Positions 1-64,000 of a stretch of DNA of 64,000 nt are shown here, piece by piece. Each line of letters begins with the position of its first letter. Positions within the stretch are counted from its first letter, which is position 1. The notes under the pieces are model-generated. The model had not been told where the DNA came from and made no database searches. It saw only the letters and a program-made list of their open reading frames with translations. This stretch comes from Pocillopora damicornis (taxonomy: Eukaryota): contig NW_020846294.1 in NCBI RefSeq assembly GCF_003704095.1, positions 310,001-374,000 of the forward strand. Reading direction: 5' to 3'. The position numbers were made by a program, and so were the translations under genes.

Positions 1-1989
1 TACGAGCAAATCAGAACTTTTCTGAAAGGAAACAGTGAATTTGAAATCTCTCTGTTGGAGGTACACGGTACTTTTCCCTACCATTTACTCACTGACTTGC
101 TTTGCTATATTGAAAAATTTCGAGAAGCTCTCTATGTTGAGGAACTGGCACGAGCAAGAGTCCTCGCAGAATTAATGGCAGACAAGTACTCCGTGGAAAG
201 CCACCTCTCAGCTGATCCACAATCATGGTTCGGGATTGAAAACATTGTGAGGAGAGAAAGTGACTGTGTTTTCCTGTACATTTCGTACAGAGAGCGGCAT
301 CTTCTTCTCTGGGTATTGAAAACAAATGGAGACACTTGCTTTCGCAAAACTGACAAAGTGGAACTAGACACTCTTATTGACGAGCAAGTTTGCGATGTGG
401 AAGGAATTTTCAAAAAGAGTGCCGCTGGCTTCGGCGTTTTACCCACAGAGAACTGCGAAGATCGATCTTTGGATGACAACGTGACGAAATCTCTTCATAA
501 AGAGAGCCGAGCAAATTTGCGAGGTGAACAAACCAAAGATACTGAAAGAATTCATAAATTGTGCTACAAATGGATCGTCGCACCCGTGGCAGACTTACTT
601 ACAGAGCCCGAAATCATCATTGTGCCGGATCGTTTTTCGTACCGAGTCCCATTTGCTGCCTTGCGTGATGAATCTGCCGGAAAGTATTTATCGGAGAAGT
701 ACAGAATCCGTATCTTCCCTTCACTAACGACTCTCCGAATCATTCAAGAATGTCCAGCGGACTATCACAGTCTAACTGATGCGCTGGTTGTGGGTGATCC
801 TACGGTCGGCGAAGTGCATTACAATGGACGTCTCACTAACTTTACACCATTGCGCTGTGCAAGAAAGGAAGCAGAGATGGTTGGTCGACTGCTGGGCGTT
901 CAGCCTTTGTTAGGAAGTGGCGCAACAAAGCAGGCAGTACTTAAAGCGATACCTTCGGTAAGTCTGATACATCTTGCCGCTCATGGACATCCCGAAAGAG
1001 GAGAGATTGCCCTCTCTCCTCAACGCACTACTAACCATACTCCTCAAGAGGAAGACTACCTCCTGACTATGTCCGAAATTCAAGGAGTTCAAGTGCGAGC
1101 TAAACTGGTAGTACTCAGCTGTTGTCACAGTGGGCGGGGATTGGTTAAAAAGGAAGGAATCCTTGGAATCGCTCGTGCATTCTTAGCATCCGGTGCACGT
1201 TCGGTGTTGGTAGCATCCTGGGCTATAGAAGACGAAGCAACGGAGCAGCTCATGAATCATTTCTACGAACACCTTGTGCGTGGAGAAAGTGCCAGTGAGT
1301 CTCTTCACCAGGCCGTTCAATGGTTGAGAAGCAATGGTTTCCCCAAACCTTCCCAATGGGCTCCGTTTGTGCTGATAGGGGATAACGTGACATTTGATTT
1401 TATGAAAAAAGAGTAAGTCTGATTTTAATGAGCAATTTTCTATAATAAACCGATTAGCACACTTAACTTTTTCAATTCAACTTACTTTAGTCGGTTTTTG
1501 TTTGTTTGTTTGTTTGATTTTGTCTTTGTCTTTCATCCATAAAATGTCAAGAAAAAGAAGACGATTTTATTTAGGCTCAGAGCCAGAAGAATTTGATGAA
1601 TCGATTCCTCAATTGGCCTTGAAAAGGAGTTCCTTTTGCATGGAAGACATTCAGAAATAACTGCTCAAGGTTGAAACGATGCTAGACGCTATGACGATGA
1701 GAGTAATCTGAGAAATTTAAGCTGACTTTAAAAAAGTTAACTATATTTTTAAAAAAATCAACAACAATAACCAATTAAAGCATAATTTTGAAGTCACTTT
1801 CGCATAAATCATGGTATATTCGACAATAATTTGGAAAAGTTCGAAAATCATAGTCCATGACATTGAAGAAAAAGTAATTTCTTTCAAATGAACTTGATCC
1901 GTTTGCCTTTTCAGTTAAAATAGTGACAAATGTAAAATGTTTGTTTTTAGGAAAGAAGAACTCAAGGAGGACAAAAATGAAGCAAAGAT
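1..1989 (+). CDS. TPR-CHAT protein, copy 1 (5'-truncated by window edge): end of TPR region plus CHAT (caspase-HetF) protease domain; main exon <1..1412 and small terminal exon 1951..>1989
   Basis: Open frame from position 1, colinear with 8102-9635. CHAT motifs IIVPD..VPFAAL, HLAAHG, LVVLSCCHSG, FLASGARSVLVASW, WAPFVLIG. Donor GA|GTAAGT at 1412/1413 and acceptor TTTTTAG| at 1950 join in frame to KEELKEDKNEAKI. The unspliced form stops at 1416. Confidence 0.9.
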
Positions 1990-2089
1990 NNNNNNNNNNN
2001 NNNNNNNNNNNNNNNNNNNNNNNNNNNNNNNNNNNNNNNNNNNNNNNNNNNNNNNNNNNNNNNNNNNNNNNNNNNNNNNNNNNNNNNNN

Positions 2090-2717
2090 CGTTTGTGCTG
2101 ATGGGGGATAACGTGACATTTGATTTTACGAAAAAAGGGTAAGTCAGATTGTAATGAGCAATTTTCTATAATAACCNNNNNNNNNNCTTAACTTTTTCAG
2201 TTCAACACATAATAGTCGGTTTTTGTTTGTTTTTGTCTTTGTCTCTCATCCATAAAATGTAAAGAAAAAGAAGACGATTTCATTTCGTGCTCAGAGNNNN
2301 NNNNNNTTTATGAATCGCTACCTTAATTGGCCTTGAAAAAGAGTTCCTTTTACATGCAAGATATTCAGAAATAACTGCAGGAGGTTGATACGATGCTAGA
2401 CGCTATGACGNNNNNNNNNNTCTGAGAAACTTCAGCTGACTTTAAAAAAGTTAACTTTATTTTGTAAAAAATCTACAACAGTAACCAATTAAACCATCAT
2501 TTTGAAGTCACTTTCGCGTAAATTATGGCATATGCAACAATAATTTGNNNNNNNNNNAAAATCATAGTCCATGACATTGAAGAAAAAATTGATTTCTTTC
2601 AAATGAACTTGATCCGTTTGCCCTTTCAGTTAAAATATTGACAAATGTAGAATGTTTTTTTTCAGGAAAGAAGAACTCAAGGAGGACAAAAATGAAGCAA
2701 AGATTGGAGCAGAGTGA
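2090..2717 (+). CDS. TPR-CHAT copy 2, 3' fragment only (FVLMGDNVTFDFTKKG, donor at 2138/2139, terminal exon 2666..2717 KEELKEDKNEAKIGAE*)
   Basis: Follows a 100-N gap. Colinear with copy 1 (1364-1989) but with many substitutions. Could be a separate paralog or an allelic haplotype. Confidence 0.6.
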
Positions 2718-5700
2718 NNNNNNNNNNNNNNNNNNNNNNNNNNNNNNNNNNNNNNNNNNNNNNNNNNNNNNNNNNNNNNNNNNNNNNNNNNNNNNNNNNN
2801 NNNNNNNNNNNNNNNNNNNNNNNNNNNNNNNNNNNNNNNNNNNNNNNNNNNNNNNNNNNNNNNNNNNNNNNNNNNNNNNNNNNNNNNNNNNNNNNNNNNN
2901 NNNNNNNNNNNNNNNNNNNNNNNNNNNNNNNNNNNNNNNNNNNNNNNNNNNNNNNNNNNNNNNNNNNNNNNNNNNNNNNNNNNNNNNNNNNNNNNNNNNN
3001 NNNNNNNNNNNNNNNNNNNNNNNNNNNNNNNNNNNNNNNNNNNNNNNNNNNNNNNNNNNNNNNNNNNNNNNNNNNNNNNNNNNNNNNNNNNTCCTCGGTT
3101 TACATCACCATGATCTGGTTTTCAATTCTCTCGTAGCATGCAGACCCGATCATCAAAGAGTTATGAAAATCTGTTGTAGGTATAGGAGATATTAACAAGA
3201 AACAAACGGAAGAGAAAAGTAGGCGTTACTATATCAAAATCTAAAAGATAAACGGAGAAGGGAACAGACAGANNNNNNNNNNNNNNNNNNNNNNNNNNNN
3301 NNNNNNNNNNNNNNNNNNNNNNNNNNNNNNNNNNNNNNNNNNNNNNNNNNNNNNNNNNNNNNNNNNNNNNNNNNNNNNNNNNNNNNNNNNNNNNNNNNNN
3401 NNNNNNNNNNNNNNNNNNNNNNNNNNNNNNNNNNNNNNNNNNNNNNNNNNNNNNNNNNNNNNNNNNNNNNNNNNNNNNNNNNNNNNNNNNNNNNNNNNNN
3501 NNNNNNNNNNNNNNNNNNNNNNNNNNNNNNNNNNNNNNNNNNNNNNNNNNNNNNNNNNNNNNNNNNNNNNNNNNNNNNNNNNNNNNNNNNNNNNNNNNNN
3601 NNNNNNNNNNNNNNNNNNNNNNNNNNNNNNNNNNNNNNNNNNNNNNNNNNNNNNNNNNNNNNNNNNNNNNNNNNNNNNNNNNNNNNNNNNNNNNNNNNNN
3701 NNNNNNNNNNNNNNNNATAAATACAACTTATATAGAAAAGTGACTGCAAATAAGACGGAATCTTTAGAATGGTACAAAGCTCTAGGAAGGGATCAAGTAA
3801 ATTTTTGCTGCGACACAACTAAAATTCTNNNNNNNNNNNNNNNNNNNNNNNNNNNNNNNNNNNNNNNNNNNNNNNNNNNNNNNNNNNNNNNNNNNNNNNN
3901 NNNNNNNNNNNNNNNNNNNNNNNNNNNNTCTTATAGGCAAGCTGTAATGCAAGTTCCATCCTCCTTAGGTTTTTACAATGATCACTTTTTACCGATAATT
4001 TTCATATTCGATCTTTCATTAACTCTTTGCATTCTTCGTTACTTTGCAGAGAAAATTTGAAATCAGTTCCATGATTTTGGTCTTCTACCTATCAAGAGAT
4101 CATTTCTTCTTGAAAGGTGAGCGGCTAAATATTTATTTCAGAAATATAGCGCGCTGAAATGTTTACGATTGCAACTTAATAATGATAGAGATAAATACTT
4201 GTGAATGATGAGTCTGTTTACTCTCACGACTTGATTGCTGTACGGTACATTGATATTGTAAGGAGAAACTACATATTCATCACTACTGTGACGATGTAAA
4301 ATAAGAAGATGCCATATGTTATTTCATGAATCTTATGAGCAACCTGGGAAACAATTTTTCTTCCATCTCAGGTTTTATTTTTTTCATTTTGGTGATTTCT
4401 TGTTACCAACCGTGTGAGTAAAATGTTGTTACACCAGCTATTTGTATATACGTTTGTTTTTCTGGGAAAGTCGAATTTCATTTTTTTACTTTCGTTTTCA
4501 TAAGTCACACCATCAAAATCTGTCGGCAGGGTCTGTGTTCAAAGGTGAACTGTTCCCCTTTTTTTAAAATTTCTATATTTTGATTACTTCTTAATTTCAT
4601 TTTCCATGAATAAAATTGATCTTCTTATTTTAACGAACAAAAAATTTGGAGAACTTGGTATAAGTTGTCGAAGTAACGAGAATGTAATTGAATGAAATGA
4701 AAAGATTTTATTTCATAAATACAGAGATTCACAGTGTAAAGTGCTATCGTTCCGGTTGTACGAACGTTATGTTTTCACAGTCGTTCGCTTTCCACTTTAA
4801 AGTGTAAATTTCAGTTCATATGTGTGAAAGATAAGACATCATATATGGAAAGTACTTGAATGATTTTTATTCACTTGTTGCGATGCATGAAAAACTCAAT
4901 CGTTCGCTGTAAAATTCACGCGTCACATATTAATTTTGGCCTTAATCACGTATCACGTGTAAACCCTTTGGTACCCCCTTTTCAAAATTCAGTTTGACTG
5001 CTCTCGTATGACACTGCAATGAGGTTCAGAAATAGAAATTGCAATTGAAAGTTTCGCGCGACTGTGATAGTTTTCAGGATTAATTGCCAAAACAATTCAA
5101 GCAAGGAAAACCCACTTCCCCAAGTCGACCTTCCTATCCGCCAACCACTATAAAGTGTGAGAAGGACGGTTTTTCCGAATCTTAATATAACTTTCAGCAG
5201 GATAAAACACAGCGAAAGAATGCCAAAAAAAGGGAACATCCCATTTACTTTAATATTTCAATTGTCAAGGGTCGATATGAATTTTATTCACTCAAAGAAT
5301 CTTCAACTTTAAGCTGAGAATCAGGTCAAGTAAAGAACTATACGACTTTAGCTTAAGCGAGTGACAAGAGCGTGCATGCAGGCGGAAAAGCGCCTGTGCA
5401 AGATGAGTAGGAAATAAGAACCTCCTTTATAAAGCAAAGACAATTGTACCGCCATTTCCCGTCATAATGAAATAAGTGACGGCTTACGCTTGCATAGTCT
5501 CTCCTGATTGAAATGACTGAAACGATTTTCTTCTAGAGAAGTCAAAATATTTCTTTAAAACTGATACGTACGAAAAACATTAATGCCATTATTTCAATTA
5601 AAAAGTCGAAGAAAACCTACTTCCTCGGGCGAAAGCGTTATAGAAATTTTGTCCTGTTTTATCTGCCAGGCAGCTTGGTAATCTGTCCAAAACACGCGCA

Positions 5701-6085
5701 AGACGCTCGTGACGCATGGAAGGTACCCATTTAAATTGTCCCATACTATCCCGTGCTATCATCGTATAATCCATAGAAGTTCCAGAGAAAATCATATTGA
5801 TGTACATTTTTTGGGTTGAATTCAAAAGTCTGCCGACTTTTTCTGCTAATTTTTCTTCTAGCAGTAAATCGAAATCAGACTCAATAATAACTAATTTTAA
5901 TAGCATGAAATGAGTGAAAAAAAACACGTTCAATGCAAACATAACACGATTCGTAACTGCTGTTCAGCCAATTCCCTAAAAAAGCTCAAGGATTCCACAA
6001 ATCAGTGTTTATTTCAATTTTTTTAAAGTTTTCCTTTTTGTTAATTCTTTGTCACGAAAAACAAAAAAAAAAACAGGAAAGACTC

Positions 6086-9000
6086 ATGATGAGTGACGCT
6101 GCAGAAATCCTAAAGTCAGTCCAGATAGGTTTAAATGTCGTCATATTTCTTCTCAACACTGATCGTGGCCTACAAGCGACTGAGTTATGTAATGAATGCA
6201 CAAGTCTACTTCAAAACCTTGACTGTGGTAGTCACCTTAATATCTCTGTTGTAATATCCAATGCATGCTACGCCATGTCTGGTAACGCAAATGCGGAACT
6301 ATATACCAAGAGACTTCTTTACACCTTGCACCACGCTGGAAGACTAACCATTCAACTGGGAGACAAATATAAAGCCCAGTGCGGGTTTGTAGAGGCAAAG
6401 CAACTTTACAATAGCGCACTCATCATCATGCAAACGATTGGTCACAAAAGAGAAGAAGCAATGGCACATCAAAGACTTGGAACTGTATGTATAAGCCTCA
6501 GTGAAATGCAGAAGGCAAAAAAACACCTCGAGAAAGCAGTCATCATCGCGATAGAAACTGGTGACAGACAAGCAGAAGGAAAGAGTAAAGGGAACCTCGG
6601 AAATATGTTTTATCACCTTGGCAAATATCAGAAGGCTGAGGAATGTTACAAGGAAGCACTTGCCATTGCGATAGAAATTGGTCACAGACAAGGAGAAAGC
6701 ACTAGTTACGGGAGCCTCGGAGATGTGTTTAATTCCCTAGGAGAATATCAGAAGGCTAAAAAATATTACAAGAAAGCACTTGCTATCGCGATAGAAATTG
6801 GCGACAGATGTGGTGAAGGAACAGTTAACGGGAAACTCGGAGATGTGTTTCACTCCTTTGGCAAATATGAGAAGGCTAAGGAATGTCACAAGAAAGCACT
6901 TGCCATTGCGATAGAAATTGGCCACAGACAAGAAGAAGAAACAATAAACGGGAACCTCGGAAATGTGTTTAATTCCTTAGGCGAATATCAGAAGGCTAAA
7001 GAATATTACGAGAATGCACTCGCCATCGCGATGGAAATTGGCAACAGAAAAGGAGAAGGAACAAGTATCGGGAACCTCGGAACTGTATTTAATTCCCTAG
7101 GCGAATATCAGAAGGCTCGAGAATATTTCGAGAAATCACTTGCCATAGCGATAGAAATTGGCGACAGACAAGGAGAGGGAACAGTTAACGGGAACCTCGG
7201 AGATCTGTTTCATTCCCTTGGCAAATATCAGAAGGCTAAAGAGTGTCACCAGAAAGCACTAGCTATTGCGATAGAAATTGGCGACAGAAAAGGAGAAGAA
7301 ACAATTTACGGGAACCTCGGCGATATGTTTAGTTCCCTAGGGGAATATCAGCGGGCTAAAGAATGTTCCGAGAAAGCACTTGCCATCGCGGTAGAAATTG
7401 GTGACAGACGAGGCGAAGGAAAAATTAACGGGAAACTCGGAAATGTGTTTCGTTCCCTTAGCGAATATCAGAAGGCTAAAGAATATAACGAGAAAGCACT
7501 TGCTATCGCGATAGAAATTGACGACAAACAAGGAGAAAAAGTAAGTAACGGGAACCTCGGAAATGTGTTCATGTCCCTTGGCGAATATCAGAAGGCTAGA
7601 GTATATTACGACAAAGCACTTGCCATCGCGATAGAAATCGGCGAGAGAAAAGGAGGGTTATTCTTAAGCCTTGGAAATGTTTATTTTAAGCTTCGAAAAA
7701 ATCGGCAAGCTAAAGAATATTTGGACAAGGCAGTTGGCATCAGTATAGCAAGTGGTGACAGAATACTAGGAGCCTACGCTACTGCAAGTTTGGCAGCTGT
7801 TTTTGCTTCAGTGAATGACTGTCAGAAAGCAAAAGAACATTTTGAGAAGGCGCTTACCATCAGCAGAGAATGTGGCTGTAGAAAAGTCGAGGCAATCATT
7901 TACATAAGCCTTAGCAATTTGTACCAATCGCTTGGTGAATGTAGCAAGGCAGAAGATTGTATTGAGAAAGCCTATTCCATAAGCAGCCAAATCGGAGACA
8001 AGATGCTTGAGTTTGAAAGCCTTCTCAGTATTACTCAACTAAAGATATGGCAGTCAGAGGTTGTGGAAGCAAAGGAATATCTCCTTCAATGTATTGCAAA
8101 ATACGAGCAAATCAGAACTTTTCTGAAAGGAAACAGTGAATTTAAAATTTCTCTGTTGGAGGAACACGGTACTTTTCCCTATCATTCACTCACTAACTTG
8201 CTGTGCTACATTGAAAAATTTGGAGATGCTCTCTATGTTGAGGAACTGGGACGAGCAAGGGTCCTCGCAGAATTAATGGCAGACAAGTATTCGGTGGAGA
8301 GCCACATCTCAGCTGATCCACAATCATGGTTCGGGATTGAAAACATCGTGAGGAGAGAAAATGACTGTGTTTTCTTGTATATTGCGTACAGAGAGCGGCG
8401 TGTTCTTCTCTGGGTATTGAGAGCAAATGGAGGCACTTGCTTTCGAAAAACAGATGAAGTGGAAGTAAACACTCTTATTGACGAGCAAGTTTGCGATGTG
8501 GAAGGCATTTTCAAAAAGAGCGCCGCTGGCTTTGGCGTTTTACCCACGGCAAACTGCGAAGATCGATCTTTGGATGACAAAGTGACGACATCTCTTCATA
8601 AGGAGAGCCGAGCACATTTGCGAGGTGGACAAACTAAAGATACCGAAAGAATTCATGATTTGTGCTACAAATGGTTCGTCGCACCCGTGGCAGACTTACT
8701 TACAGAGCCTGAAATCATCATTGTGCCGGATCGTTTTTCGTACCGAGTCCCATTTGCTGCCTTGCGTGATGAATCTGCCGGAAAGTATTTATCGGAGAAG
8801 TACAGAATCCGTATCGTCCCTTCACTGACGACTCTCCGAATCATCCAAGAATGTCCAGCGGACTATCACAGTCTAACTGATGCACTGGTTGTGGGTGATC
8901 CTACGGTCGGCGAAGTGCACTACAATGGACGTCTCACTGAAATTACACCATTGCTCTGTGCAAGAAAGGAAGCCGAGATGGTTGGTCGACTGCTGGGTGT

Positions 9001-9655
9001 TCAGCCTTTGTTAGGAAGTGGCGCAACAAAGCAGGCAGTACTGCAAGCGATANNNNNNNNNNNNNNNNNNNNNNNNNNNNNNNNNNNNNNNNNNNNNNNN
9101 NNNNNNNNNNNNNNNNNNNNNNNNNNNNNNNNNNNNNNNNNNNNNNNNNNNNCAACAAAGCAGGCAGTACTTCAAGCGATACCTTCGGTAAGTCTGATAC
9201 ATCTTGTCGCACATGGAAATGCCGAAAGAGGAGAGATTGCCCTCTCTCCTCAACGTACCACTAACAATACTCCTGAAGAGGAAGACTACCTCCTGACTAT
9301 GTCCGAAATTCTAGGAGTTCAAGTGCGAGCTAAACTGGTAGTACTCAGCTGTTGTCACAGTGGGCGCGGATTGGTTAAAAAGGAAGGAGTCCTCGGAATC
9401 GCTCGTGCATTCTTAGCATCCGGTGCACGTTCAGTGTTGGTAGCATCGTGGGCTCTAGAAGACGAAGCAACGGCGAAGCTCATGAAGCATTTCTACAAAC
9501 ACCTTGTGGGTGGAGAAAGTGCCAGTGAGTCTCCTCACCAGGCCGTTCAATGGTTGAGAAGCAATGGCTATTCTAAACCTTCCCAATGGGCTCCGTTTGT
9601 GCTGATGGGGGATAACGTGACATTTGATTTTATGAATTATAAACCAATATCATAA
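6086..9655 (+). CDS. TPR-CHAT protein, copy 3 (TTC28-like): ~14 TPR units followed by CHAT protease domain, single large coding exon
   Basis: ORF 6005..9655; likely start ATG 6086 or 6089 after a candidate acceptor CAG at 6075-6077. 40-aa GNLG..F.SLGEYQKA repeats. CHAT motifs HLVAHG and LSCCHSG. Interrupted by a 100-N gap (9053-9152) whose flanks overlap. Confidence 0.92.
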   Translation: MMSDAAEILKSVQIGLNVVIFLLNTDRGLQATELCNECTSLLQNLDCGSHLNISVVISNACYAMSGNANAELYTKRLLYTLHHAGRLTIQLGDKYKAQCGFVEAKQLYNSALIIMQTIGHKREEAMAHQRLGTVCISLSEMQKAKKHLEKAVIIAIETGDRQAEGKSKGNLGNMFYHLGKYQKAEECYKEALAIAIEIGHRQGESTSYGSLGDVFNSLGEYQKAKKYYKKALAIAIEIGDRCGEGTVNGKLGDVFHSFGKYEKAKECHKKALAIAIEIGHRQEEETINGNLGNVFNSLGEYQKAKEYYENALAIAMEIGNRKGEGTSIGNLGTVFNSLGEYQKAREYFEKSLAIAIEIGDRQGEGTVNGNLGDLFHSLGKYQKAKECHQKALAIAIEIGDRKGEETIYGNLGDMFSSLGEYQRAKECSEKALAIAVEIGDRRGEGKINGKLGNVFRSLSEYQKAKEYNEKALAIAIEIDDKQGEKVSNGNLGNVFMSLGEYQKARVYYDKALAIAIEIGERKGGLFLSLGNVYFKLRKNRQAKEYLDKAVGISIASGDRILGAYATASLAAVFASVNDCQKAKEHFEKALTISRECGCRKVEAIIYISLSNLYQSLGECSKAEDCIEKAYSISSQIGDKMLEFESLLSITQLKIWQSEVVEAKEYLLQCIAKYEQIRTFLKGNSEFKISLLEEHGTFPYHSLTNLLCYIEKFGDALYVEELGRARVLAELMADKYSVESHISADPQSWFGIENIVRRENDCVFLYIAYRERRVLLWVLRANGGTCFRKTDEVEVNTLIDEQVCDVEGIFKKSAAGFGVLPTANCEDRSLDDKVTTSLHKESRAHLRGGQTKDTERIHDLCYKWFVAPVADLLTEPEIIIVPDRFSYRVPFAALRDESAGKYLSEKYRIRIVPSLTTLRIIQECPADYHSLTDALVVGDPTVGEVHYNGRLTEITPLLCARKEAEMVGRLLGVQPLLGSGATKQAVLQAIXXXXXXXXXXXXXXXXXXXXXXXXXXXXXXXXXXTKQAVLQAIPSVSLIHLVAHGNAERGEIALSPQRTTNNTPEEEDYLLTMSEILGVQVRAKLVVLSCCHSGRGLVKKEGVLGIARAFLASGARSVLVASWALEDEATAKLMKHFYKHLVGGESASESPHQAVQWLRSNGYSKPSQWAPFVLMGDNVTFDFMNYKPIS
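6565..7644 (+). repeat. Coding tandem repeat: nine 120-bp TPR units
   Basis: GGAACCTCGG-like anchor recurs at 6591, 6711, 6831, 6951, 7071, 7191, 7311, 7431 and 7551. Confidence 0.95.
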
Positions 9656-10146
9656 GTGCACTTAAATTTTCAGTTGAAGACATAATAGTCAGTTTTTGTT
9701 ATTTTTTTGTTTTATTCCTTGTCTTTCATCTATGAATTGTCAAGAAAAAGAAGACGATTTTATCTAGCACCGGAGCCATAAGATTTTGATGAATCGCTTC
9801 CTAAATTGGCCTTGAGAAAGAGTTTCTTTTGCATGGAAGATATTCAGGAATAACTGCTGGAGGTTGATACGATGCTAGACGCTATGACGATAAATGTAAT
9901 CTGAGAAACTTAAGCTGACTTTAAAAAAGTTAACATTATTTTGTAAAAAATCAACAATAACCATAATGATTAAATCATAATTTTAAAGTCACTTTCGCAC
10001 CAATCACGGAATTTGACAATAATTTGGAGAGGTTAGAAATGACTGATGGCCAGTGACTTTGAAGGAAAAAGTAATTTCGTTGAAATTAACCTGTTCCGTT
10101 TGCTTTTAAGTTAAAATAGTGACAAATGTAGAATGTTTGTTTTTAG

Positions 10147-10198
10147 GAGAGAAGAACTCAAGGAGGACAACAATGAAGCAAAGATTGGAACAGAGTGA
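10147..10198 (+). other. Orphaned terminal exon of TPR-CHAT copy 3 (REELKEDNNEAKIGTE*)
   Basis: Homologous to 1951.. and 2666..2717 with intact acceptor TTTTAG at 10141-10146. The matching upstream donor is deleted in copy 3. Confidence 0.65.
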
Positions 10199-11783
10199 TG
10201 ACTGATCCGACATAAAGATTATCCTTCTTTTTATCTTCCATTTATCGTCTTTAAACGGATACTGGTATTATTTTGTAAAGACATTTCTAATTTGTTTCGA
10301 AGTCAAGAAGTCGTTTTGGCATGCCTTCGTAAACACGTTTGAATCGAAAGCGTGCGACTGAATAAAACCTGTAGTTCAGCCGTTAGATCTATTATGTATA
10401 TCATTAGGGGACAAAATTAACATTGAGATGAACGCAGGAAATAAGCTAAATGTTAGAAAACGAGAGAATATGGAAAAAGTTTCGTCAAAACTCAAAACTG
10501 ATCCTTGGTTAATATCACCATGATCTAGCTTTCAATTCTCCCGTAGCATGCAAACTTGATCATCAAAGAGTGATAAAAATTGTTCGCAAGTACAGGGGAT
10601 GATAACATAACGAACAAACGGAAGAGGGAACAAAAAGAACGTGAGATACTATATAATAATCTAAAAGATAAACGGAGAAGGGAAAAAACGAAATGAAATA
10701 CACTTAAAAATTAATTTCAAACAGAGAAGAAAAGAGAAACCAATGCAAATTGTTCAGGTAAAATTGGCCTAAAATATTGCGTGAGCTACTACGAAATAGT
10801 CAAACAGAAGAGTGCAAACAGTTTGTAGGAAATAACGGTGACAATCAGCCAGAATTCAGAGAAAAAAGTCTAGAAGCTAACTTAGATTGGAGAAAACAGC
10901 GAGGTAGATATTAACTTGGAAATCAAACACAGAAAATATAAAGTATTGTAGTAGATTCTAATGCAAAATTCAATCGGAGAAGAGAACGAACTATGCGCAA
11001 GATACAAACAAAACAACCTAACAGAGAAAAGACCAAACAGTGCGCAATATATCTGCAACAAACAAAAGAAAAGAGAGGAAAAAGTGGACTAGACATTGAT
11101 TGAAACGTCAGATTGGAAAGAAAAGGAACATTTGTTGCGTGAATCATTGAAGTTAAAGTCAATCAGAAGAAGAGAAGAAACAGTGTGCAAGATGTACAAA
11201 TGCCAAAAAATAAGTAAACGTAGGCATGCTAAGCATCCAAGACATTTTCTGGATGCGTAGGTTGAAATAGGACTCTTTAAGTAAATTTTTTTCTTTTTCG
11301 ATTTTGTAAACGATAAAAGAGCATAAACTTTCGTAGTTTCCAACATATACGCGGTTTGATAGAAAACAAAAATAACCCTTTAAGTTTATATAAAATAAAA
11401 CTCAGACACAGCTATTTAGGGTTTGTTGTCACAGTTGTCTGAACAATTTTAAGCAGAAAAGAACTTCATTGGCGCCACGCGTACAGTAGTCTCCTTCGTA
11501 GCAGGCTCTCACAACGGCGCCTCATCACGAGCGTTTTGTACCGCAGGAAGCAAACCAAAATTCTTAAATGACTTAATACTGTCGCATTCAAATGCACATT
11601 TAACATCCAACCGAAAAGTTATTTACTGCGCACAACAGGTGCTTAAAACATTCCTCTTGTTTCCCACCCCTCCCTCGAACTTTGGACTTGCCCAATAGGA
11701 TACGGTAGCAACAGGAGGTTTCACGCATGCGAATTTCAAAAACTCCTGTGGGGATCGAACCGAGACCAGAAATTATCACCTAC

Positions 11784-14700
11784 CGGAAGCCATTCACCAA
11801 TGTCACCAGTATGGAGCCAGTCATCCTCGTCAATAGTTTCGGCAGTTTTCTTAGGGTCGTGAAGGTAGCCTTTGAAGACGTTGGGACCTTTCAGACAAAT
11901 CTAGAAGAGCAAAATATTAATGATGATATTGCAGTTTAGTTGAGGTTAATACAAATTGATTTTGTTGCAACAAACGATTTGTTTTTCTTAAATGAGGTGA
12001 TCTTAAAAATCCAAGTATTGCTATATGTCAGTCCATTTTACCTCTCCCTGACCATTTTTAGCGTAGTATTCTTTCTCTTCCACGTCGACAAGCTTAATAA
12101 TGTTACAAGGAACTGGAGGGCCAACATGTCCGGCTGCAGAAAGAAGACAATTACAAATAAGTATATAACTATTGATGAGTCGGGTGGTCATTGGTCAATC
12201 AGTTGATATACTCCACCACCAATCAGTCAAACTTTCAATAAGTCAGTCACCTTGCCTATCAGTCAGTAAGGTAAACGTTCAATCAACCGATTAATTTATC
12301 AGTATTTAGAGGCTTGTCACTGAGTAAATCAAACAACTTGAAAAGGTATTACGCCAGCGGCTCAGTCGAACCAGTATATTCAGTGACTCACTAAAAGTCA
12401 GTCAAGCCGCTTGTCTGTTAGTTATTCTGTAAGTCAGTCATTGAGTCGGTCGGTCAGTCAGTCAGTCAGTCAATCAGCAAGTCAGTCAATCGGTCAGTCC
12501 GTCAGTCAGTCTGTTAGTCATTGAGTCAGTCAGTCATTCAGTCTGTCTGTCAGTCAGTCAGTCAGTCTGTCAGTAAGTCATTCGGTCAATCAGTGACTCA
12601 GTCCGTCAGTCAGTTAGTCAGTCGGTCTGTCTGTCGGTCGGTCGGACGGTCGGTCGGTCGGTCGGTCGGTCGGTCGGTCGGTCGGTCGGTCAGTCAGTCA
12701 GTCAACTTATCAGTTTGTCATTCAATCCATTCTTCAGTCTGTCAGTCAGTTGATCAGCTATTTAGTTATTCATCCAGCCGGCCAATCAGTCAGTCAGACG
12801 GTCAGTCAGCAAGTATCTCAGTCATTCAGTCAGTCATTCAGTCACTGACCCACTAGGTCAATTAGCCGGCCAGCCAGTCAGCCAGTTAGCCGGTCGGTTG
12901 GCGAGTCAGTTAGTCAGTCCGCGTGTCATTAGCGCAGCTCATCAGCCTCTGAGTCTGCCAATGACTTCCCCTTTTTGCCAAGAAACACACAAAGAGCTTG
13001 ACATACCTGTTGTGACGTCATTGAACAGCTGGAAGGTGGCAGCAGCTGTGCATTCGGTCTGACCGTAACCCTCGGTCAGCTGAGGAAACAAACGGCCAAC
13101 GATGTACGATAAAATTAACAATATCGAGAGGTAGTTCTGTTTTACTACCAGACAGCCAAGTTAGGCATAACTTGCTCGCCTACGATGACCCTTTTATCCT
13201 ACCCTTCCCATAAAATAGAGAAAATAAATACAGCTTTTGAGTAGCTTTTCGCCCTGAAAGATGTTAGATGTTTGGATACAAATAATCAACTCACGTGACA
13301 TCCCATGATGCATCTGATGAATGTCGTCACCTGAGCTGACAGAGGTGCGGAACCACAAGGCATGTATCGCACGTGACCACCAAGTAAACTCTGTCACGAA
13401 GAAGGAACATATCATGAAAGTTTTTTACTAAAGAATGAATTCGCATAAATACTTTACAATACCACACAGAATGCCTTAGAAACTAAGCAGGGGATAACGT
13501 TTTAAGTGAGAGAAGTGAAAAAAAGTGTAAGTGAGAGCGGGGAAAAAAATTGAAATGAAAGTATTGTCTTCCGATAAAATTTAGGTCGTTTTTGTCAAGA
13601 CTTGAGACAGAAATATTTCTCTTGATAATATTTAAAGGCTAATTATATGGAAATTTCAAGCGATTATCTTTGCAATAGAATAGACTTTGAGCTGAAAATA
13701 CTTTGTCGCTGCCCTTACCCTTGCTTGAGGCATTCATTCTACTACGTTCTGTGATTGGTTAAAAAAACCGCGTCGCCCGATCAAACAATCAGCATCAGAA
13801 CTGACGCCAATGCGCACGCGTCAGTTTTTCTGCATTTCTGATCTTTTGCTTTTTTGTGTTTTCTTTTTTATGTTGAGTCCTTTATAATCACAAAATGTTT
13901 GTAGCAATATTCTTCCTTGTTGTGATTAAATCGGTTTCGACTATATGACAGCTTCATCGAACCGGGCTCCAAGGAGAATATTTACTGGTTGATATATGTA
14001 TTAATGTATATTACCTGTATTTTACGCAGAACCAGATGATCCCATATCGTGTTCTTGCTGATGATTTGCCTTAGAAGGAAAAGTGTCATAATTCGATGTT
14101 TATGGTTTTGCATTCAGCCAAGCAATTCATAAATTTAAGTCATTTAGAACAACTCCCCTATTTTGCATATAGAAAGAAAATAAATCGAGAAGAACTTCCG
14201 TATGAGAAAACGAGGGTTTTTTCTTTTCCAGTGATCGCTTCAAAACAATTTCTCGTTACTACCATGATTAATGGAACCATCCGACTTCTGGCAAATTGTT
14301 TCGCAGCTTTGAAGTTAATGTGTTTTTTCGGTGTTACTCACCTTTTAAGATCATTTTCCTTAGACTTAAGTGCCATTTGAAAAATCCACTTCTTCAGTTT
14401 ACTCTTGGATACCTCAGACATGATCTATCGATTAAGAGAAAAACTTCTTTTCCCTTATATGCATGACATTCACGACGCAAATGACAGAAATCTGGTTTTG
14501 ATAGCATTTTTGCCTTTTTTTTTCTTCACTAATGACTATTTAGGCAAAAAGTGAGGCCAATTGAAAGTCAAAATCTCAATATAAGGAATTAGATGCCGAC
14601 AAAAATCGTTTGGTTGAACATTATCTCAACTCAAAATTCTCAGAGAAAATGTTTGTTTCAGAGTGCAAATAACAAACATCAACCCTTTTCACCCCGTTAG

Positions 14701-17700
14701 CATTCAGATTCTCCACACTTTCTTCTTTACAACTGCTGTGGTACTTATATTGAGAATCTGTGTGACAATCAGGAACTTCTAAAATTGGTGATCATTTCCT
14801 TTCTTCCGAAAACCCAAACTTTTTATTTAAGGCTGATACTGTAAAGAGAAATTAATACCCCATCGTCTTAAGGATAAAGGTTTAAGTTATGCACCCAGAA
14901 TATCTCATTACCTATCTTTCTTGGCCAAGAAAAAAAATCTATCTTACTCGATTGTAAATGATCAACTTCACTCAACGCTTTCCTACCTTGTCGTAGATTC
15001 TGTTTAGTAAGCGAGGCACGGGTGTGAATATAGTTGGCCTGTGAAGAATTGAGAAATGGGAAGTAAGTGTAGTTTAGGGAGCCGTTATGTCATAATACTA
15101 CAGTGATGAACGATCTTCAACTCGATTCAGTTAAGAGTAGACTTAAGTCAGTGAAAAGTGGTTTTAAGAAACTGCAAACTATAGTGTTCTTATTAATAAT
15201 AATGCAGAATAAAAGCACATTCACACAAAATGATGATAAATGATTAACTTACTTCAGCTCTTTGCAGTCTTCTAGCAACTGTTTGACGTCACCACTGTAG
15301 TACCCAATCCTTCCTCCGCTTACAAACAAGTTCAGCTGAAAACATTGTTTTACATTTAGGCTTTAAAAGTCGGCGAAATGATTTGGTTTCATCAGTTGTA
15401 AGAGTACCGTTAAATAACGTGGAAGTAGCAACCAATATTATATATCCAGCTTTAATTTTGCAAGCTTAGGAAAAAGATAAAAGATAACTGCTTTATTTCA
15501 GAAATAAATACAAAATCATATCCTCTAAGTTATATGTTTTGATAAGTTAGAGCTTCCGTTTGGGGCAAACTTATTAATCACGTCTTCGGATTGACAATTA
15601 AAATAAAAAAAAATCCATCTAACGACTGCCGAATTTTCTTTTTCGCGTGAAACTCACGTGATTCATCCGTTCGTACATGTGAGCCAGCGGTAAAAATGAC
15701 AGATGCACATCCTCCGTTGTCAGCTCAAAACCGGCCTGCAATAATTATCAAACAAGCAAGATGAGTTAATAATTCTTATACCCTTTTTTATAGAGTGATC
15801 TACTTTGAAGTACTCTGGTTATCAGTCTTTCGAGTCGTCGCGAGTTACGGGAGCAGCTTTGGGGTTAAGTAGGCGGAAAAACACAGTATGTCGAATTGTT
15901 ACCCATGTTCTAACGAAGCTTTTAAATTGAATATGCAGAGAACATCATTGATGGGGAGTCGAGAGATTACAATAAGTAATTTAAGAAAAGCTTGTAGGAC
16001 CCAGTGCTCAGATGTAAAAGGACGGCACATACGTACGTACATACCTGAAGCATCATACGTGCGTAATACCTGAAGCATCATACATGCGTATATACTTGGT
16101 GCATTATACGTACGTAAATACCTGAAGCATCATACGTATCTGCATACCTGGTGCATCGTCCAACGATATGCTGAGATGTCAGCGACAAGATTGGCATGTG
16201 TCAGGATGGCTCCCTTTGGTGGACCTATCACCATGAAATAAGTTAAGCATATAACGAAACACTCATCAAATGTGATGTATTTTTGGTTTGTAACGTATGC
16301 AGCACACTGAAGCCGCTAATAATAAAAGTAAATGTAAGTGGTCCCGAAAAAGTTGGTGCGAAAGTTTTCAAGGATAACATTTAATGGAGAAAGGAAAAAT
16401 ATGAGGATTAAAGCATTTCATGACAGATGCATAGTAAGGTTCATTTTTAAAAGACGAAATTAAGGGGTTGCTTAATCCAACGAATTTTACCTGTTGTTCC
16501 ACTTGTGTAACATACTGTCAAAATGTCTTCGGGCTTAGCAGGCTGAAGGAATAAAAAACAGCGGTCGTTTTAGTTTGCAGTGATTTGCGAGATCGGCAAG
16601 CCTATTTAGAGTTGTAGAGGATTAGTGGAGAGGGACGAAGACCCAGTTAATTATCACTTCCACGATTGAAATAGAAGGCACAATATTAAGAAAAATATTT
16701 TTGTTTAAGAATCATTCATGAAACGAGATATTCCCTGTTAACAAAATAAACGACCTCTTACCACTGATCACGAATCAATAACTAGATTCAGAGCTCGAGA
16801 TTTCTATCTCCCAATAAAATGATGAGTGCATACTCTTGTTATTTTAGTATAGATTTACAAGTCCCTTAAAAATTCCCCTACAAGACAGGCTCATGTGAAT
16901 ATTTTCAGCTTTGTTTAGAAACGCACTGTATCAGTATACGTTCTCTTCTCACTGTCTATTATGGAATTATAGCGTAGCCAATCAGGTAGTAGCATTTGTG
17001 ATAAGGCACAAGTAGATTCATATTAATTGCTGATAGCATACGAGCCAATTAGGAGTGAAAGTGATTTGATTTAAACATAGGAAACTGGCTTTAAAAAAAA
17101 AAAAAACTTTAGCAGTTTCCGGATCTATTTGTCAAAGTCTTTGGCATCCTGATTGCAAAAGTTAATCATTGAAATAAGGAATTCATGTCTTCGGAGGAAC
17201 AATACAAGATCAGCGAATCATTTCATTCCCGTTACCTTTCGTTCCTGATAGCTCTCTTTTCCAATGTCCTACGATTAGGAAACAAAAACGGCAAAATCAG
17301 ACAAGAACACATTTAGGTACTGGATCCGTGACCACAAAAATGAAGAAATATAAGGCAGGTTTGATGAAAAACGTTGAAGGAATGAGATCGCCACATCAGT
17401 CTTTTTCTTCTCGATTTTCTTGTGTTTCATAAGAGGGAAGGAGGGGCGAGGATTAGTCTTTTGCACGCTAACATCAGAATACATATTCTTCATAACGTTC
17501 TCTATAAATTTTCTATGGCACTGACAAGGAGAATTTGTTTAATAATCAAGAAGTTCGATCACTTTCCTCATTCTCAATTCATGAACCTAGTGTTTGTTTC
17601 AGCGGTGATCATGAGAAGCGAAATTGGACGCTATACACTCCTACCATTTTTTACTGACCAGCGTAAAAATTCCTTTCGCGGCCTTAGCTCAGGTTAAACA

Positions 17701-20700
17701 TATATTTCAACTCAGTGTAGCACTAACTGATTTTGAATAAAGCTTTATTCATTCAACAGATAGTACGATACTAAGCAATGAGGTGTCTTTGCAAGGAATA
17801 TTTAATTTTGTCTTTCCACTTTTCAGAGAGGTTATAACAAAAAATGGAAAAGCAATTTTAAAATGAACATCGAGATTAATCCTGGATTGCATTGAATTTG
17901 CATTACTTTACTCCTTAAATGGCAAAAAAAGTCGCGCCATTCTCTCAGTCAAAAGAGCTCAAAACTAAAAAGTAACCACTTCTTGGTCGCTCGCGGTTTA
18001 ACGCGCCTCAAGAAGTTTATTGTTTTAATTTTTGAGCTCTTGGTAGTTCTGTAAGATATTTTCCTTTTTCCTCTTTGGTCATTACGGTTAGTTTGGTTTT
18101 AGTTATACGACACTTTACTAAAAACCGCCCTATCATAAACAGATGAGAGTAATACCCTTTTTAATCTGTTTTTCTGTTATACTCTACGGCTCAGGATAAA
18201 TACCACCACTTACTTCTAGATTTGTCATGGAGATGAGGTTGAGACCCATATCTTTTGCTTTTTTATCTTCTTCTTGAGTGACAGAGGATCCTATTTTTAT
18301 CAAATTTTTCAGCTCCTTGCACAACTGGGCCTTTTCAAGAAGCAATGGCACCTTGTCTTCGTTACAAACAATAGTAGAAAGGTTGGCTGAAGAGTAAAAT
18401 GGAAAAAAAAAGCCTCGAGTAACAACACGTAAGTTTAAAGCATAAATAGCAGCTTATTTATGACTTTCTAAATAATCTATTACGTTTTCAGTTCTGTTAT
18501 TTACTTAATCATTTCTCCTAAAAAGTGTGGCTGCAGAACTTCTGTAAAATAGTATATACGAATCAAAAATGACCCTAAAAGGTGGAGTTCCCTCTACGAG
18601 GTGCCCCAGCTGTGAAGATGCATTGCAATCTACTTAGACATTACATGCGGTGTCTAAGTTTATTGTTACTCCTTGGGCGAAATGCCAATCCATCGCGAGG
18701 TTACGAGTTTGAATAATTAATCAATCAATTGAATAATGTATTTACGATCACCGTCCCGATACTGCCATCCTATTTATAAGCGCTGCATTAGCCTGGAAAT
18801 GTCCATAGATCATACTTCTTGCCATAGTTAATATCCTTCACTTCCCTTTCCCATGTGTGTTAGCCACGCCCTGTATTAGAGTGGCTTAAAGATGGAGATT
18901 ATATTGCATATGATATCAATTTCTCACCATGGTTTATGATGTAGATGCATTCCTCAGCGCCGTGAGTATCGTACACTGGCACGGAAATCATTGAGAACAT
19001 CTGACATCCCAGATCAGTTAAAGCCCACTACAAGAAAAAGAAAGAAAAATTTAAAAAATCATCAGCGTCTGTCCCCAGAGGGATACGTGGGATTTTCTCC
19101 TGCTTTCAGTCTCCCATGATTTCATTTGCTATTCTCCTTACTGTCATCCATACAACTCTTATGTTGTTAATTTAGAGAATTTCGTATGGGATCAATTAGC
19201 TATCCATCAGTGATCTGCTTGATATTGTGCGGCTGTTGTAGGGAGAAATATTCTGTCCTGGTCACTCAAGGCAGTTAAATGGTTAAAACTGTGCAAGACG
19301 TTAACAGTTCGCGGCTTCGTTACGTCCGTTCCCCAACCTACCCCTTCCCTTAGTTAATTGCATTATTCAAACTTTGCTAAAAGAAGATGGTTCCCATAGA
19401 TAATTGCAGTTTCACATTTCACATTTCACACCTCACAAATTTCACAGCTCACCTCCACTCGGTTTGGTCCATAGATCCCAATGAAGGTCTGTTGCGAGGG
19501 CTCGCAACCTAAAGCGACCAGGCCCGCGCCAACGAACGTTGCTCTCTCATGAACCTGGGGGAGAAATAATGTTTACAATATCGGGCAAATAAAATGGAAC
19601 TTTTAGACGAAAAGTTAGTTTGAAGGGTCTTCTTTTTGGCAACCCCGTGCCGTATATAAGACAAATACCTTGGTACTTTATTACGGCATCACATTTTCAG
19701 GTGACGGACTATAACTGAAGATATGAGGGAATGGTGAACTATCAAGCTATCAAATGCCTTTATTTAAGGGGGGCGACATTTTCATTTCGGCATTTATTCT
19801 CCCCACCAATGGCGGCCCTGTCTATTGCAGTGAGGTAGCAATGCTCGAAAGTTATTCCCAGTGTTTACTTTATTATTTTGCTGCCGACATTTACCTGGTT
19901 ATATGTCAGCCACGTGTACTTCTTACTGATTGGATCCCTTGTTCCTAGGCAAGGACTGTCCCCTGTTAGAAAAACGAAAAATAAAATAGATGTGTTGGAC
20001 TGAACCAAGCTAAGCTTCTGCTGTCAAAAATTATATTTAAACTGATAGTTTAATATGAATGCTGTTAATGGGTCGAAAGTAAGAACGACCAGAAGAACTA
20101 ACAACTTCTAATTGCCTTTACACTTTGAAAGCCTTAAAATTGGATCATGGGAGTTCAATATTGCAAACCACCGGACAAGTTTAAAACTCCGCAGACGTTT
20201 TGTTGAACACAATATCAATAGTGCATCTCTTTTTTTATCACTCCGCAGCAATAAGTATTTAATTTTTCAGCCCACGAACTGGTCGCTTATCATCTTCCTG
20301 TCTCTTTCACCATGCAGTAGGCCGTTTGAATCCACGGCATCTACATTTTCATTTCCAAGACTGATCATTTGATTGGACATACATGTATATGGAGCGAGAG
20401 GGTTTAAGGGCTAAAATCTGTGAATCTCACTAACCTGACAGTTTTACTCCGCGGAGAAAGCTTTCATACACAGTGGTAACATCCGGATATTGCCTTGCAA
20501 TTATTTCAGATGACAGCGTGGTCCGCCGAGCTCCGTCAGTACCCTGTGAAAAAGCTCCTTGGTTAGTCTAAAATTTCACTTTCTATAAGTCTTGTCTATC
20601 GGACTATACAGTGCATAAAGGCAATTTGCTCTCAATCTGAGTGGTGCAACTTGTCAAATAACATCCCCTTTCTCTCCATGATATACACGAAAAATGTAAA

Positions 20701-23067
20701 AGTTCTTATAGTTAATGTAAGTAGAGTAGTTCCTTAGACACCCCATCTTGTCTCCACAGCCCAAAAAAAAACTCTTAAACAGCGGGTTTATTTTTTTGTC
20801 TTGTTTGGGCCTGGTAACGTTAAACATGCTTGCCTTTCAAAGCCTGCAATAAATTCCGTTTTAAACATCGTAGGTTAGCAGCTGAGGGATGCATGTTGTT
20901 TACAACACTAAGAGAAAGTCGACTTTTGCTAATTAATGGTGCGTTTGAGAAAACGCCAGTTTACCTTCTTTTAGATGTAAGAGTTGTTGAAAGTGTTGCA
21001 GGATTTAGTTTGTACAAATGAACTAGAATAATGTTAAGCAATTTAGCTCGGTTGTCGATTAGAGAAATATTTGGTGCAAGCGTAGAACACACACAAATAA
21101 AAGAAAGATTGTTTTTTACGCGAAGCTTCGGGCCTCAGGCCTTCCGTAGTACAATGCTTTTATCTGAGCTGCAGAGAACTGTTTGGTGACAGCGGGCTAT
21201 TTCTAGGTTCATGAAAGACAACTTTCTTGTCTGCTGTAAGGATCATCAGTCCCCAAAATGAATCCGGTAGATAGATTTAGGTAGTGAACGTATTTGGAGC
21301 TGTGTAGTCGAGTAAAGAAACATGCTGAACATATTTCTTAACTGGATTCAGCTTACGACCTTTCTTTTTGTGCCAATTACGATAAATTGAAAAGCCCGAA
21401 TAAATTCCGTTCTTCAGTTTGGAAATGGCTAAGTTCGTTTTACTTAATTCTACATCAGACTCAGCACATCGAAGGTTCCGCGAGTCTGAATGTTCGTTCA
21501 AAGTTTAACTGCACAATGGATATCACCAGGCTCTAGGTAAAACACGTTTAGGTGGAAAACATGCTCGTTTTACCAATACAATGAATCTTTGCGACACTCC
21601 TGACAGGTTTAAAAACAGACTTACAATTTGTGGGATTAAAGCCCTTAACGGTCCATTATCGTCAAATGGAAACTGGAAGAATGGTCAAACCACAATTTTT
21701 ATTCGTAATCTTTTAAGATTATGTTCTTCTTTTCAGTTTCGCAACGCCTCGCCTGTTGAATTGCTCATAGTTCTTGGATATCTCACACGGAAACAACCAT
21801 ACAAGTCTTTTTGATAATGTACTTTAAAAAATATCTGAAACTGAAACTATCTTTTTAATAGAGCCGGCAAGTTACGAAAGAATTGGAGACAATCGGAAGA
21901 ACTACCGATCGCCATTTGCAGCCATTCACTTTATTTTGAACAGCCTGAAATCTTGCGTTCATCGAGGGCGCGTACTGCTAACTAGGAACTTAATAGTGTC
22001 CTATGATTTTGACAGACAGATCTCTTGTAAATTTGTTCAAATAGGAGAGTAAACGAAGTCAAAAAGAAAAATTTACAAGTTACCTCTACTTCAACAGATT
22101 GCTGTTCTGGTGGTAGGTCCATTTCGTGTCCACGAGTCTTATTTCTGTACCAGCGTATCAACACAAAAATAGCCACGCCACTGATAGCTGTGAAAACTGC
22201 CAAACTCCCGGATGCTGCGTCTGAAAGAACACGAAACCGGTCATTATACATTATCACTTTTTAATTTGTTACCATCCCTCTTCCCTGCCAAGAGAAGTGA
22301 GGAAAATTCAATTATAGAAGGTTATATTATTGGAAATATTGCCTGAACAATGCGGGGATGTTGTCGAATAAGACTCTTGGCTTATTGAATGACTTCAATA
22401 CTCAGTGAATGCAGATTCTCAGGTTACACCAACGTGTTGTGGTTTAGAGTTGGGGAAAGTTGTCTAAAAGAAAAGATTCGATTTCTAAGCATAAGCCTCA
22501 TGTGCTCATGTTACAACAAGCATCATGGCATAAGATTAAACGAAAGTTGGCACCATGATAAAATGTAAATGAGTAGAAAGGAAGTCTGCATTCTGGCGCG
22601 ATTCCATTAAGTATTTTTTAAAAAGCTCTATAGTGCATTCTCAGGCTTGACTTAATGGCGCTGTAACAAAAAGACAAAATAAAAATAATGATAACGAAAA
22701 TAACGAAAAAAATTACAAATTAAAGCTTCTGTATCATTGCTGAAATTTCCTTTAATCACCATGCATAAACATTGATTAAGACTCGTCAAAAAGGCGCAAT
22801 TAGAAAGGTTATCTTATTGCTTTTGATAAACACAAAATGTTCGAATTTGTCATTTCAGGAGATGCGATGGGAACGAAACCAAAATACATAATACAATTCC
22901 TAAATTTCCTTCTATCTTTCTCTTCAGTTAACCGTTTTTAAAACGAAACTCTTTCACGATTATAAACTTTTGGCAGTGAGCGGTAAGATCCAGAAATAAA
23001 GAACCAAAATTTGAGACCTGCAGAAACGAGACTCACTCGATTGAGCGTACACATAATCACCATGCAT
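11784..23067 (-). CDS. ACSL: Long-chain-fatty-acid--CoA ligase (ACSL1/5/6-like), copy A; 3' exons not found in window
   Basis: GT-AG exons read by hand on the minus strand: 23037-23067 (tentative first), 22084-22220 (TM anchor), 20435-20543, 19895-19962, 19453-19554, 18928-19027, 18214-18386, 17236-17268, 16491-16542 (YTSGTTG), 16148-16224 ([10 protein letters not shown]), 15658-15735 ([11 protein letters not shown]), 15253-15335, 14987-15038 ([11 protein letters not shown]), 14342-14424, 14015-14069, 13295-13390, 13007-13079 (EGYGQTE), 12042-12133, 11784-11900 ([12 protein letters not shown]). Phases are consistent. Confidence 0.92.
12420..12920. repeat. Compound tetranucleotide microsatellite (CAGT)n/(CGGT)n in ACSL-A intron
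   Basis: Direct runs of GTCA and GTCG units, purest at 12620-12700, with degenerate flanks from ~12220. Confidence 0.9.
14681..14885. mobile_element. Short non-autonomous element (TTAA/CCCT-ended MITE-like family)
   Basis: Starts AACCCTTT and ends AAAGGTTTAA. Internal motifs (TGATACTGTAAAGAGAAATT, GTGATCATTTCCT) are shared with 17470-17640 and 19100-19287. Confidence 0.5.
16030..16160. repeat. 26-bp minisatellite (5 units) overlapping the 5' splice site of ACSL-A exon 16148-16224
   Basis: ATACCTGAAGCATCATACGT-like unit; donor-like AG|GTAT sites at 16148, 16122, 16070 and 16045, plus a weaker CAA|GTAT at 16096. Confidence 0.85.
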
Positions 23068-23883
23068 AATACGGACTACAACCCACGTGTAATAAATAAA
23101 AATCCTCTTGGCTTATCGGTTACCATATCGACCACAGCAAGGTGGCTAACATCTGGCTTTTATAGTGGACCTTTAAAACACCATAAATGAACACTTTTGC
23201 GGTTTTGCATTATGAAACCAAATTGAGCGATCAGCAGCCATTACCCTCAACCGATAATGTAAAATGCAAGATTTGTTTAAGATTTGTTCCAACTAGTGAA
23301 AATGATTTTATATAGGAAAAGCGTTAACAGTAACTTTTAACTAGCATAAAGAAACGAAAGTATCCAAAACCCAACAAAACTTACTCGTTTTCAAGATGGC
23401 CGTTCAGAAGATTTTGAACCTGGGTGATCAACAAGATATGATTTCGCATGCCGTTGAATACAACATGTTGAGTGTAGCAAAGCAGGTGAATATTTTGAAG
23501 CTAAATGGGCGTGAATATTTTGTGTGGCTAATGAGTATTTTAAAAGGAAAATTACCACCTACGAGACAAGGGCTTAATCACCTTTTATTTCTGAGGCGAG
23601 TATTGTCTCGATAATTGAAATAATGGTTTAGTCAATGAATGTGACGGGTAAACTATAAATATGAAAGGCCCTTTTTCATAAGCATTTACATTTATCCTCT
23701 AAGAGAACAAATGTCGCGAAGTGTCCTCTAAGATTTCGAATGGCCTTGAGTGCGGTTGTTGTTATTGCTTTTTTTTTCTGTTTTCTCTCTTTTTCGAAAA
23801 ACTTTAAAGGAAAATCGAAATACAGGTCTGAATTAAGTCGCATGGTCAACTGAAGATTCCTTGCCACCTTGAAAGATGATAGC

Positions 23884-24087
23884 TTAACCCTTTAACTTTC
23901 AGAAGTGTATCGTCTTCCTATGATAATCATATATCATCCAGCCAACATGTAATGAGGATATTCAAACTTATCAGGTAAAGATCGGTGGTCCTGATGTAAT
24001 ACCAAATTCTTGTGACTTATTTACATGGGAATGTATGGCAGCTAGAAGGAATAATTAATAATCAGATCCTGGGAGCTAGAGTGTTAA
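23884..24087. mobile_element. TTAA-flanked MITE (piggyBac-like termini)
   Basis: Begins TTAACCCTTTAACT and ends AGCTAGAGTGTTAA (degenerate inverted termini); ~200 bp, non-coding. Confidence 0.55.
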
Positions 24088-25499
24088 GGTGAGTTTTTAG
24101 AATAAAAGTTGTCAAGCGATCTTTTTGAAACTTTTCCCTTCCAAATCTCTGTTTCGAGAATCGTAATTAAAAATATAGGTGACAGTGCCCGTTTAAGAGC
24201 AAAATACTATATCAGCTGTTTAACACTGATTGAAACAATTCGTGATGTTCCTGGAATGCGAACGAGCTTATTCATCTAAATACGCGATGTTATGCGCAGT
24301 ACAAAGACGAGTAGTGCAATATTGAGGAATCACCTTAAGCGAACATCAGAGCTATCTGTCAACTGAATTTACCACTCTGACATATTTCTCGACGTGGGCC
24401 AAATTATTCAATGATGTCATCATGAGAAAGTATATCGATATTTGGCGAGATGTTTGTACAACCATACACCTCATTATGTATACATGCAGTTCGTTGAATG
24501 TTGTCCGTCAGTAGCATTTTAGATGATAGAACCGACTAAAGTTCAAATGAGGCCTTAACTGCTGTCAAACTGATGTTAAAATCTTGTGAAAATGATTTAA
24601 AAATTCAAGCTTTCGCCGATCAACGACATCTTCATCATTTTATTCGTTTTGTATTCATATGTAAACCTTATCATTTATCTTATATATCAGTTTACTCCTA
24701 TCATTTCGATTTTACACGTTTTAAATTTATTTTTGTATTAAAACCCTACGCGGAACATTTTTCGTATCCCTGATAATGCCGTGGATCAGCGAAGGCTTGG
24801 ATCTTTTAAAGATTTTGAAAGGATTTTAACATCAAATTTTGTCAGTTTTCTACAAACAGTGTTGTACATCAAACAAAATGATGGCGAAAAAAATGGGTTG
24901 CCATTGGGACTAAGGTTTTGTTTTAGAGCAGTATGGGATTCTACGGAAATTTACCGTTTATTATACTCGTCTCCTGATTTTAAATACCGAGAGCTTGACA
25001 CATGTGGACCGTTATCACAGTTATAACGTGGCGCATATCACAATTATTGGTACGGACTGGCCAAACCGGTCCATACCCAGAACGAAGTTTTATTTCATAC
25101 TCCACCAATGAAGTCAGTTAACATAAGCAATGCTCAATTCTGCTTATATCTTCTTTGAAAATAATGTCTTCAGTTTTTTTTTTCAACGGTTTAATCCTAA
25201 AGCTTCGACAAGAGCGTTTTTCATTTAAGTGGTAGGGAACCAAAACCTTTATTGCAGCCAATTAGAATCAAGGAAAATATCAACTGAAGAGCCAATGAGA
25301 ATTCAAAGCGAATTAAAGCAAACTGCCTCAAGCGCGGAATTGTGATGGTGGGTGGGTTTATCAATCATAGCGCGAAGTTAAGAAAACCACTTCAATACCG
25401 GATTACCCTCGAAGTTCGATTGAAAATCTCTCACAAGAGAGGACCCAACGGAAACACGGATTATGCTTGACACTCAAGTACATAGTAATTGCCCCAAAT

Positions 25500-25630
25500 G
25501 TATGACCCAAGTTAACTTGCTAATGAATTCTTCATCCACGACTCAGTTGGCAGAGCGCATAGACGCGAAATCGGATGTGGTTCGACTCCGTACAGGTTTA
25601 CACGGATTCTATTTGTCTCAAGGAAGTGAC
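25500..25630 (+). mobile_element. tRNA-derived SINE remnant
   Basis: Pol III A-box-like CTCAGTTGGCAGAGCG (25542-25557) and B-box GGTTCGACTCC (25579-25589). No complete cloverleaf. Confidence 0.55.
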
Positions 25631-28607
25631 GCATAGTGCTTTTTCGACTGGAGGCCACTCCGCCGACTGTTCTGTGCTACGCAGAACATGGGATCCTGCA
25701 GATGACTACATTTCTCGAATTAAGTTGTGTTGTAAATTTGTTCTAGACCTTCCAAAAACATGTCTCTTATAATTTTGATTCATGGTGGCTGGCGTGATCC
25801 AGAAAAACTCAGCAGTGTTAATAACAAGCGGAAATCACACCTCCCCTACAAAGCTGGCTGTGCATGTTTTTTCCGGTCCAGAATTTTCTATTTCAGTCAC
25901 GTTTCTTCGAGTAGAAACATAACAAAGGAGATTCTTGTTATGTAAATTCAAATTTAAGTTTCTGTTTAACTAAAAAGCGTCTTAGGAAAAGAATCATGTT
26001 TTAGTTGAACTTAAACTTACTATTATTTTGAAGGAAATGATGAATTTAACTTTGTTTGTGAAACATGATGATAAATTCACAGTGTGTATTAAATAAACAA
26101 TTGAAAAGGATTGTTAGATCTTTGATATTGAGACGGCTGTAATTCTAATGAGAGATAAACTTGAAAATATTTTGCCCGCACAAGGTTATTAAGGGTTAGT
26201 TCACATGATGCTTTGATAAAAATAAGTTTTGAAACTCTCGCTAAATAAAAAAAAAAAATCGAAAAATCGGTAATTCAGTTAAGTTGTAAAGCCATGTTTT
26301 AAATAGAACTTTTACAAATTGTAAACAAAGAATAAAATTGGGAAGATTTTATTTGGCGATATGAGGTTAATGGAACGTGCGTGAAAATTAAAGTTGCTGC
26401 AAAGCATACCTCGATTTGCTGGATACAGAAACGAATCCCTGCCTGTCCCTTTCAATTCTGTTTATTTGCCGTTTTCTGTCACAGTTGTATTTAGAGTGGT
26501 TTCATCTCTCTTTCCTCTCTTCTCTTGGCTTTCTGACTAACTCTCATACTGTAATAACTCTATATAGTCTATATAGTACACGCTTTCATAAGCACCATCG
26601 ATAGACGTGAGTGGGTATGCGAGCCGATTGACCTTGAGAGTTTTAACATTTTTTATCGGAAATCTAAACCAACACTTTCACAAGATTTTCACAAATGAAT
26701 AAAAACGTACTTGAACAGCTTTTGAAAACCAGTTCGGTTCTAGGGCAAGGTCAGTGGAAGTTATTGTTAGCTAATCGTTTCATCAACTGTTAACACGAGC
26801 TTAAGGGAAACTGCATGCATGACATTGCAGGCCCTCAACCTGATCACAAACCAAAACAATTCTAAACACTCTGAACAAGGTACTCGAAACGACATGCAAG
26901 TTCGAAGAATCCGTCAACGAAGCAAGACTGTCAAAATTGGGAAACTTTTTGTGATAGCTAAACCTTGGATAACCGACTTTATTTTCGAAGATGCTCAGTA
27001 GAAACAAATTACTTTGTCCTTGCTCAAACATAAATGCTTCACAGAAGCGTCAGGAAAATCAGCTTTAAATTTCTAAAACTTAACTCCCTGAATCAGCTAA
27101 TACTTGTTTGCGAGATCTTGGAAAGGTTCAAATTCTTTTTTGTATTAATAGGGTGTTTTACATAGCAAAGAATATTCTGCCTCACGAAACGCTTTATCGC
27201 CCTTGTTTTTTATTGAATGGAAATTTTAAAACACCTTTCATGCGATTTTGCCCTCGTTTACGTACCATAGTCCGTAAGGAAGCGAATATAGCTGTAATTT
27301 CGTCAAGAATAGAATTATTTGCGTCACACAATGAATGTATATAACTTCTCAACTCACCTCAGTCAATCGCTTTAAGAGGTTATACACATGTTTATCGACA
27401 AAGCTTCTTTCACACTTTGTTTTAGTTGATAAAACTACGTGTTAAGGGAGAATCCGAAGTCGGCTGTCGTCGTGGCTGTCGTCGGAATTTACCGCCCGCT
27501 AAATCAGTTACACGTTATCATTATTACTTCAGAGTCCACCGGTCATTTCCGGTGTCACGTAATCTAACCTGTCATGTAGCACTATTATGGTCATGCCAAC
27601 AGCGTATCGGCGGCAACCTAGGCCTGAACATGGTTCCACTTTATTATGAACTCCCAGAAAACCGTCCTCTTTGAAAATCTGGTTAAACTGAAATCTCAAA
27701 TGACCTGATATTTGAAAAACCAATGACAATCAATCATTCTATTTTACTAACAATAGAAATGACTCATGAATTTTTCAGCATAGAGCCAAAGTGCAAAGTA
27801 TTGAACATTTGTGACGTCATTTCTATAAACGATACTTTAAATAGACAGTAGTAAATTGGTTTTGACCAAACAGCGCATGAACGTGAAAAAGTAGGGGAGG
27901 GAGATTACAACTGCTGAAAGAGGCTATAATTATTCAACTGATTGGGCGTTTGCCTCTGGAAAGCCGCTGACAAGATCTGTTGAGAGATCTTCAAATGTAA
28001 CGCTGCTGGTATACAACACACTGAATTAGGACATTTTGTCGTTGCTTGTACCGTTCTACTTGGTGCAAAATAGTTTAGAAGGTAAATCTCATTCAGATGC
28101 CTGGAAAGATGTCAACTAAACTTCCTTATCGACGTCACTACGGGAACACCTATTTTTTTTCCTTAGGCGCTTAGCACGTGCGTTGTTCCGTCGGAGTTTG
28201 AAATTCTGTGAGCGTGGTAGTAATGTGCCTGTTAAGCTTAATCGTTTTTTTAAAACATGCTCAGCACCGAGAAACCTGGGGCATTCCTTACTCTATCCTT
28301 TCAGCTTAGCGGGAGTGACCCGAAGGCTTACGGCGAGACATATTTGAAGATGGACATGCTTCGCATGCAAGAGTGATTTTTCGGATTGGTGGTTTGCAAT
28401 GAGATACCAAGTAACTGATGTTTGCATTTTTGTAAAAGAAATAGAACCTTTACTTTCAAAAGATTACAATGAAATATCTCTCAGTAGAAAGAAAAAACCT
28501 TCCAAGTTATCTGAAATAAACTCATACATACGTATTTTATGGCACATTACCACTGGTGTCTGAATAACTGCTGGCAAAAATAAACTGCATTGGTGCCACG
28601 CTTCCTG

Positions 28608-28700
28608 TAGTCTCATTCACAGCCATTGTTTGGTCTCGTCACGCAACGCGGTTTCTCCCTTGCTGCGTGACGAGACCAAACAAAGGCCTTCCGGCAGGAT
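28608..28700. mobile_element. Palindromic MITE
   Basis: Perfect 20-bp inverted repeat TTGTTTGGTCTCGTCACGCA (28626-28645) / TGCGTGACGAGACCAAACAA (28664-28683). Confidence 0.7.
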
Positions 28701-31345
28701 ATGATGATGCTTACTGCCTTTCCTTCGTCAGAGACAAAATCAAAATTGCTCAGTGACAGCAAGTTGCCTCAAAAATACTCTTCCACATAATTTTGTTAAT
28801 GTCTTTCTTTGTGTGTGTCAATGTAGAGTTGATTCCGTCGCAACACATTGCGGTACCCTAATTTTATGAAATGATTGGCATGAAGGACGATACCCTGACG
28901 CTCTGATTAGCGCAAGCATACCTCAATGCTGTGATCTGATTGGTGCCAGATACATACCCAAATGTGGTGATCTGATTGTTGCGGGCAGTATAACGATATG
29001 CTAAAAGAGTTTTTTTGTTTTTTTTTTTTTGCAAAAAAAGGAATAATAATAACTGAAAACGTTTATGAGCACTGAGGGAAAGGGGAGGGGAAGACAAGAA
29101 ACTTTCCATCCCATTCCCCCTGCTTTTATTTGGTTTTTTTAATTTTTTCCGGCTCTCTCTCGCCCCACGCCTTCGCATATAACCTCCTTTCAACTCAAGC
29201 TTCTCTTGTTTGGCTGACAGGAAATGGAGTTAAAAAAAGCGCTCGTGGAAGAAAAGCAAAATTGCATCCGTACGTCGTTTGGCACTAGTGTCTCAGTAAC
29301 GTCTGTATCTAATTACTCTTGCGATCCTCAAATCAACTTCCTAACAAATAACAACACATTTCCTCTTTACCCACTCTTAAGATTTTATCGGAATATATTA
29401 AAATAGTATCGGCAATTTAAAAGTTTTTCTAACTCTGATTACTTGCTTGTTTAGCAATGTATTTCAATCGTAAGGAGAAGTTAGAAGCTGATAATCAAAG
29501 AGAGAAAAGTCGGCTACCTGCGAGCAACTTATTAGTGATGAAATTCAAGCATCAGTAGGAACAGCTTTGTTCAAATGAATGATTACGATATGCGTCATGA
29601 AACTTATGTTTCTTTCTCGTTTATACTCGAGTTTTAATCGTGAACCGTCAATGATGAACTAATACTAAATTGGCGCATGGCTCTCTTAGACCTGAGAACG
29701 TCGCAGTTTGTCTGATTGTGTTAATTAAGCTGGTCCCCTAAGTTATGCGAAGTAAGCGCTAAGTAAACTCACGACAGTTAACATTGTGTTCACTTAAATA
29801 TTCTGTTTATGCAAAATATGTTTCTTGTCTTAGCAATATCACTTTCTCACTTAACTAACAATTAGTGAGCTCAATTCTCACTTACCTTTTGTAGAAATTT
29901 CAGGCATTTCGCCAACATGGAAAACTTTCGCAAAGTCGTTGTCAAACTGCTCAATTTACACGACCGGAAACGGCAACAAAATGATTAAAATGCAAACTGT
30001 TAACACAACGATCGTGTACTTATAGAGAAACAATAAAACACTGTGTTTTCCATGCGGAACGGAGTTAGAGATTGTTTGTGTTCAAGAACGCGTATAACTT
30101 AGGCAGAATCGAAAATATCTCATTCATAGGAAGCATAATTTAAGAATGGCATCTGTTAATTCTGACGTTAACGAGAGAAACGTTGTTCAAACAGCCACAA
30201 TACAAACCAAACAATTTGTTTGGAGTCATTAATAAGAAAACTGACGTTCTTAATTGATATAACGTTTTTAGTTGGCTTTGAAGTATAGCTGTTTACCGCT
30301 TGCAGAGTTATAATTGCCGCCTAAGTTATTCCATTACAAGACTTTGTACTTGTTATAATTTACGATTCTTAGACTCGACGAAAGCACATACTTAAACATA
30401 CCTGAACGGAGAGATTTTGTATCTCACGATCCTTTGTGGTTTGTTGCCTTGTATGATACTTTTGGGACTGATNNNNNNNNNNNNNNNNNNNNNNNNNNNN
30501 NNNNNNNNNNNNNNNNNNNNNNNNNNNNNNNNNNNNNNNNNNNNNNNNNNNNNNNNNNNNNNNNNNNNNNNNNNNNNNNNNNNNNNNNNNNNNNNNNNNN
30601 NNNNNNACCCGGCGATAATTAATGCTGCTTCCTTAAATAGGTTTACGAGGTAAGATTTCGTGCGTGAAATAGATTAGCTAATTAGAAGCCCGAGTCTTAA
30701 AATGTAAGCCGTTCTTGGTCGCCAAAAGGGGGGTCATGGTCCCAGGCGTTCCTTGCGTAAACCGCGGAAACTGGGGATGAGAGTGCGACAACTTGTATTA
30801 TCATGAGCTCGCTTTTCTTAAAAAACTTAATTTATAGAATTCTATATTTTGTGAGGACCGCTTTGCAAAGATTCCTGTCTTATACGCTCAAACGCACACG
30901 CCGTTCGTGGTAGGCCCACACTAAATGATGTCGAGCGTTTTCGGAATGGGCCGGTCCACGAGCTCCATAACTTGAAAGCTAGCCAAATGTGCAAAGTCCA
31001 TACTAGTTCTCAAGAGATAACAAATGAGCCATATGTAAGTTCAAACTACGAAAATAGTGGCAAAACTGTGACAGTCGATTTAACAACTACCCATGATGCT
31101 GAGACGAGCACCTCACTTGCTGAAAAAAATCAAGAATGTTCGTGAACACAATTTCGAAGGTGGCGGTAACAACAGCCAATTGAATGAGGATACTGACAGA
31201 AGCAACTTGAATAGTAAGGTCAAATATCTAAAGCTTAGCTCGTCCGTTAAATATCCTGTTTCTTTTATTGGTTTTTAATGGGTTCAAGTGGCACTGGAGT
31301 GATCGATATCGAAAATTCCCCATCCCAGGTCCCGGATGTGGTTTC

Positions 31346-31424
<79 letters not shown>
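31346..31424. repeat. (GT)n(AT)n microsatellite
   Basis: Visible dinucleotide run. Confidence 0.95.
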
Positions 31425-31425
<1 letters not shown>

Positions 31426-32357
31426 ATTTTTACGCGTGGTTAATGCTCGATTGAAACGCTCGATACGAAGCTCGAGCGAACGCTCTTCGAGCGTCTAGTT
31501 TCTAATAACCATGCTTTAGCGTAATTTTTTTTCAGTTTACTCTTATATACAACGCAATTTTCAAAACTTGGTAGAAACTCTGTAGCTTCTTGGCTCCATA
31601 ATTAATGTAGGAACGGGAATTGTTAATGTTTATGGAAATTACCACAATTCGATGGCAAACTAAGATATTTTACAAGCCGTCAGGTGATGATAATTTCCGA
31701 AAAGCCGCTCAAAATTCGAAAAATGCACCGAATACTCCCCAACAAAATCGAGCAATATCATGGACGGACATGACATATTCATTTCTAAACGTTTGATGCG
31801 TGAGTTTTTCAAGAACAATTGTCGATATTTGTTTGCATACATTTCCGAGGCTTTCAATGACCACCTAAGGTCCTTTATTAGTAGTCTTGCGAGGCATTCA
31901 AATATGAAGACCAAGACTGTACTTTGGCATATTTGTGATACGAGTGAGCACTTGATGTGTTATTCTATTTATGCTGTGGGTACTAGTCACATTAAATATT
32001 ATAAAAAGGTCGAAAAATTCAGTGCTGGCGGTCGGTGTCTTGTCGGTTTTTTAACTTTACTTTTTACTTAACCCCGCACGAAAGAGGATGGATAACCATT
32101 ACTGAGAAACAAGAACAGGTGACAACACCTTTATCCCGGAAAACGCTAATGATAAAAGTAAGATAATTTCAGTTCTGATTATTTCCCCAAATACTCAAAG
32201 TACAAGTGTGAACTGGCAAGATCAAAGTGAACCGCTCTAAAGTTTTATGGACTTTCATTGGCACTAGATAAGAATGAACCGATGGCCAAATACAATTTGT
32301 GGCAAAAAGTACCATTTGCACTTGTCTCAAAGTTGCCGTTCTACTTTGTCGCCTCAA

Positions 32358-33290
32358 TGATGGCGGATGAAACCAACTGCAGAAAAATGGCTGAAGCTCA
32401 CCCTAAAGAACTCTCAAAATTCTGGCCTTCTTGGAAACTCTACCACTGTTTCAATTACAGTGCGAAACAGACGGACGAGGACAAATCTGAATTATATCAT
32501 TGCTAACATGGCGGCATCAGACTTGCTTATGTACGCATGTGAACCTTTACCGTTCCAAACAAACTATGGAAGATCGTACTTGATCCCCGTGCCTGACTGA
32601 TAGAATGGACTGTAGGGGCCATTTTGTGCGTGCTCTTTCATTTCTTCCTAGATCTTTGAATAGCTGTGTCGATTCAAAGCCTGGGTATCGTTTCAATAAA
32701 AAGGTACAGACCCATAGTGCATCCAATCCTCCCCGCAATCATCACGCCAAAACGATATAAATTGATCATTTCCTCAACATGGCTCGCATCTGTGTCGCTA
32801 CGTGGAATAGATTTCGACACCACTCGTCTTAACTCTCATAAAAACGCATTGACTTGTGATCTCAGTTAAGCCTGAGAGCTAACATTGACAATACCAAGAC
32901 ACAAGTGGAGTATAACACCGTGCTGTGAGTATCACCGGTTCTTGTACCTTTGTCTGTCATAACTTTCAGTTATTCAAAGACTTTCAGTTAGAGTCTGAAA
33001 AATAAAGAAGCTGTTATGAACTACTCTTCACAACAATTTCATTGGCAACGAGCTGAAAATACGAAATTTTTCAAGAACATTTGTACCATTGTGGTTTCAT
33101 TTTGCATGTTGCGTTTATCCAACTTATGTGTATGGGATTTTATTTTCTTTCGTGTTGAAATGGAAAATGCCATGTAATATGGACCAATATGGTGTCTTTT
33201 CTCATTTTGCCTTGAATTCAAACGCTACAATTTCCTCAGTGACGTCCGGTGTGTATAAACAGCTACCGCCGAGGGCTTTCAAAGTTACAT
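32358..33290 (+). pseudogene. Class A GPCR pseudogene, paralog of 41184..42251
   Basis: Colinear fragments in shifting frames: MADETNC, LLGNSTTVSITVRN..LNYIIANMAASDLL, SIQSLGIVSIKRYRPIVHP..ITPKR, FACCVYP..KWKMPCNMDQYGVFSHFALNSNATISS. Stops, frameshifts and a TM1 deletion. Confidence 0.85.
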
Positions 33291-35304
33291 AGGAGCTAAC
33301 TTTCTGCTTAGATGAAAATAAGATAATTTTACTTTCCATATTTTCTAAATAATAAAAACAAGAGAATATAAACTGTAATTCATATTATCTTGATAATTGA
33401 AACTTAAATGTGGAAATTCATAAACAAAGGAAAAAAGGGTTTTCACAAATTTTCTAGCTTGACATTTTGATGATCTGAAATGACATATTTAAAACGCTTT
33501 ACTCAAAGCTTTCGTGATAAAATTTAATAAAATTCGACTCCATAACAAATGTGTCATAACTGGAGGAAACTTAATACGCGTCGAGACAATATTTGCACTT
33601 CATTCGAAAGATCCTCTGAATATTGTCAGACACACACTAGTCAGCTGAAGATTAATTGAGAGCGCTATAAATTACATATTATCGTAAAGGAGCTGGAAAC
33701 ATTTCTGAAATCATTAAAAATGAAAGAAGTCGCATTTTCCAAATTATAGGTGCACAGGAAACTACAGAAGATTTCCTTTTTAACCGCCCACAAGCTAATA
33801 AGATATTAAATATCAAGGCCGAGGCGCATTAATGCTTATTTTGTTTGGCGAAGTTATAAATCTGTCACCAAGTGACGTAAAAAAGAGGCGACCCTAGTTT
33901 AAAATCTAATGAGAATTTTTGTTGATCGTTTAAATTGACCAAATCTTTAACAAAGGAGCCTAGCTTCTGCCACGATGGCTTCCAACTTTTAACCAAACAA
34001 ATACATTTGTTTTCATACCCATTTAACTGTCATATTATGTAAGAAATTTCTGGATATAATTACAGCGGAAAAGTAGAAAGTAGATGCTACCCTAAAAAAA
34101 GGCTGCTTACGATAGTGCGCCAAGTATGCAAAAAAGAGCACTTCGTTATTCACTGAGACTAGAAGACAAAATTTCACAATAACCCGGACGCCGCTGAAAG
34201 AACATCCATTCTTGACTTGTTTTCTCCGAGTCAGAGCTAAATTGGTTTGTGATTGACATTTCTGTCCACCAGTAAAGTTGTGGTTAAAACATAGTAGATC
34301 GATGCGTTGAAATTACTAAAAATTCTTTCAAGGTGGACCTGAATCTTAAGTGGGAGGAAATGAAAAATAACGGTTCCGTTGCGATATTATGTAAAAAACG
34401 TTAGAGTATAGCTTTCCAAAAATTCTTCAGTTGAATCAATTAAAGAAGAAACGTTGTCGTTAAGCCTTTTCAATTATTTATTATTTCACTGTCCCTTCTT
34501 AAGACTTCCCGGTTTCGGTTTCCTATTTTGCTGAAGCTGAGAATCATCTTTCATAGGGCATCCCGTATTTACATATAAGGTTACGTGTTAAAGCAAATGC
34601 TTGCGTTGTGTGGGAAATTTACAAAAAGTTCCTCTTTAAAAGAAAACAGTTTCCTTCCTCCCAATTTGAGATTTCAGAGTTTCTGCACAAACCCCACCAA
34701 TTGAACTTTAGAAGGTAAGCAGAATTCTTGATTGACTTATCTTTTTAGGCTGCCTTTGGCGAGACATTTTTATGGTTAGCAAAAGGACCGATTGAGAGCG
34801 CCTGCAGTAAAGCGAAGTTAAAGTTAGGTCTGAAAAGCCTTTTTTAGTAATTCGTTGTTATACTGATGGATATCTAGGGCTGTATGACTGCTCTGCCGGC
34901 TTGCAGAGCAAGAAAAAATTCATTTCTCAACTCTCATTGGGGCTGCGAATTGAGCTTGCGAGTTTGAAGGCTGTACGTGATACGAATGTGCAAAAGGTCT
35001 GTGACGGTCTATTTTGAATTCCTACTCCATGAAATTAAATATCCTTTCAAATTCTGATTTCACAACATTATAAGGCTGTAATGCAATTGAGATCCTTTCG
35101 ACAAAGAGCTCAAGTTCACATCGTTTCGCGTCACTCTCTTTTCTTTCACGAGACTCCTTTAAGAATATCGACGATAGTAACATCCACTGCAGAGTTTACA
35201 AACANNNNNNNNNNNNNNNNNNNNNNNNNNNNNNNNNNNNNNNNNNNNNNNNNNNNNNNNNNNNNNNNNNNNNNNNNNNNNNNNNNNNNNNNNNNNNNNN
35301 NNNN

Positions 35305-37502
35305 ACCTGAATTAGCAGCGTTATCGTGCCATGAGATAAAGTTAAGTGAGGGTAAAGACACAATCAGTAAAAAGTACTGGTTGGATCCTACTGGCATTGG
35401 GAAACCAGCGTTGGTTTACTGTGATATGAAAATGGAAGGTAAGTGATATTTCCTTTAATAAAATTTGAACTAAAGCGCTCTTCGATTGAGTATCTTAAAA
35501 CGTAAAAACGAGCCAATCAGAAGGAAGGAAAATGCCTTTAAGAGCCAATGGGAACTCAGTGCAAACAACTAAACTTCTTAAAGCGCGGGAAGACGCGGGA
35601 AAATGCCGGCAACCCAGTCGTGATTAAAGCGGGTAAGTTTCCAAAGAAACTGTAGTTCTGCGTCTCTGGGAGAGTGTAACAGGGTAATTTATTATTATCA
35701 ACTGATTTGATAAAGTAAATTGGTCACCGTAAAGATTATCAAAGCTGACGTTTCATGCGTTAGCCGTTTCGTCAGAAGACCAAGTCGTGATTGGTTTTAT
35801 TTTTCATCTGATTGGTTGAGAAAGGGGCGTGCGTTTTCTGTACTAATCACAGAGCGAGGTAAAGCAAAACCGAAGCAATCACACTTGCCTATTTCTTAAT
35901 TTTTTTTTGTATGGAGCCGCTGGCTTTCTAAGTTTACTTTCAACTACTTTTCACTCAGATATTGATGAATGCAAAAGTGACAAACCGGTCTGTGACGTGA
36001 ATGCAAATTGCATCAACACCTATGGCTCATATAATTGCTCCTGCAAAGAAGGATATACTTGGGATGGACGATCATGTTTAGGTAAAAACGAAGTGATTTT
36101 TAATTGCGCTTACTTTTTCGCTTCATTTAATAAATAGATTATGCGATGCCGTGCGCCTGCCAAATAATATATTATAGCTTACGTGAAAATGGGGTAAGAG
36201 CAAAAGAGCGGTACACGAAAAGCGGCCGGGTGAGTTACCGATGTTCTTACCACATGTTGACGTCTTTTGTGATCTATCACTGGACAGAAAAAATAGCAAC
36301 AGGAAATATATTTGTTTGATACGATGAAAAATAAAATGTTGTTAATGGTGACGTCATCTAAGCGTCTGCCTTCCGATAGACCATATATAAGAACCAATCA
36401 AAATGCGTGTATAATTCGGCTCATCAAATAATAATTTATTTATCATACGATACTTCTGCTTAAGTGGAAGACGTGTTGGTAATGTGAATGGAAACTGCAC
36501 CATCACAGGTTTTAAAGCAAACATAAAATTTTCTATTTCTTTTTTTTTTTTAAAAAAAAGCTCTTCGTCATCCCTCCGTATCGTTTATGCGTCGGGTTTA
36601 AGTAGGCGACCATTTTTTGTTATCCACCACGCAGTGAAACCTCAAGTACGATGGTTGTTCTTAACCTGATAAACGTATCTTCCCACAGAAACTCAGCGTA
36701 GGCAAAAGTCAACGCGAGTTACAAAACTGCCGAAAAAATAAGATCATTGGAGAAAATGCGTATTGTTCTTGCGACATTTAATTACAGCAGAAACGAACTT
36801 ATAGAGCAGTGATATTAGCAACAAAACGTGTACTCGTTGATTTTTATTGCACGATATTACGCGCGTTTTCTTCCGCATGGAATACTTCCCTAGCTCATTG
36901 ACTTATTTAGGAAGGAGTGGCGGGGGAAGAGGAACAAATGCCTCTTAATTCGTAGCTTTCTGCTCGATCTCTCTGAAACTCCTGCAATCAACAAACACGT
37001 TACGTCATTGCAAACCCATGATGGTTTAAAATTTGAAAGTTTCAAATCATTAATCGTAAGGAATTCCGAACCGAAATCCACACGTCACATGACAATAAAC
37101 CCTTATTTACGACCACGATTGCCATTTCATCTTCTAGCCGATGCATGTTTCCACTACAAAAATCTGAGTGACGCTACAAGAAAGAGCACATACAACACAA
37201 GCCATGACGTCTATGATGACGACAAACTCCCTATGGGCTGGTACCGTTTTATGGGAGCCGCAGGAACAAAAATGCCAACAAAGTGTGTTCCGGAATTCAG
37301 ATGTGGCACATATTGGTCGGGCTGGCTTAAAGGTAACCTTCCTACAGTGGAAGATGGTGAAGTAACTAGGACGGTATGCTTTAGAAGAGGCTCCTGTTGC
37401 AGGTATACAGTGAAAATTTCTGTGAAAAGCTGTGGATCCTATTATATATACAAACTCTTTGCGACACCATATAGTAATATGCGCTATTGTGGTTCAGACT
37501 GA
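35305..37502 (+). CDS. Uromodulin/GP2-like protein without ZP domain: SCxEIK..YWLDP..VYCDM module + Ca-binding EGF + D8C/D10C domain (5' end lost in gap)
   Basis: Exons <35305..35438 (donor G|GTAAGT), 35959..36081 (DIDEC..CINTYGSYNCSCKEGY), 37138..37502 (GWYRFMGAAGTKMPTKC..CGSYYIYKL..RYCGSD*). All phase-1 junctions. Confidence 0.85.
35626..35778 (-). mobile_element. Short Penelope/retrozyme-type insertion carrying a minimal hammerhead ribozyme motif
   Basis: Minus strand CTGACGA-AACGGCTAACGCAT-GAAAC-GTC (35775..35747). Flanked by a 14-bp direct repeat ACCCAGTCGTGATT (35612-35625) / ACCAAGTCGTGATT (35779-35792). Confidence 0.65.
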
Positions 37503-37689
37503 ATGTCGACTAACTTCGCGTTGTGAGAGAATTTTTAGATCGGGCTTTAGTCCATTAACATGTACGTCTGTGAATATATTTAGTCCTCTTTTTTTCTCGT
37601 AGTAATTATTATTGTCATACTCAGCAACATTATAAAATAGGTTGTGGTTTTTCATTGTGGTTAATAATGCTTTCAAAGGAGAGGTATTA

Positions 37690-38260
37690 TCGTTTGTCTC
37701 ACAGTGTGGTCACTTCGGATGTGGATCGAGACGTGCCGAATGCATACTGCTAGTCTTCTTAAGACGATGAGGGCGGGGTCTGTTGTTCGAGGTTGTGATT
37801 GGATGGAATTTCACGACTATGATTGGCGCATCTTCGAAAGGTTCCCTCAGCTGTCCGCTGCCACACGGCTCCTCTGTTGTTGTGTCTGTTGATCTTCAGC
37901 ATTCAGGCTTCTTAGATTTCTGCCTCACTGTCCCTGTTGATGTTATTAAGGTGAAGTCTTATGCGAATTGTCTCTTTCACCTTGCGCGTATAGAAATGGG
38001 GATTTCGATCAAAAAACTTTATTTCGTTCAAGAGCGGGCGGTGACTAGTGTTGTGGGCGAGCTCTGAAAAGGCGAAGTTCTGCGTCCTGGTGAGTCGGAT
38101 GTTCCTGTCGTGCTCCCTGATCCTCTCTTGCATAGATCTTCCATTCTTATCGATGTAGGCTTTGCCGAATCCACGGGGAATCCTGTGGACTACGTCAACC
38201 TGTTTTGCTTGGTCATCAGCATCGTTCGGTCGTACTAGGTATGACCGTAGAGTCGTCTCA
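37690..38260 (-). mobile_element. Penelope-like retroelement 3' fragment (degenerate GIY-YIG endonuclease and 3' end)
   Basis: Minus frame ETTLRSYLVRP..VVHRIP..KAYI..GRSMQERIREHDR..RKVKETIRIRLHLNNINRDS, which I recognise as a PLE GIY-YIG domain with damaged motifs. Degenerate hammerhead-like segment at ~37730-37765. Confidence 0.8.
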
Positions 38261-39078
38261 CTTCCAATGCTTTTTTTATTATAGAATGATACTACAGTTG
38301 TTTTACTTTTTTTTTGTATATTTTGTTTTTTGCAAACTGATCCAATAAAGTGAAAATAAGGTTTAAAATCACAATAAAGGGAAATGCCATCCCATAAAAG
38401 GCGTATTAACTTATTTGTGTTTCATAAAATTTCATTTCTCTGTTAGAGGAATCTCCTTCCTTCTCGTATGGACGTAATTAAAATCCAACGCTGATGGTTT
38501 AAGTTTAATTCATCAGTGAACTAAATTAACTGTGTGAGCAGACCATGTTGATAACCACGCGAAGTTTGGAGATCACGCAAGATGCTGAAGAATTACTGCT
38601 CGAGGCGTAGCCACAGGCAAATCTGGCGTAATCAGTGCTCTTCAAATTGCTCAAGCGCTTCATATCTCCATAAACGCACAGCTGGCATATGAAGCAATTT
38701 TGTCATGACGTTTGCGCGGAATAGATTTGATGTTGTTCAGAGAGAAATTCCTTCTGCTCTGCTTCCATTCATATACACGCGTCAGCAGCGTTCTCAAGGG
38801 AATTGTGAAGCACGCTCACGCTTTTGAATCTGATTCCATGAATTTGCTACCTATGTTACGATCAATTTTATAATAATCAACACTCATTGCCATACAATAA
38901 ATTTCATTCCCCTCGGTTTGGGGTGTTTGTGTCAAACTATTTATTTTTTAGGGATGTAATTTCTCTATTTAGTACCTAATTACTAAACCCTATCTTTATT
39001 TGTCATTTTAAAGGCTAAAATCAGCGAAAAGACGTTGGGAAGCTCTCGATGCTTTAACTAAAATTTGTGTCTTCATAA

Positions 39079-39325
39079 TTTGATTCAATCTATCGCTATA
39101 TGGCGGCTCGAGCGGGGTGAACCATTATGCCGAAAAAAAACTTTCTTTATAAAAATCTTTCCTCGGTATCAAGCTGTTTGTTTCACCTTCAGAGAGTAAT
39201 AGTGTACATTTGATTCAATTTGCCGCTATATGGCGGCTCATCGGGGTGAACCATTATGCTAGAAAAAAACCTTTATAAAAATCTTTCCTCAATATCAAGC
39301 TCTTTGTTTCACCTCCAGAGAGTAC
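39079..39325. repeat. Direct tandem duplication, ~130-bp unit x2
   Basis: TTTGATTCAAT..CGCTATATGGCGGCTC..CGGGGTGAACCATTATGC starts at 39079 and 39209. Confidence 0.85.
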
Positions 39326-41183
39326 TAATGTACCTGAAAAAACGACGTATTCTGATTGGCTGAAAACAAGGGCATTCTCAAGTAACACGAGTGCAAAGCT
39401 GTAACCCACGGGAGCAAATGACAGATAGCGCGCACGCATTCAATAATTTCGTCTCTCTTTTCTTTCTGAGATGTTGTTTTCATGTAAATTATGAAAAAGT
39501 AATTGCATAATTTCTCTCGCAATTTGGTGTAATAAGCACTCGCAAATTTTTCAAAGACTAAAAATTGCACACGCCCTATGGGTTTGTGCAGTTTTCCTAT
39601 CTTTGAAAAATTTATTCGTGCTCATTAACATCAAATTACACTGAGAATCATGTTATTGCCTACACAGAACAAACCGAAACTAGGAAAAAAAAAACGGCTT
39701 TTAGCATCGCAAAGTGTTGCAAAACTGCGGATTACGGTGGTTTGGTTGAGCCTTCAAGGCTCCAGTTTGTCTGATGTGACATGACTGGAGGAAGTGGGCT
39801 AAAAAAGGTCCTCCCGCATATAGTCTTACTTGGCTGAATTCATTATGAACCCTTTCACAAATCGTTAACAGGAGTTTATTTTAATTATTTTGCTGAACTT
39901 TACAAAATTGACGGAGGAAAATCGATGAGAGGAGATGGATAGCAGTTATTCACCGAAGTGGGGTTATATATCCACAGCCATCATCGACACTGAGGTAAAT
40001 AACTAATTCTGTACAACATACAAGAGACGAAAAAAAAAACTCATTACGGTCCATACACCATAAAATATTAGGAAATTAAACTTCTGACGCGCGGTTTTGT
40101 CTCTATGGCTGCTCGGAGGTGACAAGTACTTGGTAATCACTTCCGAGCTAGCCCATAATTACACGCTAAAAGGATTGTTCAAGTGTGTAGTATCTACTAG
40201 AGGAAGATATTGATATAAATATAATACTTAATCTATTGAGCGTAAGCCCTATTCCCGTTTTACGGTAACATTAGTCTCTTCTTAGTATGACTGAAAAAGC
40301 TCGGGTCTTCAGAAGTTTAATTGATGGGGAGAGACTCATTTAAAGACACTTGCATGCACTGCCTTCGTTGATGATTTTTCTTAAGGAAAGTTCTGGCGCC
40401 AGTTGTTCGAATAGCTCTCAAAATGGTTTGTCTTTCGAGGAATAGAGTCACGAATGGCGATTCGGAGCGCATTTTGATTCAATATCCAAAAACTAAAGCT
40501 AAACTAATATCGGCCGCTAAGAGGGATGAAAGAGAGTGCCCCAGGTGACCCAGAGCCCTGAAACTCAAAGTAGGCTGACAAAAGCTTTGAGCTTTGTTGT
40601 TGACGGGCTGAGAAATTGTAGCAGATGTTCTTCACCAATTTTACAGCGAAAGTGAAGAAAAACCACTAGATAAGTGGATCACTTAGACACGCTTTTCAAA
40701 GCTGCTTTATCTTATAGATAATATTATTAAAACTTGTCTCGAGTGGACCTTTTCCTTTGTGATAACTGCCACGAAAACACTGAATAACCACTTCTTTAGG
40801 TGTTAAATGCGGCTAGCCGCTTAAGAGAACCGACTCTGACTCAGTTATTTTGAGATCGAACCTTATTTGTGTTTTGGTACATTTTCGTGTATATTCGACT
40901 ATTCGTTATTCTGCATCATATCAGCTCAATTTCCTTTATAATAGACAGTTCATAAATCCATTTTACTTTATTTTCCTCATGTATCTTTGTCTTTGTGCTT
41001 TCAATTTGGTCGGTTTTACTCTACTTAAATTGTGAGCCTCTCATAAAGATGTCCACACAAAGCTGTCTCCGTAAAGCTGTCCAAAGACTCCTTCAGAAAG
41101 AGAACCAAAAATGGTATTTTGTACTTTTGAAAGCTCTCCGTGTTACTATCAAATTCCATGTTGTTCCTGAGGCACACAAACGT

Positions 41184-42251
41184 TCAAACTGATGAAAAGC
41201 TTGTAATCCCCGAATCTCTTACACTTATTCGCTCGTTTCCGCGGTGGATTGAAGCTTTTTTTAATTCTAAATCATCCAAGTTTGAAATGTTTCCGACGCC
41301 GTCTTTTCCCCAAAAATGTTTTGATACTGTCTTCAACATGTCCTTTAAACCTTGGCGATATCTGTCAAAACGCACCAATGAAATGATGGGGGATATGGCA
41401 GAGTTTGAAATTAAAGCGAACCTTGAGAACACACCAAACTGAATCATATTACAAGGAGGTTTCCATTTCCACACGAAGTAAAACAAAATGGCAAAAATGT
41501 CAATTGGGAGGACACAACATGCAAATGCGATCATAATAGCACATACGTTCTTAAAAACTCTGCTGTTTTCGGCGCGATGCTGGGAAACCTCTGAATTTCT
41601 CAGAACCCAAAGAATTCGTGAGTAAGTAAAAATTGTGAAGCAAAAAGGTAGGAACACATTTAAAACCAAAACCACTGCCACAAATCGCTCCATCGTTTGA
41701 CGATTGTCAAATTGTGGGTCCCAGCGGAAGTCGCAGGTTGTTCTATTGTTAACAGACTCGAGGCGAGCGGCGTAGAAATATATTCCGTGTAGGGATACAG
41801 ATGCAAGCCATATAAGTGGAATGATGAATTTACATCTCTTTGGTGTAATGACTGCGGGGCGAAACGGATATACTATCGCCCTATATCTTTCCATAGAAAT
41901 AACAACTAAGCTTTGAATCGAAACAGCTGTTGAGATATCTTGGCAGAAAAACACAAGCTTGCATAAAATTAAGCCCATGATCCCATCGATTAGCCAAGCT
42001 CGTTCACCAAATATGACTTGGCACAGTTGATTTGGAACAGCGAAGATTGAGACCAGCAAGTCTGATGCTGCCATGTTTGCAATGAGGTAGTTTATTGAAG
42101 TCAATGTGCGGGAGTTTCGTGCAGTTATGGCGATAATGGCGGTATTTCCAAGTAGCGAAGTAATAAGTATCAAACTGTAACACAGAATCTTGACCAGTTT
42201 TATCGGAAAAGACTGGTCTTCCAGATTCCCACAAACAGTTGTGTTTGCCAT
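41184..42251 (-). CDS. Rhodopsin-like (class A) GPCR, neuropeptide-receptor-like orphan, 355 aa, single coding exon
   Basis: Seven hydrophobic segments; GN (TM1), NMAASD (TM2), ERY (TM3), W (TM4), ECL2 Cys. Start ATG 42251 (MANTT, N-glycosylation sequon) lies downstream of acceptor TTTTCTCGGCAG| at 42271. Confidence 0.92.
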   Translation of the reverse strand: MANTTVCGNLEDQSFPIKLVKILCYSLILITSLLGNTAIIAITARNSRTLTSINYLIANMAASDLLVSIFAVPNQLCQVIFGERAWLIDGIMGLILCKLVFFCQDISTAVSIQSLVVISMERYRAIVYPFRPAVITPKRCKFIIPLIWLASVSLHGIYFYAARLESVNNRTTCDFRWDPQFDNRQTMERFVAVVLVLNVFLPFCFTIFTYSRILWVLRNSEVSQHRAENSRVFKNVCAIMIAFACCVLPIDIFAILFYFVWKWKPPCNMIQFGVFSRFALISNSAISPIISLVRFDRYRQGLKDMLKTVSKHFWGKDGVGNISNLDDLELKKASIHRGNERISVRDSGITSFSSV

Positions 42252-43825
42252 AGTGGTTTGAGTAGAATACCTGCCGAGAAAAGAGAAATTCATAACTGGG
42301 TTAAAATCATTCGTTACATGAAGATGACAGATCAACTTCAAAATCATACATTTGCTCACGTACTGTAAAAGTTAACATGCACTTTATGCGTATGTGAGTT
42401 CCGCCAGCGTTATTCCATTTGCGCGAAACGTCAAAGAATATTTTAATTTTCTGTGAAACGTGATGTTTAAGTTTAATTATTTTTCCGTGATCCATGATCC
42501 TTGTCGAGGAAACATGTAGCCGTGGGCGTGAAGGAGGATTTAAACTCTATTTGATTGGTGAGTCGTCTTGTTTTGCGGAGATTGAAAAACTTTATGGTTA
42601 TTTTGGCGTTTCAATTAGTGTTAATTAAATCAAATGCAAAATTTGTTGATAATATCCTTGAGATTTTCCAGCAATGGTGGAAAATGAGAAGATTGAGCGA
42701 TTTGCATTGTGAAATAATAAGATGCGATAATATTAATAATATCTCAAATAGTTTATTTAAAATCAATCTTATAACGGACTATAGGTTTTCTCTCCATTTA
42801 AGGATTTAATCCTGACACTTCGTGATCGATATTAGCGATGGCTTATCATGAAACTCATAACTCCTCTTGTCTTGACTAATTGTAGAAACCAGAGTTAGAG
42901 TAATTCTAAAAGCTTAATAGTTAATAATTTACAACAATTTACAATTAATAATTTACAACCCTTGAACTTGAAAACAATCCAATCCGAAGATTCATTAAAA
43001 ATTTCACTTACTCCGAAGCGCTTGGAGTTTACAGGTGTTCAAAAGCTTTTTCTGTTATGGCGTGAGATTGGGGACAAAAGCGATCATTACATTTCGTATC
43101 GTGTGTTTTTTCAGTGTGAAGCAACAAAAGGTGCCGGCGACTAACGAAATTACAGGTTAACACGAAAATCAAATAACACCTAAACAAATAATTTTGGCTG
43201 CCGATTTTCAGTGAATTTTCAAAGAACAATTTTCTTTTAAGGTTCAAGACAATTTTAAGTTTCAAAATAAATATTATGCACTAAAATGCGAAAGTTATAC
43301 ACTACAAAATTAATAAATAGGCCTGAAATGAAATTCTACCTTGGTCTTGATTACACGTTGCCTAGCACTTGACCAAAATCTACCCAGGCGGAAATCCAAA
43401 ATGACGGTGACAGTCTGGGTTCGCTCAAAACTCGTTCCCGTTTGTCTCATTTGATAAAGAGGGAATCATTAATGTTTTCATTAAGACAGTGTTGCCTTGA
43501 TTTTCCAATATTTACAATGATAGACAGTAAATTTCACTTTTCATCTACATTTACTTCCAACCTTTTCTTTTGAACCAGAAACAAAAGTGATATATGTTTA
43601 AAACACATGACATCATCCACCCTTGTCAAATGATCATTTCAATTGTAATGCCTTCTTATCCAAACGTTACTTTGTTTCTTTGCTACATTAGCGAACACTG
43701 AACTACTGCTCGTACTCTAAATATGACAAATCAACCACAAAATTCCCTAAAAGCAGATAAGATGAAACATAATCCAAAAAATCATGTAAGTCATCTGTCA
43801 ATTCACGAGTTTGCTCACAGAGTAC

Positions 43826-46800
43826 TTTTATTGTTTACTGATGCTAAACAGTTTCCTTTTTGTTAATATGGAGAGAAATAAATGATATTCGCCTTTAGTA
43901 ACAAAACTTTGTCATGAAAAGACATGGATTGGTTGCATAATGGCATTTTTTACTGCCATGTTTCCAAAAGTTAAGCAAAATTTCAATTTAACCCTGAGCG
44001 AAGCATAGCCTTAGTTTATAGGTCGGGCGTTATCAACTAAATCAAATGGCGACCTCATTGAAGATTGTTAGTTTGTGTGTGCCAATACGAATAGATTTTA
44101 ATACAAACCTTTTTTTGCTTAGCATCGGTTGCTGCACAACTGAATTAAAAGTGGACCAGTTAAATGGATCAGATACGTAAAGTAGAGGTTTGGAATAACT
44201 GTATCGCTCATATCGACTGAATTTGATGCTAATTGGAGTTGCTCTATTGCTAATAGCCTGGTTGAATTCAATTTAATTAAAAAGAGTCATTATTTAATCG
44301 AGAAGGCAACTAATCTGATCGTGAGTTTCTCTTTGAAAACAATAGATGAAAATGCGCATATAAATGTTCATAGGGAGACTATATTTACTTCTGATGAAAT
44401 AAAAAAAATAGAAATTTTTGTTTTTTAATTTATCATGAAGGCTCGACTCCACAAAAAACGCGGTTTTCAGTATATGCTTTTCAAAAACGCATTCGTAGGA
44501 TGCTCGTCTAAATTTTTAGTAGTCTAAAGTTAATAGTAGACAGACAGCATCAAACAGAGAAACCAAGCTGATCTGAAAATTAGCTGCTGTAAGACGTGAA
44601 CTGTAATTCCCGCCGATCCTCTTTGTGATAAGAACCCGCAACTGAGTAATAATTACATGTAGTACATGTACAAAACTTTGAGTCCCTAGAAGATCCTTTC
44701 CCTGTAAATATAGCAAATATAACATGTCTTGTACCTACAAAATCTGTCGATAAAACTGTGTAAGGCCAGCCTGTTTAACTATTGTCTATAGATAAACGAA
44801 TAACGCTATCGAAAATATATCTGCCGGGAATTATTAATTATTTCCTTTTCCGCGCGATTGCGGTAATAACTTTCGAACGAACGAGAAACTCTTCAGACGT
44901 TTTTCGGGGAATAACACGAGACGGCTGCTTTGGTTTTTAAGCAAATCAATATTTACATTGAAGCGAGGTAAGGTTTTAAACGAACTGATGATTTCGCTAA
45001 GTGTCTGAACGAAGGGAGTACTTGTAAATATGCTGCTCTTTCCTTGATTTGGGGATAATTAGCTGATCCAATACTAAACTCGCTGAACAAGCATCATAAG
45101 AATTGTATGGTTGACTCTAAGGAGATTTACAATTTTGATATGTAGCTTTCTGATCCTTCTCAGGCACAAACCTCTCACTTTTTGTTTACTGATGCTAAAC
45201 AGTTTCCTTTTTTGTTTATATGGAGAGAAATAAATGATACTCGCCTTTTAGTAACAAAACTATGTTATGAAAAGACATGGATTGGTTGCATTAATAGCAT
45301 TTTTTACTACCATGTTACCCACAGTTAAGCAAAATTTTAACACCGAGCAAAGCGTAGCCTTGGTTTATAAGTCGGGTGTTATCAGCTAAATCAAATGGCG
45401 ACCCCATTAAAGATTGTTAGTTTGTGTGTGCCAATACGAATAGATTTTAATAAAGAATTTTTTTGCTTAGCATCGGTTGCTGCACATATAAATTAAAAGT
45501 GGACCAGTTAAATGGATCAGATACGTAAAGTAGAGGTTTGGAATAGCGGTATCGCTCATTTCGACTAAATTTGAAGCTAACCTGAGTTGCTCTATTGCTA
45601 ATAGCCAGGTTGAATTCAATTTAATTAAAAAGAGTCGTGATTTAATCGAGATGGCAACTAATCTGACCTTGAGTTTTCTCGTTGAAAACAATAGATGAAA
45701 ATGCACATATAAATGTTCGTAGGGCGACAATAATTACTTCTGGTGAAATGAAAAAAAAAAAAAATTTTGTTTTTTAATTTATCATGAAGTCTCAACTCCA
45801 CAAAAAACGCGGTTTTCAGTATATGCTTTTCAACGAAGCATTCGTAGGATGCTTGTCTAAGTTTTTAGTAGTCTAAAGTTAAGAGTAGTCAGACAGTATG
45901 AAACAAAGAAACCAAGCTGATTTGAAGATAAGCTGCTGTAAGACGTGAACTGCAATTCCCGCCGATTTTCTCTGTGATAAGAACCCGCAACTGAGTAATA
46001 ATAACATGTCATGCATGTACAATACTTTGGGTTCCTAGAAGTTCCTTTCCCTGTAAATATAGCAAATATAACATGTCTTGTACCTACAAAATCTGTCGAT
46101 AAAACTGTGTCAGGCCAGCCTGTTAAACTATTGTCTATAGGTAAACAAATAACGCGATCGAAAATGTAACTGCCGGGAATTATGATTAATTTCCTTTTCC
46201 GCGCGATTGTGGTAATAACTTTTGAGCGAACGAGAACCTCTTGCTACGTTTTTCGGGGGATAACACGAGACAACTGCTTTCCTTTTTAAGTGAATCAATA
46301 TTTACATTGAAGCGAAGTAAGGTTTTTAACGAACTGATGATTTTTTTCAAGTGTTTGAATCGAGGAAATACTTGAAGTTATGTTGCTCTTTCCTTAGTTT
46401 GGGGATAATTAGTTGATCCAGCACTAAATTCTCTGAACCAACATTATAAGAATTGTATGATTGACAGTAAGGAGAATTACAAATTTAATATGTAGCTTTC
46501 TGATCCTTCTCCGGCACAAACCCCTCACTTTTTGTTTACTGATGCTAAACAGTTTCCCTTTTGTTTATAAGGACAGGAATAAATGACATTCGCCTTTTAA
46601 TAACAAAACCTTGTTATGAAAATACATGGATGGGTTGCATTAATGGCACTTTTTACTGCCATGTTTCCAAAGTTAAGCAAAATTTTAACACTGAGCAAAG
46701 CATAGCCATTGTCGATAAGTCGGGCGTTATCAGCTAAATCAAATGGCGACCCCATTAAAGATTGTTAGTTTGTGTGTGCCAATACAAATAGATTTTAATA

Positions 46801-47423
46801 CAGAATTTTTTTTTGCTTAGCATCGGTTGCTGCACAACTTAATTAAAAGTGGACCAGTTAAATGATTCAGACACGTAAAGTAGAAGTTTTATTGGATTAG
46901 CTGTATCGCTCCTGTCGACTGAATTTGAAGCTAACCTGAGTTGCTCTATTGCTAATAGCCAGCTGGAATTCAATTTAATTAAAAAGAGTCATGATTTAAT
47001 CGAAAAGGAAACTAATCTGACCATAAGCTTTCTCTTTGAAAACAATCGATGAAAATGCGCATATAAATGTTATTCGGGCGACTATATTTACTTCTGATAA
47101 AAATGTAAAAAAAAATCAAATTTGTTTTTTTATTTATCATGAAGTCTCAACTCCATAAAAAACGCGTTTTTCAGCATATGCTTTTCAACGAAGCATTCGT
47201 AGGATGCTTGTCTAAATTTCTAGAAGTCTAAATTTAAGAGTAGACAGACAGCATGAAACAAAGAAACCCAGCTGATACAAGGATTAGCTGCTGGAAGACG
47301 TAAACTACAATTCCCGCGGACACTCTTTGTGATAAGAACTTGCAACTGAGTAATAAGATCCTTTCCCCGTAAATATAGCGAATATGACATGTCTTGTACC
47401 TATTAAATCTCTCGATAAAACTG
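43826..47423. repeat. Large tandem repeat, ~1350-bp unit, ~2.7 copies
   Basis: Anchor TGTTTACTGATGCTAAACAGTTTCC at 43832, 45183 and 46533. Units are colinear; the third ends ~47423. Confidence 0.92.
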
Positions 47424-50400
47424 ACAAGTTCGCATTAAACGATGGATTTTAATTTATGTTCGCGGGCATAAATTTGCTTTGGGCCCAACAAAGTCATTTC
47501 AACCCGAGCTGCTAAGCAAGGGTTAAAATGTCTCTGACAAGAACCCAAATAAACCTTTCTTACTTTAATTATCACTTTGGAGGGCTGACATGACAACAAA
47601 ACACCTTGAAAGATTATTCGAGCGGGTTAAAATAGATTTTAGCTCGCCAGGATCTCCATCTTAACCCGCAAAGTGAGCCACAATGCCCAAGAAATAGATA
47701 CTATTTCTCTTTCACGTACATACCTTTTTTTGCCTTGTTTTTCTTTCCCGAGGCTATCCACTTTTATTAAGACAGCCCTTCTGAATACTGCAGCAAATTA
47801 TTTTGGCGATATTTATATTGTACGTATTCAAATTGCTGATGGCTCGAATGAACTGATTACTTTACTTTTGAGTCCACCGCAGGAAATGATAAAACGTCTT
47901 CAGCCTTGGAAGCGAAACATAACAACAAAATGATAAACCAGCTTGTACAGCGTTCTTTCCTCTTAAAAAAACCCATTAAAGTGCTCGGTATAATGATAAA
48001 CCCATTAAGCGAATGTACTGCGTCGTCGTTGTTTACCGATGAAATTCATGTTTTTTCTTTTAAAAATTTTGTGTTGCTTCTGTAAATAGAAATTTAAAGT
48101 TCTAAACAAACTTTTGTCACACATGTAAGTCTTAATATGTTAAATGACAGAGGTAGCTATGACAACTTAACTTCCATGAAGCACTTCTGCCGAATTTTTA
48201 ACCAAAAGCGCGATAAAATTATTCTCAGAAGAAATGAAACTGTCAATCTGGAATCCTGTCAGATATCCAGCGGAAACTTTCTTTGAAAAGCGCTAAAGCT
48301 TCTATTTTCCAACCGCTGATTCAGTATCAGCTGTCTGTTGACAACCCTCAATGGGTTAAATTAGGGCATATTCAGTTTTCATGTTAATCAAAAATAGTTA
48401 TCTCCCTCTTGCCGTCAAAATATTTTGAACTCAGTCCATTTAAGGGTTAAACGTCCTTCCCGAAAGTCTCAATGTTTGATTAATTATTTCTCATTTCGGT
48501 ATAATTTGATTTACAGTTTTGTCGTGATCACAGCAAGCAAACAATACAATGCACAGCCGAAATGCAAAATTTTCTGACTGATCAAAAGAGCCGATCAAAT
48601 TTAAACTTTTTGTTTGACATTGCTGGCTTTTAAAATAGAATCTGAGGGAACAAAAGAAAATCGAACTACCTCAGAAAGCCAGAGAAAGACGATTTAAAAT
48701 AAATACTTCCAAATATCAAACAACGTTTTGCCTAGGGTCTGGTTCGTCTTTTACTCCTCGGAATGAAACTAGTATGAAATAAACAAAAGAATAATCACTT
48801 TACAGCTGACTGATGGGGTTCTTTTTTTTTTTTTTTAAGCAACAACATACTAGACTCCGACAACTTAACTGCACTAAGATTTTTACCCAATTAAAGTTTA
48901 TATTCCGAATCTCAGTTTTAAGGTATAGATTGTGGCATTAGTCATGTATAGAACATTTTCTAAGCACAAAACTGTGTAACCAGTTAAGCCTTCTAGATTG
49001 AACCTCTGTAAAATAGGATTGTGTTTTTACTTTTTCAGTCAAGTCTTAGAGAAAGCCTGCAACGGTAAAACCGGGGATGATCACATAATTCGCGATCACC
49101 GGTCTAATCACTGAGCATGATCACGGTGTGATTACCAATGAAAACGTTTGATCCGTGATCAGAGCCGCGTGATAAACAAATTCGAGTCGTTTGAGTCTAG
49201 AGGATCAAAAAATCNNNNNNNNNNNNNNNNNNNNNNNNNNNNNNNNNNNNNNNNNNNNNNNNNNNNNNNNNNNNNNNNNNNNNNNNNNNNNNNNNNNNNN
49301 NNNNNNNNNNNNNNTGGCGAGTTCGCTGGTGGCGAGTCTGCTTGGTGGCGAGGTGACCGGTAACCCATAAGTTACTTGTTACTTCGTGATTTCACCTATA
49401 GGGTTAACTTTTGTACCCATTTCAACGGATATAGCTTATAAACGCCAGGGAACCATTCACACCGACAACTTTATTTGCAGACAGAGAAAGAATATAATTT
49501 CACTCACCGAAGGGTTCCCTAATTTTGCATCATCAGAATCCGCCGAGTTATACAACGAACCGATAAGTTCCCTAGGCGAATACCAAATATGAAAAGTCAA
49601 TTCTGTGCATCCAATACAGATTCATATTCCAAACAAAGAGCCTTCCAGCTAAAAGGCGGAAATTCACCGCTAAAAAAGAGTATTACATCTAGATTATTTA
49701 CCTAAGAAGTCACATTCAATGCGTGACAGTCTGATTTGTTCCTTTATCAACCTAGAAACAGTAGGGCTCAACCAAGAAATATTTGGAAAATATCTGTACA
49801 CGCGTGTTAAAGCGGTACGAAGAAAGAAATGACTGCTTTAAGAATATCGTTGAAGACCACGCGCAACATTGACAACGTGGGCAGAAAGTTTCAGAAAATT
49901 GTTGTTTACAGACTAGTAATTCCATGGATAAAATTTTGAATTTTATTCATGGCAAGCAGGTTGTGGCGAGAAAGACTTGAAAGAAAAACCTTCCTATCAG
50001 AAATAGTGAATTTCTCTTAGCCTTTCATACAAATCTCATCCAACTTAATCGTACCTTCCTTAAGCTTCCTGTTCTGCAATTTCAGACGCGGCACACTTCA
50101 GACTCCTTTGGTAAATAAAAGAAGGCTTGTTCTTGATCAAACATTGTTGTTTATTTATCTACTTGCTTGGATTCTCTCACTCTGCAGTTGAACCGACTCT
50201 CGATATGAAATAAATTTTCCGTAGTGCTCGATGGGCTTGCATCTGCTTATTTTTATCGCACCCGCCATCTGTTAGGGGCACTTCCGCGTAAAGTGAACGT
50301 GGACGCTAAAAACACGCACATCTACTGAACCTCCTATTTTAAGCGCAAATTTAGCCGAAAAAAACAATAACAATGCGAGGTGGAGACACGCTTCTTCGAT

Positions 50401-64000: not shown

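What the first reader, a model, noticed from the sequence alone, without database searches (positions are those of the whole stretch)
1..10198. Tandem array of apparently catalytically intact TPR-CHAT sensor-proteases: candidate animal innate-immune receptor system
Seen: at least two and probably three closely related TPR-CHAT genes in tandem. The two readable CHAT domains keep the caspase-fold dyad (HLAAHG/HLVAHG, His at 982-984; LSCC, Cys at 1123-1125). In copy 3 the TPR array and protease sit in one ~3.5-kb exon. Known: bacterial TPR-CHAT/CHAT proteases are ligand-gated defence effectors (Csx29 of type III-E CRISPR; CHAT proteases that cleave bacterial gasdermins). Inference: a duplicated, intron-poor, repeat-variable TPR sensor fused to a protease could act like an NLR-type receptor-executioner in a coral-like animal rather than as a housekeeping TTC28 ortholog. 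No substrate gene is visible in the window.
Basis: partly seen in the sequence, partly recalled or inferred. Interest (0 to 1): 0.85.

Follow-up and report, generated by a model that had tools for sequence, protein, structure and literature searches.

The report
Tandem coral TPR-CHAT protease genes
Two neighbouring coral genes each join a variable array of helical TPR repeats to a caspase-like CHAT protease with its catalytic residues in place, but they are ordinary members of a coral gene family of over 100 copies whose expansion is already published, and an immune-receptor role remains plausible and untested.

Summary
The window holds two real TPR-CHAT genes. Copy 1 (window 1-1412) is cut by the window start but complete in the contig. 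Copy 3 runs from 6086 to 9655. "Copy 2" (2090-2717) is only the last 16 codons, an intron and a short end exon, isolated among gaps. It is a third 3' end or a haplotype variant, not a readable gene.

They align with the catalytic H862/C907 of the solved CHAT protein DdvA. The 100-N gap at 9053-9152 is false: its flanks overlap and stay in frame.

These genes are not TTC28 orthologues. The genome has its own canonical TTC28 elsewhere, in a separate clade that mostly lacks the catalytic Cys. The window genes belong to a coral-expanded family with 138 CHAT matches in this genome. That expansion is published (2018, 2022, 2025).

New here:
- 60 of 68 family members keep the dyad.
- TPR hypervariable positions show dN/dS of about 2, against 0.34 elsewhere.
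- The C-terminal half models as a Csx29/separase-type module (Z 27).

A sensor-protease role is plausible but untested. The scan reached the same verdict on other DNA of this genome.

The parts
1..1412 (+). Copy 1: 3' part of the large coding exon, holding the separase-like module and the CHAT domain. The exon starts upstream of the window; the likely ATG is at L033:4868.
   Evidence: ORF and Pfam CHAT at 6e-55. The full 1212-codon frame is in L033. It is 99.8% identical over 7.2 kb to an independent contig.
982..984 (+). Copy 1 catalytic His codon (second His of HLAAHG).
   Evidence: It aligns with DdvA H862.
1123..1125 (+). Copy 1 catalytic Cys codon (second Cys of LSCCHSG).
   Evidence: It aligns with DdvA C907.
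1413..1950 (+). Copy 1 last intron (GTAAGT ... TTTTTAG). The mechanical stop codon at 1414-1416 lies inside the splice donor.
   Evidence: Sequence read directly. RNA contigs of three studies carry the spliced junction of this subfamily (loose ends at 9636).
1951..1989 (+). Copy 1 short end exon, cut by the assembly gap at 1990.
   Evidence: It is homologous to 2666-2717 and 10147-10198.
2090..2717 (+). 'Copy 2': an isolated 3' end. It holds 16 codons to 2138, an intron at 2139-2665, and an end exon at 2666-2717 with its stop at 2715-2717. It contains four 10-N runs.
   Evidence: Its last 160 nt are 95% identical to copy 1's 3' end and 88% to copy 3's.
6086..9655 (+). Copy 3 coding region from ATG to TAA, one open frame interrupted only by the false 100-N gap.
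6440..7639 (+). Copy 3 array of ten 40-residue TPR units. Copy 1 has eleven.
   Evidence: The 120-nt periodicity shows.
8186..9652 (+). Copy 3 separase/Csx29-type module: a pseudo-caspase half followed by the CHAT catalytic half.
   Evidence: Inferred by homology to the modelled copy 1 segment. Pfam CHAT matches.
9053..9152 (.). False assembly gap. The flanks repeat 29 nt (28 of 29 identical) and remain in frame.
9212..9214 (+). Copy 3 catalytic His codon, in the piece after the gap.
9353..9355 (+). Copy 3 catalytic Cys codon, in the piece after the gap.
10147..10198 (+). Copy 3's counterpart of the end exon, with its acceptor kept. The matching splice donor after FDF is lost, so copy 3 ends at its own stop codon (9653-9655).
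   Evidence: Sequence read directly. Homology.

Best explanation
These are two paralogous members of the coral-expanded TPR-CHAT ('TTC28-like') gene family, in a genome that matches Pocillopora damicornis.

Each gene encodes about 1,150-1,180 residues, almost all in one exon:
- an N-terminal helical region;
- ten or eleven 40-residue TPR units;
- further degenerate TPRs;
- a C-terminal module of about 480 residues built like separase and CRISPR Csx29, with a pseudo-caspase half and a CHAT catalytic half that keeps its His-Cys dyad.

Shown here: the architecture, the dyad, the fold, the family membership and the pattern of variation.

Inferred: the protein is a regulated cysteine protease. Its TPR superhelix would bind a partner through the variable helix-A face and control access to, or alignment of, the dyad, as in separase and Craspase. 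Different paralogs would recognise different partners.

The most likely biological setting is non-self, symbiont or stress sensing that leads to proteolytic signalling or cell death. That is a guess from analogy and from the evolutionary pattern.
For: Domains and dyad:
- Pfam finds TPR_12 plus CHAT.
They align with the experimentally defined H862/C907 of DdvA (PMC11506125).

Fold:
- The AlphaFold2 model of the last 482 residues has pLDDT 84 and pTM 0.89.
- It matches Csx29 at Z 27.4 over 358 residues, separase at Z about 25, DdvA at Z 21, gingipain at Z 18 and caspases at Z 11.

Family:
- The genome holds 138 CHAT matches.
- 60 of 68 readable family members keep both His and Cys.
- The window copies sit in a clade of coral paralogs, apart from the TTC28 clade (SH-aLRT 99).
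- Sampled TTC28 orthologues mostly lack the Cys.

Selection, copy 1 against copy 3:
- dN/dS is 0.26-0.42 in the protease module and 0.58 in the TPR array.
- At ten hypervariable TPR columns chosen from 1,074 units of other proteins, dN/dS is 1.98 against 0.34 elsewhere. Fisher p is 1e-5 for the contrast and 0.03 for a ratio above 1.

Expression:
- Spliced RNA contigs of this subfamily occur in three RNA studies.
- In P. damicornis, 56 TTC28-like genes changed expression after a bacterial treatment (PMC10668361).
- The expansion itself is published in PMC12314368, PMC9145168 and PMC6208414.
Against: - No protease activity, ligand or substrate is known for any animal TPR-CHAT.
- No candidate substrate or partner gene lies in the window.
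- The RNA contigs are short and cannot be assigned to these two copies. At copy 3's 3' end they follow a paralog's sequence instead.
- The dN/dS test compares repeat units that can be shuffled by unequal crossing-over, and it is only marginally above 1.
- Published authors also propose cell-cycle or apoptosis roles.
- About one in eight family members has lost a dyad residue. Most of those sit in short open frames, so part of the family is decaying.
Confidence: 0.55

Rival explanations
1. The genes are regulated proteases or scaffolds with endogenous roles in cell cycle, apoptosis or development, as proposed for TTC28/TPRBK. The expansion would reflect relaxed constraint and tandem duplication in unstable genome regions, not receptor diversification.
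For: - The Montipora and Acropora papers suggest cell-cycle roles, or simply 'functional diversity' (PMC9145168, PMC12314368).
- Overall dN/dS is below 1 in every region.
- Several family members are truncated or have lost the dyad.
- By sequence, the closest named relatives are animal TTC28 proteins.
Against: - Canonical TTC28 is kept as a separate single gene with a different architecture: about 2,370 residues, with CHAT in the middle.
- Canonical TTC28 mostly lacks the Cys.
- Variation in the window genes is concentrated at the helix-A positions of the TPR units, with dN/dS of about 2.
- The protease module is under purifying selection.
Confidence: 0.27
2. The tandem arrangement is partly an assembly artefact. 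'Copy 2' would be a haplotype variant of copy 1's 3' end. Copy 3 may be stitched from two haplotypes or paralogs. Copy 1 and copy 3 may not be direct neighbours.
For: - Five gaps lie between 1990 and 3928.
- The fragment and copy 1's flank break off at the same homologous point.
- The fragment is 95% identical to copy 1's end.
- The flanks of the 9053-9152 gap overlap with one mismatch. Identity to independent proteins drops from 98% to 90% across it.
- The independent contig L080 is 99.8% identical up to window 1989 but is not collinear afterwards.
- The best-matching Pocillopora meandrina locus holds one gene.
Against: - Copy 1 and copy 3 differ by dS 0.1-0.33 and by one whole TPR unit, far more than alleles usually do.
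- Both exist in independent assemblies: P0252 for copy 1, and P0249 and P0251 for copy 3.
- L080 also shows head-to-tail TPR-CHAT genes 6 kb apart.
- Tandem arrays of this family are documented in gap-free Acropora assemblies (PMC12314368).
Confidence: 0.13
3. The genes are orthologues of housekeeping TTC28.
For: Automatic annotation names relatives 'tetratricopeptide repeat protein 28-like'.
Against: - The genome's own TTC28 lies on contig C3436. It is 65% identical to Nematostella TTC28 and 43% to vertebrate TTC28.
- The TTC28 clade excludes the window copies.
- Architecture, length and copy number all differ.
Confidence: 0.02

Closest known systems
Coral-expanded TPR-CHAT domain-containing proteins ('TTC28-like'), described in Acropora, Montipora and Pocillopora (PMC12314368, PMC9145168, PMC6208414)
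   Same: They share the architecture (TPR array plus one C-terminal CHAT), tandem clusters, large copy number and variable TPR length. The window copies fall inside this clade.
   Different: Nothing essential differs. The papers do not discuss catalytic residues, the separase-like pseudo-caspase half or site-specific TPR variation. Those were examined here.
Canonical metazoan TTC28 (TPRBK)
   Same: It has TPR repeats of the same 40-residue type and a CHAT-family domain. It is the nearest named sequence relative outside the coral family.
   Different: - It is single-copy, multi-exon and about 2,300-2,700 residues long.
- CHAT sits in the middle, followed by a long C-terminal region.
- The catalytic Cys is absent in most sampled orthologues, including this coral's own.
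- It forms a separate clade.
Csx29 / TPR-CHAT of type III-E CRISPR (Craspase)
   Same: It has TPR repeats followed by a pseudo-caspase and caspase module. It is the best structural match (Z 27.4, 358 residues, rmsd 3.4). It is a protease switched on allosterically by a bound partner.
   Different: - No sequence-level match was found and identity is only 13-14%.
- There is no Cas7-11 or CRISPR context.
- It is bacterial.
- Its activation works through a partner complex, not a TPR-bound ligand of its own.
Separase
   Same: It has a helical repeat region followed by a pseudo-caspase and an active caspase-like domain (Z about 25). Its protease is held in check until released.
   Different: It is a single essential gene for cohesin cleavage. 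It has no hypervariable repeats and only 13-16% identity.
DdvA periplasmic TPR-CHAT (Myxococcus anti-sigma factor, 8rot)
   Same: It is the only solved chain found by sequence (E 1e-6). The dyad aligns residue for residue.
   Different: It is a membrane anti-sigma factor and a dimer, and it lacks the three-helix motif (PMC11506125).
NLR-type receptors (NACHT/NB-ARC with repeats)
   Same: Both pair a variable repeat sensor with a constant effector part, with lineage-specific tandem expansion.
   Different: The window genes have no NTPase domain, so any switch mechanism must differ.

Membership tests
CHAT domain (Pfam PF12770), clan CD caspase-like cysteine proteases | Profile match above the curated cut-off | tested here: met
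   Copy 1 scores 187 bits against a cut-off of 24. The two copy 3 pieces score 45 and 123 bits.
CHAT domain (Pfam PF12770), clan CD caspase-like cysteine proteases | Catalytic His and Cys at the family's positions | tested here: met
   HLAAHG and LSCCHSG align with H862/C907 of DdvA (PMC11506125). Both residues are invariant in the 25-sequence alignment A1.
CHAT domain (Pfam PF12770), clan CD caspase-like cysteine proteases | Caspase/separase-type fold | tested here: met
   Model pLDDT is 84. Matches are Csx29 at Z 27.4, separase at Z 25 and caspases at Z 11. The geometry of the dyad in the model could not be inspected.
CHAT domain (Pfam PF12770), clan CD caspase-like cysteine proteases | Proteolytic activity | not testable with these tools
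   This needs recombinant protein, wild type against a Cys mutant.
Coral-expanded TPR-CHAT ('TTC28-like') family | N-terminal TPR array with a single C-terminal CHAT | tested here: met
Coral-expanded TPR-CHAT ('TTC28-like') family | Placement among coral paralogs in a tree of the protease module | tested here: met
   The window copies group with a P. meandrina protein (support 99), inside a 36-row coral clade (support 99).
Coral-expanded TPR-CHAT ('TTC28-like') family | Many copies, often in tandem | tested here: met
   The genome holds 138 CHAT matches. Further TPR and TPR-CHAT frames lie 14-30 kb upstream on the same contig. Tandem genes also appear in L080.
Canonical TTC28 orthologue | Groups with TTC28 of other animals | tested here: not met
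   The TTC28 clade (17 rows, support 99) excludes the window copies. This genome's TTC28 is L076/P0121.
Canonical TTC28 orthologue | About 2,400 residues with CHAT in the middle and a long C-terminal region | tested here: not met
   In the window genes CHAT ends the protein at about 1,180 residues. In TTC28 it lies at about 1,100-1,700 of 2,300-2,700 residues.
Type III-E Craspase (Csx29) | Partnership with Cas7-11/gRAMP at a CRISPR locus | tested here: not met
   This is an animal genome. The neighbours are other TPR genes, a GPCR and a D8C-domain frame.
Type III-E Craspase (Csx29) | Sequence-level homology to Csx29 | tested here: not met
   A profile of 25 family members finds only DdvA among solved chains. 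The similarity to Csx29 is structural only.
NLR / STAND receptors | Central NACHT or NB-ARC NTPase domain | tested here: not met
   Pfam finds no such domain.

The most novel reading that the evidence does not exclude
Coral TPR-CHAT proteins form an NTPase-free class of animal receptor-executioners. Each paralog's hypervariable TPR face would bind a different microbial, symbiont or allogeneic ligand. Binding would release a separase/Craspase-like protease that starts signalling or cell death. The catalytically dead and truncated members would act as decoys or regulators. By contrast, canonical TTC28 would be the branch that lost catalysis and became a scaffold.
Probability: 0.25. Interest if true: 0.8.

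Novelty: new member of a known kind. Interest (0 to 1): 0.3.

Why it matters
If these proteases are ligand-gated, corals would have a large receptor family outside the NLR and TLR types, built like bacterial and cell-cycle TPR-CHAT proteases. That would bear on coral disease, symbiosis and bleaching.

As it stands, the locus adds no new kind of gene. What this follow-up adds is small and testable:
- The expanded family keeps the catalytic dyad, while canonical TTC28 mostly does not.
- Variation is concentrated on the expected binding face of the TPR units.
- The deposited gene model fuses two genes.

Tried and rejected
- **TTC28 orthology:** rejected.
- **A third full gene:** rejected as unsupported.
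- **Sequence homology to Csx29:** not found, either with one sequence or with a 25-member profile.
- **Expression of these two copies:** inconclusive. RNA-run contigs are 45-246 nt long and lie almost only on the open frame. At 9636 they follow a paralog's spliced 3' end, not copy 3's.
a genome search with the AMP-binding profile gave no match on this contig. Only the best candidates are scored, so this says little.
- **Tandem order in other assemblies:**
  - The P. meandrina locus holds one gene, only 87-88% identical, so it is not a strict orthologue.
  - The ENA contig L080 confirms copy 1 but not its downstream neighbour.
- **First dN/dS test on TPR columns:** I chose the columns from the same two genes (ratio 2.6). 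That is circular, so I replaced it with columns chosen from other proteins.
- **Steps not run:**
  - No N was filled, and the letters of other assemblies opposite the gaps were not read out.
  - For alignments, copy 3's two pieces were kept apart or joined with X.
  - The spliced model (large exon plus end exon) was not joined or searched as one sequence.
  - The whole-library representative search, the protein atlas and the complex prediction were not used, because none would change the verdict.


Full report
**What is in the sequence**

The first 10 kb of the window hold two long open frames on the + strand.
- Frame 55-1416 is a CHAT domain (PF12770, E 6e-55).
- Frame 6005-9655 carries TPR_12 in ten stretches, followed by CHAT split by a 100-N run.

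The window is G000:C2929:310001-374000. Fetching the contig upstream shows that copy 1 is a complete 1212-codon frame (L033:4778-8416). It has the same layout as copy 3 and a shared start, MSDAAEILK.

- 982-984 is the second His of HLAAHG.
- 1123-1125 is the second Cys of LSCCHSG.
- Copy 3 has the same residues at 9212-9214 and 9353-9355.

In the only solved chain found by sequence (DdvA, 8rot_B, E 1e-6), these two residues align with H862 and C907. The authors of that structure define H862/C907 as the CHAT catalytic dyad and mutated them (PMC11506125).

**Gaps, tested first**

The N runs are listed.

*The 1990-3928 interval.* Sequence 2090-2717 matches copy 1's own 3' end (1364-1989) collinearly across the four 10-N runs. 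None of those runs lies in coding sequence. This "copy 2" contains:
- only the last 16 codons of a CHAT gene;
- a GT...AG intron (2139-2665);
- a 17-codon end exon with its stop at 2715-2717.

Its last 160 nt are 95% identical to copy 1 and 88% to copy 3. Copy 1's flank and the fragment break off at the same homologous point. That pattern suggests an unresolved haplotype or paralog variant rather than a third gene. The 100-N placeholder at 1990-2089 cannot be sized.

*The 9053-9152 gap.* This gap is false.
- The 29 nt before it and after it are the same, 28 of 29 identical.
- Two proteins from independent assemblies (P0249 and P0251, 1142 aa) run across the junction. The flanks overlap by nine residues and nothing is missing.
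- Identity to those proteins is 98% before the gap but 90% after it. The post-gap piece carries copy 3's dyad and its odd C-terminus, so it may belong to another haplotype or paralog.

No N was filled.

**Gene structure**

- In copy 1 the mechanical stop TAA (1414-1416) lies inside a GTAAGT donor (exon end 1412).
- An acceptor at 1950 opens a short end exon (1951-1989, cut by the gap).
- RNA-library contigs from three studies match copy 3 up to 9636. They then continue with the spliced sequence (...FDFMKKG|KEELEED...) typical of copy 1 and the fragment.

So this subfamily is transcribed and spliced. The contigs cannot be assigned to either window copy. Copy 3 has lost the donor and ends at its own stop, while the acceptor and end exon survive at 10147-10198.

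**How real is the tandem pair**

Copy 1 and copy 3 differ by one whole 40-residue TPR unit. Their dS is 0.10 in CHAT, 0.21 in the middle region and 0.33 in the TPR array. That is far beyond usual allelic difference.

Both copies exist elsewhere.
- An ENA contig (L080) is 99.8% identical to the region from 5.2 kb upstream of the window to 1989.
- P0249 and P0251 match copy 3.
- DNA runs of two further studies hold about 0.6 of copy 3's sampled words.

Two points weaken the exact order given in the window.
- Downstream of copy 1, L080 carries 8 kb of repeat-rich DNA that is not collinear with window 1990-10900.
- L080 also has another TPR-CHAT gene 6 kb upstream of copy 1 that the window's contig lacks.

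So "tandem array" is right in kind, but the copy 1 to copy 3 adjacency rests on scaffolding over gaps. The best-matching P. meandrina locus holds one gene, 87-88% identical. The deposited NCBI model on this contig (P0241, 2278 aa) fuses copy 1 and copy 3 into one protein.

**What family it is**

A six-frame search of the genome with PF12770 gives 138 matches. About 55 of them are full-length and free of stops.

The genome's size and contig number (234 Mb, 4393 contigs) and a protein identical to a 'pdam' entry point to Pocillopora damicornis. Close homologues are Pocillopora, Stylophora and Oculina proteins, often named 'TTC28-like'.

The genome has its own canonical TTC28 on contig C3436 (L076; P0121, 2368 aa). 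It is 65% identical to Nematostella TTC28 and about 43% to vertebrate TTC28.

In a tree of the C-terminal module:
- the 17 TTC28 sequences form one clade (SH-aLRT 99);
- the window copies sit in a separate coral clade (support 99), next to a P. meandrina protein.

In TTC28 the CHAT region lies in the middle of a protein of about 2,400 residues. In the window genes it ends the protein.

At the catalytic Cys position, 15 of the 17 sampled TTC28 orthologues have another residue (Tyr in vertebrates, Ala in cnidarians). The spider and mantis-shrimp proteins keep Cys. Among 68 readable members of the expanded family in this genome, 60 keep both His and Cys, seven lack the Cys and one lacks the His. 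Most of the eight sit in short open frames.

**Structure**

An AlphaFold2 model of copy 1's last 482 residues, built with 24 paralogs as the alignment, has pLDDT 84 and pTM 0.89.

| Solved structure | Z |
|---|---|
| Csx29 (358 residues aligned, rmsd 3.4) | 27.4 |
| Separase | about 25 |
| DdvA | 21 |
| Gingipain | 18 |
| Caspases | 11 |

The "linker" before the Pfam CHAT match is therefore the pseudo-caspase half of a separase/Craspase-type module. By sequence, even a family profile finds only DdvA. The link to bacterial TPR-CHAT proteins is ancient and at fold level.

**Pattern of variation**

dN/dS between the two copies is 0.26-0.42 in the protease module and 0.58 in the TPR array.

Within the 40-residue unit, variability is concentrated at a few columns. 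To avoid circularity, I chose the ten most variable columns from 1,074 units of 119 other proteins: columns 4, 8, 9, 11, 15, 18, 24, 30, 37 and 38.
- At those columns copy 1 against copy 3 gives dN 0.43 and dS 0.22, a ratio of 1.98.
- Elsewhere the ratio is 0.34.
- Fisher p is 1e-5 for the contrast and 0.03 for a ratio above 1.

With the invariant Leu-Gly as TPR positions 7-8, several of these columns are helix-A positions 2, 3, 5, 9 and 12. From general knowledge of TPR structures, those positions face the ligand-binding groove. This fits a diversifying binding surface. Unit shuffling by unequal crossing-over could contribute. Cluster members of 1182 and 1142 residues differ by exactly one unit.

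**Comparison with the literature, and verdict**

The expansion is published.
- The P. damicornis genome paper noted coral-diversified TPR proteins with CHAT domains and guessed apoptosis or bleaching roles (PMC6208414).
- The Montipora paper separated an expanded TTC28-like group from canonical TTC28 (PMC9145168).
- The phased Acropora assemblies counted 276 and 304 TPR-CHAT genes, 362 in Pocillopora effusa, in tandem arrays within non-syntenic regions (PMC12314368). That paper says nothing about catalytic residues.
- In P. damicornis, 56 TTC28-like genes changed expression after treatment with a coral actinobacterium (PMC10668361).

Earlier follow-ups in this scan reached the same verdict on other DNA of this genome.

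The locus is a correct but ordinary example of a known family. A ligand-gated sensor-protease role remains a reasonable, untested idea.

Noticed in passing
contig C2929:307868-319655 (window up to 9655); protein P0241: The deposited NCBI gene model on this contig is a 2278-residue protein that joins copy 1 to copy 3. This is most likely two genes fused by the predictor, because copy 1's true end exon is cut by a gap.
   Followed up: partly
L076:4042-8853 (-) = G000:C3436, and TTC28 proteins P0121-P0240: At the catalytic Cys position, 15 of 17 sampled canonical TTC28 orthologues have another residue: Tyr in vertebrates, Ala in cnidarians. The spider and mantis-shrimp proteins keep Cys, and the His is kept. 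TTC28 may be a pseudo-protease in most animals, unlike the coral-expanded family.
   Followed up: partly
L032 (C2929:280001-290000) and L034:2815-4314 (-): 14-30 kb upstream on the same contig lie further family-like frames: a 1192-residue TPR-only frame, a 1362-residue TPR frame with only the first third of CHAT and no dyad region, and a 500-residue TPR frame. They may be truncated or decoy-like relatives.
   Followed up: partly
cluster of P0001 (P0248-P0253): Proteins at least 90% identical from independent assemblies come in two lengths, 1182 and 1142 residues, which differ by exactly one 40-residue TPR unit. The 1142-residue ones match copy 3.
   Followed up: partly
window 41184-42359 (-) and 32497-33235 (+): An intronless rhodopsin-family GPCR frame (7tm_1, E 6e-41) has a diverged inverted partial copy about 8 kb away, 69% identical.
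   Followed up: no
window 37008-37502 (+): An open frame with a uromodulin-like D8C domain (E 5e-13).
   Followed up: no
window 43828-47423: A direct repeat with a period of about 1.35 kb and two to three copies, 84-87% identical. Its content was not examined.
   Followed up: no
window 12396-12919: A short-period tandem repeat region, with copies about 68-73% alike at offsets of about 100-230 nt.
   Followed up: no
window 3092-3272 and 10502-10684: An element of about 180 nt recurs downstream of both gene copies (80% identical). It also lies downstream of the upstream gene in the independent contig L080 (96%). The duplicated unit therefore extends at least 1 kb beyond the coding region.
   Followed up: partly

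What the first reader, a model, noticed from the sequence alone, without database searches (positions are those of the whole stretch)
6565..7644. Nine homogenised 120-bp TPR units with hypervariable helix-A columns
Seen: the frame (LG..F.SLG.YQKA....KALAIAIEIG) is nearly invariant at DNA level while a few columns vary strongly: KSK/TSY/TVN/TIN/TSI/TVN/TIY/KIN/VSN; N/S/K before LG; N/D/T after LG; Y/N/H/S/R/M after F; CY/YY/CH/YF/CS/YN. The flanking TPR units are much more diverged. Known: this pattern of high internal conservation plus variable ligand-facing sites marks fungal NLR repeat domains (HET-E WD40, TPR NLRs) that change specificity by repeat shuffling. Inference: a recombination-diversified recognition surface.
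Basis: partly seen in the sequence, partly recalled or inferred. Interest (0 to 1): 0.75.

Follow-up and report, generated by a model that had tools for sequence, protein, structure and literature searches.

The report
Coral TPR-CHAT gene repeat array
This is the repeat domain of one ordinary member of the large, already published coral TPR-CHAT (TTC28-like) gene family; its nine 40-residue repeats are only about 81% alike in DNA, and family-wide a few residues on the likely ligand-binding side of each repeat change faster than silent sites.

Summary
The nine in-frame 120-bp TPR units are real (6563-7642; TRF period 120, 9.4 copies). They lie in an intronless TPR_12 + CHAT gene (6086-9655). 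It is one of at least 102 paralogues in a pocilloporid coral genome.

They are not "nearly invariant at DNA level". Units are 75.8-87.5% identical in DNA and 60-85% in protein, with pS 0.246. Only 57 of 120 nucleotide positions are invariant. Only 1 of 9 units has its nearest relative in the same gene. This array ranks 23rd of 27 for internal conservation.

These columns lie on the helix-A face that carries the ligand-contacting Asn of LGN/Pins.

Repeat-number polymorphism could not be tested. The family expansion is published (PMC12314368). The scan has reported the same pattern on other DNA of this genome (s1-762906, s1-773005).

The parts
6086..9655 (+). Intronless TPR-CHAT (TTC28-like) gene. 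The open frame from the ATG has 1189 codons plus stop and includes a 100-N assembly gap.
   Evidence: ORF list. Pfam TPR_12 E 5.3e-118 with 11 stretches, and CHAT E 3.9e-08 plus 1.2e-35 for the two halves. Homologues begin at the same Met. Length and stop.
6086..6442 (+). N-terminal helical cap, low to medium confidence in the model.
   Evidence: AlphaFold model: helices 4-24, 28-43, 53-65, 68-97 and 101-118, with pLDDT 41-86.
6443..6562 (+). Diverged TPR unit in front of the array (unit -1). It has a 1:1 counterpart in the paralogues.
   Evidence: 56.7-64.2% DNA identity to the nine units. 86-88% identity to the first unit of paralogues g38 and g36.
6563..7642 (+). Nine core 40-codon TPR units. 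Unit i starts at 6563+120i. Helix A is columns 1-17 and helix B is columns 21-38.
   Evidence: Helix limits from the model, e.g. H161-177 and H181-198, where residue = 160+40i+column.
6581..7573 (+). Fast-evolving codons. Columns 6, 7, 13 and 16 of each unit start at 6581, 6584, 6602 and 6611, plus 120 per unit. Column 2 (6569 plus 120 per unit) is marginal.
   Evidence: Family-wide omega is 1.73, 1.64, 2.14 and 1.67, with bootstrap 95% intervals above 1. Column 2 has omega 1.33 [1.02-1.72]. Coordinates.
7643..8122 (+). Degenerate C-terminal TPR units. The register shifts by a 2-codon deletion.
   Evidence: Translation, weak HMM matches and paired helices up to about residue 679.
8666..9616 (+). 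CHAT caspase-like protease domain with the His-Gly motif (VAHGN, 9206-9220) and the Cys motif (LSCCHSG, 9344-9364).
   Evidence: Pfam CHAT. The motifs align with a solved CHAT protein, 8rot_B, E 3.2e-06. Coordinates.
9053..9152 (.). 100-N assembly gap inside the CHAT domain, flanked by a 27-nt direct duplication (9026-9052 and 9155-9181). It was left unfilled.
   Evidence: Single contigs in runs X12 and X5 join across it, skipping 129 letters.
55..1416 (+). 3' part (CHAT domain) of the upstream tandem paralogue, which has 10 core units and begins before the window.
   Evidence: Pfam CHAT E 6e-55. Paralogue at G000:C2929:309548-310879, 84% identity. Array g38.

Best explanation
Window 6086-9655 encodes one member of the expanded coral TPR-CHAT (TTC28-like) family. 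Its parts, in order, are a helical cap, one diverged TPR, nine LGN-type 40-residue TPR units, several degenerate TPRs, a linker, and a CHAT caspase-like protease with its His and Cys motifs present.

The nine units descend from an older amplification and shuffling of one unit type that is shared with the neighbouring paralogues. They have since diverged to about 81% DNA identity. They are not being kept alike by recent homogenisation in this gene.

Most columns are structural and under purifying selection (pooled omega 0.54 for 36 of 40 columns). Four positions change faster than silent sites across the family, with a fifth marginal. They lie on one face of helix A: columns 2, 6, 7, 13 and 16, the last two being canonical TPR positions 9 and 12. 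That face includes the residue that contacts the ligand in the groove of LGN/Pins.

The most likely working model is a variable peptide- or protein-binding groove that selects the partner which controls, or is presented to, the CHAT protease. The gene family would then supply many specificities.

SHOWN HERE: the gene architecture; the degree of unit divergence; the lack of within-gene homogenisation; omega above 1 at those columns; and their helical phase.

INFERRED: that the face is the concave groove of this protein in three dimensions; that it binds ligands; that unit number changes by unequal recombination; and that the protease is regulated by the TPR domain.
For: ARCHITECTURE. Pfam finds TPR_12 and CHAT. 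His/Cys motifs are present. Named homologues are 'tetratricopeptide repeat protein 28-like' or 'CHAT domain-containing' from Pocillopora, Stylophora and Oculina. The own genome holds at least 102 matches, including a tandem cluster on the same contig.

DIVERGENCE. Unit identity is 75.8-87.5% in DNA, with pS 0.246. That lies in the same range as pS between this gene and its paralogues in unique regions, 0.14-0.32. Only 1 of 9 units has its nearest neighbour within the gene.

NO COLLINEARITY. Core units show no collinearity with the paralogues, while the flank units match 1:1 at 83-88%.

SELECTION. From 263 core units I took 121 disjoint nearest pairs. Global pS is 0.148. Columns 6, 7, 13 and 16 have omega 1.73, 1.64, 2.14 and 1.67, with Poisson P from 5e-5 to 5e-10. 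Bootstrap intervals exclude 1. Pooled omega is 1.78, the local omega is 1.80 (binomial P 4.6e-5), and pS at these columns is the same as elsewhere (0.146 against 0.148).

OTHER LINEAGES. The same five columns have the highest entropy in named Pocillopora proteins (85 units), in Oculina proteins (35 units) and in all 120 homologues (952 units). The single Stylophora protein (10 units) agrees only in part.

STRUCTURE. The model has mean pLDDT 85.8, above 90 across the array, with helix A at columns 1-17. The omega-weighted helical moment of helix A points 9 degrees from column 13 (R 0.39, permutation P 0.002). Helix B has no such moment (P 0.26). Column 13 aligns without gaps to the N of the LGN triplets of Pins/LGN. 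LGN complexes are among the best fold matches at 30-31% identity. In PMC3438535 (passages) those Asn residues bind the ligand backbone in the inner groove. PMC1261162 (passages) lists positions 2, 5, 9, 12 and 13 as the variable concave-face positions of TPRs in general.
Against: No coordinates of the model were available to me. The 'concave groove' assignment therefore rests on helical phase and on homology to LGN, not on measured geometry.

Column 7 lies 120 degrees from column 13 on the helical wheel.

The omega test is family-wide. The nine units of this gene alone are too few to test; their pN at the four columns is 0.30-0.53 against a mean pS of 0.246.

The counting method is Nei-Gojobori on pairs, with no codon model and no explicit treatment of gene conversion.

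No ligand, no expression data and no protease activity are known for this gene.

Unit shuffling is inferred from paralogue comparison only. No allele with a different unit number was seen.
Confidence: 0.7

Rival explanations
1. This particular array would be a highly internally conserved, recombination-homogenised repeat domain of the fungal HET-E / NLR-TPR kind, which currently changes specificity by repeat shuffling within the gene.
For: Some paralogues in the same genome do have such arrays. Mean within-array identity is 96.9% DNA / 93.3% aa on C1684 (4 units), 92.4% / 87.9% on C1433 (4 units), and 90.4% DNA on C1781 (13 units, best pair 99.2%). Unit number varies from 4 to 18 core units per array in the loci examined. 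Among 30 unit pairs at 93% identity or more, the four fast columns hold 22% of nonsynonymous differences against 10% expected.
Against: In this gene, unit identity is 81% DNA / 67% aa. It ranks 23rd of 27 arrays and has only one pair at 85% aa. Within-array pS of 0.246 is as large as between paralogues. 8 of 9 units are closer to a unit of another gene. There is no NOD domain. No joint in four runs skips a multiple of 120.
Confidence: 0.12
2. Ordinary TPR scaffold variation. As in any TPR protein, each repeat differs at groove positions because it touches a different part of one conserved partner. The omega above 1 would reflect divergence after duplication, or relaxed constraint combined with method bias, rather than a diversified recognition repertoire.
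For: PMC1261162 (passages) shows that positions 2, 5, 9, 12 and 13 are the most variable in thousands of TPRs of all kinds. Overall omega of the units is below 1 (0.66). The human homologue TTC28 is described as a cell-cycle protein (PMC12314368 and PMC9145168 passages).
Against: Relaxation alone cannot give omega significantly above 1. pS is equal at fast and slow columns, which argues against a mutational hot spot. The family has at least 102 copies here in tandem clusters. PMC12314368 (section 15) reports 6-362 copies per coral species, with copy-number differences between haplotypes. That is not what a single conserved partner predicts.
Confidence: 0.15
3. Assembly artefact. The number or order of the nine units would be wrong because a short-read scaffold assembly collapsed or mis-joined a repeat array.
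For: The paralogous loci are full of N gaps. This gene has a gap with duplicated flanks in its CHAT domain. No public contig spans the array. Depth over it is inflated by paralogues, up to about 77,000 against about 300 in the flank in run X1.
Against: There is no N within 6563-7642. At 81% identity the units are distinguishable by short reads. Zero-difference contigs from runs of four studies cover 6559-6800 (X1, X12, X5, X7) and about 7270-7405. The frame stays open throughout.
Confidence: 0.08

Closest known systems
Coral TPR-CHAT domain-containing proteins / TTC28-like expansion (PMC12314368, section 15 read; PMC9145168 and PMC6208414, passages read)
   Same: Same architecture: a long N-terminal TPR_12 array followed by one CHAT domain. 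Same tandem clusters, same large copy number and same variable TPR length between copies. The named best hits are such proteins from Pocillopora, Stylophora and Oculina.
   Different: Nothing essential; this is a member. The passages I read do not describe site-specific omega above 1 on one helix-A face, or unit-level shuffling.
Highly internally conserved TPR/ANK/WD repeats of fungal NLRs (Dyrka et al. 2014, PMC4986451, passages read)
   Same: Tandem TPR units of one type, positive selection at a few codons per unit, and selected sites assigned to the concave face. Unit number differs between related genes.
   Different: There is no NACHT or NB-ARC domain; the effector is a C-terminal CHAT protease. 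This array falls well below the >85% internal-identity criterion. Repeat-number polymorphism between individuals is not shown. The host is an animal.
LGN/GPSM2 and Pins TPR domain (PDB 3sf4, 5a7d, 4a1s; PMC3438535, passages read)
   Same: 40-residue TPR period, 'LGN'-type triplets, ungapped alignment at 30-31% identity, and best natural fold matches. The peptide ligand lies in the inner groove, bound by the residue after LG.
   Different: LGN has eight fixed, conserved repeats and GoLoco motifs, and no protease. In the coral family the residue after LG is the fastest-evolving column instead of a conserved Asn.
Prokaryotic TPR-CHAT protease Csx29 of type III-E CRISPR (Craspase), and fungal TPR-bearing CHAT proteases that activate gasdermin (PMC12881547 passages; Craspase papers seen as search listing only)
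   Same: A TPR domain fused to a CHAT caspase-like protease that acts in defence or cell-death signalling.
   Different: No sequence-level relation beyond the domains was tested here. No Cas or gasdermin neighbour was looked for. The only solved CHAT protein that matched by sequence was 8rot_B, at E 3.2e-06.

Membership tests
Coral TPR-CHAT DCP / TTC28-like family | N-terminal array of TPR_12-type repeats | tested here: met
   PF13424 E 5.3e-118 with 11 stretches. The model shows paired helices from residue 101 to 679.
Coral TPR-CHAT DCP / TTC28-like family | Single C-terminal CHAT domain with His and Cys motifs | tested here: met
   PF12770 E 3.9e-08 and 1.2e-35 on the two sides of the N gap. 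VAHGN and LSCCHSG are present and align to 8rot_B. Catalytic activity was not tested.
Coral TPR-CHAT DCP / TTC28-like family | Member of a lineage-specific, tandemly clustered expansion | tested here: met
   102 matches at E<=0.001 in the own genome (95 of 652 first-look candidates were scored, so this is a lower bound). At least six are on the same contig within 40 kb.
Fungal-type highly internally conserved (HIC) repeat receptors | Internal repeat identity over 85% across at least 100 residues (criterion from PMC4986451) | tested here: not met
   Mean amino-acid identity is 67% and the maximum pair is 85%. The criterion is met or approached by other paralogues (C1684, C1433, part of C1781).
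Fungal-type highly internally conserved (HIC) repeat receptors | Positive diversifying selection at specific codons of the unit | tested here: met
   Met family-wide only. Columns 6, 7, 13 and 16 have omega 1.64-2.14 with intervals above 1. This gene alone is too small to test.
Fungal-type highly internally conserved (HIC) repeat receptors | Selected sites lie on the concave ligand-binding surface | tested here: inconclusive
   The helical moment points to column 13 (P 0.002). Column 13 corresponds to the ligand-contacting Asn of LGN (PMC3438535). No 3-D coordinates were available, and column 7 is off-face.
Fungal-type highly internally conserved (HIC) repeat receptors | Repeat-number polymorphism between individuals | not testable with these tools
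   The public runs are kept as contigs of 130-320 bp over the array. None spans it, and no joint skips a multiple of 120.
NLR / STAND receptors | Central NACHT or NB-ARC nucleotide-binding domain | tested here: not met
   No such family appears among the Pfam matches of either part of the protein (29 families matched in part 1, of which the best 25 are shown).
LGN/Pins (GPSM2) family | Eight TPRs followed by a linker and GoLoco motifs | tested here: not met
   The TPR part aligns (E 2e-49 to 3e-51). The C-terminus is a CHAT domain, and there is no GoLoco match.

The most novel reading that the evidence does not exclude
Coral TPR-CHAT genes are a germline repertoire of sensor-proteases that works without an NLR core. 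In this reading, the variable groove of the TPR solenoid binds non-self, symbiont or pathogen molecules. Binding frees the CHAT caspase-like protease to cleave a signalling or cell-death substrate. New specificities arise by point changes at four or five groove residues per unit and by unit shuffling among clustered paralogues. This gene would be one older, diverged receptor of that repertoire.
Probability: 0.25. Interest if true: 0.8.

Novelty: new member of a known kind. Interest (0 to 1): 0.35.

Why it matters
Corals carry hundreds of TPR-CHAT genes of unknown function. Published work reports the expansion and the variable TPR length, but in the text I could read it does not say which residues vary or under what selection.

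A reproducible set of four or five fast-evolving positions per unit names the residues to mutate or swap when looking for ligands. These positions sit on the helix face that binds ligand in LGN, and they recur in Pocillopora and Oculina proteins. The pattern gives a concrete parallel to fungal repeat receptors.

For this particular gene the result is mainly corrective. Its array is a diverged, ordinary member of the family, not a homogenised one. The better examples of homogenised arrays lie elsewhere in the genome.

Tried and rejected
1. FULL PARALOGUE LOCI. I asked fetch from genomes for 13 stretches. I worked with the 60 loci already fetched, so some paralogue arrays are cut by locus ends or by N.

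2. TREE-BASED PER-CODON COUNTING. I did not reconstruct ancestors in any other way. I counted differences between disjoint pairs of extant units instead.

3. A 360-bp super-period. TRF lists one (3.1 copies, 82% matches). From the matrix, mean identity is 82.2% at lag 3, 80.8% at lag 1 and 81.7% at lag 2 (my arithmetic on that matrix). I rejected this as weak.

4. POSITIONAL ORTHOLOGY OF CORE UNITS WITH PARALOGUES. None was found. The best matches are 82-90% and are not collinear.

5. AN ORTHOLOGUE OR ALLELE, to compare unit number. Among the best 120 of 2028 hits, the highest identity is 79%. None was usable.

6. REPEAT-NUMBER POLYMORPHISM AND EXPRESSION FROM PUBLIC RUNS. All four runs laid were short contigs, and nothing spans the array.

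7. MAPPING ON 3-D COORDINATES. The model's coordinates are not given to scripts, so I used the helical phase instead.

8. LITERATURE. I searched for site-specific selection in coral TPR-CHAT repeats and found no such statement. This covers only the open library searched, and supplements were closed.
Full report
WHAT IS THERE

Tandem Repeats Finder reports a period-120 array at 6529-7655: 9.4 copies, 79% matches, score 1306. It lies inside one long open frame, 6086-9655 on the plus strand. Pfam reads that frame as TPR_12 (E 5.3e-118, 11 stretches) followed by a CHAT domain. The CHAT domain is split by a 100-N gap at 9053-9152, giving E 3.9e-08 and 1.2e-35 for the two halves.

In the gene's frame the nine units run 6563-7642, 40 codons each. 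One diverged TPR unit precedes them (6443-6562). Several degenerate units follow, after a 2-codon deletion.

The CHAT part carries the His-Gly motif (9206-9220) and the Cys motif (9344-9364). Both align with a solved CHAT protein, 8rot_B, at E 3.2e-06.

WHOSE GENE

The genome, G000, has 234 Mb in 4393 contigs. The best named protein hits are 'tetratricopeptide repeat protein 28-like' or 'CHAT domain-containing protein' of Pocillopora verrucosa and P. meandrina. Stylophora and Oculina follow. In all, 2028 proteins reached E<=1e-10 among 8000 scored candidates.

The own genome holds at least 102 matches to the part behind the array. Only 95 of 652 first-look candidates were scored, so this is a lower bound. 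Several lie on the same contig within 40 kb. One of them ends in this window at 55-1416.

The expansion of TPR-CHAT genes in corals is published. It covers 6 to 362 genes per species, tandem clusters in non-syntenic regions, and TPR length that varies strongly (PMC12314368, section 15 read). It is also mentioned in PMC9145168 and PMC6208414 (passages read).

IS THE ARRAY HOMOGENISED? NO.
- The nine units are 75.8-87.5% identical in DNA and 60-85% in protein. Mean pS is 0.246, pN is 0.171, and the ratio is 0.70.
- Only 57 of 120 nucleotide positions are invariant. Of the 13 invariant amino-acid columns, 7 use more than one codon.
- I cut 337 ungapped units out of the fetched paralogue loci. Of these, 263 are 'core' units with HMM score of 45 or more.
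- In this gene only 1 of 9 units has its nearest DNA relative in the same gene. The mean best match is 84.9% within the gene and 87.1% between genes.
- By mean amino-acid identity this array ranks 23rd of 27 arrays. That is far below the >85% criterion for 'high internal conservation' (PMC4986451, passages).
- Other paralogues do reach the criterion: C1684 at 93% aa, C1433 at 88% aa, and 7 of 13 units on C1781.
- The synonymous distance between units (0.246) lies in the range found between this gene and its neighbours in unique regions, 0.14-0.32. The units are therefore about as old as the local gene duplications.

SHUFFLING

Flank units match 1:1 between paralogues at 83-88%. Core units give a flat 75-90% against all core units of a paralogue, with best matches out of order. 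Close paralogues carry 9, 10, 11, 13 or 15 core units. This fits gain, loss and exchange of units since the genes split. It is an inference from paralogues only.

SELECTION

Instead I took disjoint nearest pairs of extant units: 121 pairs from 263 units, with mean identity 89.1%. I counted synonymous and nonsynonymous differences per column by the Nei-Gojobori method.
- Global pS is 0.148 and pN is 0.098.
- Four columns exceed the silent rate, with bootstrap intervals in brackets: column 6, omega 1.73 [1.39-2.14]; column 7, 1.64 [1.25-2.08]; column 13, 2.14 [1.75-2.56]; column 16, 1.67 [1.33-2.05].
- Column 2 is marginal at 1.33 [1.02-1.72].
- Pooled, the four columns give omega 1.78 against 0.54 for the other 36 columns.
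- Their own silent rate equals that of the rest (0.146 against 0.148). The local test gives omega 1.80, P 4.6e-5.
- The subset of close paralogues (140 units, 63 pairs) gives the same four columns.
- Columns 2, 6, 7, 13 and 16 are also the five highest-entropy columns in named Pocillopora proteins (85 units), in Oculina proteins (35 units) and in all 120 homologues (952 units). In the single Stylophora protein (10 units) columns 13, 2 and 6 are in the top five, column 7 ties for sixth to eighth, and column 16 is not in the top eight.

WHERE THE FAST SITES SIT

The AlphaFold model of residues 1-719 has mean pLDDT 85.8, above 90 over the array. It gives helix A as columns 1-17 and helix B as columns 21-38.

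On a helical wheel, the omega-weighted moment of helix A points 9 degrees from column 13 (R 0.39, permutation P 0.002). Helix B has no significant moment (P 0.26). Columns 2, 6 and 16 lie within 60 degrees of column 13, while column 7 lies at 120 degrees.

Column 13 is the residue after 'LG'. The array aligns without gaps to the 40-residue TPRs of Pins and LGN (E 3e-51 and 2e-49). LGN-peptide complexes are among the best fold matches at 30-31% identity. In those complexes the Asn of the Leu-Gly-Asn triplets binds the ligand backbone in the inner groove (PMC3438535, passages).

By the alignment to consensus TPRs, columns 13 and 16 are TPR positions 9 and 12. Positions 2, 5, 9, 12 and 13 are the variable, concave-face positions of TPRs in general (PMC1261162, passages).

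'Concave groove' is therefore a supported inference, not a measurement.

POPULATION DATA

20 of the 24 listed runs, from 10 studies, hold part of the stretch. I laid four of them, each from a different study. All are short contigs. Zero-difference pieces cover 6559-6800 and about 7270-7405 in all four runs, and 6986-7117 in X1. No contig spans the array.

The listed joints are single-contig, mostly with short sides, and none skips a multiple of 120. Depth over the array is inflated by paralogues. Repeat-number polymorphism therefore stays untested, and so does expression.

Two contigs join across the N gap, skipping 129 letters. This matches the 27-nt duplicated flanks and points to a gap-closing artefact. 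I left the gap as it is.

VERDICT

Nine units and diverged flanks are confirmed, and half of the listed columns do evolve fast. The central descriptor, 'homogenised, nearly invariant DNA', does not hold for this gene.

The same pattern was reported by this scan on two other pieces of this genome (s1-762906 and s1-773005). My family-wide counts, made independently before I saw those notes, agree with them.

Noticed in passing
window 9026-9181: A 100-N gap (9053-9152) inside the CHAT domain is flanked by a 27-nt direct duplication. Single contigs of two public runs join across it, skipping 129 letters. The 43 extra codons in the frame are therefore probably an assembly artefact. The gap was left unfilled.
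   Followed up: partly
G000 contigs C1684 (L024), C1433 (L020/L030), C1781 (L017/L051): Other TPR-CHAT paralogues have far more homogenised arrays: mean unit identity 97%, 92% and 90% in DNA, with the best pair at 99.2%. Several are cut by contig ends or N, as expected for near-identical repeats in a short-read assembly.
   Followed up: partly
window 55-1416 and 1990-3928: The 3' end (CHAT, E 6e-55) of the upstream tandem paralogue lies at the window start. It is followed by a stretch with eight N runs of 10-444 letters between the two genes.
   Followed up: partly
window 41184-42359 (-): A 391-codon open frame with a rhodopsin-family 7TM receptor domain (PF00001, E 6.4e-41).
   Followed up: no
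window 12432-12844: A long (AGTC)n microsatellite: 103 copies, 73% matches.
   Followed up: no
window 7504 and 7567-7573: In all four laid runs most contigs read C for T at 7504. They also carry a paired 1-letter insertion and deletion at 7567/7573. Depth there is hundreds of times that of the flank, so these are most likely units of paralogues laid on this one, not alleles.
   Followed up: no
pairs of units at 93% identity or more, family-wide: Among 30 very similar unit pairs (21 within one gene), overall pN (0.046) is about equal to pS (0.048). Recently duplicated or converted units therefore evolve with omega near 1 overall, and 2.15 at the four fast columns.
   Followed up: partly
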